Of a stretch of DNA of 64,000 nt, positions 1 through 64,000 are shown one piece after another. The notes under the pieces are model-generated. The model ran no database searches. It had not been told where the DNA came from and was given only the letters and a program-made list of their open reading frames with translations. Both the position numbers and the translations under genes were made by a program. Where the stretch lies: NCBI GenBank assembly GCA_964016885.1, contig OZ024742.1, positions 290,098,001 to 290,162,000 on the forward strand. Reading direction: 5' to 3'. Position 1 is the stretch's first letter. Each line of letters starts with the position of its first letter. This stretch comes from Eledone cirrhosa. Its lineage: Eukaryota.

Positions 1-546
1 GGTCGAATTTAGCGTGGGGTTGTAGGTTAGGGTAGATAGAGGGAACATGGGGGGATGAGGTTGTAGGCGTGTATGGTATGCACATGACGATGTGTGGTGT
101 GGTGGTGATGGCGATGGTGTGATATGATCGACATTGTATTTACAAGGTCCCTTGTCATTGTGGATTGCAAGGTAGAACGTATCATATGGTACCGATTTAA
201 TACGATGTTGCAACTATGAGGTGTGTATGTTGATGTGAATTTTGGTGGTGGTGATGGTGATGTGTGCGGCATGATATACAAATGGGGGCTTAGAGATGGT
301 AACATGGAGTACAATACAATAAGTTCATTGAGGTGGGCGCTGTTGAGACGGGGTATAGGTGGTTATTAATATGGTGTGTCATGGTTAGTGTGATTTTTGG
401 TGTGGGTTATGTATGCGGCATGATATACAAAATACGGGCTTACATATGGTTAAATTCAATGCAATGAAATAAGATAAAGTGAAGTTAGATTAGAATTAAA
501 GTTCGTTGAGATGGGCGATGGTGATACGGGGGAGGTGTGGTTATTA

Positions 547-3147
547 TTATGGTGGGTCATGGTTAGTGCGTGGTCTTCCCGCGAAAGTTTGTGCAGAAAA
601 GGTGTGCATCCTAGTGTGTCTGCAATTGACAATTATGTCTGACCTATAGTTTATGGCGGAATCAAGTTTAATTATTTCCGCCGCCTCAGCTAGGCACAAT
701 CTGCAGTGGTTTCTGTCACTGGGGATGTATGCCACACGTCTTTTTACTGACCACGAGATCCGGGGTTCAATATTCCTGTCCTTGAGGTCCTAGATCAGAT
801 CGGCCAGTTTTGTTTGGGGTCGTTTCGAGCTATGTTTGAAGGAGCTTCTGTGGTTATACCAGCGCTCCTTAAACGTAGTGGATGTCGCACCTATATATGA
901 GTACTCCTTATTGCCGGCAGTGATATCGCACCGGTAAACAATATTCTTAACGAAGCACTCCCCGTTTAGTGGGCATTCGTCTCGTTTTTTGCAGTTGCAT
1001 TTGGGAGTAACTGGTGCGGTGCAACGTTGGCGGTTGGTGTCGTGCGGTGTTGGTGTGGTGTGTGTGTTGTTGTGTTGTGTTGTGTGTGTGGTTTCGTTCT
1101 GGGTTGTGGTGGTGGTTTGTTGGGGGGAAACCATGTGTTTTTGTATTTTGCCCTATTATTGTGTGCTATTGTGTGGCCTAGGTTTGGTGCTGTGGAGAAA
1201 GAGAATTTTACGGTGTGTTTATTGAAGAGCTTGTGGTATTTGTGTGTGTGTGGAAAAGATTGTTCGAGGGCCCTGAAAAAGGTTCCCGGTATGTTAGTGG
1301 CGACGTGTATAGAATAGGGAGGGGGGGTTATACCACGTGACAGGTCTACTTCGGTTTATGCGTTGTTTAGTGAGTTTGTGTGTGTTTTGGTCAGGCGTAT
1401 GTTTCAAATAGGTTCCAGGTAATCTATTGGCGTTATGTCCCTTGTCTCTATTGGTACGCAAATGTGTGCGATAGTCGGAGTTGTTATTGGGGCCGGAGAG
1501 TATGGCTTTATCTCCTAGACAGTTATGTGTGGTGCTGTCTGCGCTGCCGGCTAGGGGGCGTCTAAGGTTATTATGTGTCCTATGTGTGGAGGTTTCTTCC
1601 AAGTTCGTTTCTAAGGGTCTTGCTATGTTTAGCTGTGTTGCGGTTCTATTAGGGTTGATGTAAGAAATCTTCTCAGTATAACCAGCGTTTATAAGTGCGG
1701 AGTCATAGTATTCCGCGTGCTGCTTGAAGATGTTTTCGTTGGCCGACAGTGTGGACACTCTTTTGGAGACACTTTTAACTATAGAGTTAATTATGCTCTT
1801 AGAGTGGTTGGAGTGTCTATTGACGTTTCTAAGATTTTCATTAGGTTTGTAGTATGGACGGTAGAGGCCTGAGTCTAATTCTAGGGTGACGTCTAAGAAG
1901 TTAACTGTCCTGTTGTTGGGTTCAATTTCTACTGCTAAACCTTGGGTCTTAAAGATGTACCTAAGTCGTTTGTGTATTCTATTCAGTTGGCTGTTATTGA
2001 GTCCACGGGTCATTAGTAGGGCATCATCCCGGTATAAGCCGCCGCCCAAGGAGGGGATCTCGTCCGTTAATATGTTTAGGAGGTATATGCCTACTACATC
2101 TGTAACCTGTGCTGAGTCAGTCGATCCCATGGTGATGTCGAAGCTATCTGGTCTATTCTGTCGTTCCCAAAGTCTACCGTCGAATTCTAGTAAAGTTTTC
2201 CTAGCTGTTATTAATATGTCTACTTCTCTTCTAGTGAGGCTTGATCTGTTCATGGCTGAGATCAGTGCCTTGTTAAGGATGATTGGGGATATAGATGCGT
2301 AGTAGTTCATAATGTCCAATTGGACTAATCGAACATTCGACTTAGTTTCAATGGCACAAAACCAGTCTATTACCTCCTTTGTACAAAACCATAGGCTGAG
2401 TTTAGTTCTAATCTTAAGTTCAGGTAAGATTCGGTCAATGATTGATTTGCTAAGTCTACCAAGGTCCGATTTGGAGGGGGCTATGAGCCTGACCGGTAGT
2501 TTTGACTGAAAGTCCGGTTTATGGTCTTTAATTGATATTCTCGGTGTCCTAGGGTTGTAATACTCAGTTCGGTTGTAATACTCAGTTGCAATACTCAGTT
2601 GCAATACTCAGTTCGGTCATTATTGATTTCGCCTGTTTATTTGTGTGCTAGGTTTTCTCGTGTTGATGTTTTGTATATTTTAGAGATTTCGTTTGTAATG
2701 CATTTGTTGTAGGTTTTGTACTCTAAGTTATATAGGTTTCCAGTTTTATCCGCTGGTACAATAATCCCAGTGCTATTCTTGATCCTTTTTAAGGTAGAGG
2801 CGAGTCCGGACAGGAATGCACTTCTGTCAGGGTTTCGCGGTGGTTTCCTGAATCTAATTTTCCGGATCATGGTAATGATCCTGCTCTCAAATTCCTCAAG
2901 GAGTGGGTTGTGCGGTGGGTTTTTCGTTGATTTGAAAAGTCTTTTTATGTGGTTGGTGGGATTGTTAATTGATCCAGGGGCCCTCCTGTTGTTGTAGTGG
3001 TAGGCCCTCCAACGGATCCTTCTGATGAAATTGTTTGTCTGCTTTAGTAATAGGTTCATGTAGACATCTTCCGAAGCCAAAGGAATGTCCTTTAGGGAGG
3101 AAGTGTTGTAGAACAATTCCATGGTGTTCCGTGTAAGCGCTCGACAA
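547..3147 (-). mobile_element. Penelope-like element (RT + C-terminal GIY-YIG endonuclease), disrupted ORF
   Basis: ORF pieces 3122-2637 (MELFYNTSSLKDIP...IIVPADKTGN), 2604-1294 (KDHK, LDIMNYY, LYRDD, VNFLDVTL), 1134-790 (CNC...CPL, IVYRC...SYIG) and 735-547 (CRLCLAE...CRH). Short tandem repeat at ~2555-2617 breaks the frame; in-frame stop at 790. Confidence 0.92.
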
Positions 3148-3179
<32 letters not shown>

Positions 3180-3408
3180 ATATATATATAATATATATAT
3201 ATATAAGATATATATATATATAATATATATATAATATATATAATATATATATAATGTATATATATATAAGATATATATATATATATAATATATATATAAT
3301 ATATATATATACATATAATAAATATATAATATATATATATATAATATATATATACAATATATATATATATATATATAATATATATATATACAATATAATA
3401 TATATATA

Positions 3409-3472
<64 letters not shown>

Positions 3473-3571
3473 TATAATATACATATATATATATATATAT
3501 AATATATATATAATATATTTATATATATATATATAATATATATATATATACATATAATATAAATATATACA

Positions 3572-3661
<90 letters not shown>

Positions 3662-3747
3662 TATATATATACAATATATATATATATATAATATATATAC
3701 ATATAATATATATATATACAATATATATATATATATAATATATGTAT

Positions 3748-3825
<78 letters not shown>

Positions 3826-3830
3826 ATTAT

Positions 3831-3902
<72 letters not shown>
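3148..3902. repeat. (TA)n-derived microsatellite array
   Basis: Almost pure TA with occasional C or extra A. Confidence 0.98.
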
Positions 3903-3903
<1 letters not shown>

Positions 3904-3943
3904 GATATTAAACAAATGGAAACTATATTTATAAAACCATATT

Positions 3944-4009
3944 TATTTCATTATACATATTTCGGGGATACCATATTAAAAATATGGCATGCCTTCTTCA
4001 GATAAAATA
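3944..4009 (-). ncRNA. Type I hammerhead ribozyme motif (family A)
   Basis: Minus strand: TATTTTAT-CTGAAGA-AGGCATGCCATATT..AATATGGTATCCCC-GAAA-TATGTA-TA-ATGAAATA. Stems I and II pair, though the base of stem II is imperfect. Confidence 0.75.
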
Positions 4010-5825
4010 CAATATATAAACATTTTATAAATAATTTTGACGTACCATAAATATTAACCAACCGTTATGTAAAAAGCTGGTTTGGTAGTGAGATGTTTAC
4101 AAATATTTAGTGTTAAGCACAGTTAAAAAGAAAGACAGAGAAAAAGAAGAAATGTATGTAAAGAAAAACAGAGAGAAATAGAGAGAGATAGGGGAGAGAG
4201 AAATAGTGAGGAGGTGAAAAAAGAGATGCAGCTGAGGCAACAGATGAATAATAATAATTCATCATACAAATTGAGAGATTTAGGAGGGAGGGTGTACTGT
4301 AATTATTTAGTTATAGTGTTAAGGACAGTTGGGGAGGGGGCGGAGAGAAAATAAGAAATGAAGAGAAAACAGAGAGAGAGAAAGATAGAGGTGGGGGGAG
4401 AATAGAGGTAGCCCAAATAATAATAATTATATATGGGGAGGTGAGAGAAATAGGAGAGAAATGAGAGAGAAACAAGAGAGAAACTCGAGAGGCAAAGTTA
4501 AAACAACCGATACATAGATTTCATCATATATAAAGAGGGAGGAGAAGAAAGAGCTATATCTAGAGAGAGGGATGATAGATTTACATCTTTACGTTATGTC
4601 CTATCAATTTGAATTATCAATTCATATGAATTGGGTAATATAATGTAAATATCAATATTCATGAATGAGACATAGATATATAATGTGTGAAAATAATTTT
4701 GCTCAACAATGACCATATGTTTAGTTTAAAAATTCTGAGGTCGATGTACCAAAACTGAGATAAAACTTCAAAAAATACGGAAATATACATACACATGCAT
4801 ATGCATTTTCCGGAAAAGGAAAGAAAGAGAAAAAGAGAAGGTCATCTCAAGTTCTAGTTGACACTATAGACATACCCATGATTTTACGTGATCAACTCTG
4901 TAATTTCTTGTTTCACAGAAAAATTTTTTTTTCTTTGTGTTATAAAAGATTTTACTATATATATATATACATAAAAAAAAATATTAATATTCTTGCCCTC
5001 ACATACATGATTATCGTTCATGTATAGAATATTATGCATATCTGTAACATATCCAGAACTATACCCACACATACATATATATATATATGTATGCACACGT
5101 ATATGTACAGATATCAATATATCAGCACAGAGATATCAAAACGTTAAAAATATTTTCATCACTCCCTAGAGTATCTCGGGCCGTAAAAAACACAGTATGC
5201 CCCCCATATCAACCACAGAAATCTACCCTTCCAATTTATCTGACACTATATTGCCAAGTTCATTAGAAGCAATCAGAATCAAAAAGCAAACAAAAAATCA
5301 AAAATTATTCAACAAAACCCATTTAGCAGAAATCATTTAAAGGATTTAGGAGACCCTGTTGTTCTACGGATGCTTTTATATTTAGTATAGAAGTTTATCT
5401 AGCGTAAAATTTATTCAATAGATTTATTCATCTACATTTTAGGGTAGTTTAATTACATCATTAGTATATATTTATAAAGAAGGTTTAAAAGAAAAAGTTG
5501 AAGGAATCGAAAGATTTATCGTCAGGTTTCATACATTAATTAAATATCCTAATTAATTATGCGACATTTTAAATTTATATTTATATTTTAACGTTGAGTT
5601 CAATCTATGTCTGCAGCAACTGAATAAATTGCTCCTTAAATTAAGGGAATTTTAGGATTTTAATATAAAGAATATCTCCTCCACACAGAGGTCACATGTC
5701 TCAGATGAGGAATTAAAAGGAATCCCTCTTGAGACAATATTCCAAAACATCGAATACCCAACGTTATCATGTTTAAGTTGCCAGAGTAAGCCTGATAGTG
5801 AAGTTGAGGAGATCCAAACAAAAAA

Positions 5826-6330
5826 TCCTCAACTTCACTATCAGGCTTGATGTCTAAGAAGATGTCTAAGAAGTGGACGTGGGTGGTGGAGATAGAGGTG
5901 GTGAAGTGGAGGGAGGGGTGGAAGGAGCAGAAGAAGGATAGAAAGGAGTCGAGCTGTTCTCGGGTGAGGGTCGTGGCTCCGATACAGTCGTCAATGTAAC
6001 GACCGTACAGTTCGGGCGTGGGGCCGGTGTACTGGGCAAAGATTTGGGCCTCAACATGGCCAACAAAAAGGTTGGCATAGTTTGGGCCCATTCTTGTACC
6101 CATGGCTACCCCCGTGACCTGTTGGTAAAACTCACCCGAGAAGGAGAAACAGTTGAGGGTGAGGACCAGCTCGGCTAGGCGAAGATGGGTGGGGGTGGAG
6201 GGGATGGGGGAGGGGCGAAGGTCGAGGTAGTGTTTGAGGGCGCGTAGGCCGTCGGCGTGGGGGATGACGCTATAGAGGGACTTGATGTCTAGGGTGAAGA
6301 GGAAGGGCTGTGGGCCGGGTGGGTAGGTTA
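5826..6330 (-). mobile_element. Penelope-like RT internal fragment
   Basis: GVAMGTRMGPNYANLFVG...YGRYIDD...FHPSLHFT...FLDI; upstream FTLDIKSLYSVIP. Confidence 0.85.
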
Positions 6331-6575
6331 AGGATATATATATATATATATATTTCGTTTCTGAATTTGTTTAGCAAGATTCTTTATCTGAAATCGTGTG
6401 TTGAAACCGATATTGTTATACTTTGGGAGGGTCATGTTGCCAATAAGAAACACACGCACCAGTTGCTTTCACTTCAATTTATTATATATTTATAAATTTA
6501 TAAATTTACAAATCTACAAACTTATAAATTTCTGGTTGGTTGGTTGGTTCCACAACCAGATAGGTGTTTATATAT

Positions 6576-6620
6576 AGTCATAGTCCTTTCGTCACACACT
6601 CTGTGACCTCTTCAGTGACT
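6576..6620 (-). ncRNA. Hammerhead ribozyme in PLE pLTR
   Basis: AGTCA-CTGAAGA-GGTCAC..GTGAC-GAAA-GGAC-TA-TGACT. Confidence 0.85.
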
Positions 6621-9600
6621 GGGGATTCCTTTCTTTGTTTCTGTGCCTTTCCTTTCTTCTGTCCTACGCCATTTTGTTTCTGTGTGTGTGTTGTGTGCTC
6701 AGTTTGCGCATGCGCCACATCCGGGTGTCTGTGTGTGTTTGTGTTCATTTATCTATTTGTTTATTTATTTATTTATTTATTTACATGTTGTTGGTTGGTT
6801 GTTTGTTCTATGTGTGTGTGTGTTTTCATTTTGTCCTTAATTGTAAGTTGTGATGTTGCTGTTCCACTCATATTTTCTATTTAATTTTGGTTGTAATTCT
6901 TTTATGCTTACTGCCTCTGTAATTTGCCTAAACATTTCATCTTTTCTGTGTGCGGATTCTATTTTTATTTCTATGTTCTCTAATTTACCCTTGTGCTCTA
7001 TCTTAGCATGTTGGTAGAGCACAGATGATTCTTTATTATCTTGAAGGTCTCGCCAGTGTTCATTTATTCGTTCCCCTATACTACGAGCTGTCTCACCTAT
7101 GTACACTATATTTTTGTTTCTACATTGTCCTTCAGTACATCTTATGCTATACACTACATTTCTAGTTTTACAGTTAATATGGGGGCTTATTTTACAGGTT
7201 ATACATTTCTTATCTATACATGAGGGTCTTTGGAACGGGTATGTCTTGCTAATAAGTGTTTTTACGGAGGTACCTGGTCTTTCTACTATCTTAATATTGA
7301 GTTTATGTTTATTTAGGGCCCTTCTAAATTTGTAGGCTAGTTCGCCTCTAGGGGTTGTATTGATGAACATTACACTCTGGTATTTATTGCTATCATACCA
7401 TGAGTTTATTCTATTGGCCTTGTTCCTAGTTCTTTCTATTCTATTCCAAAATTTGCTCCTATACAAGGGGCAGGTCCCATTTATGTCATTATTTACCATT
7501 TTTTCCCATTTGGTTCTGGCTCCTCTATACACTCTGATTTTATCTCTCTGATTGTAGCCAGAGAACTGCATACGGTGGATGAAGTGTTGTATGTGTCTCT
7601 CTAGTTCTTCGGGGTTGCACATGCGGGACACATTTCTCATCACCCGTACCAAATCCGCAATCAGTATGTTGATTTTGGTATGGTCCGAAATGGCCGAGTT
7701 TCGGTGGATCATATGTTTGGAAGTCATAGGTTTGGCATAATGGGAATGGAGGATTTGTTTTTGGTTGTTAATGGTATCTAACCAGAGCTCTGTGTCTAGT
7801 ACAGGTAATCGATGGTTGGGGTGTCTACTTGGGAAGTCTATAGTAACTCTAATGCTCTGGTGGATGGAGTTTGCTATTTGCTGGATGCTTTCCATTGTGT
7901 TTTTCTCTAGTTCTTTAGTGGGGGTGTCTTTAGTGGGGGTGTCTTTAGTGGGGGTGTCTTAACTACGATGTTTATATCATCTACGTAGCGGGAGTACATT
8001 ATCAGGGTTAAGCTGTCTTCTAATTGTTCTTTAAATTTTTGTTTAAGTCTACTGTCCCACCATACCATTAATAAGTTAGCTATGTCGCCTGCAATGCTAA
8101 CACCAATGGCTGCTCCTTCCTCTTGGGCATATGTTTTACCATTAAATTTGAACATATGTTCCTTAAGGGTTAATTTTATGCTGGCCCCTACCGCATGTGC
8201 AATCATTTTCTTCAGTTCATCGTGGTTTTCGGGTGTCCGTATGGCTCTGGTCCACCCGTTCCATCTATCTGTGTGGGTTTTCTTGGCCATTGAGGTAATG
8301 GTAGGTGGTCTGCCTCTTGCTGGTCTTGTAGGGCACAGGTTGCTAAGGTCATAAGTGTCTAGGTAACTATTACTATGGGTAAGCTTAAGTAGAAGTCCCA
8401 GCTCACTGGTATCAATCCCACGGAACTCAACCTTGCTCTCGCTGATCATTTCTACGCATTTCGCCACAGCAAAATCCACGTCAACAGATGGATACAGGGA
8501 CACAACATCCATACTGCCTATTATGCAGTTTGTTAGGTCCCCAGATCGGTTACTCACGCCGATCTGCTGAGGAGGTCCTCCGTGCTGTCACATACATCTG
8601 GGGACATCTCAATGATGGGGCATATGATCAGGGAGAGGAAGTAGGACAGTCTGTAGTTACTAGCAATGTTAGCTCCACAGACTGGCCGTGTTGGTGGTCC
8701 CGCGACAGGGTCACAGCCCGTTTTATGGTCTTTTCGAAGCCCATACAACGCCGGCACGTCATTGTTCCAGGCCTGGAAGTTGTTGGCAGTCCTTTTGTTG
8801 GGCTGCATTATATTCGTCCACATCACCATATGGGCATTTAGGGCTTTTTCTCTATCCTCATGCTCCTGTGGTGTTACCTCTCTTGTGTTAGTGATGTGGG
8901 GTTGCATTGCCTGGATGTAGTTTGGCAGGCTGTCAACCGACATTCTGCCAGACTTGTCTGTTGGAAAGCATGCTATCTCTCCATTACGTGAGCGCTGCAT
9001 GAGCTTACGCAAGCCATTTGCAGATTTTTCTCCCAGTTGTTGGGCCTCTATTCTATTATGCTTCTTGCTATACTGTTCTATAATATTTCTAAGTTCGGAT
9101 TTAGCTATACTAAATTGTGCTTCTGTTTGTTCATCGACCTGCGACGGCAACTGCGTGCGTTTGTTAAATGGTAAAGTCGTGGCGTGGACTCGTCGCAGGT
9201 CGAATGATTTATCGGAGGGATTATAAAACGGAGAGTTCCAGGCTGCTGCTTTATGTGTACTAGTGCTATTGTTATTGTTAGTTGTGTTGTTTCTATTTCT
9301 ATTTCCACCAACAGCCTCATGGTTGTTTCTATGTCTCTCATAATTACTCCTGTCTCTTTCCACTGGCTCAATGTTGTTATCTACCCTATTTTGTGTGTCT
9401 GTGTGTTCGTCTTGGTTATTCTCTTTGTCCTTAGTCTCTCATCTCCTTTTCCTTTTAATCTTATTACTTTCCCTTATTTCTCTGATTTCTGTGCTACTGT
9501 CATTACTTGTTTTCTGTGTCTGTGTGTTTGTTAAGATTGTGGTGGTGGTGAGAGGCATTGAATGCGTGTGTGTTGTTGTTGTTGATGTGTACTGTTGTTG

Positions 9601-10936
9601 ACGTGTGTTGTTGTTGTCTCCGTGTGTGTTATCGTTGTTGTGTGTGTTGTTATTGTTGTTTGTGTCTGCGTGTCTGTTGTTGTTGTTTCTGGGTATGTTG
9701 CTATTGTTGTTGTTGTTGATGTGTGTGTTGTTGTTATTGTTGTTTGTGTCTGTGTGTCTGTTGTTGTTGGGATGTGTGTTGTATATGTGTGTGCGTATAT
9801 TGTTGCTTTTGTTTTGTTTTTGTTTTTGATGCTCCAGCGTAGTTTTGTAAGTGATTTTTCTATTTCTGACAGACAACTAATCATATTTACCTTCTTGAAT
9901 GTCGCAAATTTGGGCGGCAGACATAACACAGACATTTCATCATTATCTATTTTAGCGTTCCCATAAATGTTGGTGTTTTTGTTGTTGAACTCTTCTGATA
10001 ATGAGGTGTCGGCCATGTTGATACCGTCAATTTTGTCGGGATATCTATTGGTATACTCTATAGTATCCTGATTTAGCTTTGCCTGTTTAAGCCACTTTAG
10101 TTTCCTGTTAAAGTGCTTATCACATTCTTGAGTAATGTACTGTTCTTCGGGGCGTATAAGGCTTATAAATATTATTTTTTCTGTTGGTGTGGTGATATAC
10201 AACCCCTAGAGGCGAACTAGCCTACAAATTTAGAAGGGCCCTAAATAAACATAAACTCAATATTAAGATAGTAGAAAGACCAGGTACCTCCGTAAAAACA
10301 CTTATTAGCAAGACATACCCGTTCCAAAGACCCTCATGTATAGATAAGAAATGTATAACCTGTAAAATAAGCCCCCATATTAACTGTAAAACTAGAAATG
10401 TAGTGTATAGCATAAGATGTACTGAAGGACAATGTAAAAACAAAAATATAGTGTACATAGGTGAGACAGCTCGTAGTATAGGGGAACGAATAAATGAACA
10501 CTGGCGAGACCTTCAAGATAATAAAGAATCATCTGTGCTCTACCAACATGCTAAGATAGAGCACAAGGGTAAATTAGAGAACATAGAAATAAAAATAGAA
10601 TCCGCACACAGAAAAGATGAAATGTTTAGGCAAATTACAGAGGCAGTAAGCATAAAAGAATTACAACCAAAATTAAATAGAAAATATGAGTGGAACAGCA
10701 ACATCACAACTTACAATTAAGGACAAAATGAAAACACACACACACATAGAACAAACAACCAACCAACAACATGTAAATAAATAAATAAATAAATAAACAA
10801 ATAGATAAATGAACACAAACACACACAGACACCCGGATGTGGCGCATGCGCAAACTGAGCACACAACACACACATAGAAACAAAATGGCGTAGGACAGAA
10901 GAAAGGAAAGGCACAGAAACAAAGCAAGGAATCCCC

Positions 10937-10981
10937 AGTCACTGAAGAGGTCACAGAATGTGTGACGAAAGGACTATGACT
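10937..10981 (+). ncRNA. Hammerhead ribozyme in inverted PLE pLTR
   Basis: AGTCA-CTGAAGA-GGTCACAGAATGTGTGAC-GAAA-GGAC-TA-TGACT. Confidence 0.85.
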
Positions 10982-11344
10982 ATATATAAGCAACTATCTG
11001 GTTGTGGAACCAACCAACCAACCAGAAATTTATAAGTTTGTAGATTTGTAAATTTATAAATTTATAAATATATAATAAATTGAAGTGAAAGCAACTGGTG
11101 CGTGTGTTTCTTATTGGCAACATGACCCTCCCAAAGTATAACAATATATATATATATATATATATACTTCTCGAAAAACCTGGCATTTCGAGCCACTTTT
11201 TCCATATAAAACAAGTAACATTGAGAGACCAACTAGATGTGAGAAAAACCACAGACCCTCCATCTCAACTCTACTTTTGAAAATCAGAAGAACTGCGAAA
11301 CTGGTAAAGAAACGAAATAAATATATATATTTTTTTAAAAATAA

Positions 11345-11636
11345 GACTCCAGTTGCATTTTCGATTTCATCTTTATTTCTTTATACTTTCACTTGTGTAG
11401 GACACCTCGGTTATTTTTCATTTTGTAAAAAAAAACCTCACTTTCTAATATATATATATATAATATATATATATAACATATATATATATATATATATATA
11501 TGACTCCAGTTGCATTTTCGATTTCATCTTTATTTCTTTATACTTTCACTCGTGTAGGACACCTCGGTTATTTTTCATTTTGTAAAAAAAAACCTCACTT
11601 TCTAATATATATATATATAATATATATATATATATA

Positions 11637-11717
<81 letters not shown>

Positions 11718-12146
11718 ATAATATAATATATATATACAATATAATATAATATATATATACAATATAATATATATATATACAATATAATATAATATATAGA
11801 TACAATATAATATATATATACAATATAATATAATATAATATATATATATACAATATAATATAATATATATACAATATAATATAATATATATATATATACA
11901 ATATAATATAATATATATATATATATACAATATAATATATATATAATATATATATATAATATAATATATATATATAATATAATATAGATATACAATATAA
12001 TATATATATGGTATAATATATATATAATATACATATATATATAATATACATATATATATATATATATATGGTATAATATATATATAATATACATATATAT
12101 ATAATATACATATATATATATATATATATGGTATAATATATATATA

Positions 12147-12215
<69 letters not shown>

Positions 12216-12240
12216 TATAATATATAATATATATATATAT
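11345..12240. repeat. ~100-bp direct duplication (11345-11450 / 11503-11605) followed by degenerate (TA)n array
   Basis: GACTCCAGTTGCATTTTCG...CACTTTCTAA occurs twice, then TA/TATAA arrays. Confidence 0.9.
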
Positions 12241-13123
12241 AAAACTGAGGATGTGTCTGTGTGTGTGATTTTGAATCCCTAAAACTAGAGAAGCACCCAA
12301 CCGACTGTTTTCAAACTTTACACATGTAATACTTATGTTTCAGGGAATCTTATGAGCACAAAAATGTTCAAATTTTCAATGCCCTAGGGACCGCATTAGG
12401 CGATTTAACGATCACTCTCTATAATTCTTAGTCTTTCTTTTTTTTAGATACATACATATAACATCGCACCCTTATAAAATCTATTTGTATGTCTGGCTGT
12501 CTGCATTACGTCACTTCCCTGAGGATGTCTGTGTGTGTGTGTGGCTGTGAGTTTGAATCCCTAAAACGCGAGAAGTACCAAACTGATTCTTTTCAAACTA
12601 TACATGTCTTACTTATGTTTCAGGGTGTGTTATGCACATAAAAAATTCAATCTTTTTAACCCCATAGGGCCCGCATTAGGTGAAAAACTGCGTTTTTTCA
12701 GGTTTTTAGGGTTTATTTGAGGCGTTGCGTAAGACACATTTTCCTTGAAATTGTAACTATGTATTAGTCAGTCTCTTTTTCATACCGTGAGCAAAGAAAA
12801 TCCAACTTTTTTATGGCCTAGGTGAAAAACTTCCTTTTTTTTCAGCTCTTTAGGGCTTTTTGGAGGTGTTACGTCTAGACGCTTTTCCCGAAATTTCAAG
12901 GCATATTATGCACATAAAAAAAATTATTTTCTTGATCCCCTAGGTGAAAACCTGCATTTTTCCTCCTTCATCGAGGAAAATCTTAAAGATTATCCAGCCA
13001 TCACAGTATTCGGTTTATTTTCTTTACATATTGCCCAGGCATGCAGTTTTTCCACGATTAGGTCTGTTGGTGGACCGCGTTCCAAAATACCTTATCCCGT
13101 GCAACGCCGGGAACCACTGCTAG
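12232..13123 (+). mobile_element. Non-autonomous Helitron-like element
   Basis: 5' TATATAAAACTGAGGATGTGTCTGTGTG, internally duplicated at ~12520; 3' hairpin CCCGTGCAACGCCGGG then ...CTGCTAG|T. Confidence 0.75.
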
Positions 13124-13148
13124 TATATAATATATATATATATATATA

Positions 13149-13215
<67 letters not shown>

Positions 13216-13218
<3 letters not shown>

Positions 13219-13833
13219 TCATCATCATCATCATCATCACCGTTTTACGTCCGTTCTTCCACGCTAGCATGGGTTAGACGGGTTGTCCTGTTGTGGGCAG
13301 TGTCTGGTCGGCTGACCATGCCTTGCTCATACAGGAATTGATCTGGCTTGGTTTCTACAGCTGGATGCCCTTCCTAACACCAACCTCATTTACAGTGAGT
13401 GCTGGGTGCTTTTTCGTGGCGCCTATACGTCCACTTTACAGTGTGGGCTGGGTGCTTTTTTGCCGTGGCACCTCCACGACCACCTTGCGGTGGGGGGAGT
13501 GGGGGCATATTGTTTATATGCTTCAGCATGTACCCATGGGAGGTCGGGTACCCTGTATTACTGCGTGACGCCAGAAGTCACGGTCGTGTGTCATTGTCTT
13601 TGAGAGGTGTAGTTGGGTAAGGTCGGCTTTTATCACCTCATCCCAAGTCATCTTGGGTCTCCCCACTCCGCGGTTTCCATCAACTTCTAGTGCTCTGCAC
13701 CTTTTTATGCAGCTGTCATCCTTCATACGCATCACATGTCCATACCAGCGTAACCGCCTCTCCTGCACGCAGCATTTCATTCCTCTTATGCTCAGTCTCT
13801 CTCTCAATTCCTTTATGCTTTGTCGTTCACGTA
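13216..13833 (-). mobile_element. RTE LINE 3' fragment with (ATG)n tail
   Basis: [19 protein letters not shown]; 3' UTR and GATGATGAT tail. Confidence 0.92.
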
Positions 13834-14809
13834 AATAATAATAACTAGAGATTGATTAACATATAAAAATACATGAATAATCACAGGAGATAATTTAAGC
13901 TTGCGTGTAACCGCGCATAGCTAGTTTAGGCAATATTTACATTTAAGTGTGATTAACTTTCCTTGTATATATCCCATTAAAAAATATATTTCACCAATTA
14001 ATCAGATGGTAAGTCACGGAAAGTGGATATTATTGGATTGTCAACAAGGAAATACATAATTTCCAGCTATTCGTGCTTACAGAGTGAGATCAAATCTTCA
14101 ACTATCCGTCACCACGTGTTGCGTGCACACAAGATAGCGGTTTCGTTTTAGTGGCGTGAAAAGGTATTCGACAACTAGAAATAGCAGTCAAAATTCTTCT
14201 CAACAGAAATAGCTCTACAATTAAGGAGCCGTATATATATATCTAAGTCCAAAATTAAGATAAATGTATCAAATGAATTTAATCTAAATCGAAATCATGG
14301 GTGTCATGACATAATGCATGCGCCATATATCCTGAGAATTTAAGCTCAAAGATAAATAAATCTGAGCATATTATAATAACTAGAGATTGATTAACATATA
14401 AAAATACATGAATAATCACAGGAGATAATTTAAGCTTGCGTGTAACCGCGCATAGCTAGTTTAGGCAATATTTACCTTTAAGTGTGATTAACTTTCCTTG
14501 TATATATCCCATTAAAGAAATATATTTCACCAATTTCTTTAATGGGATATATACAAGGAAAGTTAATCACACTTAAAGGTAAATATTGCCTAAACTAGCT
14601 ATGCGCGGTTACACGCAAGCTTAAATTATCTCCTGTGATTATTCATGTATTTTTATATGTTAATCAATCTCTAGTTATTATAATATGCTCAGATTTATTT
14701 ATCTTTGAGCTTAAATTCTCAGGATATATGGCGCATGCATTATGTCATGACACCCATGATTTTGATTTAGATTAAATTCATTTGATTCATTTATCTTAAT
14801 TTTGGACTC

Positions 14810-14815
<6 letters not shown>
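13834..14815. repeat. Palindromic duplication: 14232-14520 inverted at 14534-14815; 13834-13995 is a direct copy of 14373-14534
   Basis: Direct sequence comparison, near-identical arms. Confidence 0.88.
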
Positions 14816-14882
<67 letters not shown>

Positions 14883-14911
14883 TATATAATTAATATATAT
14901 ATATATATATA

Positions 14912-14942
<31 letters not shown>

Positions 14943-15846
14943 GGAGGGCCCTGTAGAAACAGTAGACAGCTTCTGCTACCTAGGTGACCGAATTAGCAAC
15001 GGAGGTGGGTGCTCAGAAAGTACAATAACTAGGGTAAGAACGGGATGGAAGAAGTTTAGGGAACTACTACCACTGCTAGCTGCAAAAGGCTTCTCCCTCA
15101 GAATGAAAGGCAGACTGTATGATGTGTGTATCCGAACAGCGATGTTGCATGGTAGTGAGACCTGGGCGCTGAAGGTGGAAGACTTACGTAGATTAGAGAG
15201 AAACGAAGCCTGCATGCTCCGATGGATGTGTAACAGTAATATACGTGAACGACAAAGCATAAAGGAATTGAGAGAGAGACTGAGCATAAGAGGAATCAAA
15301 TGCTGCATGCAGGAGAGGCGGTTATGCTGGTATGGACATGTGATGCGTATGAAGGATGACAGCTGCATAAAAAGGTGCAGAGCACTAGAAGTCGATGGAA
15401 ACCGCGGAGTGGGGAGACCCAAGATGACCTGGGATGAGGTGATAAAAGCCGACCTTACCCAATTACACCTCTCAAAGACAATGACACACGACCGTGACTT
15501 CTGGCGTCACGCAGTAATACAGGGTACCCGACCTCCCATGGGTACATGCTGAAGCATATAAACAATATGCCCCCACTCCCCCCACCGCAAGGTGGTCGTG
15601 GAGGTGCCACGGCAAAAAAAGCACCCAGCCCACACTGTAAAGTGGACGTGTAGGCGCCACGAAAAAGCACCCAGCACTCACTGTAAATGAGGTTGGTGTT
15701 AGGAAGGGCATCCAGCTGTAGAAATCAAGCCAGATCAGTTCCTGTATGAGCAAGGCATGGTCAGCCGACCAGACACTACCCACAACAGGACAACCCGTCT
15801 AACCCATGCTAGCGTGGAAGAACGGACGTAAAACGGTGATGATGAT
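14943..15846 (+). mobile_element. RTE LINE 3' fragment
   Basis: ORF 15103-15552 (LHGSETW, RRLCWYGHVMR); 3' UTR; GATGATGAT tail. Confidence 0.92.
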
Positions 15847-16194
15847 ATATATATATAATTTATATATGTAAAAATTTATATATGTAAAAACTAACACTCT
15901 CCCATCCCCTCTGGCTTTCGGCTGACTGCCACAGTCGGGATGGGTAGCAGTAAACTATGGTACAGGCCTAGGTGGGCCATTGTTTGGCTGAGAGGGTGAA
16001 CTGACTAAGCGAATTTCGTTGAAATCTGCGGTAGCTAATGATCAACTTCCTTCGGACCTGCGCCTGCGCAGACCGGTGGGGGTGAATTGGTACTCACAGG
16101 GGAACGGATGAAGAACCCAAAAGCACACACTTCATCCGTTCCCATGTCGATTCAATTTGGATTGCCTCGGAAACATAACCTTATTATGTAACAA

Positions 16195-16268
16195 GCTGTC
16201 TGATGATGTCACGACACTCGCACACAGAACAGTGTGGCCAGTGTCGTCATTGAAATATATATCACAGC
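16195..16268 (+). ncRNA. Type I hammerhead ribozyme with extended stem II
   Basis: GCTGT-CTGATGA-TGTCACGACACT..CACAC..GTGTG..AGTGTCGTCATT-GAAA-TATATA-TC-ACAGC; perfect 5-bp stem I. Confidence 0.85.
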
Positions 16269-16323
16269 ATTATTATTAAAGGACTTGAACATCTGAAACT
16301 ACTTCGTTTTTCCTTATTCTATA

Positions 16324-16387
<64 letters not shown>

Positions 16388-16917
16388 ATATATATAATTT
16401 ATATATATATATAATTTATATATATATATAACCCATGCTAGCGTGGAAGAACGGACGTAAAACGGTGATGATGATGATGATATATATAATTTATATACAT
16501 ATATATATATAATTTATATATATATAATTTATATATATATATATATATAATATATATAATATATAATATATATATATATATAATATAGGGACCGTTCTGA
16601 CGAAGGCCATTCAAGCCTAAAATGAAAAATACAATAGTAATTATAGAGTAATGTAAATGCTCAAGCGTTAAGCAAACCCAACCAAGCTCATGGATGTTAT
16701 CCAACCATCTTGCTCAGGGTTTACCTTGAATCGCCTGCCAGTTGGTTTTGTTTGTAAAATCTGTCCAGTGATTCTTTCCTGAGACATTCTAACCACATGT
16801 CCATGGTCTCAGAGCTGTAATCTCTCTTCTTTATTGATTCATAAAATTTTTCACTTCATAGACATCATTTGAGCTCCTCTATTATTGTGGTACTGTTTGA
16901 ACTAAGAGAAAATAATT

Positions 16918-17113
16918 CATTAGCGCTTTAGCATTTACATCACTTTATATTTATGCAGTAAAGGCCTTACCTCACATAACCATCTCACACAATATCAAAT
17001 CTATGAGATTTTGATGTTAAACAATACCCCGACATCAGAATGAGCAGCCGGTTACAGCCGGTTGGAACAGAAAGAGGTGAGAATTCCATCCAGATACAAC
17101 CGGTTTAAATGCT
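16918..17113. mobile_element. Small MITE-like element truncating the PDSS2 copy
   Basis: Short terminal inverted motif AGCATTTA...TAAATGCT; recalled as similar to an abundant cephalopod MITE (not verified). Confidence 0.5.
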
Positions 17114-17870
17114 GGTGTGCATATGCAAGGTTGATGCCAAATTTGTAAGCTTTTTCTTGCACAATAGTTTCATGTTCAGCAAGAATTATTGCAGCCTGGT
17201 AGCTATAATGAAGCAAGTTACCATAAGAGAGGTAAGCTTGGTTGAGCCAGTCACTAAATGTAATTGTCTCTTTTAATAGACCATTGCCATCGGAATCTAT
17301 AAAACTAGTAAACTGGGATTCCATTATCTTTTTTATTGATTCTGATATAATTTCAACAACTTTTGTGTTGTGTAATTTGGCAAGTGCAGAACATGCAGAG
17401 GCCAAAAGAAAGTCACCACTCAAAATAGCCATTTTGTTACAAAAGTCTAAATTACGTCTTTCACTACTGTCAACTGTCTTTAGATTTAAAACCCTTTTAT
17501 GGATCAGAGTAGCTGTGTGGATCATCTCAGTTAATTCAGCAAGACAGCGCTGACTTGGGTAAATTCCATCAATGCTGTCGTCATCAAGAGTGGAATTAGG
17601 ACAGGAACCAGCAGCTTTGGCAATTAGAAGAACAATAAGCCCACACATCTGGAGATTATGTTTGCCATCGTGTAGTAGGCCCTTTACCATCTTTAACAAC
17701 GGGTGACGAGTTCCAACTAATTTCCTCATCTGAAGAGCAATGTTAGATAGTTCATCGCTCAGGAGGTACTGGAGACTTAAAAATGAGGTAGGGTAGCCAA
17801 CTACTTTTTCAGCTTCAGACACAGCTTTTTTCCAGTCAGGACTGGTATTTGAACGCCAGGAAGAAAACAT
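17052..17870 (-). pseudogene. PDSS2: Intronless, truncated decaprenyl-diphosphate synthase subunit 2-like copy (probable retrocopy)
   Basis: WKKAVSEAEKVVGYPTSFLSL, QMRKLVGTRHPLL, QRCLAELTEMIHTATLIH, NKMAILSGDFLLASAC. No introns over ~250 codons; homology ends at YAHQ. Confidence 0.82.
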
Positions 17871-17966
17871 GTTATTAACCAGTATTTGTGTTTCCTTTGG
17901 ATTGGGCAGAGTAAAGTAACATGGTGCCCAATAATATAATATATATATTATATATATAATATATAT

Positions 17967-18232
17967 AAAGTATTGTGAACTATATGTTTGATTGTTTTGG
18001 AAAAAGCTGGTTCAATGCAAATTAGAAATACAAGAGTGAAAACTAGAATAAAGTAAAGCAAACAAAACAAAGTAATTTTTCAAAAGGAGAGGGAGTGTGA
18101 TGGTGGCATCAAGATAAAAGTACAAATTGTTTTGATTGTCTTATTCTACTCTAGTTTTCAGTCCTTTATTTCTAAATTGCATTGCACCAGCTTTCCACAA
18201 ACAATCACAACCACATATCTTACAATACTTAT
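17967..18232. repeat. Imperfect inverted repeat (old MITE or fold-back)
   Basis: GGAAAAAGCTGGTTCAATGCAAATTAGAAATA vs TATTTCTAAATTGCATTGCACCAGCTTTCC. Confidence 0.6.
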
Positions 18233-18344
18233 TATAAAAAAGAGTTGTTGGGGCAGAATCCTCAAACACTCCTTCCAACGGGTCCTGTCAGAAGCAACTG
18301 TCTTGAATTAATCTAGTTGGAACCCCTTACATCTGTTTTCTTGA

Positions 18345-19167
18345 GCGTTTGGTCTTGATAGCCTTTTGCAACTGCCTCAGCAAGTTGGCATAGTACTCTC
18401 CATTGATGATGTGGCCCTTTTGAAGATAGTTAATAAACACAATGCCTTTTGCGTCCCCAAAAAACTGAGATCATCACCTTCTCTGCAGATGAAACAACCT
18501 TGGCCTTCATTGGAGCAGGTGAGGATGGGTGTTTCCACTGCATGGATTGTCTTTTTGTCTCTGGTTCAAAGTGATGAACTCAACTCATTTTGCATGAGGA
18601 AACGTTCAAAGAAACTAACTGGATCTGTCTCAAACAATGTCAGATTTCCCATGATGTGATCAAGTGTCAGAAGACATGGCACCCACTAGTAGAAACCTTT
18701 GTCATGCTAAGTTCATGCAGAATATTCTCAACTCTCTCATGGGGTATGTTAATAGCATTGACTATTTGATTTATAGTCAATCACTTGTCATCCATCACCA
18801 ATGTTTTCCTTGGTGGTGGCAGTTGCAGGACTTCTGGACCATGGGTCATCTTCAAGACTCTCCCTTCCTCTCCTAAATTCAACTACTCACTTTTGTATTG
18901 TTGATAAAACTGGAGCATCATTCATTAATGTAACAACCATGTCAGCATGAATGTCCTTGAGGACTAAACCCTTTTTCTGCAGGTATGTGATAACACTACA
19001 ATGCCAAATTTTGTCCATTATCAAGAGAAGTTGCTACTAGTTACCTTTGAAGTCTTATTCAAAGTCAGATGTCAGTTATTAATAAGAGTTGAAAATAATG
19101 CATGCAAGATTTCACAGTTCTAGCATCACTTTCATAGTCAGCCAATGAACTTTTCAGCTCACCCTTG
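18345..19167 (-). mobile_element. Degenerate mariner-type transposon (5' part)
   Basis: TA|CAAGGGTGAGCTGAAAAGTTC terminus; broken frame MDKIWHCSVITYLQKKG..EFRRGRESLEDDP..KVSTSGCH. Confidence 0.8.
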
Positions 19168-19699
19168 TATAACAGACTAAAATACATACACAAATCTAAA
19201 GCAAAATTTCCTTGGTGCAATTGGGGAATTCCAAAATACCATATCTAAAAGGATACATGCCAACATTCTTGTGGAGGTCCCCATAACTTGTCAGAGGGAC
19301 GGATCAACAGTCCTCTTTCCACACAATTAGGGTAAATGGTCTTCACTTTTTCTCCCTCGTCATTTAACATGGCCTCACTTAGGATAGGCAGTGTAATTGC
19401 ACATGGCCTGGGGTAGTCTTGGAAGCAGGACCACCTGCTAAATGGCCTCAGGTCATTGAACATAGACGTGGTGGCCATCAGCAAGACCAAATCATATCTA
19501 GATAGGATATTCTGTAGAGAAGTAAATAAAGCTAGAATAGGTTGTCCACAATTCAAAGTAATCAACTAGGCAGACCACAAATTTGTAAAGAGCAATAAAA
19601 TAAAGCATGGAAAGTGGAAGAATGATGATGATGTACTTTTATTTCATATAAAAAACTAAACAGTAAAAACATCTCAAACATAATGTGGCAGCTGAATAA

Positions 19700-19887
19700 T
19701 TATAAAGTCAAGATTTTTTTTTTCTTCTTTTTGGGAGAACAATCTTGTATGAAGGTGTCTTTGTTATTATCACTGTCACCACATACATCCATGTGTAGAT
19801 GAAGAGATAATGCTACAGAAGAAGACCACAATGCTAATTCAACTTGATGAGCTGGCCATTTTCTTTGGATCGAGGATGATTTGGAAT
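19700..19887 (-). CDS. Amun-like (HhH/DNA-glycosylase-like) gene, last coding exon
   Basis: tttcag acceptor; ..KWPAHQVELALWS..PKKKKKK*; phase matches the previous exon. Confidence 0.82.
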
Positions 19888-19984
19888 CTGAAATAAAATA
19901 AAAAGTCACCATTAACTCTGAACATCAAAAGGTTATAGAATCTTTACTGGTAGACAGATCGTTGTGAAAATTTGCATTATAATA

Positions 19985-20090
19985 ATTGTTTCTACTTTTG
20001 GCACAAGGTCAGCAATTATCCCAGTGCATTACTGGTACTTTATTTTATCGACCCAGTTAGGATGAAAGGCAAAGTTAACCTCGGCGGGTG
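19985..20090 (-). mobile_element. SINE fragment
   Basis: GAGGTTAACTTTGCCTTTCATCC..GGGTCGATAAAATAAAGTACCAGT core, shared with copies at 48625 and 52030. Confidence 0.7.
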
Positions 20091-20139
20091 TACAGTGCTT
20101 GGGTGCATTACAACTCATCAAAATTTTATATATTAATCA

Positions 20140-20470
20140 ATTATATGGTGGTCGTGTAGGCATTACGACTAAAAACACCCAGCCCACAATGTAAAGTGGT
20201 CATGTAGACATCACGACAAAAAGCATCCAGCCCACACTGAAAAGTGGTCGTATAGGTGTCACAACAAAAAAACATCCAGCCCACACTGTAAAGTGGTTGT
20301 GTAGGCATCACAACAAAAAGCACCCAGTACTCATTCTAAATGTGGTTGTCATTAGGAACGGCATCCATCAAGACATGGTCACCTGACCTAGCATTTCTCA
20401 CAATAGGGCAACTTGTCTAACCCATGTTAGCATGGAAAAATGGATATTAAATGGTGATGTTGATGATGAT
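20140..20470 (+). repeat. Degenerate RTE 3'UTR-like tandem module with (ATG)n tail
   Basis: Four or five units of AAAGCACCCAGCCCACACTGTAAAGTGG, then TAACCCATG..TGATG. Confidence 0.7.
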
Positions 20471-20576
20471 ATTGGTAATGGTGATTGTTAGGATGATGAT
20501 GATGTAATGATAATGCTGACTAATGATGGTGGTGATGATAATGGTATATCAACAGAAAATAGGTGATAGAAAATAC

Positions 20577-20732
20577 CTGATTTCTCCAAGATTTTTCCAA
20601 TAGAATTCACAGCATTCATGTAGTCAATGAAATAAGGAATGGTGTAGGCCTTAAGTCTGTCTGGTAGAACCATTAACATGCTCTCATCAGCCATAAATGG
20701 AACCTTCTCTGGGAGAACAGCTGCCAGAATTG
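20577..20732 (-). CDS. Amun-like gene, internal exon
   Basis: atag acceptor, GTATTT donor; AILAAVLPEKVPFMADES..YTIPYF. Confidence 0.88.
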
Positions 20733-21058
20733 CTATATTGGATTAAAAGATAAGAATATATAATATTTTAAAATTCTGGTTAAGGTTTTGGACTCACATC
20801 AGTAGTGCTGATGCCATGATAAAATGCTTTCATTATATTCTGTAAAGTGGTAGTGCTGGTGTTATGATAAAATGTACCCAATACAATCTGTAAAGTGGTG
20901 TTGCCATTGTCACAATAAAATACTCACAGTACCCCTCTAAAATGGTAGTGCTGGTTCCCTGATAAATGCACCCAGTATATGCTGTAAAGTAGTAGTCCAA
21001 TGTCAATAAAATACACACAGTACTTCTGTGAAGTTGTAGATAGAAAAAAATAACTAAC

Positions 21059-21218
21059 CTGATGCAGTTGCTGGACCGACTGCCTTTAATGTGGTCAAGG
21101 TTTTCATTGCTGTAACTACATCTGGCAGTTGTTGAAATGCTTTACGGCTCACTGATTCTACCATCTTCGCATCATTACTCTTTACCAGTTCAGCGAGTCT
21201 GGGACGGAATTTACCACG
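21059..21218 (-). CDS. Amun-like gene, internal exon with HhH motif
   Basis: acag acceptor, GTTAGT donor; RGKFRPRLAELVKSN..LTTLKAVGPATAS. Confidence 0.9.
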
Positions 21219-21852
21219 CTGTTGTATATATATATTTATATATGTAAGTATATATATATATATGTATATACATATATATATATATACATTTATATATGTA
21301 TGTATATTAGGCTGTTCCATTTTGCAAACTATTTGCCAATCATCTCATATCAGATATGTCCATGCTTGAATTTATGAAATAACAAAGTTTACTGAATTAT
21401 GTCAATCAAATAATATTTAGGGGTTGCACACTTTCACATTTATGATGATTTTTGGGACCTGGCCAATAGTATATTGTCCTTTCTGTTCACTTAACTGGAT
21501 CCAATGAGGAAACTACACAACAGAACAAAATGAGATGAAAATAAGCAGGAGGAATATGTTCTAAATACACAATAATATTGAGGTTAAATAGAATAACTCT
21601 TTTTATGGATGAAATTTATAACCGAAAATGAACTTTTCTAGATCTCTCGACTCTTGTGGTGTAAGCTTAAGTTGTTCTTTGAACAGGACTATCTTGAATA
21701 CATATATATAGCCTTAGCCGTCCAATGAGCCTGGTGGTAAGCTCCTGGGACTGAGAAGGAGAACTAGGGAGGTGGCCAACCAACAAGATAAAGAAGGGAG
21801 AGCTTTATGAATTCAGCACAGTCCTCTTGGAGATGATCTCCAGAAAGCAGTA

Positions 21853-22790
21853 CATCATCATCATCATCATCATTTTACGTCCGCTTTTCCCTGTTTGCAA
21901 GGGTGGGGCAGGTCCTATTCAGCACAGCATCTCTCCACTTGTCACAGTCCTTCGTCATCTCCTCCGTGAGCTTCAGCAATCTGAGGTCTGTTCTCACCAC
22001 CTCCACCCATGTTTTTAGTGGTCTTCTTCTACTGCATCTTCCTTCTACTGGCATTTCTTGGCACTTCTTTACCCAGCAGTCATCTTCCATGCGCATCACA
22101 TGTCCATTAACATTGCATATCCTCCAACGGAGCATGCTTGCCTCATTTCTCTCCAGCCGTCGCATATCCTCTGCAGTTGCTGCCCATGTCTCACTACCAT
22201 GCAGCATCGCGCACCTCACACAAGCATCATATAACCAGCCTTTCGTACGCAGGGAGAAACCCTTCTTTGTCAGCAGAGGAAGCAGCTCTCTAAACTTCTT
22301 CCAACCCATCCTTATTCTAGATACTATGGCCTCGGAACACCCCCCTCCCATGCTAATCTGATAACCTAGGTACCGGAAACTATCAACCACCTCTATAGAA
22401 CCTACCTGCATTTGAAAAATGTGTCTATCAACGCGACTTCTACTGTCAAATTTCCCTGTACATCTACTGCATACATATTTTTCCCTACCTGTTAGTCTGC
22501 CTACTATCACACTACAGCTCTTGTGTACCGAAGATCTGCATTGTGTACATTTTATAGAATTTATGCCAGTTCCTTTTCTGCATATCGAACATGGCCATTT
22601 CCCTGATGGAATCAGAGTTTTGTCCTCTTTTCTACTTATCAACACTTTTGTCTTAGTTAGGTTCACTCTCAGTCCTCTTAATTCCAATTGCTGTTTCCAT
22701 AGCCAGAATTTATTCTCTAGCTCCTCTACTGATTCTGCTATAAGAACCAGATCATCAGCATTGAGAAGTTCTCATGGGCAGCCAGTCAGT
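21853..22790 (-). mobile_element. RTE LINE 3' fragment (short-tail subfamily), intronic
   Basis: ORF 21875-22687 is very similar to the 36290-37183 region; ends AAGCGGACGTAAAATGATG. Confidence 0.92.
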
Positions 22791-22899
22791 AGATATTCAA
22801 CCATCTCCTGCCTCTTTTGCTAGTAAAAATCTTTTATGGGCTCATCATTGCCCAGGATAGTTTGATAATCAAACAGATAGAATCTCAATTTTTCTAGAA

Positions 22900-23900
22900 C
22901 TTTTTGAACATTAGGATACCGGTACCAGATGGCGAAAAAAAGATTTCGAAGACTTTCTTCAAAACCAGTTCAAGAATGTGATGGCAGCAAGTCAGCCACA
23001 AAAGTCATTTTTCTGAGCTCCTTCAAATTTCATATTAGCTCCTTGGTGCATGCTGGTGCTACTAGCAGTCGTGTTCAAGGACATACCAGTTAGTCTAACC
23101 TTAATTTTGTGTCCTAAAATTTCCCTCAAAACAACTTCAGCAATTTACTGTCTGGTTCCATCTCTTGCAATGAGAGTACCTAAGAGATCCTCCTTTCTTT
23201 TTCCTACAAACCAATCTTCGAGTGTACTGGATTGGGAAGCCAATGGTAATAATTCTCCATTCCAGTAGAGGACTAGCTAGGGTCTGTCTTCAGGTGGAAA
23301 AGTGGGTAACTCAATTTCCTGAGTCATTGCCTCACGGTGACTGATTCTTGCCCATAAACAGTTAAAGGAGAAACCAAGAGTTCAGACACACCATGACCTA
23401 GACTCTTCGCAATTGCAATATAAGAAGTACTTGCTTGTCATACCGATAGTCTCTCCTGTTCCCACGTAGCAACAAAAGTGACATTGAGAGTCAGCTTTAT
23501 TCATCATGATTTTTGGAGCAGTGCTGACTTGAAGATATCATCATCATCCTCATTAATAGCTGAGCTGGATAACGAACTTTCAAGAGCTACTTTCTCAGAC
23601 ATTTTCTAGTCTTCTTCATCCTGCTTTCACTTTCTTACTTTCATATCATGAATTTTCTTTTCCTTCTTCTGAATGGCTTTCACATGTTCTGCATTAACAC
23701 CAACCATAAATGAAAACATCCGATCTTCCCGCTGTGTCTCAAGGAAAGCTTTGTCTTCAGATGGGACTCCCTTTTGTTCAAGAACATCCTGGCTTGCAAT
23801 GTCAAAGATTTCCTTGAGGTCATCTATCCAAATCTCACACTTTGCAATTGCTTTGTCAGTCATCCTTGACTTTTCTTTCTCTGCCCTTGATACTCATTAT
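22900..23900 (-). mobile_element. Decayed DNA transposon transposase (superfamily uncertain)
   Basis: Remnants IFDIASQD..EDKAFLETQREDR, YWNGELL, LLGT..DGT, NTTASST, CCHHILELVLKKVF. Confidence 0.6.
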
Positions 23901-24059
23901 ACACTTGTTTGGGGGTGAGTCGAGCCTGGGGTAACTCTCAAGCAGCCAAATAGCCTTTCTGATTTCCATTTTCTTATTCTCTATGAAAGAAGACAAGCAA
24001 AATCAATCAATCAATTTTATTTTAACGAGCCTTTAGGTTCTCACATTTCTGGAACCCAG

Positions 24060-24540
24060 AAGAAGGGAGGCTGATGAGCTCTGGGCAAAAGCATTTCCAC
24101 AGACAATGCCTAGCAACAACCACTGCAACAGCCATCCCACCTTGCGGGGCTTCTTCCTCAGGTGGGTTGCTGCCATTAAAGTATAATGGGTAACATTTTA
24201 TTGATTTAAAATTTCACATTCAGAAGTAGATATTTACAAATGCAAAAGGAAGAAAAAATGAGAGTGGAGAGACAGAAATTCATTACAAAAAAAATATGGT
24301 AGAGAAATGAGGAAGGGAGGAAAATTTTACACTCTTGGTTGAACAGTGTACCTCAGCTGTGTCCTGCAGACAAAAGTATTGCTGTAGAGAACAGCCAGCA
24401 ATACCCACTACATCGGTCATTCCACCTCCTTACAATAGTCCTTCCTCTGGTGAGATGCACATGTCACAATTATGTGGATGAAAATAGCAGTCTAGGCGCT
24501 GAAGAAACCAGAGGTCTCAGTGGCATCTGCCACAACAAGG
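24060..24540 (-). mobile_element. Two decayed CRE-like non-LTR 3' fragments
   Basis: VGWLLQWLLLGIVCGNAFA and ATETSG..LAVLYSN resemble the RLE C-terminus at 50760-51090. Confidence 0.45.
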
Positions 24541-24659
24541 AACTGGTCAGTCAAAGCTTGAGGTAACTGATATAAGGAGGGAATGGTCAGTCAAGACTTG
24601 CGGTAACTGATACAAGGAGGGAATTATCAGAGAAATAAACAAAAGAAGTAGATTCTTAC

Positions 24660-24753
24660 TGTTAACTTCCACTTCATCAGTTTACAGAGTTCTTCGTGGT
24701 TTATATATCTGGTCCGTCTTTGATTTATGGTTGTTGGAAGATCATTTTGATAC
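24660..24753 (-). CDS. Amun-like gene, internal exon
   Basis: tttctag acceptor, GTAAGA donor; (W)YQNDLP..EELCKLMKWKLT. Confidence 0.88.
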
Positions 24754-25107
24754 CTAGAAATATATATATATATATATATATATAAACGTATGGAGTTAGA
24801 AGGCCAAAACAATGCAGGTATGGATATAGAATATAAATACAAAAGATATTGCTGACAATTAGTCTTTTGCCTTAAATTTATTTGAATATCCTTAATATTC
24901 GAGATAATATATCTTCTTCGGAGGGAAGTAAAGGTGTTAATCCAGTGTCCTAATTAGACCTGGCAAGCTAATTAGAACACTGGATTAACCCCTTTACTTC
25001 CCTCCAAAGAAGAGATATTATCTCAAAAATTAAGGATATTCAAATAAATTTAAGGTAAAAGACTAATTGTCAGCAATATCTTTGGCATTTGTATTTATAT
25101 TCTATAT

Positions 25108-27938
25108 TGAGGAAGGATTCAGACTTCTAGAATTCTGCGACGTGAGGAAGGATTCAGACTTCTAGAATTCTGAGACGCCAATGACATGTCGATATGTAAC
25201 ACAAACTTCAAAAAACCCGACAACCACCTGATCACCTATAGATCAGGGGAGCATTCTAGTCAGATAGATTTTATCCTCATCAGAGGACGTGACAGATGGA
25301 CGGTCGTAAACACAAAAGCCTACCCTAGTGAGGAATGTACCTCCCAACATAGCTTAGTTGTCAGCGACCTCACGGTCAGAACTAGACGAACCTGGAAACA
25401 GAGGCCAACCTGGAGAAGAAAGATCTGGAAGCTGAAAGACCCCTCAGCCAGTAACAGATTTAAAGATATTTTACTCAACGCCTACAACAGTAAAGAAGAA
25501 CAGATAGAGACATTCAATGTAGAAGAGCACTGGGAGTTCCTAAAAAAATAACTTACTAGAGGCGACGGATGAGGTCTGTGGCTGGAGTAAGACCACAAGC
25601 AGGAGGAGAGTGACTTGGTGGTGGAACAATAAGGTAGATGAAGCAGTTAAGGCCAAGAGAGAGGCATGGAAAGAATGGAAGAACGGGGGGGAGCAGGGTA
25701 CATTACATAGAGATCAAGAGGGAAGCTAGGCGACAAGTATACTTAGCTAGGAGGGAAGCAGAGGATAGAAAATTCAAGCATGTTTTGCAACGTGAGGACC
25801 AGAAACAGGAGGTTTCAAGATTGCGAGGCAGTGTGTCAGAGAGAATTGTAATGTCATTGGAGAGAAGTGTATCCGGAATGATAAAGGTGAGAAGAAAGAT
25901 GCATGGAAGAGCCATTATGATAGATTACTAAATGAGGAGAATGCATGGGAAGAAGAGACCCTACCCCAAGTAGACCCTATAGAGGGGCCAGCAGTACAAG
26001 TCAGCAGTAGCGTAGTAAGTAAGGCAATCAAAGATATGAGGATGGGGAAGGCAATCGGTCCATCGGGTATAGCTACCGAGATGCTGAAGGCATCTGGGTC
26101 TGTAGGTCACACTATAACCACACGTATTGTTAACCAGGTAATACTAGAAGGTGTCATACCAAAAGATTGGTGCAGTAGCATCATTGTCAACTGCTACAAA
26201 GGTAAAGGTGATGCACTAGATAGAGGAAACTATAGAGGTATAAAGCTGATGGACCAGGTCATGAAAGTAACAGAAAGAGTTATAGCACAGTTGATTAGGG
26301 ACCGGGTGAAAATGGATAAGATGCAATTTGGGTTTGTACCAGGAAGAGGCACCACTGATGCCCTCTTCCTTGTGAGGCAGTTACAGGAAAAGTACTTAGC
26401 TAAAAGTAAGCCACTCTACCTGGCATTCGGCGATCTCGAGAAAGCCTTTGACAGAGTTCCACGTGCTGTAATCTGGTGGGCTCTTAGAAAACTAGGAGTA
26501 GATGAATGGCTTGTGAAAGCTGTACAAGCCATGTATAGGGGAGCAGTCAGCAAAGTTAGGATTAGCAATGAGTATAACGAGGAATTTAGCGTACAGGTTG
26601 GTGTCCACCAAGGCTCTGTTCTCAGCCCTCTCCTGTTCATCATAGTCCTGCAGGCAATAACGGAGGAGTTTAAGACCGGATGCCCATGGAAACTCCTGTA
26701 TGCTGATGACCTCGCACTTATAGCTGAATCTATGGTAGAACTAGAGAAGAAATTCCAAACTTGGAAGCAGGGACTAGAAAGAAAGGGTCTCAAAGTCAAC
26801 ATGACAAAGACTAAGGTCCTTGTAAGTAGACGAGAAAACAGAACCCAGATCCCCTCAGGGAAATGGCCTTGCTCAGTATGTAGGAAAGGTGTAGGTAGGA
26901 ACTCCATTCTCTGCCCCAAATGCAAACAATGGGTACACAAGAGATGTAGCGGGATCTCAGGAAGCTTAATTAAGAATGTAGGCTTCACATGCAGCAAACA
27001 GCCACAGGAAACAAGTACCACCAATCTCTGGGAGGGCTCTGTATAAACAGTAGACAGCTTTGGCTACCTAGGTGACCGAATTAGCAGCGGAAGTGGGTGC
27101 TCAGAAAGTACAATAACTAGGGTAAGAACGGGATGGAAGATGTTCAGGGAACTACTACCACTGCTAGCTGCAAAAGGCTTCTCCCTCAAAATGAAAGGCA
27201 GACTGTATGATGCGTGTATCCGAACAGCAATGTTACATGGTAGTGAGACCTGGGGGCTGTCTATGGGTGACTTGCGTAGATTAGAAAGAAACGTAGCCTG
27301 CATGCTCCGATGGATGTGTAATAGTAATATACGCGAACGACAAAGCATAAATGAATTGAGAGACAGACTGAGCATAAGAGGAATCAAATGCTGTGTGCAG
27401 GAGAGGCGGTTGCGTTGGTATGGACATGTGATGCGTATGAAGGATGACAGCTGCATAAAAAGGTGCAGAGCACTAGAAGTCGATGGAAACCGCGGGGTGG
27501 GGAGACCCAAGATGACCTGGGATGAGGTGATAAAAGCCGACCTTACCCAATTACACCTCTCAAAGGCGATGACACACGACCGTGACCTCTGGCGTCACGC
27601 AGTAATACAGAGTACCCGACCTCCCATGAGTACAAGCTGAAGCATATAGACAATATGCCCCCACACCCTCCCACTGTAAGGTGGTCGTGGAGGCGCCACG
27701 GCAAAAAAGCACCCCGCCCACACTGTAAAGTGGACGTGTAGGCGCCACGAAAAAGCAGCCAGCACTCACTGTAAATGAGGTTGGTGTTAGGAAGGGCATC
27801 CAGCTGTAGAAATCAAGCCAAAATCAGTTCCTGTATGAGCAAGGCATGGTCAGCCGACCAGACACTGCCAACAACAGAACAACCCGTCTAACCCATGCTA
27901 GCATGGAAGAACGGACGTAAAACGGTGATGATGATGAT
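25108..27938 (+). mobile_element. 5'-truncated RTE LINE, frameshifted
   Basis: APE end (QIDFIL, SQHSLV), RT (DLEKAFD, GVHQGSVLSP, YADD), 3' UTR and (GAT)n tail. Confidence 0.95.
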
Positions 27939-28699
27939 CCATACCTGCTTTGTTTTGGTCTTCTAACTCCAAACGTTTATACCTCATTACGCAATACTTC
28001 AAGTAATTGGAAAGACCAACGGAAACATTGTTCCCTCGGTCCGATTTGACGAAAGTCGATCGTATTTTCTATATATGTGATGTGAATGATAATTTTTAAA
28101 TTTGTGCGTATAGCTATTTTTAAGTTTGTTTTGATTGTCCGGAAGTGTATTCACTAACGTCTTAAAACGCAGGAAGACATGTTGGTTGAATATGATACAT
28201 AATTTGGAGAATCCGTTGAGATAAGTTCAAGTTTATTATTATTATTCGTATCTCCAAATTTTTCGGTACGCATGAGATTTGTACATATTTATATATATAT
28301 GTAGGTATGTGACATGTATAGATGTATGTATATACTGGGGTTTGAAATTATGTTAAGAATATACAGCTAGGAAGTAAAAGAAGAAAATTATTTGTCTCCA
28401 ACCTGTCAAAATAAGCAGAAGTCTTCAATAATTAATGCAAACGAATATTTAGTGCAATCTTTGTACACATAAAACTATGCTGATAATGAAGGAAAACACT
28501 GAACAGGATGTAGTTATACAAATGATTAAAGACAATACATGTTGCAAATCTGTAAAAAACAGGCAGTTTTGCTAAAGTACAAAAAGTTGTAATGAAAGCA
28601 GAGTTGTATACAAACAAAAAAACAATGAGAGTAGAATAAGAGAAAATGTATTCTTTGAGAGCATCCTTTGCTGTGTATGGTTAAATTTTGAACTTATAA

Positions 28700-28957
28700 T
28701 CCAAAATATCCTGCATGACATATTCATTGAAAGTCCCATAAGGATTTTGTTTTGATTGACTTCTACCTTACATCATGCACTTTAGAAAAAATAATTTTGC
28801 GGTCTATTTTTAATTGCTCAACGTAGGTAGATTTGAAAAATGTTTGTAATGTGACCAGAAAATTTGGTCAAATTCGGTTGGGAATTGTAAAAGCCTTAGC
28901 TGTCCAAAGTTGTCCACAGACACACACACATCCTCGCTTTTATATATATAGAAGATA
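28700..28957 (-). mobile_element. Helitron-like 5' end
   Basis: TCTTCTATATATATAAAAGCGAGGATGTGTGTGTGTCTG, similar to the 5' end of the 12232 element. Confidence 0.5.
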
Positions 28958-28960
28958 TGT

Positions 28961-31900
28961 ATCATCATCATCATCATCATCAACGTTTAACGTCCGTGTT
29001 CCACGCTTGCATGGGTTTGGACGGGGGTAGTCCCACTTGAGGCAAGAGTGATTGTCTTGCTCGCATAGGACTGTCTGGCAGGTTTTCTACAGTTGGATGC
29101 CCTTCCTAACACCAACCACATTTACAGTGTGGGTCTGGGAGGTTTTTACCGTGTTGCCTACACGGCCACATTACAGCGTGGACTGTGTGTTTTTTTGTCG
29201 TGACACCTACACGATCTCATTTGTTTCGGCCTCGATGGCGCGGCACCAACATAACTTTACATAGAACGGGGTGGTGTGGATCGGGTGGGGGTGGTGGGAC
29301 GGGGTGTATTTGTTAGAGATGCCTACTGGCTGGAGTAGGTTTTACTATATATTTAGGTAAGGCGGGTCTTCTCTGTTACTGAGTACCGCCAAAGGTCTCG
29401 GTCCAGTGACATTGTCTTGGAGAGGTGTAAGTGTGTGATGTCGGAGTTTATCAGCTCGTCCCAGGTTTTTCTAGGTCTGCCTATTCCGTGACTACCGTCT
29501 ATCTTTATTGCCCTGCACTTTGTTATACAGCTATCGACTTTCATGCGCATCACGTGTCCATACCAACGTAGCCTTCTCTCGAGTAAACAACATCTGATCC
29601 CTCTTATCTCTAATTTATTCCTTAGTTCGTTTATGCTTTGCCGTTCACGTATATTACTGTTACACATCCAGCGGAGCATGCAAGCTTCGTTCCTCTCTAG
29701 TCTGCGTATATCCTCTGCACACAATGCCCAGGTCTCACTGCCATGCAGCATTGCTGTTCGTATGCAGGCATCGTACAACCTGCCTTTCATTTTTAGTGAG
29801 AACCCTTTAGCAGCTAATAGTGGTATAAGCTCTCTGAACTTTTTCCAACCAGTTCTGACTCTAGCTACAGTACTTTCAGAGCACCCTCCCCCACTGCTGA
29901 TTTTATCGCCCAGGTAACGGAAGCTGTCCACTATTTCTATAGAACCCTCTGCGCAATTGAAAGAGCTAGTAGTTTGTGGGCACTTGCTGCTACTTATTGC
30001 ACCAGAGCACCGGCCACATGTAAAATCTATGTTCTTAGTTAGCCTACCTGTGATCCCACTACATCTTTTATGCACCCATACTTTGCATTTAGGACATAAA
30101 ATGGAGTTTCTACCTACGCCTTTCCTACACACCGAGCACGACCATTTCCCAGAAGGGACCGCCGCCTTGTTTTCTTTCCTACAAACTAGTACTTTGGTCT
30201 TAGCCAGGTTAATTTTAAGTCCTTTTGACTCTAGGCCGTGCTTCCATGTTTGGAATTTCTTCTCTAGCTCGGCCATTGATTCCGCTATGAGTGTCAGGTC
30301 GTCTGCGTATAGGAGTTCCCATGGGCAGCCTGTCTTGAACTCCTCTGTTATGGCCTGAAGGGCAATAATAAATAGTAGTGGACTGAGAACAGAGCCCTGA
30401 TGGACGCCGACTTTTACGCTAAACTCTTCACTATATTCGTTGTTAATTCTAACCTTGCTGACTGTTTCTTTATACATGGCTTGTATAGCCCTCACAAGCC
30501 ATTCGTCAACGCCTAGTTTTCTAAGAGCCCACCAGATAATGGAGCGGGGGACTCTGTCGAAGGCTTTCTCCAAGTCGACAAAAGCTAAGTAGAGGGGTTT
30601 ACCTTTAGCTAGGTACTTCTCTTGTAGTTGTCGTACTATGAAAAGAGCGTCTGTGGTACTTTTGCCTGACACAAACCCGAACTGCATTTCATCTAGGTCA
30701 ATTCTCTCTCTGATTAGTTGCGCTATTACTCTTTCCGTGACCTTCATGACCTGGTCGATTAATTTAATGCCTCTATAGTTACTCCTATCTAGGGCGTCTC
30801 CTTTACCCTTATAACAGTTAACGATGATGCTGCTATGCCAGTCCTTCGGAACAACCCCGTTTTGTACGACTTGGTTAACTATGCGGGTGACCATGGTGTG
30901 TCCCACCGTGCCAGATGCCTTCAGCATCTCAGCAACTATTTCCGAAGGCCCAGCCGCCTTACCAGTCTTCATATCCTTGATTGCCTTACTTATTATACTC
31001 CCCTCGACTAACACTGCTGGTCCCTCTATTGGGTCGATATGGGGGAGACTGCCTTTCTCCCAATTATTCTCCTCATTTAGAAGCCTTTCATAGTGACACT
31101 TCCAAGCTACCTTCTTATCAGCGTCGGTGATGGCAAGTGTGCCATCGTCGTTTAGTACACACTTCTCCCCGACAATATCACGGTTTTCCTTGACGCATTG
31201 CCTAGCAATCCTGAACACCTCACGTTTTTGGTCATCGCGTTGTAGAACATGCTTGAACTTTCTTTCCTCAGCTTCCCTTCTTGCTAAGTACACTTGTCTC
31301 CTAGCTTCCCTCCTGGCCACTTGATAGTCCTCTCTACTTCCCCCATCCCGCCATACTTTCCAAGCCTGCTTTTTGGCCTTAATTGACCCCTCCACCTTAC
31401 TGTTCCACCACCATGTTACTCTCCTCCTGCCTACAGGCCTGCTCCAGCCACAGACCTCGTCTGTCGCCAACAGCAGGTTTGCTTTCAGAAATTCCCACTC
31501 TCCCTCTATATTGTCCGACTCTAAATGTTCTTCCTTACTGTCGAAAGCATCAAGTAATATGCTTTGAAATTTATTCCTGGCTGTGGGGTCCTTTAGCTTC
31601 CATATTTTCCTCCTGAGGATAGTCCTCTTCTGTTGTCGAGTACGTCTCGTCCTGACTATGAGGTCGCTAATTATCAGTCTATGTTGGGAGGTGCATTCTT
31701 CATGGGGGAGGGATTTAGTGTTAACAACAGACACTCTGTCACGTCTTCTGGTAAGGATATAATCTACCTGGCTTGTGTGTTCCCCGGATCTATAGGTGAT
31801 CAGGTGATTGTCACGTTTTTTGAAGTTAGTGTTACAGATAGTTAGGTTATTTGCATCACAGAATTCCAGGATTCTGGAGCCTTCCTCATTTCTAGTACCA

Positions 31901-32332
31901 AACCCATAGCCTCCATGGATTTCGTCGTAGCCGTCACAATGTTGTCCAACGTGACCATTTAGGTCGCCTGCGATAATTATATAGTCACTGTCGGATATTT
32001 GGGAGGTAGTTAGCATCAGTGTCTCATAGAATCTGTCTTTTATAGTGCCGGGCAGTCCGGATTGGGGTGCGTACGCAGATATTACTGTCACCGTAGTTCT
32101 ATTGAGGACAAGTCGTATTTTAATTATTCTGTCGTTCACTCTATTTACGTCTATTATCTTATCTGCCCACTTTTCTGCTACCATGATTCCTACTCCACCC
32201 AGCCCATCGTCGTTTCCCACCCAGAAAAGCTTATAACAACGTTTTTTACCCTCAATGAACCTAGCAGACCCACCCCTCCACCTGGTCTCTTGAATACAAC
32301 AAACATCGACCTCCTTACGTTCAAGCATTTCT

Positions 32333-32335
<3 letters not shown>
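28961..32335 (-). mobile_element. RTE LINE with uninterrupted 991-aa APE-RT ORF (29353-32328)
   Basis: IQETRW, AYAPQ, GDLN, QVDYIL, DLEKAFD, YADD, PHD-like Cys cluster, RWYGHVMR; (ATG)n tail. Confidence 0.97.
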
Positions 32336-32852
<517 letters not shown>

Positions 32853-33067
32853 AGGGAGCAGCGGCTGTTAGGGCAAGACGTGTTTTCTTGGGCTCTGCTA
32901 GAGTCAGCAGCAACGCACAACCACGTGTTGCTACACACACACAAGAGGAAAGAGAAAATTTAAAATTTATGAGACCAATAGAGATATGTACATTTATATA
33001 TTTATATCTAGATATTGCTATTATCATTTACAGTCCCTCTGTGTTTAATGTATGTTCATTAGTATAT

Positions 33068-33378
33068 GTGTTGTTATTTCTGCTTGCATTTTGCATATAT
33101 ACATATATATATCTATATATATGCTTGCGTGGACCCCTCTCAAAAATTCGTTGGATTTTCTAATTGGATACCCCAACACTGGATACCAACACTGAATACA
33201 CCTGAACTTCTACCAGGAAATCTTTCGTTGTTATTTCTGCTTGCATTTTACATATATAGATATATATATCAATGGTTGCGTGGACCCCTCTTAAAGATTC
33301 GTTGGATTTTCTAATTGGATACCCCGAAACTGGATACCAATCACTGAATACACCTGAACTTCTACCAGGAAATCTTTC
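33068..33378. repeat. ~155-bp tandem duplication
   Basis: GTTGTTATTTCTGCTTGC...CTTCTACCAGGAAATCTTTC occurs twice. Confidence 0.85.
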
Positions 33379-33924
33379 ATATCAGTGAACATTTTCTTTT
33401 CTTTGCTTCATACATCGTCTGTGTTGAATGTGTGTGTATGTATTTGTATATATGCGACAGCAATAACAGCATCAACACCATTGTCTGCAGCAACAGCAGC
33501 AGTGAAATGAAGGACAACAACAACAGCAACAACGACAACAACTACAGCACCAACAACTGCCACCACCATCACTGACCATCCACCATCACCACGCTGATAC
33601 CATCCACCACCACCACACTGACACTATCCACCACCGCCATTACCAGCGTAAAGCAAACAATTATTATTGTTATTGTTATTATATACAAGCCGAACTGGAC
33701 TGGGAAAGGTCAACAGTTGACATGATAGTGATTTTGACGATTTTAATTTTGATTTTGATTTTGTATCAGTACTGTCGGTAATATATGTATATATATATGT
33801 TTGTGAGTGGTGTGTGTGATTGTATGCATGAATGAGTGTTGGTATGTGTGGTTGTGGTTTGTATGCATGAGTATTGGTGTGTGAGTCGTGTCAATAATTT
33901 TTTTTTTTTTTTTTTTTTTTTTAA

Positions 33925-37448
<3,524 letters not shown>

Positions 37449-37529
37449 CGTGTATGTATATGTGATGTGAATATTTAAATTTGTGCGTATAGCCATATTT
37501 CCTTCTCATTTAACACCCACCCTCCCCAC

Positions 37530-40500
37530 CTCCACCACGTTTGGTATACATGCCCGACGCTGTACGATAACCTTTCCCTTGTGAGTATATTATCAAACAG
37601 ACAAGGGGTGAACAAGGCTCCGTAAGCTGTAGTGTGGGCAACCCGTCTAGGAGAGCTACCACTCTGAATAAATTGGTGCTGGGTAGAGAAGTCCCCTAAG
37701 TCGAGTAAGACAACTTCCCTAGTGCTGGTGGCACGAATAAAAGCACCCAGTCCATGCTGTAAAATGAAGGGGTAGAGAGGCCCCCTGAGTCCAGTAAGAC
37801 AATCTCTCTAGTGCTGGTGGCACGAATGAAAGCACCCAGTCCATGCTGTAAAGTGGTGCAGGTGTTAGGAAGAGCATCCAACCAGTATATATACTACTGC
37901 CAAACACTATGAACACAACCAATGAAATTTGCAACAACTGCGTAAACCGTCATCAAGCAATCGCACAACAAGAAAAAGAACGAGACGTCACATCTCAGAG
38001 ATGCCACACTTAATGTTGGCACTCTAACAAGTAGATCTGGTGAGATAGCGGAGATGTGGGAGAGAAGGCATGTGGATGTGTGCTGTGTGCAAGAGGTGAG
38101 ATGGAGAGGTGCCTCTGCATGACTAATCGCAGGCAAACATCGTAGTTATAAGCTTTTCTGGGTGGGTAATGATGATGGGTTAGGTGGGGTGGGCATATTA
38201 CTGGCTGAGAGGTGGATCAATAAGATAATAGAGGTAGTTAGAGTTAGTGATAGAATAATTAAGCTTAGATTAGTTGTAGGCAAGAGACTACTGACAATCA
38301 TCTCTGCCTATGCTACCCAGGCAGGCCTAGGTAAAGAAGAGAAAGACTGCTTTTACGAGCAACTTTTACAAACAGTCGCAATGACAGAGGACAGAGACAT
38401 CGTCATGCTAGCAGGGGACTTCAATGGACATGTTTGACAGCTCTAGGATGAATACACTGGGGTACATGGTGGGCACGGTTTCGGCTCAAGAAATGAAGGA
38501 GTGAGGCTTCTTGAATTTTGTGATGCAAATGCACTAACCATTTGCAACACTAACTTCCAGAAGCCTACCAACCACCTAATAACGTACAAATCAGGCGAGC
38601 ACATAAGCCAGATTGACTTCCTGTTAGTTAGACAGCGAGACAGACAGATGGTGTCAAATACTAAGGCATACCCTGGGGAAGAATGTACCCCACAGCATAG
38701 TCTTTAGTGACATCTCAGTAAGCACGAGAAAGAATGAGACATACAGGAAGGTGTGGAAAAGAAAGGTCTGGAAGCTAAAAGACCTTTCACTAAAATACAA
38801 ATTTAGGAAAGCCCTTCAAGATGTGTATGTCGAAAAAGAAGACGATTTAGGGTTGTATGACATAGATGATAAGTGGAATTTCTTATGTGACAACTTACTG
38901 CAGGCAACCGAAGAAACATGTGGTTGGGGCAGAGAGTGACCTGGTGGTGGAACAGCACGGTAGATAGGGCCATAAGAGACAAAAGACAGGTATGGAAGGC
39001 TTGGAAAAATGGTGGGAGTAGGGAAGGATACACAGCCGCTAAGAGAGCAGCTAGACGTCAGGTGTACTTAGCACGCAGGGAGGCTGAGAGTAGGAGGTTT
39101 GCCAATGTTCTGCGACGGGAAGATCAGAGACGTGCGGTGGTCCGCATTGCAAGGCAGTGTGTCAGTGCAAATCAGGATGTTGTTGGAGATAAGTGTGTCC
39201 GGAATGATGCTGGTGTACTTAGTGTCACGAATGATAAAAAAAAGGAGGCCTGGAAATGTCATTATGAAAGACTGATGAATGTGGAGAATGAATGGGAGAG
39301 AGAGAAATTACCCCCAGTAGACCCAACAGAGGGACCAGATATTAAGATTGATGAATATAGGGTACAACAGGCAATTAAAGAAATGAAGAACGGTAAGGCT
39401 GCTGGACCGTCGGGGATAGTTGCTGAGATGCTGAAGGCATCAGGTGAAGTAGGTATTAAACTGGTTGCACGCATCATCAATCAAGTTATATATGGTGGTG
39501 TCATACCCAAACACTGGTGCAGCAGTATTCTCATAAATTGCTACAAAGGTAAAGGGGATGCTCTAGAGAGGAGCAATTATAGGGGTATAAAACTGATAGA
39601 TCAGGTTATGAAAGTGGCAGAAAGGATTTTAGCACAACTAATTAGAGAAAGGGTCAAACTAGATGAGATGCAGTTTGGTTTTGTGCCTGGGAAGAGTACA
39701 ACAGATGCCCTCTTCTTGGTGAGACAATTGCAAGAGAAGTTCTTAGAGAAGAATAAGCTACTATACTTAGCCTTTGTTGACCTAGAGAAGGCCTTTGATA
39801 GGGTACCCTGATCTGTCATCTGGTGGTCCCTAAGGAAGCTGGGTGTTGAGGAATGGCTTGTGAGGATAGTGCAAACTTTGTACAGAGGTACTCTCAGTAA
39901 AGTCAGAGTAGGAATGGAGTTTAGTGAGGAATTCCAGATACAAGTAGGAGTACATCAGGGTTCGGTCCTCAGCCCGCTCTTGTTCATTATAGTCCTCCAA
40001 GCCATAATAGAGGAGTTTAAGACTGGCTGTCCATGGGAACTTCTCTATGCTGACGATCTGGTTCTTATAGCAGAATCAGTAGAGGAGCTAGAGAATAAAT
40101 TCTGGCTATGGAAACAACAGAGGAGTGAGAGTGAACCTAGCTAAGGCAAAAGTGTTGATGAGTAGAAAAGAGGACAATACTCCGATTCCATCAGGGAAAT
40201 GGCCATGTTTGATATGTAGGAAAGGAACTGGCATAAATTCCATAAAATCTACACAATGCAGATCTTGGGTACACAAGAGATGTAGTGGGATAGCAGGCAA
40301 ACTAACAGGTAGGGAAAACTACGTATGCAGTAGATGTACAGGGAAAGTTGACAGTAGTAATCGCAGTGATAGACACATTCCAATGCAGGTGGGTTCTATA
40401 GAAGTGGTTGATAGCTTCCGGTACCTAGGTGATCAGATTAGCAGGGGGGGGGGGTCCGAGGCCATAGTATCTAGAATAAGGACGGGTTGGAAGAAGTTTA

Positions 40501-40902
40501 GGGAGCTGCTTCCTGTGTTGACAAAGAAGGGTTTCTCCCTGCATACGAAAGGATGGTTATATGATGCTTGTGTGAGATGCACGATGCTGCATGGTAGTGA
40601 GACATGGGCAACAACTGCAGAGGATATGCGACGGCTGGAGAGAAATGAAGCTAGTATGCTCTGTTGGATGTGCAATGTCAATGTGCGTGAACGACCAAGC
40701 ATAGACGAGTTGAGAAGGAAACTTGGCTTAAGAGGGATAAGTTGTGGTGTGCAGGAGAGAAGGCTGAGATGGTATGGCATGTGATGCGCATGCAGGATGA
40801 CCGCTGGGTAAAGAAGTACCAAGAAATCCCAGTAGAAGGAAGACGCAAAAGAGGTAGACCACGTAAAACATGGGCAGAGGTGGTGAGAACAGACCTCAGA
40901 TT
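37530..40902 (+). mobile_element. Degenerate RTE LINE of the same subfamily, with 5' UTR
   Basis: Multiple stops and frameshifts, colinear with 34115-37080; 5' GGGCAACCCGTCTAGGAGAG..ACTCTGAA motif. Confidence 0.93.
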
Positions 40903-42059
40903 TCAGAAGTATTTTTAATCTATGATATTCATTACACTTGACTATATCTTTATACACCTTTAAAATGATCCGTTTTCTTTAAAAATTAAAAAAAATTTTA
41001 AATGATCTTCCTTCTTAAATTTAGTATTTTTACCATTTGATATTATTTTCCTAATGATACTCTTATTAATTTTTTTTTAGATGTAGATTGATAATCTTTA
41101 ATTGACATTCTGAAAGATATCCTCTTTACAATAATTCTTCGAAATGTATAATACTTTTTTCCTCTTTTTAATCTTCAAACTTTTCACACATTTTTCGACA
41201 TGAATAATATGTAATTGAAATTCTCATCCTAGAAAAAATAATCTCACACAAAATAATATATAATTTTCTCTACATACTTTCTGAGTAAATCATTCATCAA
41301 ATTGAATGGTTAGCAAATAAGACTGGAGTTATCTTTTCCTTTACAACCGAGCAAAAACACAATTGATAACTTCTATGATAAACTATATAACTTCGCCAAA
41401 TTAACAATATTCTGAAAACATTTTCAATGTTGGAACAAAATGTTTGAATCTACAAATTGTTCTCCTCTTACAACTTGAACTACGTCTTTTTCTTAAATAT
41501 TTATGTAAAATGTAAAATCCTCCGTAACTCATTTTAGAAATGTAAACAATTAATACGTGCGTTTTATTTCAATAAAATCACCAATAATACTTAATACTTG
41601 CACAATTATTAATCTATTTATATATTTACAACCTGTTTTAATGTAATAAGATAAAATGTACTTACAACCATAATTCTTCATATAATCTAATTGATTATAT
41701 ATATACAATATTATAACTCATAATATAGATAAAGTAATTTTTTTTAAATTCTGTAATCATACTCCACCATTCCTACAAACTGTTAATCCTTTTTAAATTA
41801 ACGTAAATACAAGCTCTTCTTTCTTTCTTATTTCATTTCTTCCTCCTACACATACATATATATATCCTAATAATTATTTAAATCTATCTAGCGTCTAAAA
41901 ATAACTTTTTTTTCTTCAGACCTATACTTCAGCCTCATCTTAATAATTTGAAACATTTTACTTTTCTTCTCTTTCCCTTCTTTCCTTTACTATCCAGGAA
42001 TAACTTGAACCGTTAAGATCCTATTCCTGGTTATGTCAATATTTATAAAACAAACTTTG

Positions 42060-42119
42060 TATTTTATCTGAAGAGAGCGTACCAAAGTTTGGTACCCTTG
42101 AAATATATATAATAGAATA
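42060..42119 (+). ncRNA. Hammerhead ribozyme (family A)
   Basis: TATTTTAT-CTGAAGA-GAGCGTACCAAAGTTTGGTACCCTT-GAAA-TATATA-TA-ATAGAATA. Confidence 0.85.
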
Positions 42120-42453
42120 AATATGGTTTTATAAATATAGTTTCCATTTATTTAATATCATTGTATATATATATATATATATATATAAACGGAAAAAATG
42201 AAACGATATTTCATTTCCCACTCTTAGTACGGCTGTTACTTAAATATAAGTATGTACACGTACATACATATATGTATACCGACGTACAGTAGTATGTATA
42301 TATATATATACATACATGCACACATATATATATGCACGTATGGATTCACCGAACATTTATTATAATGCTCGGTGTGTTTGTAAACAAACATCCCGTATTA
42401 AGCCGTAGTGTCTAGCAACCACCGTTGCTCGTTTGTTCAACACTGACAAAGAA

Positions 42454-42496
42454 ACGATGTACTAGTTTCAAGCTTGTTAGCTATCGTCAGCAACGT
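42454..42496 (-). ncRNA. Hammerhead ribozyme inside a direct-repeat-flanked unit
   Basis: ACGTTG-CTGACGA-TAGCTAACAAGCTT-GAAA-CTAG-TA-CATCGT. Confidence 0.8.
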
Positions 42497-42757
42497 ATAC
42501 CTTCCTGCCAGATTGTTGAACGTATATACTTACCTTATGCATATTAACGGCTGAGTAGCCCAATTTGCATATCGAGTGGGTTAATCGGCCGGGTGCACCG
42601 AAAACGATAAACGGAAAAAATGAAACGATATTTCATTTCCCACTCTTAGTACGGCTGTTACTTAAATATAAGTATGTACACGTACATACATATATGTATA
42701 CCGACGTACAGTAGTATGATATTAAATAAATGGAAACTATATTTATAAAACCATATT

Positions 42758-42822
42758 TATTTTATTATATATATTTCAAGGGTAACCAAGACAACATTAG
42801 TACGCTTTCATCAGATAAAATA
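42758..42822 (-). ncRNA. Hammerhead ribozyme (family A), left arm of inverted repeat
   Basis: Reverse complement of 43250-43314 with one mismatch in stem II. Confidence 0.85.
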
Positions 42823-43249
42823 CAAAGTTTGTTTTATAAATAGAGACATACCCTTTGAAAACCATACCTTATCGGTTGGAAATTCACTGGATAGTGAAAA
42901 TATATTAGGGATTATTCAAACTTATATGTGAATATGCAAATGAATATGTAAATAATTGAAAAACAACCGTTTATTTAAATGACACTGGAGAAAGAGAGAG
43001 AGAAAAAAATAAAAAAATGGAAATTAACAAGAGGATGAATAACACTCATATAACGTAATTTGGAGGAAATATATTCTAAGTATATATCTAATGATACGTG
43101 TATTTACGATTAATTATTTGTTAAAATTCTTTTCTAATATAATATTTACTGTTATAAGTAGATAGAAAAATATTTCCACTATCCAGTGAATTTCCAACCG
43201 ATAAGGTATGATTTTCATGGGTATGTCTCTATTTATAAAACAAACTTTG

Positions 43250-43314
43250 TATTTTATCTGATGAAAGCGTACCAATGTTGTCTTGGTTACCCTTGAAATA
43301 TATATAATAAAATA
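43250..43314 (+). ncRNA. Hammerhead ribozyme (family A), right arm of inverted repeat
   Basis: TATTTTAT-CTGATGA-AAGCGTACCAA..TTGGTTACCCTT-GAAA-TATATA-TA-ATAAAATA; perfect 8-bp stem I. Confidence 0.9.
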
Positions 43315-43377
43315 AATATGGTTTTATAAATCTAGTTTCCATTTATTTAATATCATTGAATTATATATATATATATA

Positions 43378-46300
43378 TACGCTACTTTAATATCTTCAAA
43401 TAACCAAAGGTTCACTCACATAAGAAAAAAGTATATACAAATACACGTGCTTTTCCTACAAACTCGCAAGTAAGTTTTCTTAACTACAAATTATTATTAT
43501 ATACACTCGTTTTTCCTTGAATATCTTCAAACAACCAAATAACCCAAAAAAAAGTGTATACAAATACACGTGCTTTTCCTACAAACTCGCAAGTACGTTT
43601 TCTTAACTACAAATTATTATATACACTCGTTTTTCCTTGAATATTTTCAAACAACCAAAAACTATTAACATGCTCGAACAACCAAAACTCACATCCATAA
43701 GAGAGAATATATATATATACACGATTCTTTAATTTCTTCAAATAACCAAAGGCTCACTCAAATATAAAAAAAACAAACAAACATGATTACTGACCAGCAA
43801 GCCTACAACAGACGAAATTGGTCTGATAATGAAATTGACCTCTTAATAAACACATGGTTTTCTCTGTCCCAAACAATAAACATTAACGCTTCGTGTCTGA
43901 ATGAGATTGCTGAAAAAACAGCTCAAACATTCACCACGAGGTCTGCTAAGCAGATACACAACAAACTAAAACACGTCGAAGTCTCTTTCAAACTAATTCA
44001 AAACCATTTTGAAAAACTTCAACATTTTTACTCCAATGGTCAAACACAATAACAACAGCCAGAAAATCAGGAGCCACCACCACTACTGTATTCAAGCATA
44101 ATAGCTGAGTTACTGAATGACAGTATCGCTCAACCACTTTCTCAGCCATCATTATCGCCATCATCATCACCACCGTCATTATCTTCAGCCAGTAATGGAT
44201 CACTGCTTTCGGCGATATCCAATTTTAGTGGACTAAATGCTGCTTACTTCAATGTATGAGGCTATTCCAACAAATTTACATTCCCTTTTTTTTAGCCGTT
44301 AAAAGAAATATAGATTTATTTATTGTTTTTTTTTTGCGATTTATTTGCCACGTTTTTGTTTGTTTGTTTTGTTTTTTTTGCCGATCTGTGGGGATATGTC
44401 GCCGGCCAACAAATGGTCCTCTTCTTCCGATACCACTTCGAAAGAAGGATCAAGGTGGAGAGAAAGGCACTCAGTCCCAGCCAATTCCATGAAAGATGGG
44501 TGAAAGTAGCAATAATGGCCCGTGTAAGTGGGCCATCTCTCTATATCGGCTTGTACAGGTAAGAGAAGAAGGGAGCACCCCCCTCTCTCTGTGCTCCCTG
44601 GCAGAAAGGTCGCACACTTTCTACGGGGGTGTGTGTGACCCCAAAAGGCTGCCTCTCTATTGAGGACTTAATTTTTTATATTTCTTTTTAATCACTCGTT
44701 AAATGTTTGTACTTGATTCTTGTAAAAACTTCCCCCGTGGCAAATAAAGAAATCGTGGCAAAAACGAGGCAAATAAAGAAATCTATGCCCCAGTGGCAAA
44801 TAAATCGCAAAAAAAAAAACAATAAATAAATCTATATTTCTTTTAACAGCTAAAAAAAAGGGAATGTAAATTTGTTGGAATAGCCTCATACATTGAAGTA
44901 AACAGCAACTACAGCACGTAAGCAGCATTTAGTCCACTAAAATTGGATATCGCCCTGCTTTCTCTCCTACCACTCTCACAGCCTCCATCACAGTTGTCAT
45001 CATCATCATTGTCACCACCACTGCCGCTATCGTATTCTACCATGTCAACTAATATCAATGAAAAACCACTGCTTTCTTCCCCCACATCACCACCACAGTC
45101 ATGCTGTAGTCAAAAGAACTTTTTTAAAAAATCTATGGAGTTGTATGCACCTCCCACTACACAAACTAGAAACCCCAAAATATGCCGCTACTCACTACGT
45201 CAGAGGCTATGCACATGTAGCGACTGCATATTTACCCATTTACCAGGTACTAGACGCACTAACACTGCCAGCCAACACCAAAGCACGCTGCCCACACGCA
45301 TAAGTCGGAGTTCCAAAATCTGCCGACATTCTCAACTTGAGAGACTATGTCTGCTGACTGACTGTCCCTTCACTCATCTTCCTGAGACACAACGCACGAA
45401 CGGAAAAGGGCCTCCATGCCAACACACAAACCACAATAAAGCCACCCCCTGCTGCAGTAATGCTGCTCCAGTCTTTTCACAAAGACACGATTACAACAAA
45501 TACAACAACAACAAAAGTAATGCTGCTCCAGTCTTTTCACAAAGACACAATTACAACAAATACAATAACAACAACAACAAAAGAGGGAACTGCAACCATA
45601 TCCAATGGTGTAACCACAAATCCAATCAAAAACTGCTCCCTGAACAAGAAAATTTTTCTTTTTTAGCCATGAACCTGGTAAAAGAGATACAGAAAAACAT
45701 TTTAGCCATCACCCAACACCATCCTTGCTGTCACTAACACACAATCTCAAAATAAGCCCCCTGCAACAGTCAAAACCAGCCACCATACTAGCCTCCACAT
45801 TTTTACTCACTACATAAGGTATCAGCCTATCCATCAATGCACAGAAATGGAAGATCCAATTCACTATGGATTGGGTTGGTAACCATCCATTTCACATCCC
45901 CTTCTTCATTCTTACTGAGACCCACCTTGACAACTCCCACTTGGAGGCCGAAGTAAGAGTGAGGAATTTCACAACCATCCATGCGGATCGTGTTGGCAAA
46001 AGGAAGGATGGAACTGCCATTTTCCTGCATGATTCCTTTACAGCAGATGGTAACACAACATTCTCTAATGGATACTGTGAATCAGTCACTGTGCACAACA
46101 AAGCCAATGACCTGATATTAGTTGGGCTCTATAGGCCACCACAAACACCCATAATCTGCTTCAAAGAATGCCTCAACAGCATTAAATGCTTTATTAAACA
46201 GTGCCATTCTAGCAACATACTTTTGATGAGAGACTTTAATCTACCCTGTGTCGATTGGTCTACATGTAGTTTGAAACCAGGCATCCCAACCTCAACCACT

Positions 46301-48108
46301 GACAAAGAAGCAGTCGAGTCACTTCTTGACTTCATAAATGAGTTTTTCTTGTCCCAACTTGTCCTTGCACCAACAAGGCATCAGAAGAACATTCTGGATC
46401 TAGTGTTTAGTAACCACACTAACACTATACATATTATTACAGTGGAAAAAACCCTTCTCTCAGACCATGACATGGTTCTTCGTAACCTGAGATTCAACCA
46501 GCCGAAAGCTAATCCTAGGGACCTTTTTCCAGCCCACCCATTTGATAACATGGATCTCCACAATGCCAACTGGGATGCAATTATGAACGAACTATCACAT
46601 GTTGACTGGTCTTTTACACATACACACATTTCCACCAACATCAAAACATCTTGGCAGATCTTTGTAGACACTGTCACAAATATATGTACAAAACACAAAC
46701 ACACCCCACCAAAACCTGTGAACAAAACTAAGTGCAGTAACCCCCAAAATAGAAAAAACAATTATCATAAAAATAAAAAGAACAAACAAAAAGATTAACA
46801 CACTAAAATACTGCCAACAGCAACACACACATTCGACAGCTATTGCCCTGCTTGAATAAAAAAAAATATAACCTCCAACAATGCATGAAGACCATCATCA
46901 ATAACCAGAGAACAGCTGAAGAGAGGTGAGCCATTGAGAAAATCAAACTCAACCCCAAAGTGTTCTTTTCACTCGCTAAAAAACACAAGGTCACCGTCTC
47001 CACTGTTGGCCCTCTAGTTGATGAAAATGGCACACTCCAAGATAATGCTAAAACCATGGGCGAAATACTGCAGAAACAATACTGCTCTGTTTTCAGCAAT
47101 CCTGATATGGCCAATCTGGGCTGTATCAGTGATGGTAATCCCCAACACACTATATCGGACATAACGTTTGGCGCCCCTGATGTGTTAGCAGGAATAAACG
47201 AAATTAAACACAATTCAGCAGTAGGCCCCGACAGGTTCCCTGCTTGTGTCCTGAAGGTCTGTCGACACCAACTTGCATCTCCTCTTGCTAATCTGTGGAG
47301 GAACTCACTGGATACTGGCTATATTCCTGAAAACTTTCTGTCCCAGTCATCATAAAGGGAAATAAGTCCCTTGCAGTGAACTACCGTCCGATCTCGCTCA
47401 CCTCCCATATTATCAAAGTATTTGAGAGGGTGGTGAGATCACGAATAACCCACTTTCTTGAAAGCAACGGCCTGCTGAACTCCAACCAACATGGGTTCTG
47501 TAATGGAAGGGACTGCCTAATGCAGCTCTGCATCACTTTGACAATGTTTTGAGAGCCTTGGGAGAGGACTCCAACACTGATCTCATCTACCTTGATTTCA
47601 GCAAGGCCTTCGACAGTGTTGATCATAAGATTCTACTGAAAAAACTATCCAATGTTGGTGTCTCTGGAAGGTTACTACAGTGGATCAAATGTTTCCTGAC
47701 AGACAGAACCTAAGATGTTGTAGTTGAAGGAGTAAAATCAAGCCCTGCCAAAGTCAGCAGTGGCGTCCCATAAGGCACTGTGTTGGGCCCACTTCTTTTC
47801 ATCATCTACATTAATGACATTACTGACATCATCAAGCACAGCAACATAAGAATCTTCGCAGATGATTCCAAGCTCCAAAGGGTTATCAATGAGGTGGGTG
47901 ACCGGAGTTGCCTTCAGTCAGACCTACTGGCTGTTATCCAATGGGTAGAGATGAATAATATGCTGTTGAATGAGGATAAGTTTGAATTAATCCACTTTGG
48001 AAAAAAGGATGCTCTGAAACTACCATACTCTCTTCCTTCGGGTGAAACTCTAGTGGCATCCAACAACATCAGAGACCTGGGAGTAATTGTGGATAACAAC
48101 ATAAGCTG
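43378..48108 (+). mobile_element. CR1/L2-group LINE: repeated 5' UTR, ORF1 (43783-45737, interrupted), ORF2 APE+RT (degenerate, 3'-truncated)
   Basis: LTETHL, LYRPP, DFNLP, ILDLVF, SDH; NYRPISL, LDFSKAFDSVDH, SGVP*GTVLGPLLF, FADD. Confidence 0.9.
44211..44954. mobile_element. Non-autonomous TIR element (Merlin-like) with 8-bp TSD
   Basis: ~140-bp TIRs starting GGCGATATCC; TSD CTGCTTTC at 44203-44210 and 44955-44962. Confidence 0.9.
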
Positions 48109-48445
48109 GATTCTTATAGAATTCCAGTAATAATCAGGAGCTGATTATACAGCAAAAATTAGGTATTAGGATTGGTGCTCTGAAATAGCGATGTATACAT
48201 GAATGTATGTATAGTATATTTGACAATATACCGTATGTTTAATTAAAAACATTTTGAAGGCCATACGCTATCGGTTTTAAAGTAGTGACTATGTCACTTA
48301 CTTCTTTTCGGTGAAAGAAGTGAGAGAAGCTACCTAATTTTTGCTGAACCGGCAATCGCGCTGTATAATCAGCTCCTGATTATTACTGGAATTCTATAAA
48401 AATCCAGCTTCTATAATTTTTGGCGAAAGCGGGGGGGGAGTGCGT

Positions 48446-48486
48446 GGCTCTGATGATCGCCAACAGCGTGAAACAGACTGTTAGCT
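48446..48486 (+). ncRNA. Minimal hammerhead ribozyme
   Basis: GGCT-CTGATGA-TCGCCAACAGCGT-GAAA-CAGACTG-TT-AGCT. Confidence 0.78.
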
Positions 48487-48622
48487 TCTCTGCCTTCTAT
48501 CGTACATATCTCTCACTTGGCTCTGATGAAAGGACAGATGTATGGACAGACAGTGCTCTGATTATAAATATAGATTACTAGTATTATTTTTTGTTATTAT
48601 CATTATTTTTTGTTATTATCAT

Positions 48623-48765
48623 TACGGTGAACTGACGGTGGTGGCGTGTTGGATAATATGCTTTGCGACATATAGTTGCGACCTATAACGTTTTAAGTTC
48701 AAATCCCGTCGGGGTTGGCTCCACTTTTCATCCTAACGGGGTCAATAAAATGAAGTACCAGTAAT
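48623..48765 (+). mobile_element. tRNA-derived SINE (degenerate)
   Basis: B-box-like GTTCAAATCC followed by TTTCATCC..GGGGTCAATAAAATGAAGTACCAG core. Confidence 0.7.
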
Positions 48766-49290
48766 AGAGCCCTGCATAGGGGAGGTTGTCATGTCTTTGA
48801 CACAATTGAGAGTCCTTCTAACCCTTTCTATGGCTGGATGCCCATCCTATCACCAACCACTTTACAGCATGTACCGAGCGCATTTATTGTGTAGATCACT
48901 AACACTAGGGAAGTTGTCATGTCCTTGCCATGACTGCAGGATCCTCCTGACCTTTTGTTTGGCAAGCTTGCTACAACTGGATGCCCTTACTACCACCAAC
49001 CACTTTACAGTATGTACTGGGTGCATTTATTGTGTAGATCACTAAACACTAAGGAAGCTGTCATGTCCTTGACATGACTGAAGGGTCCTCCCAACCCTTT
49101 GTTTGGCAATCCCTCCACTGCTGGAAGCACTTGCCATCGACAACCACTTCACAAGGTGACAACAACTAGGAGCGTGTGATGGGAAGGGACATAGGGTGTA
49201 TGCGGTGAGTTTTGTTGTAGTGTCTGGGATAGCTGTTGGTGACCTGTGGTGGAAGACGTGTGTGTGTGTGGTGGGGTTCAGGCCAAAATG

Positions 49291-49357
<67 letters not shown>

Positions 49358-49360
<3 letters not shown>

Positions 49361-50200
49361 TGCATCTTCGCTTATCCGAAATTCGATTTACCGGACGGCT
49401 ATTTCTCTTCATTGGAAAAGCGAAGCGGCCAAGATGTTTTGCAGGAATCATCATGGAGAACTTGTCGGTCACCTATCGGAATACGAAGAATGCTTGGGTA
49501 ACTCTAGAAATTTTCGGCGAATGGTTTCACAAAGTTTTCATTCCGTTTGTCCGTTCTGCTTTTGTTAAGATGGGGATGAAGACAAAAGCGATTCTTGTTT
49601 TGGACAATTGTGCAGCGCATCCGGATGAGAAGGACTTGATTTCGGCAGACGGACAGATTCGGGCAGCATTTCTTCCGGCGAACGTTACGTCACTTATTCA
49701 GCCAATGGACCAAGGAGTTTTGGAGACACTAAAGCGGATTTACAGAAAACAATTGCTGCGGGATTTGATCGGAAAAGGGGACACGGTAATGATTCCATTT
49801 TTACGTGCGATAAACATGAGGGAGGTGGTTGACCGTTCAGCTGTTGTGTGGGACTCGATAACTGAGGAAACTTTGAATCTATCGTGGAAAAAATTGATGT
49901 CGGATGAGAACAAGAACAATGCGGAAGGAAACGAGGACAATTACGAAATTTTAATTACGGACAAAGCGCTTTTAACAGGTTTGACAGAAATTGCTGGTGA
50001 GAGTTCGGCGGAAGATTTGATCGAATGCTTTGAGAATGACGGGTTAGGGTATGAACATTTCGATGACGTCGGAATTGTTGAACACGTAAGTCGAAAGGGG
50101 GATGACGAAGAAGAAGAGGAAGTTTTAGTCGAAAAAGTTGTCGAGAAACGCCCCGTGACGCATATCATTATATAGACCAATTTTTAACATATTTGAGGTA
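49358..50200 (+). mobile_element. Tigger/pogo transposon, internally deleted (TIR joined to DDE domain)
   Basis: TA|CAGTG..CGCTTATCCGA terminus; IGKAKRPRCF, NAWVT, LVLDNCAAH, FLPANVTSLIQPMDQGV. Confidence 0.9.
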
Positions 50201-50244
50201 TGAGTCTGTTTATATATATACAGACACACACACATACAGAGACC

Positions 50245-50447
50245 GGACATGCCATCAATCAGATCTACTTGCTGTTATACAATGGGCGGAGAAAAACAAT
50301 ATGCTACTGAACAAGGATAAATTTGAACTAATCTACTTTGGAAAAACGGATGCACTGAAATAGCTTATTCTCTTTCCTTGGGTGAAACACTCGTGACATG
50401 CAACATCAGAGACCTAGGTTGTACGTAATTGTTGATAACAACCTAGC
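50245..50447 (+). mobile_element. Diverged fragment of the same CR1/L2-group RT
   Basis: Aligns to 47905-48105 (QSDLLAVIQW..NKDKFELI..NIRDLG). Confidence 0.8.
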
Positions 50448-50754
50448 AGTTTACTTTTATAATATATTAAATTACTTAGAGAAGAGAATTAAACACAACA
50501 AACCAGTCGTCCAGTTCAATTAAAATATTCCCTTTGTCTTTAAGTGTGTCTGCTTTAGCTTCCAGAACTTTCAAGTAATTAGTGAAACAATATTGTAGAC
50601 GACACAAATCAACATTTAACGAAGCCATTTTTACCCGCCAAATCAAAGGGAAATAACCCAGAATATACCAATTCGTTTTATTTATTTAAACCCCCCTACA
50701 GAGCTATTAAGTCATGACAGACTAGGAGAGGTATCTAGTACCTCTTACAGTTAA

Positions 50755-51090
50755 GAAAATCCGACCATCTTCCCGTTCCGTGGTGGTAAACCTCTTATAT
50801 GGTATACCACATGCAGCGGCAACTTCGTGCAATCTGCGATTAACCTAGGTTCTGCTGCACTTCGGGCCGAAGAGGGTAAACTCTCCAAACATCGGTCGTT
50901 CTCTGACAGGTTTACGGTCGAGCCCCTAGCAGTGGAGACTTCTGGTGTCCTTGACCCTACTCACCACCAACAGCACAGAGTTGGCTACCAGGAGGTGTGA
51001 GCCTCGCGAGCTGGAATGGCTCTTCCAGCGCGTATCCCTCACCATCCTCCGGGGAAACGCCTTCGCTATTCTGTACGCCGGGGTTGTGGG
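50755..51090 (+). mobile_element. CRE-like non-LTR element 3' end (restriction-like endonuclease)
   Basis: GKPLIW.TTC, SAALRAEEGK, PLAVETSG, WLFQRVSLTILRGNA. Confidence 0.75.
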
Positions 51091-51607
51091 GCAGATAACG
51101 CGTGGGTCCCCTTTAGCTTATAATAGTAAGAGATGGGGAGAATGGGAGGGACGGAGGCGGTGACAGTGGAAGTTTGGTTCCATTATATTCGGACCTGGTG
51201 TATATGTATCTATTTATTTATTTAGAAATAGATGGATGGATAGATAGATAGAGAGAGAGAGAGAGAAGGCCAATGGGAGGTAAAAGAAGAATAAATAAAG
51301 TTTAAAAAAAGGGGAAACTCAAGGACAACTATAAAGTTTATTCGCAGTTGTATAAATAACATTACTAATTAAAATAACGTTACAAATGTGTAAATAACAT
51401 TTCGTTCAGAAGGACACTACAAATATAATGTCTAAACCGTGTATAATAATAATATAAATTCATTGAACAAAAATGATAAAGGAAAGAAAAAAGGAAAAGG
51501 ATGGGGGGGGGGGGGGGGGGGGATTCACTACCAAGTGTGATAATCAGCTGCATCTCATACCTTAGGGGTTAACTACACACATGAGGCAAACCAACACGCT
51601 CGCAGCA

Positions 51608-52225
51608 TTTGTTTCTACTTTGGGTACAAGCAGCGGCGTGCAGAGGTCTGGTGATGCCCGGGTCAAATCTTGAATCTTGATTGTATGCCCCCAAAATTCA
51701 AGTATAAGGCCTAATATACTGAGAAATATTATGAGAAAGGAAAATATTTTGAATATATAAACACATATGAAACATGAAATAAACGCTTTATTCGATTTCA
51801 ATATAAATCAATTAAATTTATTAAGTTCTTTTCCCCAAAGGATGCCCGGGGTTAACGCCCCCCCCCCCCCCCTGCATGCTACTGGGCACAAGGCCAGCTA
51901 TTATCTCAGTGCATTACAGGTGCTTTATTTTATCGACCCTGTGAGATTTGAACTCAGACTGTAAAGGGCCGTAACTCAATACTGCAAAGCATAGCATTCG
52001 ACCCTCTACCAACACTGCCAATCCACAAATATAATTGTTTCTACTTTTGGCACAAGGCCAGTAATTAATTATCCATTGCATTACTGGTACTTTATTTTAT
52101 TTGACCCCGTAAGGATAAAAGGCAAAGTTAACCTCGGCAGGATTTGAATTCAGAATGGCAAGGGCCGTAACTCTATGCGTCAAAGCATGGCGTCCGGCCC
52201 TCTACCGATACTGCCAATCCACAAA
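51608..52225 (-). mobile_element. Two tandem tRNA-derived SINE copies
   Basis: GGATTGGCAG..GGTAGAG (A box), TGAATTCAAATCC (B box), shared core and TGTGCC..AGTAGAAA tail. Confidence 0.8.
51631..51884. mobile_element. hAT-like MITE inserted in a SINE
   Basis: TIRs CAGCGGCGTGCAG / CTGCATGCTACTG; 8-bp TSD GGTACAAG / GGCACAAG. Confidence 0.8.
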
Positions 52226-52314
52226 TATTATGTTGACAAACTACCAAAACACACATTTATTTGTATATGCGCTACAATTTATGTACATGTTATGTAGAGA
52301 GAGATAGATATATA

Positions 52315-55300
52315 TGTGGGTATGGTGTGGTATACGGTGGCCGGAAGTGGAGGAGTGCTTGGCCGGAAGGGTGCTCGACCGGAAGGGCCAGCAGATCGGC
52401 CTCTCTCTAGTGGTGACCAGCAACGGTGTGGACGCGAGTTTTGACAGCTCCCGGTGTTAATGAGTTGGACGCACGTGGAAGAGGAGAAACCAGCAGGGGT
52501 ATTTAGCGGCGCCTATAAAAAGTGGTAAGTGAGATAGCTTTTTCTAACCACAAGCTATTTCGGCACTGGAAACTGAGATCTGATTGAAAAAAAAAAAAAA
52601 AAAAAAAAAGCTACTGGAAAAACAGAGAGGAGTCTGTTGTTTTTTTTTATCACGTACCGCAAGGCAAATTAGGATATGGCGACGAGACTACGAACAAGCG
52701 AAGCGATCAGGGCATTTACCGGTGAAGGTGATGTTGTTGCTTGGCTGCGAAAAGTCCGGCTGGTCGCAAGCTTACAGAAGATAGAAGATGTGGCTGGCCT
52801 CATGTCACTGTACCTCGAGGGGGACGCGTTGGTACTCTTCCTTGAGTTGGATGAACACAGCCAAAGAGAGGCGCATGATGGAAGCGTTCGCAGAGGGATC
52901 GTTAGCCGCTTTCGTTAAGCTGGCAAGAATTAGATGGAACGGTGAACGCGTTGACATTTTCGCAGCGGAAATACGGTGATTGGCCATGTTGGCTGGATAT
53001 CAGGTGGAATGCGAACGCACGATGCGGTTGGCGTTCATAAATGGATTTCCAGACGATATAGCGGTGAAAGTCCCGGGTTACAAAGAAATGGAAATGTGTT
53101 CACTGGTGGAACAAGCCCGGATCATAGCAGAAGATGCCAAGAAGAGTGTCGCGGCGATAGCAACTACAGAAGCTCAAGACAGCTGGCAGCAAAATAGTGA
53201 AAGGAAGGCAACCACGGTACGCGGTCGCCCGCGTACGTTTAGAGGTCGCTGTTTTAGGTGCCAGGGCCCGCACATGGCTAGAGACTGTAGAGAGTCAAGG
53301 CCAGAAATAATATGCTACCGGTGTAAGCGCCCAACCACATCGCTACTAACTGCGACCAGGGAAACGATCCAAGGGGAACTACTGCGCCGGTAGTTGCCCC
53401 TTACGAGTAGAGGCGCTGCCCGTGGTGGAAGTTTTCGTGAGGGACAAGCCACAGCGAGCCCTCATGGACACGGGCTGTACGACGACACTGGTGACCGCGG
53501 GGGTGGTGCAGAGGTGGAAAGGTAAGGGCAGTCGATGGCAGGAAAATTGAATGTTAGAGCGCAGCGAGGTGGAGATGGCGGTACGGAGAAGGAAAATAAG
53601 GCTTTCTGCCATCGTAGTAGACAGCGTGGTTATGGGCATGGACGCAATTGACCGTCTAGGAGGCGTCACAGTGAACAACGTCGGTGTGTCGTTTGGCGCC
53701 GCTGCATCGGTATGCGCTGTGAGTACGCAACAGGAGAACCAGAAGGCCCACGAGGAGAAATACCCCGCTTACACTGTGCAGGACAAAGACTTCAAGGCCG
53801 TGTTCGATGGGCAGCGATGGGTTGTTGAGTGGTACTGGAAGGGAGAACCACCAACACTGAAGACCAAAGTGGGCTGCTATCAACACACATTGAAGGGAAA
53901 CATTAGGAGCGAGTTCGAGCGAGAGGTAGAGAGATGGATTGAGGACGGCATACTGCTTCCCTGGAAGGAGGAGGTGAAGTGCGGAGTATTGCCGTTAATG
54001 GCGGTGGCGCAACCCACGAAGAACAAGGTGAGGCTGGTGCTGGACTTTCGGGAGCTGAATGAGCACGTGTCATGCCACACGGGTGGCGAGGTCACGGATG
54101 TCTGTGGGGAAACCCTGCGTGAGTGGAGACGCATGACGGGGTGTTCAGCAATCGTAGATCTAAAGTTGGCATACTTGCAATTGCATACAGATGAGAAGCT
54201 CTGGCAGTATCAGCTGGTCAGCTATAAGGGCCGGATATATTGCCTGACCAGGCTCGGTTTCGGGCTGAGCTCCGCACCGAAGATCATGGCGGCGGTCCTC
54301 AAGACCATTCTGGGAAAGGCCGACAAGATGAAGAGGGCCACTAACTCCTACATTGACGACATCCTAGTGGACGAGTCTGTGGTGTCGGCGGCGGAGGTCA
54401 CGAGCCATTTACAGGGGTATGGACTGGCTGCGAAGCCGTCAGAAGCGTTGGAGGGAGGAGCTGCGCTGGGACTTAGGCTACGGCGAGACAGGACGGCGTC
54501 TTGGTATTCCAGAGGGGAAATGAAGTTCCAGAACTGGGTCCAAGTATGAGTAGGCAGGAGCTTTTCTTGGTGTGTGGAAAGTTGGTGGGTTACTAGCCGA
54601 TCGCTGGGTGGCTCCGGACGGCATGCAGCTATGTCAAGAGACGAGCGGGAGGAGTGACAGAGTGGGAGATAGGACGGTGCCCATGATGCAGGAGATCGTA
54701 GGGAGGGTAAAGGCCGACGACCCAGTGCGGGGACGCTGGTACGTTCCCAAATCGCAGAGCGGGACCGTATGGTGCGATGCCAGCAGCATAGCGCTGGGTG
54801 TCATGTTGGAGATAGGAGGTGTTGAGGTCGAGGATGCAGCCTGGCTTAGGAAGAAGGACGACTGTAACCACATCAATGTGACCGAACTTGACGCAGTGTT
54901 GAGAGGGGTGAACCTCGCCCTGAGGTGGGGACTGCGCACCATCGAGATACGCACCGATTCGGCTACTGTACTCGGATGGGTGAGATCAGTGCTCACCAGT
55001 GAGAAGAGAGTGCGAACGAGAGGGGCGGCGGAGATGCTGATAAAGCGCTGCCTGAGAGCTGGCCACCGAGTTCGACCTGAGGCTGAGCGTAGTTTTCGTG
55101 CCCTCAGAGAAAAATAGGGCGGACGTCTTAACTAGGGTGAAGAAAGCCTGGATTGAAGCGCCGGAGGAGATAGAAGATGAGATAGCTGCCGTGTGTCGGC
55201 TGACCGAGTCAGATCTGAAAGGGTTGCATGACATGCACCACATGGGAGTGGATAGGAGCCTGTTCCTAGCCAGGAGAATTGACTCGGACGTTAACAGACA

Positions 55301-56390
55301 CAGTGTTCAAATGGTGGTTAGAGGCTGCGTCCGATGTCAGTCCATTGATCCCGCCCCGGGTGTGCACGAAACGGGAAGCCTCCCGGTGTATCGCGACTGG
55401 AAGCGATTGGCGGTGTATGTAACGCACTACCAACAGGGAACGTACCTCTCGATGGTCGACTGTGGACCAGGACGGATGGCGATATGGAGGGAGATGAAGA
55501 CTGGAACGGCCGAGGAAATCATGCGGATGTTGAGAGAGGTGTTCTTGGAGCGGGGCCCTGTGAACGAACTGCTGATGGAAAACAGCGCAGCGTTCCGCTC
55601 AGAGGCGCTGAGGGAGATGCTCGATGGATGGAAGGTGGACCGTTTCTTCAGAGCAGCGCACAGGCCGAGCGGGAATGGAATTGTGGAGCGACACCACCGG
55701 ACGATCAAGGCAATGGCGGAGCGGGGCCATATCTCACCAATGGAGGCAGTGTTCTGGTACAACATGTCCCCTCGGGTGGGACAGGTCGAGGAATCAGTGC
55801 CACACAGAGCAGTATTCAGATACGAGTGGCGGCTCCCGTGCACGCCACCACAACGGCCAGTGGGGAGAGAGAGTGCATTCGTGCAGGTGGGCAAAGATGT
55901 CTGGGTTAAGCCCCCAGGTGCACGTTGCACATCTCAATGGGGAAGGGGAACGGTGACGGCCGTAAATTTCCAGAACAATGTGTCCGTGGACGGAGTACCA
56001 TGTCATGTCCTGGATGTCCGTAGAATCACTGTGTCAACGGACTCCGAGGAAGAGGAAACCCAAAGTGCCGCCCCAACACTGCGGAGATCGCATAGAAGTC
56101 GTAAACCACCAACCTGGACAGCAGATTTTCATATGCAGAAGGATGAGGGGGGAAATTGATCCTTGAGATCGGGAGGGGGGTATGGTGTGGCGTGCGGTGG
56201 CCGGAAGGGTGCTCGACCGGAAGGGCCAGCAGATCGGCCTCTCTCTAGTGGTGACCAGCAACGGTGTGGACGCGAGTTTTGGCAGCCCCCGGTGTTAATG
56301 AGTTGGACGCACGTGGAAGAGGAGAAACCAGCAGTGGGATTTAGCGGCGCCTATGAAAAGCGGTAAGTGAGATAGCTTTTTCTAACCACA
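52315..56390 (+). mobile_element. Compact LTR retrotransposon (gag-PR-RT-RH-IN), frameshifted
   Basis: LTRs 52315-52552 (TGTGG..CCACA) and ~56178-56390; purine tract before the 3' LTR; CCHC knuckles, LMDTG, YIDD, CDAS, HH..CC and DDE-like integrase; ATATA on both flanks. Confidence 0.93.
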
Positions 56391-57116
56391 ATATATATAT
56401 AGAGAGGGGGAGAGTTTGGGGTTTATTGATACAGAGGGGGGTATTGGAAGAGAGTTCTGTGTAGTAGATATAGAGAGGGAGAGAGTTTGGTGTTAATTGA
56501 TATAGAGGGGGGGGGGGATTGGGAGAGTATGTTGTATGGTTGATGTAGATATACAGTGGGGGAGAGTTTGGCGTTAATTGATATAGAGAAAAATAGACCA
56601 CCAAATTCGCTCGCCCTCTCTATATTGCACTAAATATTTCACTCTCTTTCAATCCTTTAATTCCCCCTCTCTCATTAGGGCAACAAATTATCTCCCGCTC
56701 TCTATATCCCACTACATACCTCACACTCTCTCACCCCCCCCCCCTGTCACTAGACCACCAAATTCTCTCCTCCTCTCTATATTCTACTACATTCTGCAGT
56801 CTCTTTCACTCTCATTAGACCACAAATTCTCTTTACCTCTCTATATCCTACTACAATATTTTTTACTTTGAAACAACAAATGTTTTCATCTTCTGTAAAG
56901 AACGATAAGGTTCTCCATTCCCTCTCCCACCTTTTGAACTCCGGGGTGTGGGGGAGATCTTATTTTTTAGTGGTGTGCTTTTGTTGAATTATTTGACAGG
57001 AGTTTAAATATGTGGTGGTGGAGGGTGGTGGTAGTAGTGTGGTGGTGGTGGTGGTGTAGAGGGTGATGGTGGTGGTAGTATGGTGTTGTTGGTGGTGATT
57101 GTTTATTTTGGATATA

Positions 57117-59314
57117 TCTATCTATCTATCTATATACTGTTAAAACTGTGATTGCGTGCTTGTCTGTAATTTAAAATAACCAAAACGGTGCATAATTGGA
57201 AAATACTTTGAAAGGAAGTAGACTCTGAAATGCGAATACAAATGGAATAAAACAAGTTTCACGTAAATCGGAGCACGGGTTCCTGAGATACGGGTTTTTC
57301 CAGGTACCTTCATAAATAAAGAGATTAAAAGATAGAGAGAAAGAGATAGTGGTTGTGAGAGAGTAGATTGAAAGAGAGAGCTGGTGGTGTTGTTGAATGA
57401 AATTATAACAGGTGACTTCAAATAATCGAATACAGCATTACTGTATCCAGCTAAAAGTTGGTGACTGAATGTTAAGTCATATGTATAATATAACTTGTGT
57501 TAGGACAGGTTGTGTGTAGTGAATATTTCCTGGTAAATAGGAAGGGTTTTTAAGTTTGTGTGTATATGTGTGTGTGTGTGTTTATATGTGTGTGTATGTA
57601 TCTTTATATATAATATAAAAGAAAGATTTTATTGGTCAGTTGAATCACACGAAAACTACACACACATCTAAAGAGAGAGAGACACAGAGGGAGAGGCAGA
57701 GAGATAGGCTGTTGTACAGAGAGAGATACAAGTGTTAGATATTCAGAGAGAGAGAGAGAGAGAGAGTGAGACGTCCCACAAAAGTCTAGAATCGGCTTAA
57801 ACTAAATCAAAGTATCAGTTGAAGGTTTAACATTATTGCGTTAACTTTTATAAACTCGTTTTACACCAGTCTTTGATTTTACAGGGCAAAGAAAAAATTG
57901 ATACTATTTGAAATTAATCTATGGTGTATATTAATTTAGATTTTTGAGGATAGTGTCATGTTATTATTGACCTAATCCAGATGGCAGAGTGTCGACCTAT
58001 TGACTAAGGCTGCTATTTGCATTTATTTCTATTTTTTTCCACAATATTTTCCAAGAAAATTAATTTCATTATGTCACCAAAACACCGCTCATCTATCGGG
58101 GGAGTTACAATGTCCGCCAAACGGTTGAAATCTTCAAGCGAAAGAGAAACTCACGAACAATATAAAGAAAGACTTGCGAATAAAGAGACAAGTAAACATT
58201 GTGACATTCAGCAGGATATGAGACGGGGAAAACAAAGGTTAAGACAACAAGAAAGACGATCACAACTTTCTGAAAGTGTACAGAACCTGAGACAGGAAAC
58301 AGAAAGATTAAGTCAAGAAGAAAGACTATCGCAACAAACAGAGATTCAATATGAAAATCATCAAGAGTCATTGAGAGTTGTGGTGCAAACTCGACGAACA
58401 CAAAGGACTCTTCAAGGCTGAATAAACTGGCTAAGAGTTGCATTTTCATATGATCCATCGAAGAATTATAGAAATGATCCTAAAGTCGCGATTGGGAACC
58501 TGTATTGCTTAGAAGGAACGGTCTGACTTCCACTGATAGAGACCCTCCAGCTTTTATCCATATACTGCTTACAGACCATATCAACGAAGTTAACACTTCA
58601 GAAACAATGTTATGCGATATATTGCTGTGTTTCAGATGATGTCCTTTGGAGCTGGAAAATATCATATTTGTAGCAGTGAATGAAATGTATTTTCCTTCTG
58701 CGGCGGAATGGTGTTACGGAGGTAAGTTGGCTGAAGTGTGAGCCAATCGAAACCTTCGGTGCACTAATTGGACTGTCCAGAACTACGTCACCAGGTGAGC
58801 GGAGGTAACCAAGAGAGACATTAGTCTACACGCACCTCTCTTATCGACAAGACCAGGCTACACTCCTCGCTGCTAACAACATCTCCATCTTGCAATGAAG
58901 CGGACCAAACTACATCCTACACATGTAGATACTACCTGTACCTAATGTATCCGTTCAACATGTACAACTAATAAATAGAGTTACAACATCGATAATGGAT
59001 TTAGTCAATGTTCTAAATGCCTTCTGATTTCTATTATGTATACCAAGAATTGACCCTAAAACCCGTTATATATTGACTATGGTTATTTCACAACATTTAA
59101 AATCCAAGGCCAATGCTACCATTTAATCGGCAGTTTACTCCACCAGCCTTATTAGGAAGTTTCATGATTTTTTTTTTTTGTCTCTCTCTCACACATACAC
59201 AAATTACGGTCCCACCTCATACTGTAAACCTGACAACACATCTAATTCAGTCGTTTTCTCTTTGATCTGTCTTCTCGTAACTGTTCTCCCGGGCGATGCC
59301 GGATAACTCAGCTA
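57117..59314 (+). mobile_element. Internally deleted Helitron
   Basis: 5' TCTATCTAT..; remnant RepHel N-terminus 58071-58655 (AFSYDPSKNY..KVAIG; FRNN..FQMMSFG); 3' CCCGGGCGATGCCGG hairpin then CTAG|T. Confidence 0.8.
58669..58988 (+). mobile_element. Possible solo LTR inside the Helitron
   Basis: GC-richer block TGTA..TACA(ACA) with AATAAA near its 3' end; no clear TSD. Confidence 0.35.
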
Positions 59315-59981
59315 GTATCCCGTCATTTCCATTCTCCTGGTCATTCTTCCCTACATGTCTCAATCCTGAGTATCCTTTTACATCACGAATCACAGGCCTC
59401 ACTCACCAGGACTGAACAGAGTCCTATTTCCCTCGTGGACTCAACTCACCTCCCCAATTTCTTTAAAACTCTGTCCATTATCACACACGAGCTTGTACAT
59501 TCACCCCTAGATTCCCATGGCTCTCTTATGGTCAGAAACATGTTCTCTTACAACTAATACAGACCGACAAAATATGCACACTCCACTTTTCCCTTCACAG
59601 CTCTGTATACACACATACACACTCTTATATTAACATACTTTTGCTCATAGCTTCGTACTTACAAGCACACACACTCTTTTACTTACACACATTTCTTCTT
59701 AACTTTGTATGGACGTATAATAACACACACACACACACATGCATATGCACGCGCACAAATATAGCAGTTTTTACAAAATGTTTTTTTTTCCATTTCAGGT
59801 AGACGCGAGTCATCATCCACTTTTCTAAAAAAATAAATCATATACAAAACGCCAGCATCAACAGTTTTCCAATTACAGGTCCATTCATGTCAACACAAAT
59901 GGACCTGTTATTTTTATCTAAAGACATTTTTTTTCAATTCCAACCCACCCGTCCATTCAATCTATCTTATTTCTCATTCTT

Positions 59982-60017
59982 TCTTCTGATGAAGGAGTAG
60001 CGTCCGAAACGTTAAGA
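59982..60017 (+). ncRNA. Minimal hammerhead ribozyme
   Basis: TCTT-CTGATGA-AGGAGTAGCGTCC-GAAA-CG-TT-AAGA. Confidence 0.72.
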
Positions 60018-60098
60018 CCCTCTTCCTGCTATTTCAAGCATTAACCTAACATATTCCATCCATATACTGTATCGATTGTGTTGCTATTTCTGTTTACC

Positions 60099-60181
<83 letters not shown>

Positions 60182-60330
60182 TAGTTTCGTTGACAAATAT
60201 ATCAATATGCCCAGACATGCAGATATATTGCCCTTGGTATGACAGTGTGGTTTTAGCTCAATGTAGGATAACTAGTATACTACAGAGCCCTTATAGTTAT
60301 AGGAATAACCAAAGAGTGCTTAGAAATACA

Positions 60331-60396
60331 TTGTTTTATTAGCTAACAGTGTTTCATCCATACACCATGGCAGGAATCATCAGAGCCTATAAACAA
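60331..60396 (-). ncRNA. Hammerhead ribozyme
   Basis: TTGTTTATAGGCT-CTGATGA-TTCC..GGAT-GAAA-CACTG-TT-AGCTAATAAAACAA. Confidence 0.78.
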
Positions 60397-60542
60397 AAGT
60401 ATATCAGTAGTTGCATGCTCCATCGAGCTGCGTCACCAGAACAATGTTAAAGGACCAGCAGGGGGGTCCCGAGGCCAGCGCTATATGGAAAAAGACAGAA
60501 TATATATATATAGTAATAATAATAAATGTGAAGACTAAAATC

Positions 60543-60630
60543 CAAAGAATCGCTGCTTTCACCCTTAACGGGATCTTCTGAAACTTCAGTTTCAGAAGAT
60601 CCCGTTAAGGGTGAAAGCAGCGATTCTTTG
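60543..60630. repeat. Perfect 43-bp-arm palindrome
   Basis: CAAAGAATC...CTGAAACT-TC-AGTTTCAG...GATTCTTTG. Confidence 0.95.
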
Positions 60631-60768
60631 CTTAAACTTTAATGTTATTTTAATAAGTATATATATGTGTGTGTCTGTGTGTGTATGTGTGTGACCAGTG
60701 TATATAGGTCACAGACACCCACACATATATACACACTCACACTCAAACACATATACATAGATATATAT

Positions 60769-60919
60769 AAGTGGTTACACAACAGTTAGTTCACCATACC
60801 GAGAACAATTGTTTTGCCTTAGCGGATCCTCAGCTCGTAATGGACCATTATAAGCTGAGGATCCGCTAAGGCGAAACAATTGTTCTCGGTATGGTGAACT
60901 AATTGTTGTGTAACCACTT
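60769..60919. repeat. Near-perfect 75-bp-arm palindrome containing a hammerhead core in each arm
   Basis: CTGAGGA-TCCGCTAAGGC-GAAA-CAATTG-TT-CTCG at 60855-60888 and its mirror. Confidence 0.92.
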
Positions 60920-61572
60920 CTACCTAACTCGTCCCATGGACTGAGTGCTCTACCACTACGGATATTACCTTCCAGTGTTCTACCACTATATATATATATA
61001 TATACACAGTTCAAGAGTAACCAATCTTAAAGAGAGAGATGGAGATAGGAGAGGAGATATTGGTGAATTAGAAGCCAAAGTGTAAAGGCATGTGCTCAAT
61101 GTGCAATATGCAGTAGAAAGCAGCTAGGTGACTGGGTTCATGCAGAGGTTAGGCGCGCAGAGCTGGAAATATTCATTAGTTAAGCAAAACAAGGCCACAA
61201 ATTTCATAAGGAAGACATTATTAAAAGATTGTCAGCATAGTTTAGTTTGATGTAAGGAATGTAGAGAATAATAATAATAATATTAATAATAATAATGTCC
61301 GTTTACAATTGTTTCGCTACTCCATATTATATTTCTGGATCAGATGACTATATATCATAATTGATCTGGTTCAGTTGAAAATAATTAACATATTTAAAAA
61401 ACAGAGCGGCCCATCGGAACTTCAAAGGAACATAAATTAAAATAATGAGAGAATGTTACATAATATAATGTTCCATATATTGGTTTTTCAGTATGGTGTC
61501 TTGGTTGCATCAGTTGTCAGCCATAATCAAGCAGTATTCATCTGTCAAGGCTGCATTGTGTGAGATCTGCCT

Positions 61573-63958
61573 ATTGTTTACGGACCCGATGGGCTCCTTA
61601 CCCTTAAAGGGTACAACCCCAGTAGTACAGATCGGGTCCGTAAACAATTAATCAGCTTCTTCCGCGATTTAAAATAAACCTACAAACGTCCCTGACCCGA
61701 GTAAACTTCCTGGAGGTTACCCTTGACCTCGATAATGATCTGTACTACCCATACAGGAAACCCAACGACAACCTGCACTACATCCACCGCCGGTCGAACC
61801 ATCCTAGAAACATCACCAATAACCTGGTTAAAAACATCTCCCTCCGCATATCTCGTTTGTCAGCTAATGAGCAGATATTCGAGGAACATGCGCCTTATTA
61901 CAACCAGGCCCTCAAGCGGAATGGTTTCCGGGAGGAAATATCCTACTGTCCAGCTTCCATTAGCGGAACCAGCAGGCGACACCGCCGCTCACGCAACGTA
62001 ACATGGTTCAATCCTCCCCACAACGCCGAGGTGACAACTCCTATCGGGAAAATCTTCTTTAGGCTCATTGAAAAACACTTCCCACTACAACACCGCTACC
62101 ACAACATAATTAACAAAAATACCATCAAACTCTCCAACAGCACCACACCAAACTTTGCACAAAACATCGTCTCCTCTAACAACAAAAAAACTCAACCCCT
62201 ATGGAAGAAATAACCTAAATAGCAGTGGAGAGCCGACCAGGAGGTGCAACTGTCCTGATGGATCCATTTGCCCCCTCGACAACAGATGCAGAGATCGTAA
62301 TGTGATCTACCAGTGCAACGTGAGGACGGACACCTCCAACAAAGCTTATATAGGATTAACCGCATGTGACTTCAAGACCCGGCTATACCAACACAGACAT
62401 ACCTTCCGAAACCCGTCCCGGCGTCACGCCACTACACTTTCGGGCCACATATGGACCTCAAGGATAACAATATTACCTATGATCTCACTTGGAGCTTACT
62501 GTCCAGAGCCAACTCTTACACGGGAGGACGCCGTCCGTGCAATTTATGCTCGGAGGAAACTTTACAAATGCTGTTTTCGACGGACCGACTCCTAAACAAG
62601 AAAGATGAACTGGTAACTGCATGTAAACACAGATTGCGTAGGCCTTACCTCGCCCTCAAACCCCATAATGACCCGGGGGGGGGGGGTAGACTAGGGCTAT
62701 AACACCCCACTTGCCGATTTTGTAATGGGTAACCCCTGCTTGCAAAGGTAGACGTAAGATCTTCTTTTATATCTTTTTATCACTTCCTCTATATTTCCTT
62801 CTTCCCCCCCCATCCCTCCCTAGTCCTTCCACCCCAGTCCTCTTTCTTTGTCGTCGTCCTTTTCACTTTCTCGCCCACCCGAGGCAGCCCCTCGGTCCTC
62901 TGTAGCCTCAGTCCCCCACCCCCTTCCCCTATTCTATGATAGAATTGGCCGACTCCGCTTTTTATAGCAGATGTGTTAGACCCTGGATACTTGCCTTCTT
63001 ATCCGATGGCTGCCCCTTTTCCTTGCTTTCTATATTTCTTAGTGGTATCTTTGCTTTAATTTCTCGTATATCAGTATTTAAATTTTTGGGGGTGGGGGGT
63101 GGGGGGGATTCTGAATTAATTTTCCGTATCAAATTTTTCATATACTTCGTACGAGCATTTATATTTATGTAGTTTGCACTAGAATTTTTGTATCATGGCG
63201 GCACCCTTAGAGATAGTATTAGTATTCTTTTTCGGGATTCTGAATTATTATTTCATATTAGTTTGTTTTTTTTGCACTGGATGGTTGCTGGCCTTGTGTC
63301 TGGGGTAGAAACCTTTATTTCGTACTGGTCTCGGGACTCTGAATTATTATTTTGTGGTAGTTTCTTTAGTATTTTGGCCCCCCACTTGTTGACCCGTCAC
63401 CGTAAGATATACTCGGTTGATTACTTATACCACTTAAAAGGGTCTCATTATAATTCCGTACCACCTAGTAAACCTTTCTTTAGTCTAGCAGTACCAGTGA
63501 ACGACTTGATAGCTGTCCTTAGGTTATAGTAACCAGAAATTGTTTTTTTTTTACATTTAATTGTTTTTTAACATTCTCGGTTTTTTTCTATATATTTACC
63601 TCATATTGTTTTACTTATTGTTTCAACTGCCTACCCCTCCCCTTCCCTAGTATACTTCTTTGACCTCCTGCCCAGCTGTAGCTGGCACTATCAACGCACG
63701 ACTGGGTTTCCTCCACCCCCTCTCCCTCTTTCTTCTACTGGCAGGTTCAGCTACCCCTTCCCTCCACAAATTGCCATGATAGAATTATGTGTCTCAACAA
63801 CAAACTTTTGACCAATCCTTGTGACAATCACTTTTACCATATATTGAATTACCCCCTGAGAAGCCCGGCTATTCATATGCCAGGATAAAAATTTTCATTT
63901 AGTCCAGAATTAGCCATCGAAACGGCTTGAGCTCAGCCGTCGGGGTCCTACTCGTTCC
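61573..63958 (+). mobile_element. 5'-truncated Penelope-like element (RT end, GIY-YIG, long 3' region)
   Basis: VNFLEVTLDL, SNHP, RISRLSAN, VTWFNPP, CNC..CPL, VIYQC..AYIG, CNLCSEE, CKH; same clade as the 547-3147 element; ends at (TA)n. Confidence 0.92.
63851..63946 (+). ncRNA. Variant hammerhead motif at PLE 3' end
   Basis: ACCCC-CTGAGA(A)-..GGCTA..TAGCC..-GAAA-CGGCT..AGCCG-TC-GGGGT; core is one base off CUGANGA. Confidence 0.65.
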
Positions 63959-64000
63959 TATATACATATATATATTTACATATATATATATACATATATA

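What the first reader, a model, noticed from the sequence alone, without database searches (positions are those of the whole stretch)
42187..42718. ~420-bp hammerhead unit with ~110-bp direct terminal repeats (circRNA/retrozyme candidate)
Seen: 42187-42298 is repeated essentially exactly at 42609-42718, around a unique core with a minus-strand hammerhead (42454-42496; CUGACGA, palindromic CUAG stem III, GUA site). Inference: a 1.25-mer is what reverse transcription around a circular or tandem RNA template would leave, as proposed for non-LTR retrozymes.
Basis: partly seen in the sequence, partly recalled or inferred. Interest (0 to 1): 0.75.

Follow-up and report, generated by a model that had tools for sequence, protein, structure and literature searches.

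The report
Penelope-copied hammerhead retrozyme, truncated copy
This is one copy of a 422-base non-coding repeat with a predicted self-cutting RNA motif that occurs thousands of times in this animal genome; its end repeat is an unfinished second unit, and the ends of the family's copies match the marks of Penelope-type jumping-gene enzymes, which likely copied it from a circular or back-to-back RNA.

Summary
42185-42296 equals 42607-42718 exactly (112 nt, period 422), and a minus-strand type I hammerhead fold lies at 42454-42496.

The repeat is not a terminal repeat. The family is large: 3,002 exact (TA)n-abutting ends and a 63-kb array. In 88 position-ordered insertions the (TA)n end is fixed and the other end is random. 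Second units stop anywhere from phase 22 to 422, and 1 of 26 stops near 112. 42 of 88 carry an inverted arm, and 34 of those end at a second fixed site about 59 nt away. That is the Penelope-like element (PLE) 'tail', which marks two internal reverse-transcription starts. An autonomous PLE in this window has the same anatomy, with a 57-nt tail.

Verdict: an ORF-less metazoan non-LTR retrozyme, likely moved in trans by a PLE. Copies run through the cleavage site without piling up there, so the template was a ligated circle or an uncleaved multimer; I could not separate these (about 50:40). No partner ORF was found and expression is untested. This copy has one ribozyme with a private stem mismatch and is probably a dead end. 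The scan noted the same family earlier at another locus (e1-8665316).

The parts
42162..42186 (.). (TA)n microsatellite, the inferred insertion target; also the 3' end of an older family-Y copy
   Evidence: Sequence; 3,002 genomic ends of this family abut (TA)5
42185..42606 (-). Complete 422-nt monomer (family X). RNA sense is the minus strand; 42185 is the family's fixed 3' end (phase 1)
   Evidence: two substitutions from young copy L084 outside the microsatellite
42185..42243 (-). About 59-nt 'tail' between the two fixed end sites (phase 1 and phase 57-63); inferred to lie between two internal reverse-transcription starts
   Evidence: 34 of 42 inverted arms end at phase 53-63; interpretation from PMC11167929
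42244..42349 (-). TA/TATG-rich self-complementary region with an internal (TA)n run; predicted long hairpin
   Evidence: accounts for most of the folding z-score
42454..42496 (-). Type I hammerhead fold with palindromic helix III (ACUAGU), predicted dimer-dependent; predicted cut 42460/42459; locus-specific U.U mismatch in stem I (42457)
   Evidence: cleavage not tested
42607..42718 (-).
   Evidence: Exact match to 42185-42296; truncation points vary in the family
42716..42718 (.). 3-nt overlap (ATG) between the truncated end of X and the neighbouring Y arm
   Evidence: Sequence
41989..42166 (+). Flanking family-Y arm with its own hammerhead motif (core at 42068), 86% identical to the 43178-43379 arm
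42716..43379 (.). Flanking family-Y insertion: arm (42716-42906, minus; core at 42814), spacer, inverted arm (43167-43379, plus; core at 43258) ending in (TA)n; probably older than X
   Evidence: arms 96.3% identical versus 112/112 for X

Best explanation
The locus is a 1.27-unit, 5'-truncated copy of an ORF-less 422-nt hammerhead repeat (a metazoan non-LTR retrozyme) that was likely inserted into a (TA)n run by the enzyme of a Penelope-like element acting in trans. Shown: the family size, the (TA)n target, two fixed end sites about 59 nt apart, random opposite ends, inverted arms in about half of the insertions, and copies that run through the ribozyme site. Inferred: multimeric copies are transcribed on the minus strand; paired hammerheads cut through a shared palindromic helix III; a PLE GIY-YIG endonuclease nicks (TA)n; the PLE reverse transcriptase starts internally at phase 1 (and, from the other DNA end, at phase about 60); here it copied 534 nt, passing the cleavage site and re-entering the start of the unit, and the end was joined to the neighbour by 3 nt of microhomology. 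I commit to a ligated monomer circle as the likelier template (about 0.5) over an uncleaved tandem transcript (about 0.4). This copy has one ribozyme and so could not release a monomer. The confidence given is for the identity and PLE mobilisation, not for the circle.
For: Fixed ends: 3,002 exact (TA)5 + phase-1 ends. In 15 loci anchored on the ribozyme rather than the end, 13 start at phase 1-8 or 57-60 (L095 and L101 are one insertion). In 88 insertions, 42 have inverted arms, 34 of 42 ending at phase 53-63; 31 exceed one unit; 49 pass the cleavage site; second units end at phase 22-422. The RT + GIY-YIG-motif element at window 6353-11147 has inverted arms, hammerheads, (TA)n at both ends and a 57-nt tail at one end only. 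These are the PLE marks of PMC8557442 (passages), and PMC11167929 shows in vitro that the tail lies between two internal RT starts and that both DNA strands are nicked and extended. Ribozyme: stem I pair 3 is U.G in 252 and G.U in 52 of 320 motifs, a two-sided change between subfamilies. One template haplotype per insertion: 16 of 173 insertion-private alleles are shared between units, 7 of them across an inversion; three consecutive 466-nt units at L216 are identical, while neighbours in the old C28 array differ by 6.5% on average (147 pairs). No run-off at the cut: 3 of 87 forward ends at phase 271-279 versus 1.5 expected (P=0.19), and 0 of 42 inverted arms.
Against: No autonomous partner was found: no shared non-family sequence at the junction of 46 non-inverted ends and no homology in the 3' regions of 50 GIY-YIG loci, taken from 150 listed and 10,597 candidates. 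The link to PLEs therefore rests on anatomy alone. Rfam has no hit. Core columns vary at 1.5%, below the mean (3.6%) but like the median (1.6%) of other columns, so no clear selection within the subfamily. The stem I covariation is one evolutionary event. The folding z-score without the TA hairpin is the same on both strands (-3.5 and -3.1). No significant A-to-G editing bias on the RNA strand (59 versus 42, p=0.11). 7 of the 16 shared private alleles are in only some of the overlapping units, which a single pass round one circle does not predict. PMC11167929 found ribozyme cleavage dispensable and uncut RNA the main substrate in vitro.
Confidence: 0.86

Rival explanations
1. Same PLE-driven insertion, but the template is a linear, uncleaved read-through transcript of a young homogeneous tandem array; the hammerhead is a passenger and no circle is needed. 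The confidence is for this step only.
For: [quoted passage not shown] Young copies at different loci are nearly identical (L084 versus L065, 0 differences), so identical units do not need a circle. Multi-unit loci exist to serve as sources (10 of 88 have two ribozymes on one arm). Partly shared alleles (7 of 16).
Against: Insertion-specific variants run through all units and across inversions in 9 of 16 cases. No shared 5' flank transductions among 46 ends. Stem I is kept by a compensatory change across subfamilies whose monomers are about 75-85% identical. Circles are abundant for coral, mussel and axolotl retrozymes (PMC7229834).
Confidence: 0.4
2. The unit is the pseudo-LTR or 3' end of an autonomous PLE not yet found, and these copies are its 5'-truncated pieces moved in cis.
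For: Minimal palindromic hammerheads are typical of PLE pseudo-LTRs (PMC4209133 passages); 24 of 57 Xenopus retrozyme families match known TEs, 21 of the 22 matched being PLEs (preprint 10.64898/2026.07.22.740005). Only 50 GIY-YIG loci were checked.
Against: Copies longer than one unit always continue into another unit, never into unique or coding sequence (31 of 88 exceed a unit; arrays of about 150 units). The closed unit is kept in four subfamilies.
Confidence: 0.07
3. A DNA-level satellite spread by unequal exchange or DNA rolling-circle copying, with a chance or relic hammerhead.
For: The 63-kb C28 array shows repeating higher-order identity patterns and has probably grown at the DNA level. 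No editing signature.
Against: Dispersed insertions have a fixed 3' end, a random 5' end, a target preference and a two-site tail, which are polar retrotransposition marks.
Confidence: 0.04
4. A small LTR-type element (TRIM or plant-type LTR retrozyme) with 112-bp LTRs, or a local duplication or assembly artefact.
For: The two copies are identical and flank a core.
Against: Repeat length varies from 22 to 422 nt between loci. The hammerhead lies outside the repeat. The 422-to-1 junction is the family's normal tandem junction, seen in about 150 array units.
Confidence: 0.02

Closest known systems
Metazoan non-LTR retrozymes (Cervera and de la Pena 2020, PMC7229834, parts 2-3 of 6 and passages read; review PMC7761336, passages)
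   Same: ORF-less tandem unit of 150-450 bp, one type I hammerhead per unit, GC under 50%, no LTR, thousands of copies from monomers to long arrays, PLEs in the same genome. The weak palindromic helix III resembles axolotl HHR_Amex1, which cleaves well only as a dimer.
   Different: Expression, cleavage and circles are untested here. In the parts read, that paper calls PLEs a 'strong candidate' for mobilisation and does not describe fixed ends, a tail or inverted arms. This unit carries an internal (TA)n hairpin.
EN+ Penelope-like elements (Craig et al. 2021, PMC8557442, passages; Cervera and de la Pena 2014, PMC4209133, passages)
   Same: 5' truncation, partial tandems that form pseudo-LTRs, an inverted truncated copy, a tail at one end only, microsatellite targeting, small palindromic helix III.
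   Different: No ORF. The tail is about 59 nt rather than the 30-40 bp described. No sequence homology to any sampled autonomous family.
Poseidon element PAc in vitro (Frangieh et al. 2024, PMC11167929, parts 1-2 of 4 read)
   Same: Two internal start sites bounding the tail, AT-rich target, both strands extended.
   Different: PAc is autonomous and its starts lie in an AC-rich stem-loop inside the ORF; here they lie at UA-rich sites of a non-coding RNA that have microhomology to the target.
Xenopus retrozymes as PLE derivatives (Li, Clavereau and Pollet 2026, 10.64898/2026.07.22.740005, parts 1-3 of 5 read; supplements closed)
   Same: Same conclusion that retrozymes are non-autonomous PLE derivatives; monomers dispersed, multimers clustered.
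   Different: Their evidence is pseudo-LTR homology and co-occurrence. The word 'tail' does not occur in that text. Here the evidence is insertion junctions, and pseudo-LTR homology was not found.

Membership tests
Metazoan non-LTR retrozyme | Short (150-450 bp) non-coding unit in tandem and dispersed copies | tested here: met
   422-nt unit; arrays of 2 to about 150 units; no ORF of 120 aa or more overlaps it
Metazoan non-LTR retrozyme | One type I hammerhead per unit | tested here: met
   218 of 245 aligned units span the motif; Rfam models did not match
Metazoan non-LTR retrozyme | No fixed LTRs | tested here: met
   Repeat length varies from 22 to 422 nt; PBS and PPT were not searched
Metazoan non-LTR retrozyme | Self-cleavage of the transcript | not testable with these tools
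   Fold, helix III self-duplex (-6.8 kcal/mol) and one compensatory pair only
Metazoan non-LTR retrozyme | Accumulates as circular RNA | not testable with these tools
Metazoan non-LTR retrozyme | Stable self-paired RNA fold | tested here: inconclusive
   Circular fold z=-9.5, but -3.5 versus -3.1 on the other strand once the TA hairpin is removed
PLE-mobilised element | Fixed 3' end with 5' truncation and partial tandems | tested here: met
PLE-mobilised element | Inverted 5'-truncated arm | tested here: met
   42 of 88 insertions; absent from the X part of this locus
PLE-mobilised element | Tail at one end only (two start sites) | tested here: met
   34 of 42 inverted arms end at phase 53-63; length about 59 nt, longer than the 30-40 bp published
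PLE-mobilised element | Homology to the pseudo-LTR of an autonomous PLE | tested here: inconclusive
   None in 50 of 150 listed GIY-YIG loci; the sample is small
Autonomous PLE | RT and GIY-YIG ORF | tested here: not met
   No ORF in the unit or joined to it
LTR retrozyme / TRIM | Fixed-length LTRs holding a type III hammerhead | tested here: not met
   Type I motif outside the repeat; variable repeat length

The most novel reading that the evidence does not exclude
The copies of this family are a genomic record of a Penelope reverse transcriptase working in trans on a 422-nt self-cleaved and religated RNA circle. It starts at two internal sites 59 nt apart from both ends of a break in (TA)n and runs round more than once, while the circle carries its own (TA)n target and so seeds nested insertions and satellites. 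This would join retrozyme circles, PLE tails and satellite birth in one cycle that can be rebuilt in vitro.
Probability: 0.45. Interest if true: 0.6.

Novelty: new member of a known kind. Interest (0 to 1): 0.4.

Why it matters
Which enzyme moves animal retrozymes, and whether the RNA circle is the real intermediate, are open questions: the papers read propose PLEs and circles but do not show them at insertion junctions. This family carries the PLE two-start footprint on an ORF-less RNA and has very young copies. That gives exact predicted start sites (phase 1 and about 60), a target ((TA)n) and candidate enzymes in the same genome for an existing in vitro assay. The locus itself is an ordinary, probably inactive copy, and the class is already described.

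Tried and rejected
(1) A base at phase 268 seemed specific to the first unit of each insertion, which would have implied an ordered linear template. It was search bias: 1 of the first 100 listed genomic matches carries it.

(2) An internal snRNA-type promoter, prompted by an octamer-like 8-mer at 42563-42570 (the motif and the newt satellite 2 precedent were recalled; the precedent was then seen as a passage in PMC2220036). None of 10 host U1 genes has the octamer within 300 nt, and none of 20 alignments of their upstream DNA to the unit beat shuffles.

(3) A-to-I editing scars, a lead from e1-8803865: not significant in this family. A C>U over G>A excess among rare alleles (60 versus 38, p=0.004) vanished with a wider allele set (p=0.30) and is one of 12 tests.

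(4) Autonomous partner: X copies beside GIY-YIG ORFs (L141, L239, L242) are separate; L141 is opposite in sense and L242 sits beyond a (TA)n run 1.2 kb downstream; L239 was not inspected further.

(5) RNA: no RNA holder listed, which is no evidence either way. Three runs labelled as other organisms held the sequence only in a few low-depth contigs, so they were not used as evidence of spread to other species.

(6) Rfam: only microRNA-like hits to AT-rich hairpins, all under gathering scores.

(7) The look-up of earlier findings by sequence returned three unrelated microsatellite notes.

(8) PMC5785218 (dimer cleavage of PLE hammerheads) was not held; only its title was seen, in a reference list. 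Supplements of the 2026 preprint were closed and may list end structures.

Full report
1. Observation. The repeat is real and exact: 42185-42296 equals 42607-42718, 112 nt at a spacing of 422. The minus strand at 42496-42454 folds as a type I hammerhead with CUGACGA, a 4-bp stem II, GAAA, the palindrome ACUAGU and a GUA site, with the cut predicted between 42460 and 42459. That is phase 276 when the monomer is numbered from 42185. A descriptor scan gave 6 hits in the window and none in 20 shuffled windows. Rfam gave no hammerhead match. Helix III would need a 2-nt loop in a single motif but forms a 6-bp duplex between two motifs (-6.8 kcal/mol), the dimer arrangement described in PMC4209133 (passages).

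2. The family. The window lies in a 3.0-Gb genome rich in animal-type retroelements. Exact patterns count 3,002 ends in which (TA)5 abuts phase 1, 8,403 copies of a 28-nt ribozyme half and 25,456 matches to a looser motif that includes sister subfamilies. Reversed-pattern controls were 0. One contig carries a 62.9-kb array of about 150 units. Sister subfamilies have units of about 426-540 nt, and those compared are about 75-85% identical to this one. Across 320 motifs the third pair of stem I is U.G in 252, G.U in 52 and another standard pair in 10, a two-sided change between subfamilies; 6 have U.U, as this locus does. Against strong selection, core columns vary no less than the median column. 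The folding z-score is largely due to the TA-rich hairpin.

3. The 112-nt repeat is a truncation point. I took 90 loci from the first 100 matches listed, which are in order of position on one contig (30 as loci, 60 fetched), and dropped 2 segmental duplicates. Of 88, 31 exceed one unit, 49 pass the cleavage site and 10 hold two ribozymes on the first arm. Second units end at phases 22 to 422, and 1 of 26 ends within 105-120. An inverted arm follows in 42 of 88, and 34 of these end at phase 53-63, in the cases inspected again at (TA)n. The anchor selects for the phase-1 end, so I checked 15 loci anchored on the ribozyme: 13 start at phase 1-8 or 57-60. Copies are therefore polar, with two fixed ends about 59 nt apart, and are not circularly permuted.

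4. This is the Penelope footprint. PMC8557442 (passages) lists 5' truncation, partial tandems, an inverted truncated copy, a tail at one end and microsatellite targeting as PLE marks. PMC11167929 (parts 1-2 of 4) shows in vitro that the tail is the stretch between two internal RT starts and that both target strands are nicked and extended. The window holds an internal control: an element at 6353-11147 with RT and GIY-YIG-like reading frames (Pfam RVT_1 below cut-off and GIY-YIG not matched), hammerheads in both inverted arms, (TA)n at both ends and a 57-nt tail at one end. The genome has many GIY-YIG loci (150 listed). No partner ORF for this family was found after 46 non-inverted ends or in 50 GIY-YIG loci, so action in trans by a PLE is inferred from anatomy.

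5. Template. The fixed ends are 216-275 nt from the cleavage site, so copying starts internally. Ends do not pile up at the cut (3 of 87 against 1.5 expected; 0 of 42 inverted arms), which argues against a cut linear monomer. Units within an insertion come from one haplotype: 16 of 173 insertion-private alleles are shared, 7 across an inversion and 9 in every overlapping unit (16 of 145 with other filters). Three units at L216 are identical, whereas neighbours in the old array differ by 6.5%. A circle predicts this, but so does a transcript of a young homogeneous array, and later duplication or gene conversion could add to it. PMC7229834 (parts 2-3 of 6 and passages) shows abundant circles for other animal retrozymes; PMC11167929 finds cleavage dispensable in vitro. 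I put the circle at about 0.5 and the uncut multimer at about 0.4.

6. This locus. The monomer differs from young copy L084 at two positions outside the microsatellite, 42452 and 42457; the second breaks a stem I pair (-2.8 versus -6.7 kcal/mol for stems I and II). With one ribozyme it could not excise a monomer. Both flanks belong to a second hammerhead family, Y, with 2,670 search candidates and its own tail at one end. The Y arms at 42716 and 43167 are 96.3% identical while the X repeat has 0 differences in 112, so X is probably the later arrival in a (TA)n run between Y arms, joined by ATG microhomology. A template switch from X to Y in one event is not excluded. L082 shows a similar X-Y junction.

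7. Comparison and novelty. It works like a non-autonomous PLE passenger and meets the sequence-level features of metazoan non-LTR retrozymes; cleavage and circles are untested. It fails the tests for an autonomous PLE and for an LTR retrozyme. A 2026 preprint (parts 1-3 of 5) already argues from pseudo-LTR homology that retrozymes derive from PLEs. Four literature searches returned no paper that I saw describing tails or two-armed insertions for an ORF-less retrozyme; the library lacks most subscription journals. After my analysis, the scan's notes showed the same 422-nt family with two ends 59 nt apart at another locus, and several sister families; these are unchecked AI notes and not independent support.

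8. Verdict. A new member of a known kind. The locus is ordinary, but the family makes the enzyme and template questions directly testable. Interest 0.40.

Noticed in passing
window 6353-11147: PLE with broken RT and C-terminal GIY-YIG-like frames, 950-bp inverted arms (99.4% identical), a hammerhead in each arm (cores at 6615 minus and 10942 plus), (TA)n at both ends and a 57-nt tail at one end; a solo end of it lies at 32376-32517.
   Followed up: partly
window 41989-42166, 42716-43379, 3851-4053: Second hammerhead family (Y) with a long stem II and a UAUA-type palindromic helix III; 2,670 candidates in the genome; tail of about 80 nt at one end in other loci. No ORF link was looked for.
   Followed up: partly
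G000 C28 45,626,171-45,689,469 (L021-L029): About 150 tandem units of the monomer over 63 kb with a short inverted arm at one end and repeating higher-order identity patterns: a satellite grown from the retrozyme.
   Followed up: partly
L146, L251, L253-L256: PLE family with RT and GIY-YIG domains, (TA)n ends, a tail of about 50 nt and a hammerhead with palindromic GUAC helix III; a candidate enzyme for in vitro tests, with no homology to X.
   Followed up: partly
window 17052-18011 (minus): 318-aa frame matching Pfam polyprenyl synthetase (E=1.4e-15) amid repeats, beside an inverted repeat at 17962-18236; could be a host exon or cargo of a mobile element.
   Followed up: no
window 29353-32412 (minus), 33928-37183 and 37752-40901 (plus), 25143-27618: Several LINE copies with endonuclease, RT and a PHD finger after the RT; 29353-32412 is a 1,019-aa open frame.
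   Followed up: no
window 1294-2607, 5660-6370, 61644-62595: Further PLE-like RT or endonuclease fragments of other families.
   Followed up: no
window 48450 (+), 59986 (+), 60855 (+), 60383 (-), 4001 (-): Further hammerhead-core-like motifs; 48450 and 60383 pass the strict descriptor, and 60855 sits in a 157-bp palindrome (60766-60922).
   Followed up: no
window 14232-14822 and 44211-44954: A near-perfect 591-bp palindrome, and an element with 37-bp perfect terminal inverted repeats (MITE-like).
   Followed up: no
L072 and L110: X units that restart at phase 57 right after the internal (TA)n of another X unit, as if the element had inserted into its own microsatellite.
   Followed up: no

Follow-up and report, generated by a model that had tools for sequence, protein, structure and literature searches.

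TRAS elements contain a Myb domain in ORF2. Myb-directed targeting has a precedent in R2 and Dong (PMC7998251); in addition, fusions of a Myb to TRAS1EN were engineered and reported to cut Myb-bound repeats (PMC2868851). Target-specific families are mostly early-branched or belong to the Tx1 or R1 groups (PMC4640811). Like the elements described here, Tx1 and R1 elements (PMC4640811; TRAS1, PMC2868851) are APE elements that target repeats, microsatellites included; however, they belong to other clades and their specificity is attributed largely to the endonuclease (EN). Dictyostelium TRE5-A (PMC5911963) is also an APE-type LINE with a -1 frameshift into ORF2 and an ORF1 implicated in target choice, but it is a member of the L1 clade whose ORF1p binds host TFIIIB near tRNA genes, and that account gives it neither a captured DNA-binding domain nor a microsatellite target. 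The type III (PHD) ORF1 of CR1 elements (Metcalfe and Casane 2014, PMC4120745) is found in elements with two ORFs, an APE-RT ORF2, a short tandem 3' tail and a modular ORF1, all of which are shared by the present group; here, on the other hand, a Myb/SANT-like N-terminus replaces the PHD and insertion into (TA)n is near-absolute. The terms Myb, SANT and CCCH do not occur in the main text of PMC4120745, and Myb is unmentioned in the available portions of PMC13343379 and PMC5203782. For Octopus vulgaris, 13 recently active CR1 families were reported, with Myb, ORF and target unmentioned in the available part of that source (PMC13282606). None of the titles and abstract openings listed in a literature search dealt with a Myb ORF1 or a TA-specific CR1, although Repbase, Dfam and supplements beyond its reach may record either.

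The element analysed here was recognised in a window (the whole stretch of DNA that was analysed, 64,000 nucleotides from Eledone cirrhosa). It is a decayed copy from a CR1-clade LINE group that is abundant in octopus. Its features in the window are as follows.

43362-43379, no strand: (TA)9 tract at the 5' junction of the 5'-truncated copy, either the target or the element's own UTR TA tract (a similar internal unit lies at 43707)
43380-43782, plus strand: rest of the CR1 family A 5' UTR, with direct repeats of ~123 bp (repeat analysis)
43783-44210, plus strand: 5' part of ORF1, with ATG at 43783 (reading frame)
43810-44010, plus strand: Myb/SANT-like domain, PF13837 positions 1-73 (E=1.3e-7, 32.4 bits)
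44050-44052, plus strand: private nonsense codon within a Gln-rich stretch (CAA in 19/20 family-A loci)
44203-44210, no strand: left 8-bp TSD (identical flanks)
44211-44954, no strand: MITE (non-autonomous TIR element), private to the window copy, with perfect 37-nt terminal inverted repeats at 44211-44247 and 44918-44954
44955-44962, no strand: right 8-bp TSD (identical flanks)
44963-45737, plus strand: 3' part of ORF1, comprising Ser/Pro linker, two CCCH fingers, Asn-rich stretch, conserved Phe-Leu tail and stop
45183-45239, plus strand: CCCH finger 1, C-x8-C-x4-C-x3-H (motif)
45321-45377, plus strand: CCCH finger 2, a duplicate of the same third-finger type (motif, ORF1 alignment)
45659-45665, plus strand: T TTT TTA heptamer in the ORF1 register, predicted -1 frameshift site into ORF2 (alternatively, a splice acceptor)
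45665-48102, plus strand: decayed ORF2, with APE at ~45818-46477 and RT at ~47379-48088; 3' end not found in the window
48103-48410, no strand: second inverted-repeat element with 51-nt arms, at the end of the LINE match

The original prediction held that removal of the TIR element and one TSD would rejoin an ORF1 of about 400 codons with one TAA and two CCCH repeats, lying directly upstream of an APE-RT ORF2 and beginning with a Myb/SANT-like domain. All of this was borne out. The flanks of the TIR element match at 8 bp only among the lengths 2-13, and the rejoined frame has 400 codons, a single internal TAA and both C-x8-C-x4-C-x3-H motifs. Its N-terminal 89 aa matched PF13837 (Myb_DNA-bind_4) above the curated cut-off of 27 bits, as the sole Pfam family listed, while the CCCH region stayed below the Pfam cut-offs (zf-C3H1, E=8e-4; Nab2-type, E=5e-3). 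The downstream frames matched PF14529 (E=7e-13) and, below cut-off, RVT_1 (E ~1e-5); stops and frameshifts interrupt them. At 44050, 19 of 20 family-A loci read CAA and the remaining one GAA, and the TAA of the window is a private CAA>TAA change. With the MITE, this nonsense codon, the broken ORF2 and no 3' end found within the window, the copy is dead; it is 90-95% identical to other copies of its family.

In the ~3.0 Gb genome searched, the Myb segment gave 150 matches among 150 scored (933 candidates), which fall into two groups, families A and B. Forty loci were fetched from this match list, partly for their long open frames. As the original prediction required, other copies join the Myb to the rest of the element: the Myb is followed by the CCCH region in 38 of the 40 and by the CCCH region and EN, collinear, in 36, and the MITE was seen in ORF1 of none of the 40. 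Family A, that of the window, is older than family B, and in it one open frame spans the Myb through both fingers. Its sister, family B, is very young: over 3 kb, seven of eight further intact copies share 99.8-99.9% identity with L051 (the eighth, 98.9%), and the last 60 residues are identical in 148 of 150 scored matches (7998 candidates). Of 20 family-B loci, 16 have an uninterrupted ORF1 and nine have both ORFs intact. The Myb+CCCH ORF1 is, in short, a real family-wide architecture. A further young and abundant CR1, family D (L248:3480-8370), carries a Myb, an acidic/basic linker and one CCCH finger behind a CT-rich 5' UTR, and a search with its sequence also gave 150 matches among 150 scored. 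One homologue is labelled Octopus vulgaris, and each of five organism labels contains at least 36% of the sampled words of the family-B Myb region; one of the five may be the source of the DNA.

The intact ORF2 matched only RVT_1 and Exo_endo_phos in Pfam, that is, an N-terminal APE and an RT with no RNase H or RLE. The 3' ends of CR1-clade elements are short tandem repeats rather than poly(A), and the tails of A and B consist of a 9-10-nt unit in 1-4 copies. Pfam scans of the ORF1s of A, B and D detected none of the domains of CR1 ORF1 types I-IV (RRM, CCHC, PHD, esterase). Table S7 of PMC10294476 classes the O. sinensis RT clusters 33, 211, 201 and 104 as CR1, and in the printed alignment these correspond by eye to families B, A, C and D, respectively, C being a PHD-ORF1 CR1 of the genome searched here. 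The nearest named RT is from Argonauta hians. In an RT tree of 45 of 120 database RTs, which included no named clade references and in which three family-A references were without a long enough RT hit, the Argonauta RT is the sister of A+B (100/98), and C groups with D (100/98) in what was flagged as a long-branch join. A search for another sister family with the Argonauta RT stretch gave 30 loci, all B copies except one A copy. O.sinensis_156/25/48 (file 23 of PMC10294476) represents another CR1 cluster near A and B.

Purifying selection acts on the Myb. Its dN/dS between A and B was 0.19 at a dS of 1.47, compared with 0.16 for EN and 0.15 for RT (values pooled over pairs of each A copy with one B copy, the B-type locus L045 being dropped). 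PF13837 was matched above the cut-off by the window copy and by P0004 (31.7 bits), and below it, yet as the best hit, by B (23.9 bits) and D (17.3 bits, E=0.006); D has a homologous Myb (hhalign 96.7%, E=3e-10). In helix 3, an Arg, a Gln and two Lys are invariant across 11 LINE rows. Models lend the Myb fold partial support. That of the D domain (pLDDT 80; two host rows in its alignment) has three helices, the third long, and was ranked with ARR1, LUX, RAD, PHR and SANT domains (top Z 7.6, rmsd 2.0-2.4, 56-58 aligned). For the B model (pLDDT 78), no clear match to a Myb fold emerged, and VIA listed only unrelated helical hits. Foldseek with the B and D models found no match at E<=0.001, LINE-only Myb profiles matched no Myb among solved structures, a GT-1 hit (E=0.003) appeared only when the alignment included the two host rows, and the ESM Atlas gave no hits.

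Outside LINEs, the closest sequences detected belong to host Myb/SANT genes of this genome, with 27% identity over 64 aa and a profile probability of 88.6%. Host Myb/SANT-like proteins (MSANTD, GT-1 trihelix, Harbinger ORF) share the PF13837 match, and the helix-1 and helix-3 motifs align. The nearest host gene is without the C-terminal helical extension common to the LINE Mybs. These relatives are two exons 35 kb apart (L113 and L114, G000:C24), one of which adjoins an ORF resembling, by eye, a death-domain adaptor. PIF/Harbinger elements combine a Myb gene with a DDE transposase within TIRs; in the fetched loci the Myb instead lies in a LINE ORF1, and no transposase-like ORF was seen by eye in the fetched DNA near the two closest host sequences. 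Word-indexed protein searches for a full-length Myb-ORF1 relative or donor found none (0/9 candidates, 0/7986 scored), which is weak evidence of absence.

A search with the whole ORF1 found 17 proteins, and those matching its C-terminal half include proteins of 499 and 538 aa with a PHD-like Cys pattern and three CCCH fingers. This genome has the same type in the ORF1 of family C, whose PHD match (E=0.02) is below the cut-off. The Myb-CR1s share a homologous CCCH finger and Phe-Leu tail with the PHD+3xCCCH ORF1s (family C, P0011, P0012): A and B retain a duplicated third finger together with the tail, and D retains one finger of the first type. By sequence comparison, the A/B fingers derive from the third finger of such ORF1s and the Myb is the new module. 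The original prediction, that domain capture had produced an unusual ORF1, stands for the Myb, which is new and family-wide, but not for the CCCH fingers, which are inherited. Because related ORF1s have a PHD-type N-terminus instead, gain of the Myb is the simplest reading. P0011 has a weak N-terminal Tudor-knot/MBT hit (E ~1e-3), possibly another N-terminal module on the same scaffold.

Families appear to have passed such 5' ends to one another. In 4 of 18 family-C loci, those extending far enough 5' (L091:7600-8400 on the minus strand, L092, L101 and L102), the leader contains what is left of a Myb, internally deleted, lacking a start codon and interrupted by one stop, followed by a remnant of the Ser/Pro linker. 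The Myb remnant is 49-53% identical to the database Myb variants P0016 and P0006; its identity to B, measured on a shorter stretch, is 53-58%. Judged from these features, it is a fossil of 5' cassette exchange. The A-B dS is 1.2-1.5 in the Myb, EN and linker and 0.5-0.7 in the RT half, and A-versus-B identity steps from 0.72-0.77 to 0.83-0.89 at about L051 4370-4400 (EN-linker/RT), which is likely a recombination point. Together, the remnant in C, the finger types and the drop in dS point to an exchange of 5' cassettes between families.

The Myb families insert almost only in (TA)n. At least (TA)4 was found within 30 nt of the 3' junction in 12/12 insertions of A, 56/57 of B and 29/30 of D, in contrast to 8/29 of C and 9/30 of an RTE-type LINE (Fisher p<=5e-5 in all six contrasts); for these counts the tail repeat was removed, insertions were deduplicated, and hits under the identity cut, short of the 3' end or flanked by N were dropped. 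The (TA)n background amounts to 6% in the window, 6.5% in loci of family C and 19-23% in other loci that were fetched; the Myb-less LINEs, at ~30%, are enriched over it as well. The 5' truncation points were at (TA)n in 23/27 cases for B, 10/15 for D, 4/16 for C and 5/11 for RTE, the contrast between D and RTE not being significant (p=0.43), and 10 of 12 distinct near-full-length 5' ends of A abut TA tracts by eye. The dominant repeat variant was common to both flanks in 25 of 33 insertions (two locus pairs may be duplicates), compared with 11.4 in shuffles, none of 5000 of which reached the observed count. Because the flanks share locus-specific variants, the repeat is the target and predates the insertion rather than being a tail, and both junctions lie in the same pre-existing repeat, as expected of a target-specific non-LTR element. 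Family D had been taken as a control on its RT alone and proved to have both the Myb ORF1 and (TA)n targeting. The group is a real new CR1 ORF1 variant with strong (TA)n specificity. Since the Myb families are almost always in TA repeats, unlike their Myb-less relatives, the borrowed DNA-binding domain likely steers insertion. This link is drawn from five families, three with the Myb and two without; A and B being closely related, the positives amount to about two independent ones.

How a domain encoded by ORF1 could be joined to the EN and RT is suggested by the junction of the two frames. ORF2 overlaps ORF1 in the -1 frame in A, B, C and D, and no Met precedes the first EN motif in B, C and D (the window copy of A is broken there). 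ORF2 opens a few codons (26 in D) upstream of T TTT TTA G in the ORF1 register. The heptamer U_UUU_UUA, a known shift site (PMC5009743), was present in 20/20 loci of B, 18/18 of C, 11/13 of D and 12/19 of A, and in 0/20 other Phe-Leu pairs; a Phe-Leu pair stands at the aligned place in four of seven database ORF1 proteins. A heptamer of the X_XXY_YYZ form thus lies in register with an overlapping -1 ORF. The first ORF2 Met after it comes at 139 (B), 140 (C) and 72 (D) codons, beyond the first EN motif. As for a stimulatory RNA structure 3' of the heptamer, 75-nt folds were no stabler than shuffles (z -0.3 to +1.2; pseudoknots are outside the model), and T6AG can also be read as a splice acceptor. 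Because it is also present in the weakly targeting family C, the heptamer is older than targeting. The translation of ORF2 is treated in PMC3894237. For the present group, a Myb-CCCH-EN-RT product is predicted, probably joined by a -1 ribosomal frameshift.

The reading that we prefer, to which about an even chance is given, is that the Myb binds (TA)n and reaches the EN and RT through this frameshift fusion at the conserved U_UUU_UUA. It starts from the architecture, Myb selection, target bias, heptamer and lack of an AUG before the first EN motif observed in the analysis. CCCH fingers bind RNA, and those of a normally produced ORF1p would bind the element RNA. A few percent of ribosomes would shift -1 into ORF2 to yield the fusion, which the Myb would anchor at TA tracts; the APE would nick at the tethered tract, and 1-4 nt of 3' microhomology would prime reverse transcription. 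A fuller history can be offered only tentatively: the Myb may have been captured once by an octopod CR1, the 5' cassette being passed among families whose RTs are 45-53% identical and which would thereby become (TA)n-specific, with a retrovirus-like -1 frameshift building an R2-like Myb-EN-RT targeting enzyme out of a two-ORF APE LINE. The Myb would then be a portable module, on when gained and off when lost, as in C.

It is rather unlikely that specificity resides instead in the EN or in pairing of the 3' tail, with the Myb otherwise employed (in chromatin or protein binding as a SANT-like domain, RNA binding, or regulation at 5' UTR TA tracts) and merely travelling with a targeting EN. The APE has been implicated in the specificity of Tx1 and R1 (PMC2868851, PMC4640811), and judging by the step in dS, the 5' UTR-ORF1-EN half apparently moves as one cassette. 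However, EN identity is 39% between C and D, 34-35% between A/B and D, and 30% between B and C. The D EN is therefore closer to that of the weakly targeting C than to those of A and B, so that targeting follows the Myb rather than EN kinship and two separate origins of EN specificity would be needed. TA stands at the end of the A, B and D tails, but those of C and RTE also offer AT microhomology, and locus-specific variants often start right at the junction, which argues against the copying of a long (UA)n tail. TA tracts occur in the UTRs of A and B, but the D UTR is CT-rich.

That the Myb targets as free ORF1p in the RNP, with ORF2 made by a non-AUG start, reinitiation or splicing at T6AG, is considered unlikely. 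The same correlation of Myb and targeting is predicted in that case; T6AG could plausibly serve as an acceptor, in A and B behind a long pyrimidine tract, no stimulator was found downstream, and ORF1 of TRE5 was reported to target via TFIIIB (PMC5911963). Yet only T6AG is common to the families, purines precede it in C and D, a crude donor scan of B, C and D found no common donor in the needed phase, and a splice from UTR to acceptor in B supplies no AUG. GTRAGT donor-like motifs are present in the 5' UTR repeats of A and B (L051:1529, L051:1747 and window 43450).

Random insertion followed by survival in (TA)n, or seeding of the microsatellite by insertion, is very improbable: TA tracts are abundant in the genome and all LINEs tested are TA-enriched, but near-identical young copies are already 98% in (TA)n, C and RTE copies in the same genome reach only ~30%, and variants are common to both flanks. 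The chance that the Myb segment is a fortuitous neighbour or an artefact of the in-silico join is negligible, because, although the window copy needs MITE removal and stop readthrough, the intact family-B ORF1s and the open family-A frame require no join and the Myb precedes the CCCH region in 38 of the 40 fetched loci.

Known Myb-directed targeting belongs to RLE elements. R2 and R4/Dong (PMC7998251, PMC13708176) differ from the present group, in which the Myb lies in the ORF1 of an APE element; in place of a single ORF with a restriction-like endonuclease, there is a separate ORF1 and an APE-RT ORF2. If specificity in CR1 follows an ORF1 Myb, the shuffling of ORF1 domains would acquire a concrete function. 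Intact natural elements would make the role of captured ORF1 domains and the translation of an AUG-less ORF2 testable, and D and C form a natural targeting/non-targeting pair within one genome. The Myb-CR1 families are among the young, abundant octopus LINEs and would shape TA-rich DNA. A swappable DNA-binding module on an APE-RT could also be of interest for gene-insertion tools.

Several other repeats were noticed around these loci. An inverted-repeat element with 168-nt arms (90%) at 42693-43379 of the window ends in the TA tract at the LINE 5' junction, and related pieces lie at 42024-42166. A DDE_1 (pogo/Tigger-like) transposase fragment (49358-50175, E=1e-32) adjoins a long (TA)n, and a second, diverged fragment of the same LINE group, with 80-83% identity, is found at 50241-50441. 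At L051 (200-1340 and 6960-7500), a long inverted repeat, by eye similar to a Penelope-like element, surrounds a central TA tract in which the LINE sits. Octopus RTE elements are treated in PMC9115989; the RTE-type LINE seen here (window 36838-37200, loci L313-L342) has an (ATG)n tail and ~30% of its junctions at (TA)n, and is very abundant, with 107,385 first-look candidates.

Follow-up and report, generated by a model that had tools for sequence, protein, structure and literature searches.

The window analyzed here is a stretch of 64,000 nucleotides of the Eledone cirrhosa genome, and all coordinates refer to it. Positions 52315 to 56390 of its forward strand are occupied by a decayed 4.08-kb LTR retrotransposon with TG..CA ends, composed of gag followed by protease (PR), reverse transcriptase (RT), RNase H (RH), and integrase (IN). 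The LTR boundaries given in an earlier, sequence-only reading of this locus were confirmed: the 5′ LTR (52315–52552, 238 bp, TGT..CCACA) and the 3′ LTR (56178–56390) share 96% identity over 199 nt, the latter lacking the first three bases and differing by a 22-nt indel. A TATA-like motif is present near position 52513 in the 5′ LTR. The element is flanked by a target-site duplication (TSD; ATATA, 52310–52314 on the left and 56391–56395 on the right), whose length is ambiguous in this copy owing to insertion within a TA microsatellite. In the family, the TSD was 5 bp in 14 of the 17 resolved copies, 3 bp in one, and missing in two (20 copies fetched, three unresolved).

A putative primer-binding site (PBS, 52553–52564), hereafter the box, follows the 5′ LTR without any spacer. 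The leader contains a poly(A) tract (52587–52609), as in sister families. The gag remnant (52676–53381) retains CCHC knuckles and is disrupted by one frame change and one stop. A slippery heptamer (53359–53365) at the gag/pol overlap is predicted from the sequence and the overlap of the frames to direct a –1 frameshift. The first portion of pol (53359–54668), encoding the protease, the RT palm (YIDD), and the thumb (DUF7047 region), contains stops and frame changes. The end of the thumb is immediately followed by a single RNase H with no intervening tether (54557–55054), and then by an HHCC and DDE integrase with an SH3-like tail (55059–56051), the active-site motif of which is degenerate in this copy. 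A short palindrome (56158–56170), also found in distant relatives, directly precedes the remnant of the polypurine tract (56171–56177).

The motifs noted in the sequence-only reading for RT, RNase H, and a DDE integrase were all found. The RT had been described as short. This holds for the window copy, which is interrupted by stops and frameshifts, but not for the RT and RNase H of an unbroken relative, which align over their full length with CaMV and Ty3 RT. In the predicted model (mean pLDDT of 81.5), thumb helices 323–380 lead directly into the RNase H at 395. DUF7047 was considered as a tether and rejected, since the model shows a thumb colinear with those of CaMV and Ty3 RT; DUF7047 would thus gain a role as an RT thumb. 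Foldseek match lists were dominated by HIV RT. The nearest structure to the predicted RNase H was an archaeal-type RNase H1 (4e19, Z of 16.7, rmsd of 2.1, 122 aligned), and the best solved-structure matches of the integrase were retroviral.

Placement of the element outside the canonical Gypsy clades, proposed by the sequence-only reading, held against the 14 Gypsy RTs sampled. In this small sample lacking an outgroup, a long branch (SH-aLRT of 100) set 19 RTs of the lineage apart from the 14 of Gypsy type; searches of the host genome and of long proteins recovered no BEL or DIRS outgroup sequence. The RT motif is YIDD in the window element and YVDD in the sister subclade. No match above the cut-off was obtained for Pfam RT_RNaseH and RT_RNaseH_2 in the window pieces or in 19 relatives. 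This RT/RNase H lineage, with a DUF7047 thumb and no tether, is common across invertebrates. With clustering at 50% identity, 1,323 clusters reach E ≤ 1e-30, a figure that counts fragments and is an upper bound. Long matches restricted to PR-RT-RH were considered as tyrosine-recombinase elements, an assignment that was dismissed because they carry a different DDE integrase. No relatives were found in viral contigs.

The element could nevertheless belong to an ordinary Gypsy clade, with a PBS already recorded in Repbase or GyDB, a reading that bears on novelty and does not conflict with the mechanism favored below. It shares with Ty3/Gypsy elements (Metaviridae) the TG..CA LTRs, a 5-bp TSD, within the 4–6 bp range, and the PR-RT-RH-IN order, and may sit among the MolGy clades, the available part of the MolGy report being silent on PBSs (PMC6238403). 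Set against this, the RT profile of the lineage scored Gypsy-type RTs at no more than 31 bits versus 152–165 bits for its own sister subclade, and the RNase H profile detected no Gypsy RNase H. The literature searched, with Repbase and GyDB outside its scope, held no account of this PBS or of DUF7047, and the RT motif of the lineage was not found in the readable published supplements. We regard this assignment as unlikely.

The RNase H presumably resembles that of DIRS elements, as the sequence-only reading suggested. The RT motifs also resemble the DIRS1/PAT rows of a published supplement, by eye only. The likeness does not extend further: unlike DIRS elements, the window element has a DDE (rve/HHCC) integrase, a protease, direct LTRs, and 5-bp TSDs, and it has neither a tyrosine recombinase nor inverted or split repeats. 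Membership in the Troyka group, also proposed, was contradicted by four features. Troyka elements have CG..CG ends, a 3-bp TSD, a CX2CX8-10HX4C knuckle, and an (I/V/L)ADD motif (PMC12440569, PMC11673190), whereas the window element has TG..CA ends (as do its own copies and relatives), a 5-bp TSD, a CX2CX3HX4C knuckle (CX2CX3HX4C and CX2CX4HX4C in P0030), and YIDD. It does share with Troyka and Kuafuorterviruses, which are compact LTR elements of aquatic animals, a compact PR-RT-RH-IN organization, the lack of a tether and of env, and a position outside classical Gypsy (PMC12440569, PMC11673190). As in Odin, lokiretroviruses, and retroviruses, the integrase matches retroviral enzymes and the RNase H is of the cellular type, but RT adjoins RNase H without a tether, and a second RNase H and env are absent (PMC9040795, available part).

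The sequence-only reading reported that the element has no tRNA PBS. TGG is indeed absent directly after the 5′ LTR, and there is no PBS for a tRNA 3′ CCA end of the kind used by Ty3/Gypsy elements. However, the box is the exact reverse complement of nucleotides 1–12 of the host tRNA-Phe(GAA), the 12/12 match stopping exactly at tRNA nucleotide 1. A tRNA-complementary PBS, which that reading held to be at odds with its interpretation, is present, yet it matches the 5′ end and not the 3′ end of the tRNA. By chance, such a match would arise with a probability of about 6e-6 when 100 tRNA 5′ ends are considered and of 4e-4 when every tRNA 12-mer is allowed. Host tRNA-Phe genes were represented by 234 pattern matches, and ARAGORN called Phe at all five loci scanned. 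The next-best host tRNA match to the box was 6 nt among 38 distinct genes of a few isotypes only, an incomplete background since the Rfam tRNA search gave only 16 loci. A TGG located 14 nt downstream was considered as a displaced 3′-end PBS and discarded, as relatives do not conserve it. Within the host genome, a likely non-autonomous family retains the box. Among the copies searched, none had a spacer between the LTR and the box, and none had extra, over-copied tRNA-derived bases at the joint. A comparison for copying of a host tRNA-Phe isodecoder yielded two copies versus none for the control among approximately 282, numbers too small to weigh for or against such copying.

The box is conserved well beyond the host. 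Among 71 loci from distant metagenomic relatives, 43 contained the box after ..CA (45 sites), and no site was found on the reverse strand. In a motif-free k-mer count, the LTR end joined to the box start was the commonest shared 8-mer (46 loci) and 9-mer (43 loci). Anchoring on the first seven letters of the box recovered the full box for 36 of 49 sense anchors versus 1 of 20 antisense anchors. Conservation falls at position 13, positions 13–24 being unconserved, and the LTR end defined by repeats adjoins the box in L091, L103, and L109. Most of the 28 loci in which the box is absent stop short of the leader; five reach it (L117, L125, L127, L133, and L138). Since several relatives are near-copies, the independent cases of the box number fewer than 39. 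Together, these sequence comparisons establish the complementarity of the box to tRNA-Phe, its placement at the LTR end with no gap, and its conservation across the lineage.

Variation in the box is almost confined to the bases opposite tRNA nucleotides 4–6. Three of the four non-host variants correspond to real tRNA-Phe(GAA) 5′ ends (p = 0.005), the tRNA genes being from stray contigs of other eukaryotes and not from the elements' own hosts; no tRNA-Phe gene matched the GGG variant. The variants switch at least eight times on a quick RT tree. Three variants track the tRNA 5′ strand, and derivation of the box from the tRNA 3′ strand in the sense orientation was rejected on this ground. At the level of sequence, box variation thus mirrors tRNA-Phe acceptor stems across the lineage.

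The boundary hairpin described by the sequence-only reading is present. Its U5 arm (52531–52540), found in the close clade only, pairs over 10 bp, including one G-U, with positions 52552–52561 and could cover the PBS. That reading proposed that the hairpin self-primes. The stem is found in most copies of the family, and in a sister family an altered arm keeps the stem through G-U pairs. However, the best folding z-score is only –1.57, with 16 of 200 shuffles equally good, and the arm is missing at six other host-genome loci retaining the box. No LTR complement to the box was found in 35 relatives, in which the longest LTR-box pairing was no better than in shuffles (mean of 6.9 versus 7.3). Self-priming would also leave only about 22 nt for R and U5, the TATA-like motif suggests a transcript start beyond the hairpin arm, and the variants following tRNA-Phe would be left unexplained. 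Limitation of the hairpin to the close clade makes self-priming most improbable. Instead of being the primer, the hairpin may control access of the primer to its site in this clade only.

We consider it probable that this decayed compact element, with a PBS exactly complementary to tRNA-Phe nucleotides 1–12, primed minus-strand DNA from a 5′-terminal tRNA-Phe fragment of about 12 nt, likely freed by its own RNase H. The tRNA, whole or nicked, would open and pair through nucleotides 1–12 with assistance from the Gag zinc knuckles. A cut after nucleotide 12 (or 11) would leave a 3′-OH facing the last base of U5, by analogy with the RNase H of Tf1, which cuts an RNA-RNA duplex after nucleotide 11 (PMC7175516, available part). 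The cut would likely follow annealing, in a Tf1-like reaction acting in trans. Plus-strand synthesis would then copy the primer as far as its 5′ terminus, accounting for both the sharp edge at tRNA nucleotide 1 and the tracking of the host tRNA by the box. The cutting enzyme could be the element's RNase H, the predicted fold of which resembles archaeal RNase H, a likeness in structure only; one archaeal-type RNase H1 cleaves double-stranded RNA (PMC9719913, available part). A host nuclease could cut instead.

Indeed, host nucleases might produce the primer altogether, shortening a D-loop fragment to 12 nt, which the element would merely capture. The sequence evidence as a whole agrees just as well with this origin, and short 5′ tRNA fragments generated by cuts near the D-loop are established. 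Most natural fragments of this kind exceed 12 nt in length, and their ragged ends might leave extra tRNA bases at the LTR-box junction, where none were found. We hold this origin to be unlikely. Alternatively, the 5′ strand of an intact tRNA-Phe may be an anchor (for packaging, dimerization, or as part of a bipartite PBS), DNA synthesis starting from a different 3′-OH. Ty3 makes bipartite tRNA contacts, and co-folding indicated that pairing through nucleotides 1–12 would release the tRNA 3′ strand. Such a role appears improbable, because neither TGG nor any other partner for CCA is conserved near the LTR end, and the box adjoins the LTR exactly where the 3′ end of a primer must sit.

Priming by a fragment freed from tRNA-Phe, as favored here, would share with Tf1/sushi an 11–12 nt primer from an RNA 5′ end, annealing at the LTR boundary, and cutting of an RNA-RNA duplex (PMC7175516, PMC6317226, available parts). 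The partner differs, being a host tRNA in trans and not the element's own 5′ end; moreover, the relatives lack an LTR complement, and the element has no chromodomain and an unrelated RT. A 3′-truncated tRNA is likewise used in half-tRNA priming, which the accessible portions of the sources report only in Copia lineages (copia, Ty5, Osser, Bianca, and fungal Helenus; PMC6317226, PMC10886601). Those tRNAs are cut in, and pair via, the anticodon arm, whereas nucleotides 1–12 of tRNA-Phe run from the acceptor 5′ strand to the D-stem. In addition, IN precedes RT in Copia elements and follows RH in the window element.

As far as the sources consulted in part extend, the literature on LTR elements recognizes three primers: the 3′ terminus of a tRNA, a tRNA cleaved within its anticodon arm, and a self-primer. 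No description of priming by a front-end tRNA fragment was found in that literature, Repbase and GyDB lying outside the search. A 12-nt 5′-terminal tRNA fragment would, if true, be a fourth primer type, intermediate between self-priming as in Tf1 and priming by tRNA, and would bear on how the use of tRNA primers evolved from that of hairpins, posed as an open question in the available part of PMC3601003. Under the model, a defined tRNA-Phe fragment and an activity that cuts RNA-RNA duplexes are expected. It also accounts for the PBS-less label that such elements receive from PBS finders restricted to tRNA 3′ ends, and the box provides a diagnostic motif for a large and poorly classified lineage. 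Tentatively, and with somewhat less than even confidence, we propose an unnamed superfamily-level LTR lineage, represented in sponges as well as in cephalopods, crustaceans, and nematodes, which would combine a DIRS-like RT/RNase H with a DDE integrase swapped at least once, and in which the RNase H would carve the first 12 nt off the host tRNA-Phe as a fourth priming mechanism. Rewriting of the PBS from the primer at each round of replication would allow such an element to adapt to the tRNA of a new host after horizontal transfer.

The LTR element at 52315-56390 (4,076 bp) begins with a 5' LTR of 238 bp (TGT..CCACA); the 3' LTR, which lacks its first three bases in this copy, is 96% identical to it over 199 nt. 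The interior contains gag with zinc knuckles, followed by pol, which runs from protease through RT and RNase H to integrase, with a slippery heptamer at 53359-53365. Gag and all parts of pol are interrupted by stops or frame changes. A short palindrome (56158-56170) lies immediately 5' of the polypurine tract and is common to distant relatives (metagenomic loci L075, L084, L096, L099, L102, L105, L106, and L123). Its versions in L084 and L088/L089 appear compensatory, and it may be a signal for cleavage of the tract. Upstream from the element, a 293-aa frame (49294-50175) resembles a DDE_1 transposase, which we take to be Tigger/pogo-like.

The sequence-only reading had described the element as devoid of a tRNA primer binding site (PBS). 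This is incorrect, as the 12 bases located directly after the 5' LTR (52553-52564), hereafter the box, are the exact reverse complement (12/12) of nucleotides 1-12 of host tRNA-Phe(GAA) and end at nucleotide 1, i.e. at the 5' end of the tRNA. A primer paired through nucleotides 1-12 places its 3' end at nucleotide 12, opposite U5, an arrangement that reverse transcription requires. The base following nucleotide 12 would mismatch the last A of the LTR. Other host tRNAs (38 genes representing only a few isotypes) matched the box over at most 6 nt. The host genome contained 234 matches to a tRNA-Phe 5' pattern, and ARAGORN assigned Phe to the five host loci scanned (5/5). The predicted tRNA duplex (-20.7 kcal/mol) was stronger than the leader fold (-12.6). 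Genes for tRNA-Phe and tRNA-Asn were also found in a tandem array whose repeat unit measures ca. 1.26 kb (G000:C4:117.36-117.56 Mb; host tRNA loci L034-L040); one tRNA-Phe variant in this array carries a compensated acceptor-stem change. Numerous near-identical tRNA-like genes differing in their anticodons (L144, L146-L154) are likely a tRNA-derived SINE.

Conservation of the box was assessed in 71 metagenomic loci recovered by profile search, the best segments of which were 27-57% identical to the query. With a pattern built from the box itself, the box was found after ..CA at 45 sites in 43 of the 71 loci and at none on the reverse strand. In a motif-free test, no other 8-mer or 9-mer was shared as widely as the LTR end joined to the start of the box (46 and 43 loci, respectively). 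With a 7-letter anchor, the box was completed at 36 of 49 sense sites versus 1 of 20 antisense sites. The box began at the LTR end in all three loci displaying both two full LTRs and the box (L091, L103, and L109). Most of the 28 loci without the box fell short of the leader; five extended to the leader yet lacked it. Among these relatives, no conservation was detected from position 13 on, nor in U5 upstream of -4.

The box varied opposite tRNA nucleotides 4-6, with GAA at 13 sites, TAG at 15, GCG at nine, GGG at four, and GTG at two; two further sites carried an additional change. These labels require at least eight changes on the RT tree (60 rows, quick tree). The comparison set comprised eukaryote-type tRNA-Phe genes on stray contigs (75 and 5 loci), excluding 47 loci from archaeal genomes and four non-Phe viral loci, and displayed eight variants besides GAA. 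Three of the four non-GAA box variants (GCG, GTG, and TAG) occurred in this set (p = 0.005), although these tRNAs do not come from the elements' own hosts; GGG had no counterpart there. The acceptor stems of the GCG, GTG, and TAG tRNAs contain wobbles or mismatches, and the box tracked their 5' rather than their 3' strand.

The sequence-only reading had also proposed self-priming from a boundary hairpin (52531-52540 pairing with 52552-52561). The hairpin is present, with 10 bp including one G-U, but even in its most favorable fold it was equalled by 16 of 200 shuffles. Where relatives offered 100 nt or more of upstream sequence (35 of them), the box's longest pairing within the 300 nt before it averaged 6.9 versus 7.3 in shuffles, and duplex energies did not differ from those of shuffles. 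In the host genome, the stem was present in the element's family and one sister family; a third family had a shorter version, and six other loci retaining the box lacked it. Self-priming is thus disfavored, and the preferred reading of the U5 hairpin is that of a local modulator. A splice-donor-like motif (52523-52531), just 5' of the hairpin arm, is retained in three sister families of the host genome.

In the 3.0-Gb host genome, the LTR end and box matched exactly at 282 sites followed by A and at 126 followed by another base, indicating that subfamilies split at the first base past the box. Among 17 resolved copies (20 fetched), exact target site duplications (TSDs) of 5 bp were found in 14, of 3 bp in one, and none in two. 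LTR pairs diverged by 1.4-4.7% (10 copies measured). One family of host loci (L259, L263-L269, L272-L277, L281, and L284), with no protein match within 1.5 kb past the PBS, is likely non-autonomous; it has the LTR ends and tRNA-Phe box of the window element and retains the U5 hairpin via G-U pairs. In one copy with an internal deletion (L260), the PBS end is joined directly to the RT region via a short microhomology.

Homologues were found in Petrolisthes, Oratosquilla, Argonauta, Aplysia, Trichuris, and Nymphon, with Sycon as a sister subclade; the nearest named RT was from Argonauta (68% identity). DUF7047 was detected in all relatives scanned (19/19). In an AlphaFold model based on 81 sequences (pLDDT 81.5), this domain is predicted to be the RT thumb, directly followed by a single RNase H. 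The modelled RT-RNase H aligned end to end with the RTs of CaMV (Z 20.9, rmsd 4.8, 413 aligned) and Ty3 (Z 20.0, rmsd 4.5, 357 aligned), tied with MLV RT. The nearest match of the modelled RNase H alone was Halobacterium RNase H1 (Z 16.7, rmsd 2.1, 122 aligned), and the integrase was structurally closer to retroviral integrases (Z 15-18.5) than to that of Ty3 (12.2). The lineage RT profile scored Gypsy-type RTs at 31 bits at most, the RNase H profile detected no Gypsy RNase H, and in a tree limited to 19 lineage and 14 Gypsy-type RTs (DIRS, BEL, Copia, and retroviruses were not represented), the two sets separated. DIRS-like RT motifs were recognized by eye against rows in a supplement. Troyka, suggested by the sequence-only reading, is defined by LTRs with CG..CG ends, TSDs of 3 bp, and a CX2CX8-10HX4C knuckle (PMC12440569), with (I/V/L)ADD as an additional feature of Kuafuorterviruses (PMC11673190); the element displays none of these four features, and that identity is discarded.

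The Sycon-type subclade (proteins P0339, P0342, P0345, P0349, P0354, P0356, and P0362; named members from Sycon ciliatum) shares protease, RT, and RNase H with the main clade. Its longer integrase obtained main-clade profile scores no higher than those of Gypsy integrases and formed its own branch, which suggests an integrase swap. A far more divergent element, L141, in which the lineage profile found an RNase H followed by an integrase, may be a deeper relative. Nymphon striatum protein P0422, named GCN2 kinase, contains a fused full lineage pol, probably a gene-model artefact.

In the proposed mechanism, tRNA-Phe would anneal to the box through nucleotides 1-12 and be cleaved after nucleotide 12 or 11; the resulting primer would be extended into U5, and the box would be copied anew from it. 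Tf1 offers a precedent, its RNase H cutting an RNA-RNA duplex after nucleotide 11 (PMC7175516); cleavage of dsRNA has been described for an archaeal RNase HI (PMC9719913). A host nuclease could instead cut tRNA-Phe; we consider cleavage by the element's own RNase H probable. An isodecoder-copy test (2 copies versus 0 in the control) gave an uninformative count, and the absence of over-copied tRNA bases at LTR-box joints was uninformative as a fossil test. PMC6317226 lists three primer types for LTR elements, and PMC10886601 restricts priming by truncated tRNAs to Copia and the anticodon arm. Literature searches yielded no account of a tRNA-Phe 5'-end PBS or of the lineage, and the lineage RT motif did not occur in the searchable supplements of PMC11673190, PMC6238403, and PMC11889832 (the positive control worked); picture-only files, Troyka Figshare data, bioRxiv supplements, Repbase, GyDB, and most subscription journals lay outside this scope, and any of them could already contain such an account. 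The complementarity, position, and conservation of the box and its covariation with tRNA-Phe, all established at the sequence level, make priming by a 5' tRNA-Phe fragment likely. The window element is a genuine though decayed member of a widespread and apparently unclassified LTR lineage whose putative PBS is directed at the tRNA-Phe 5' end.
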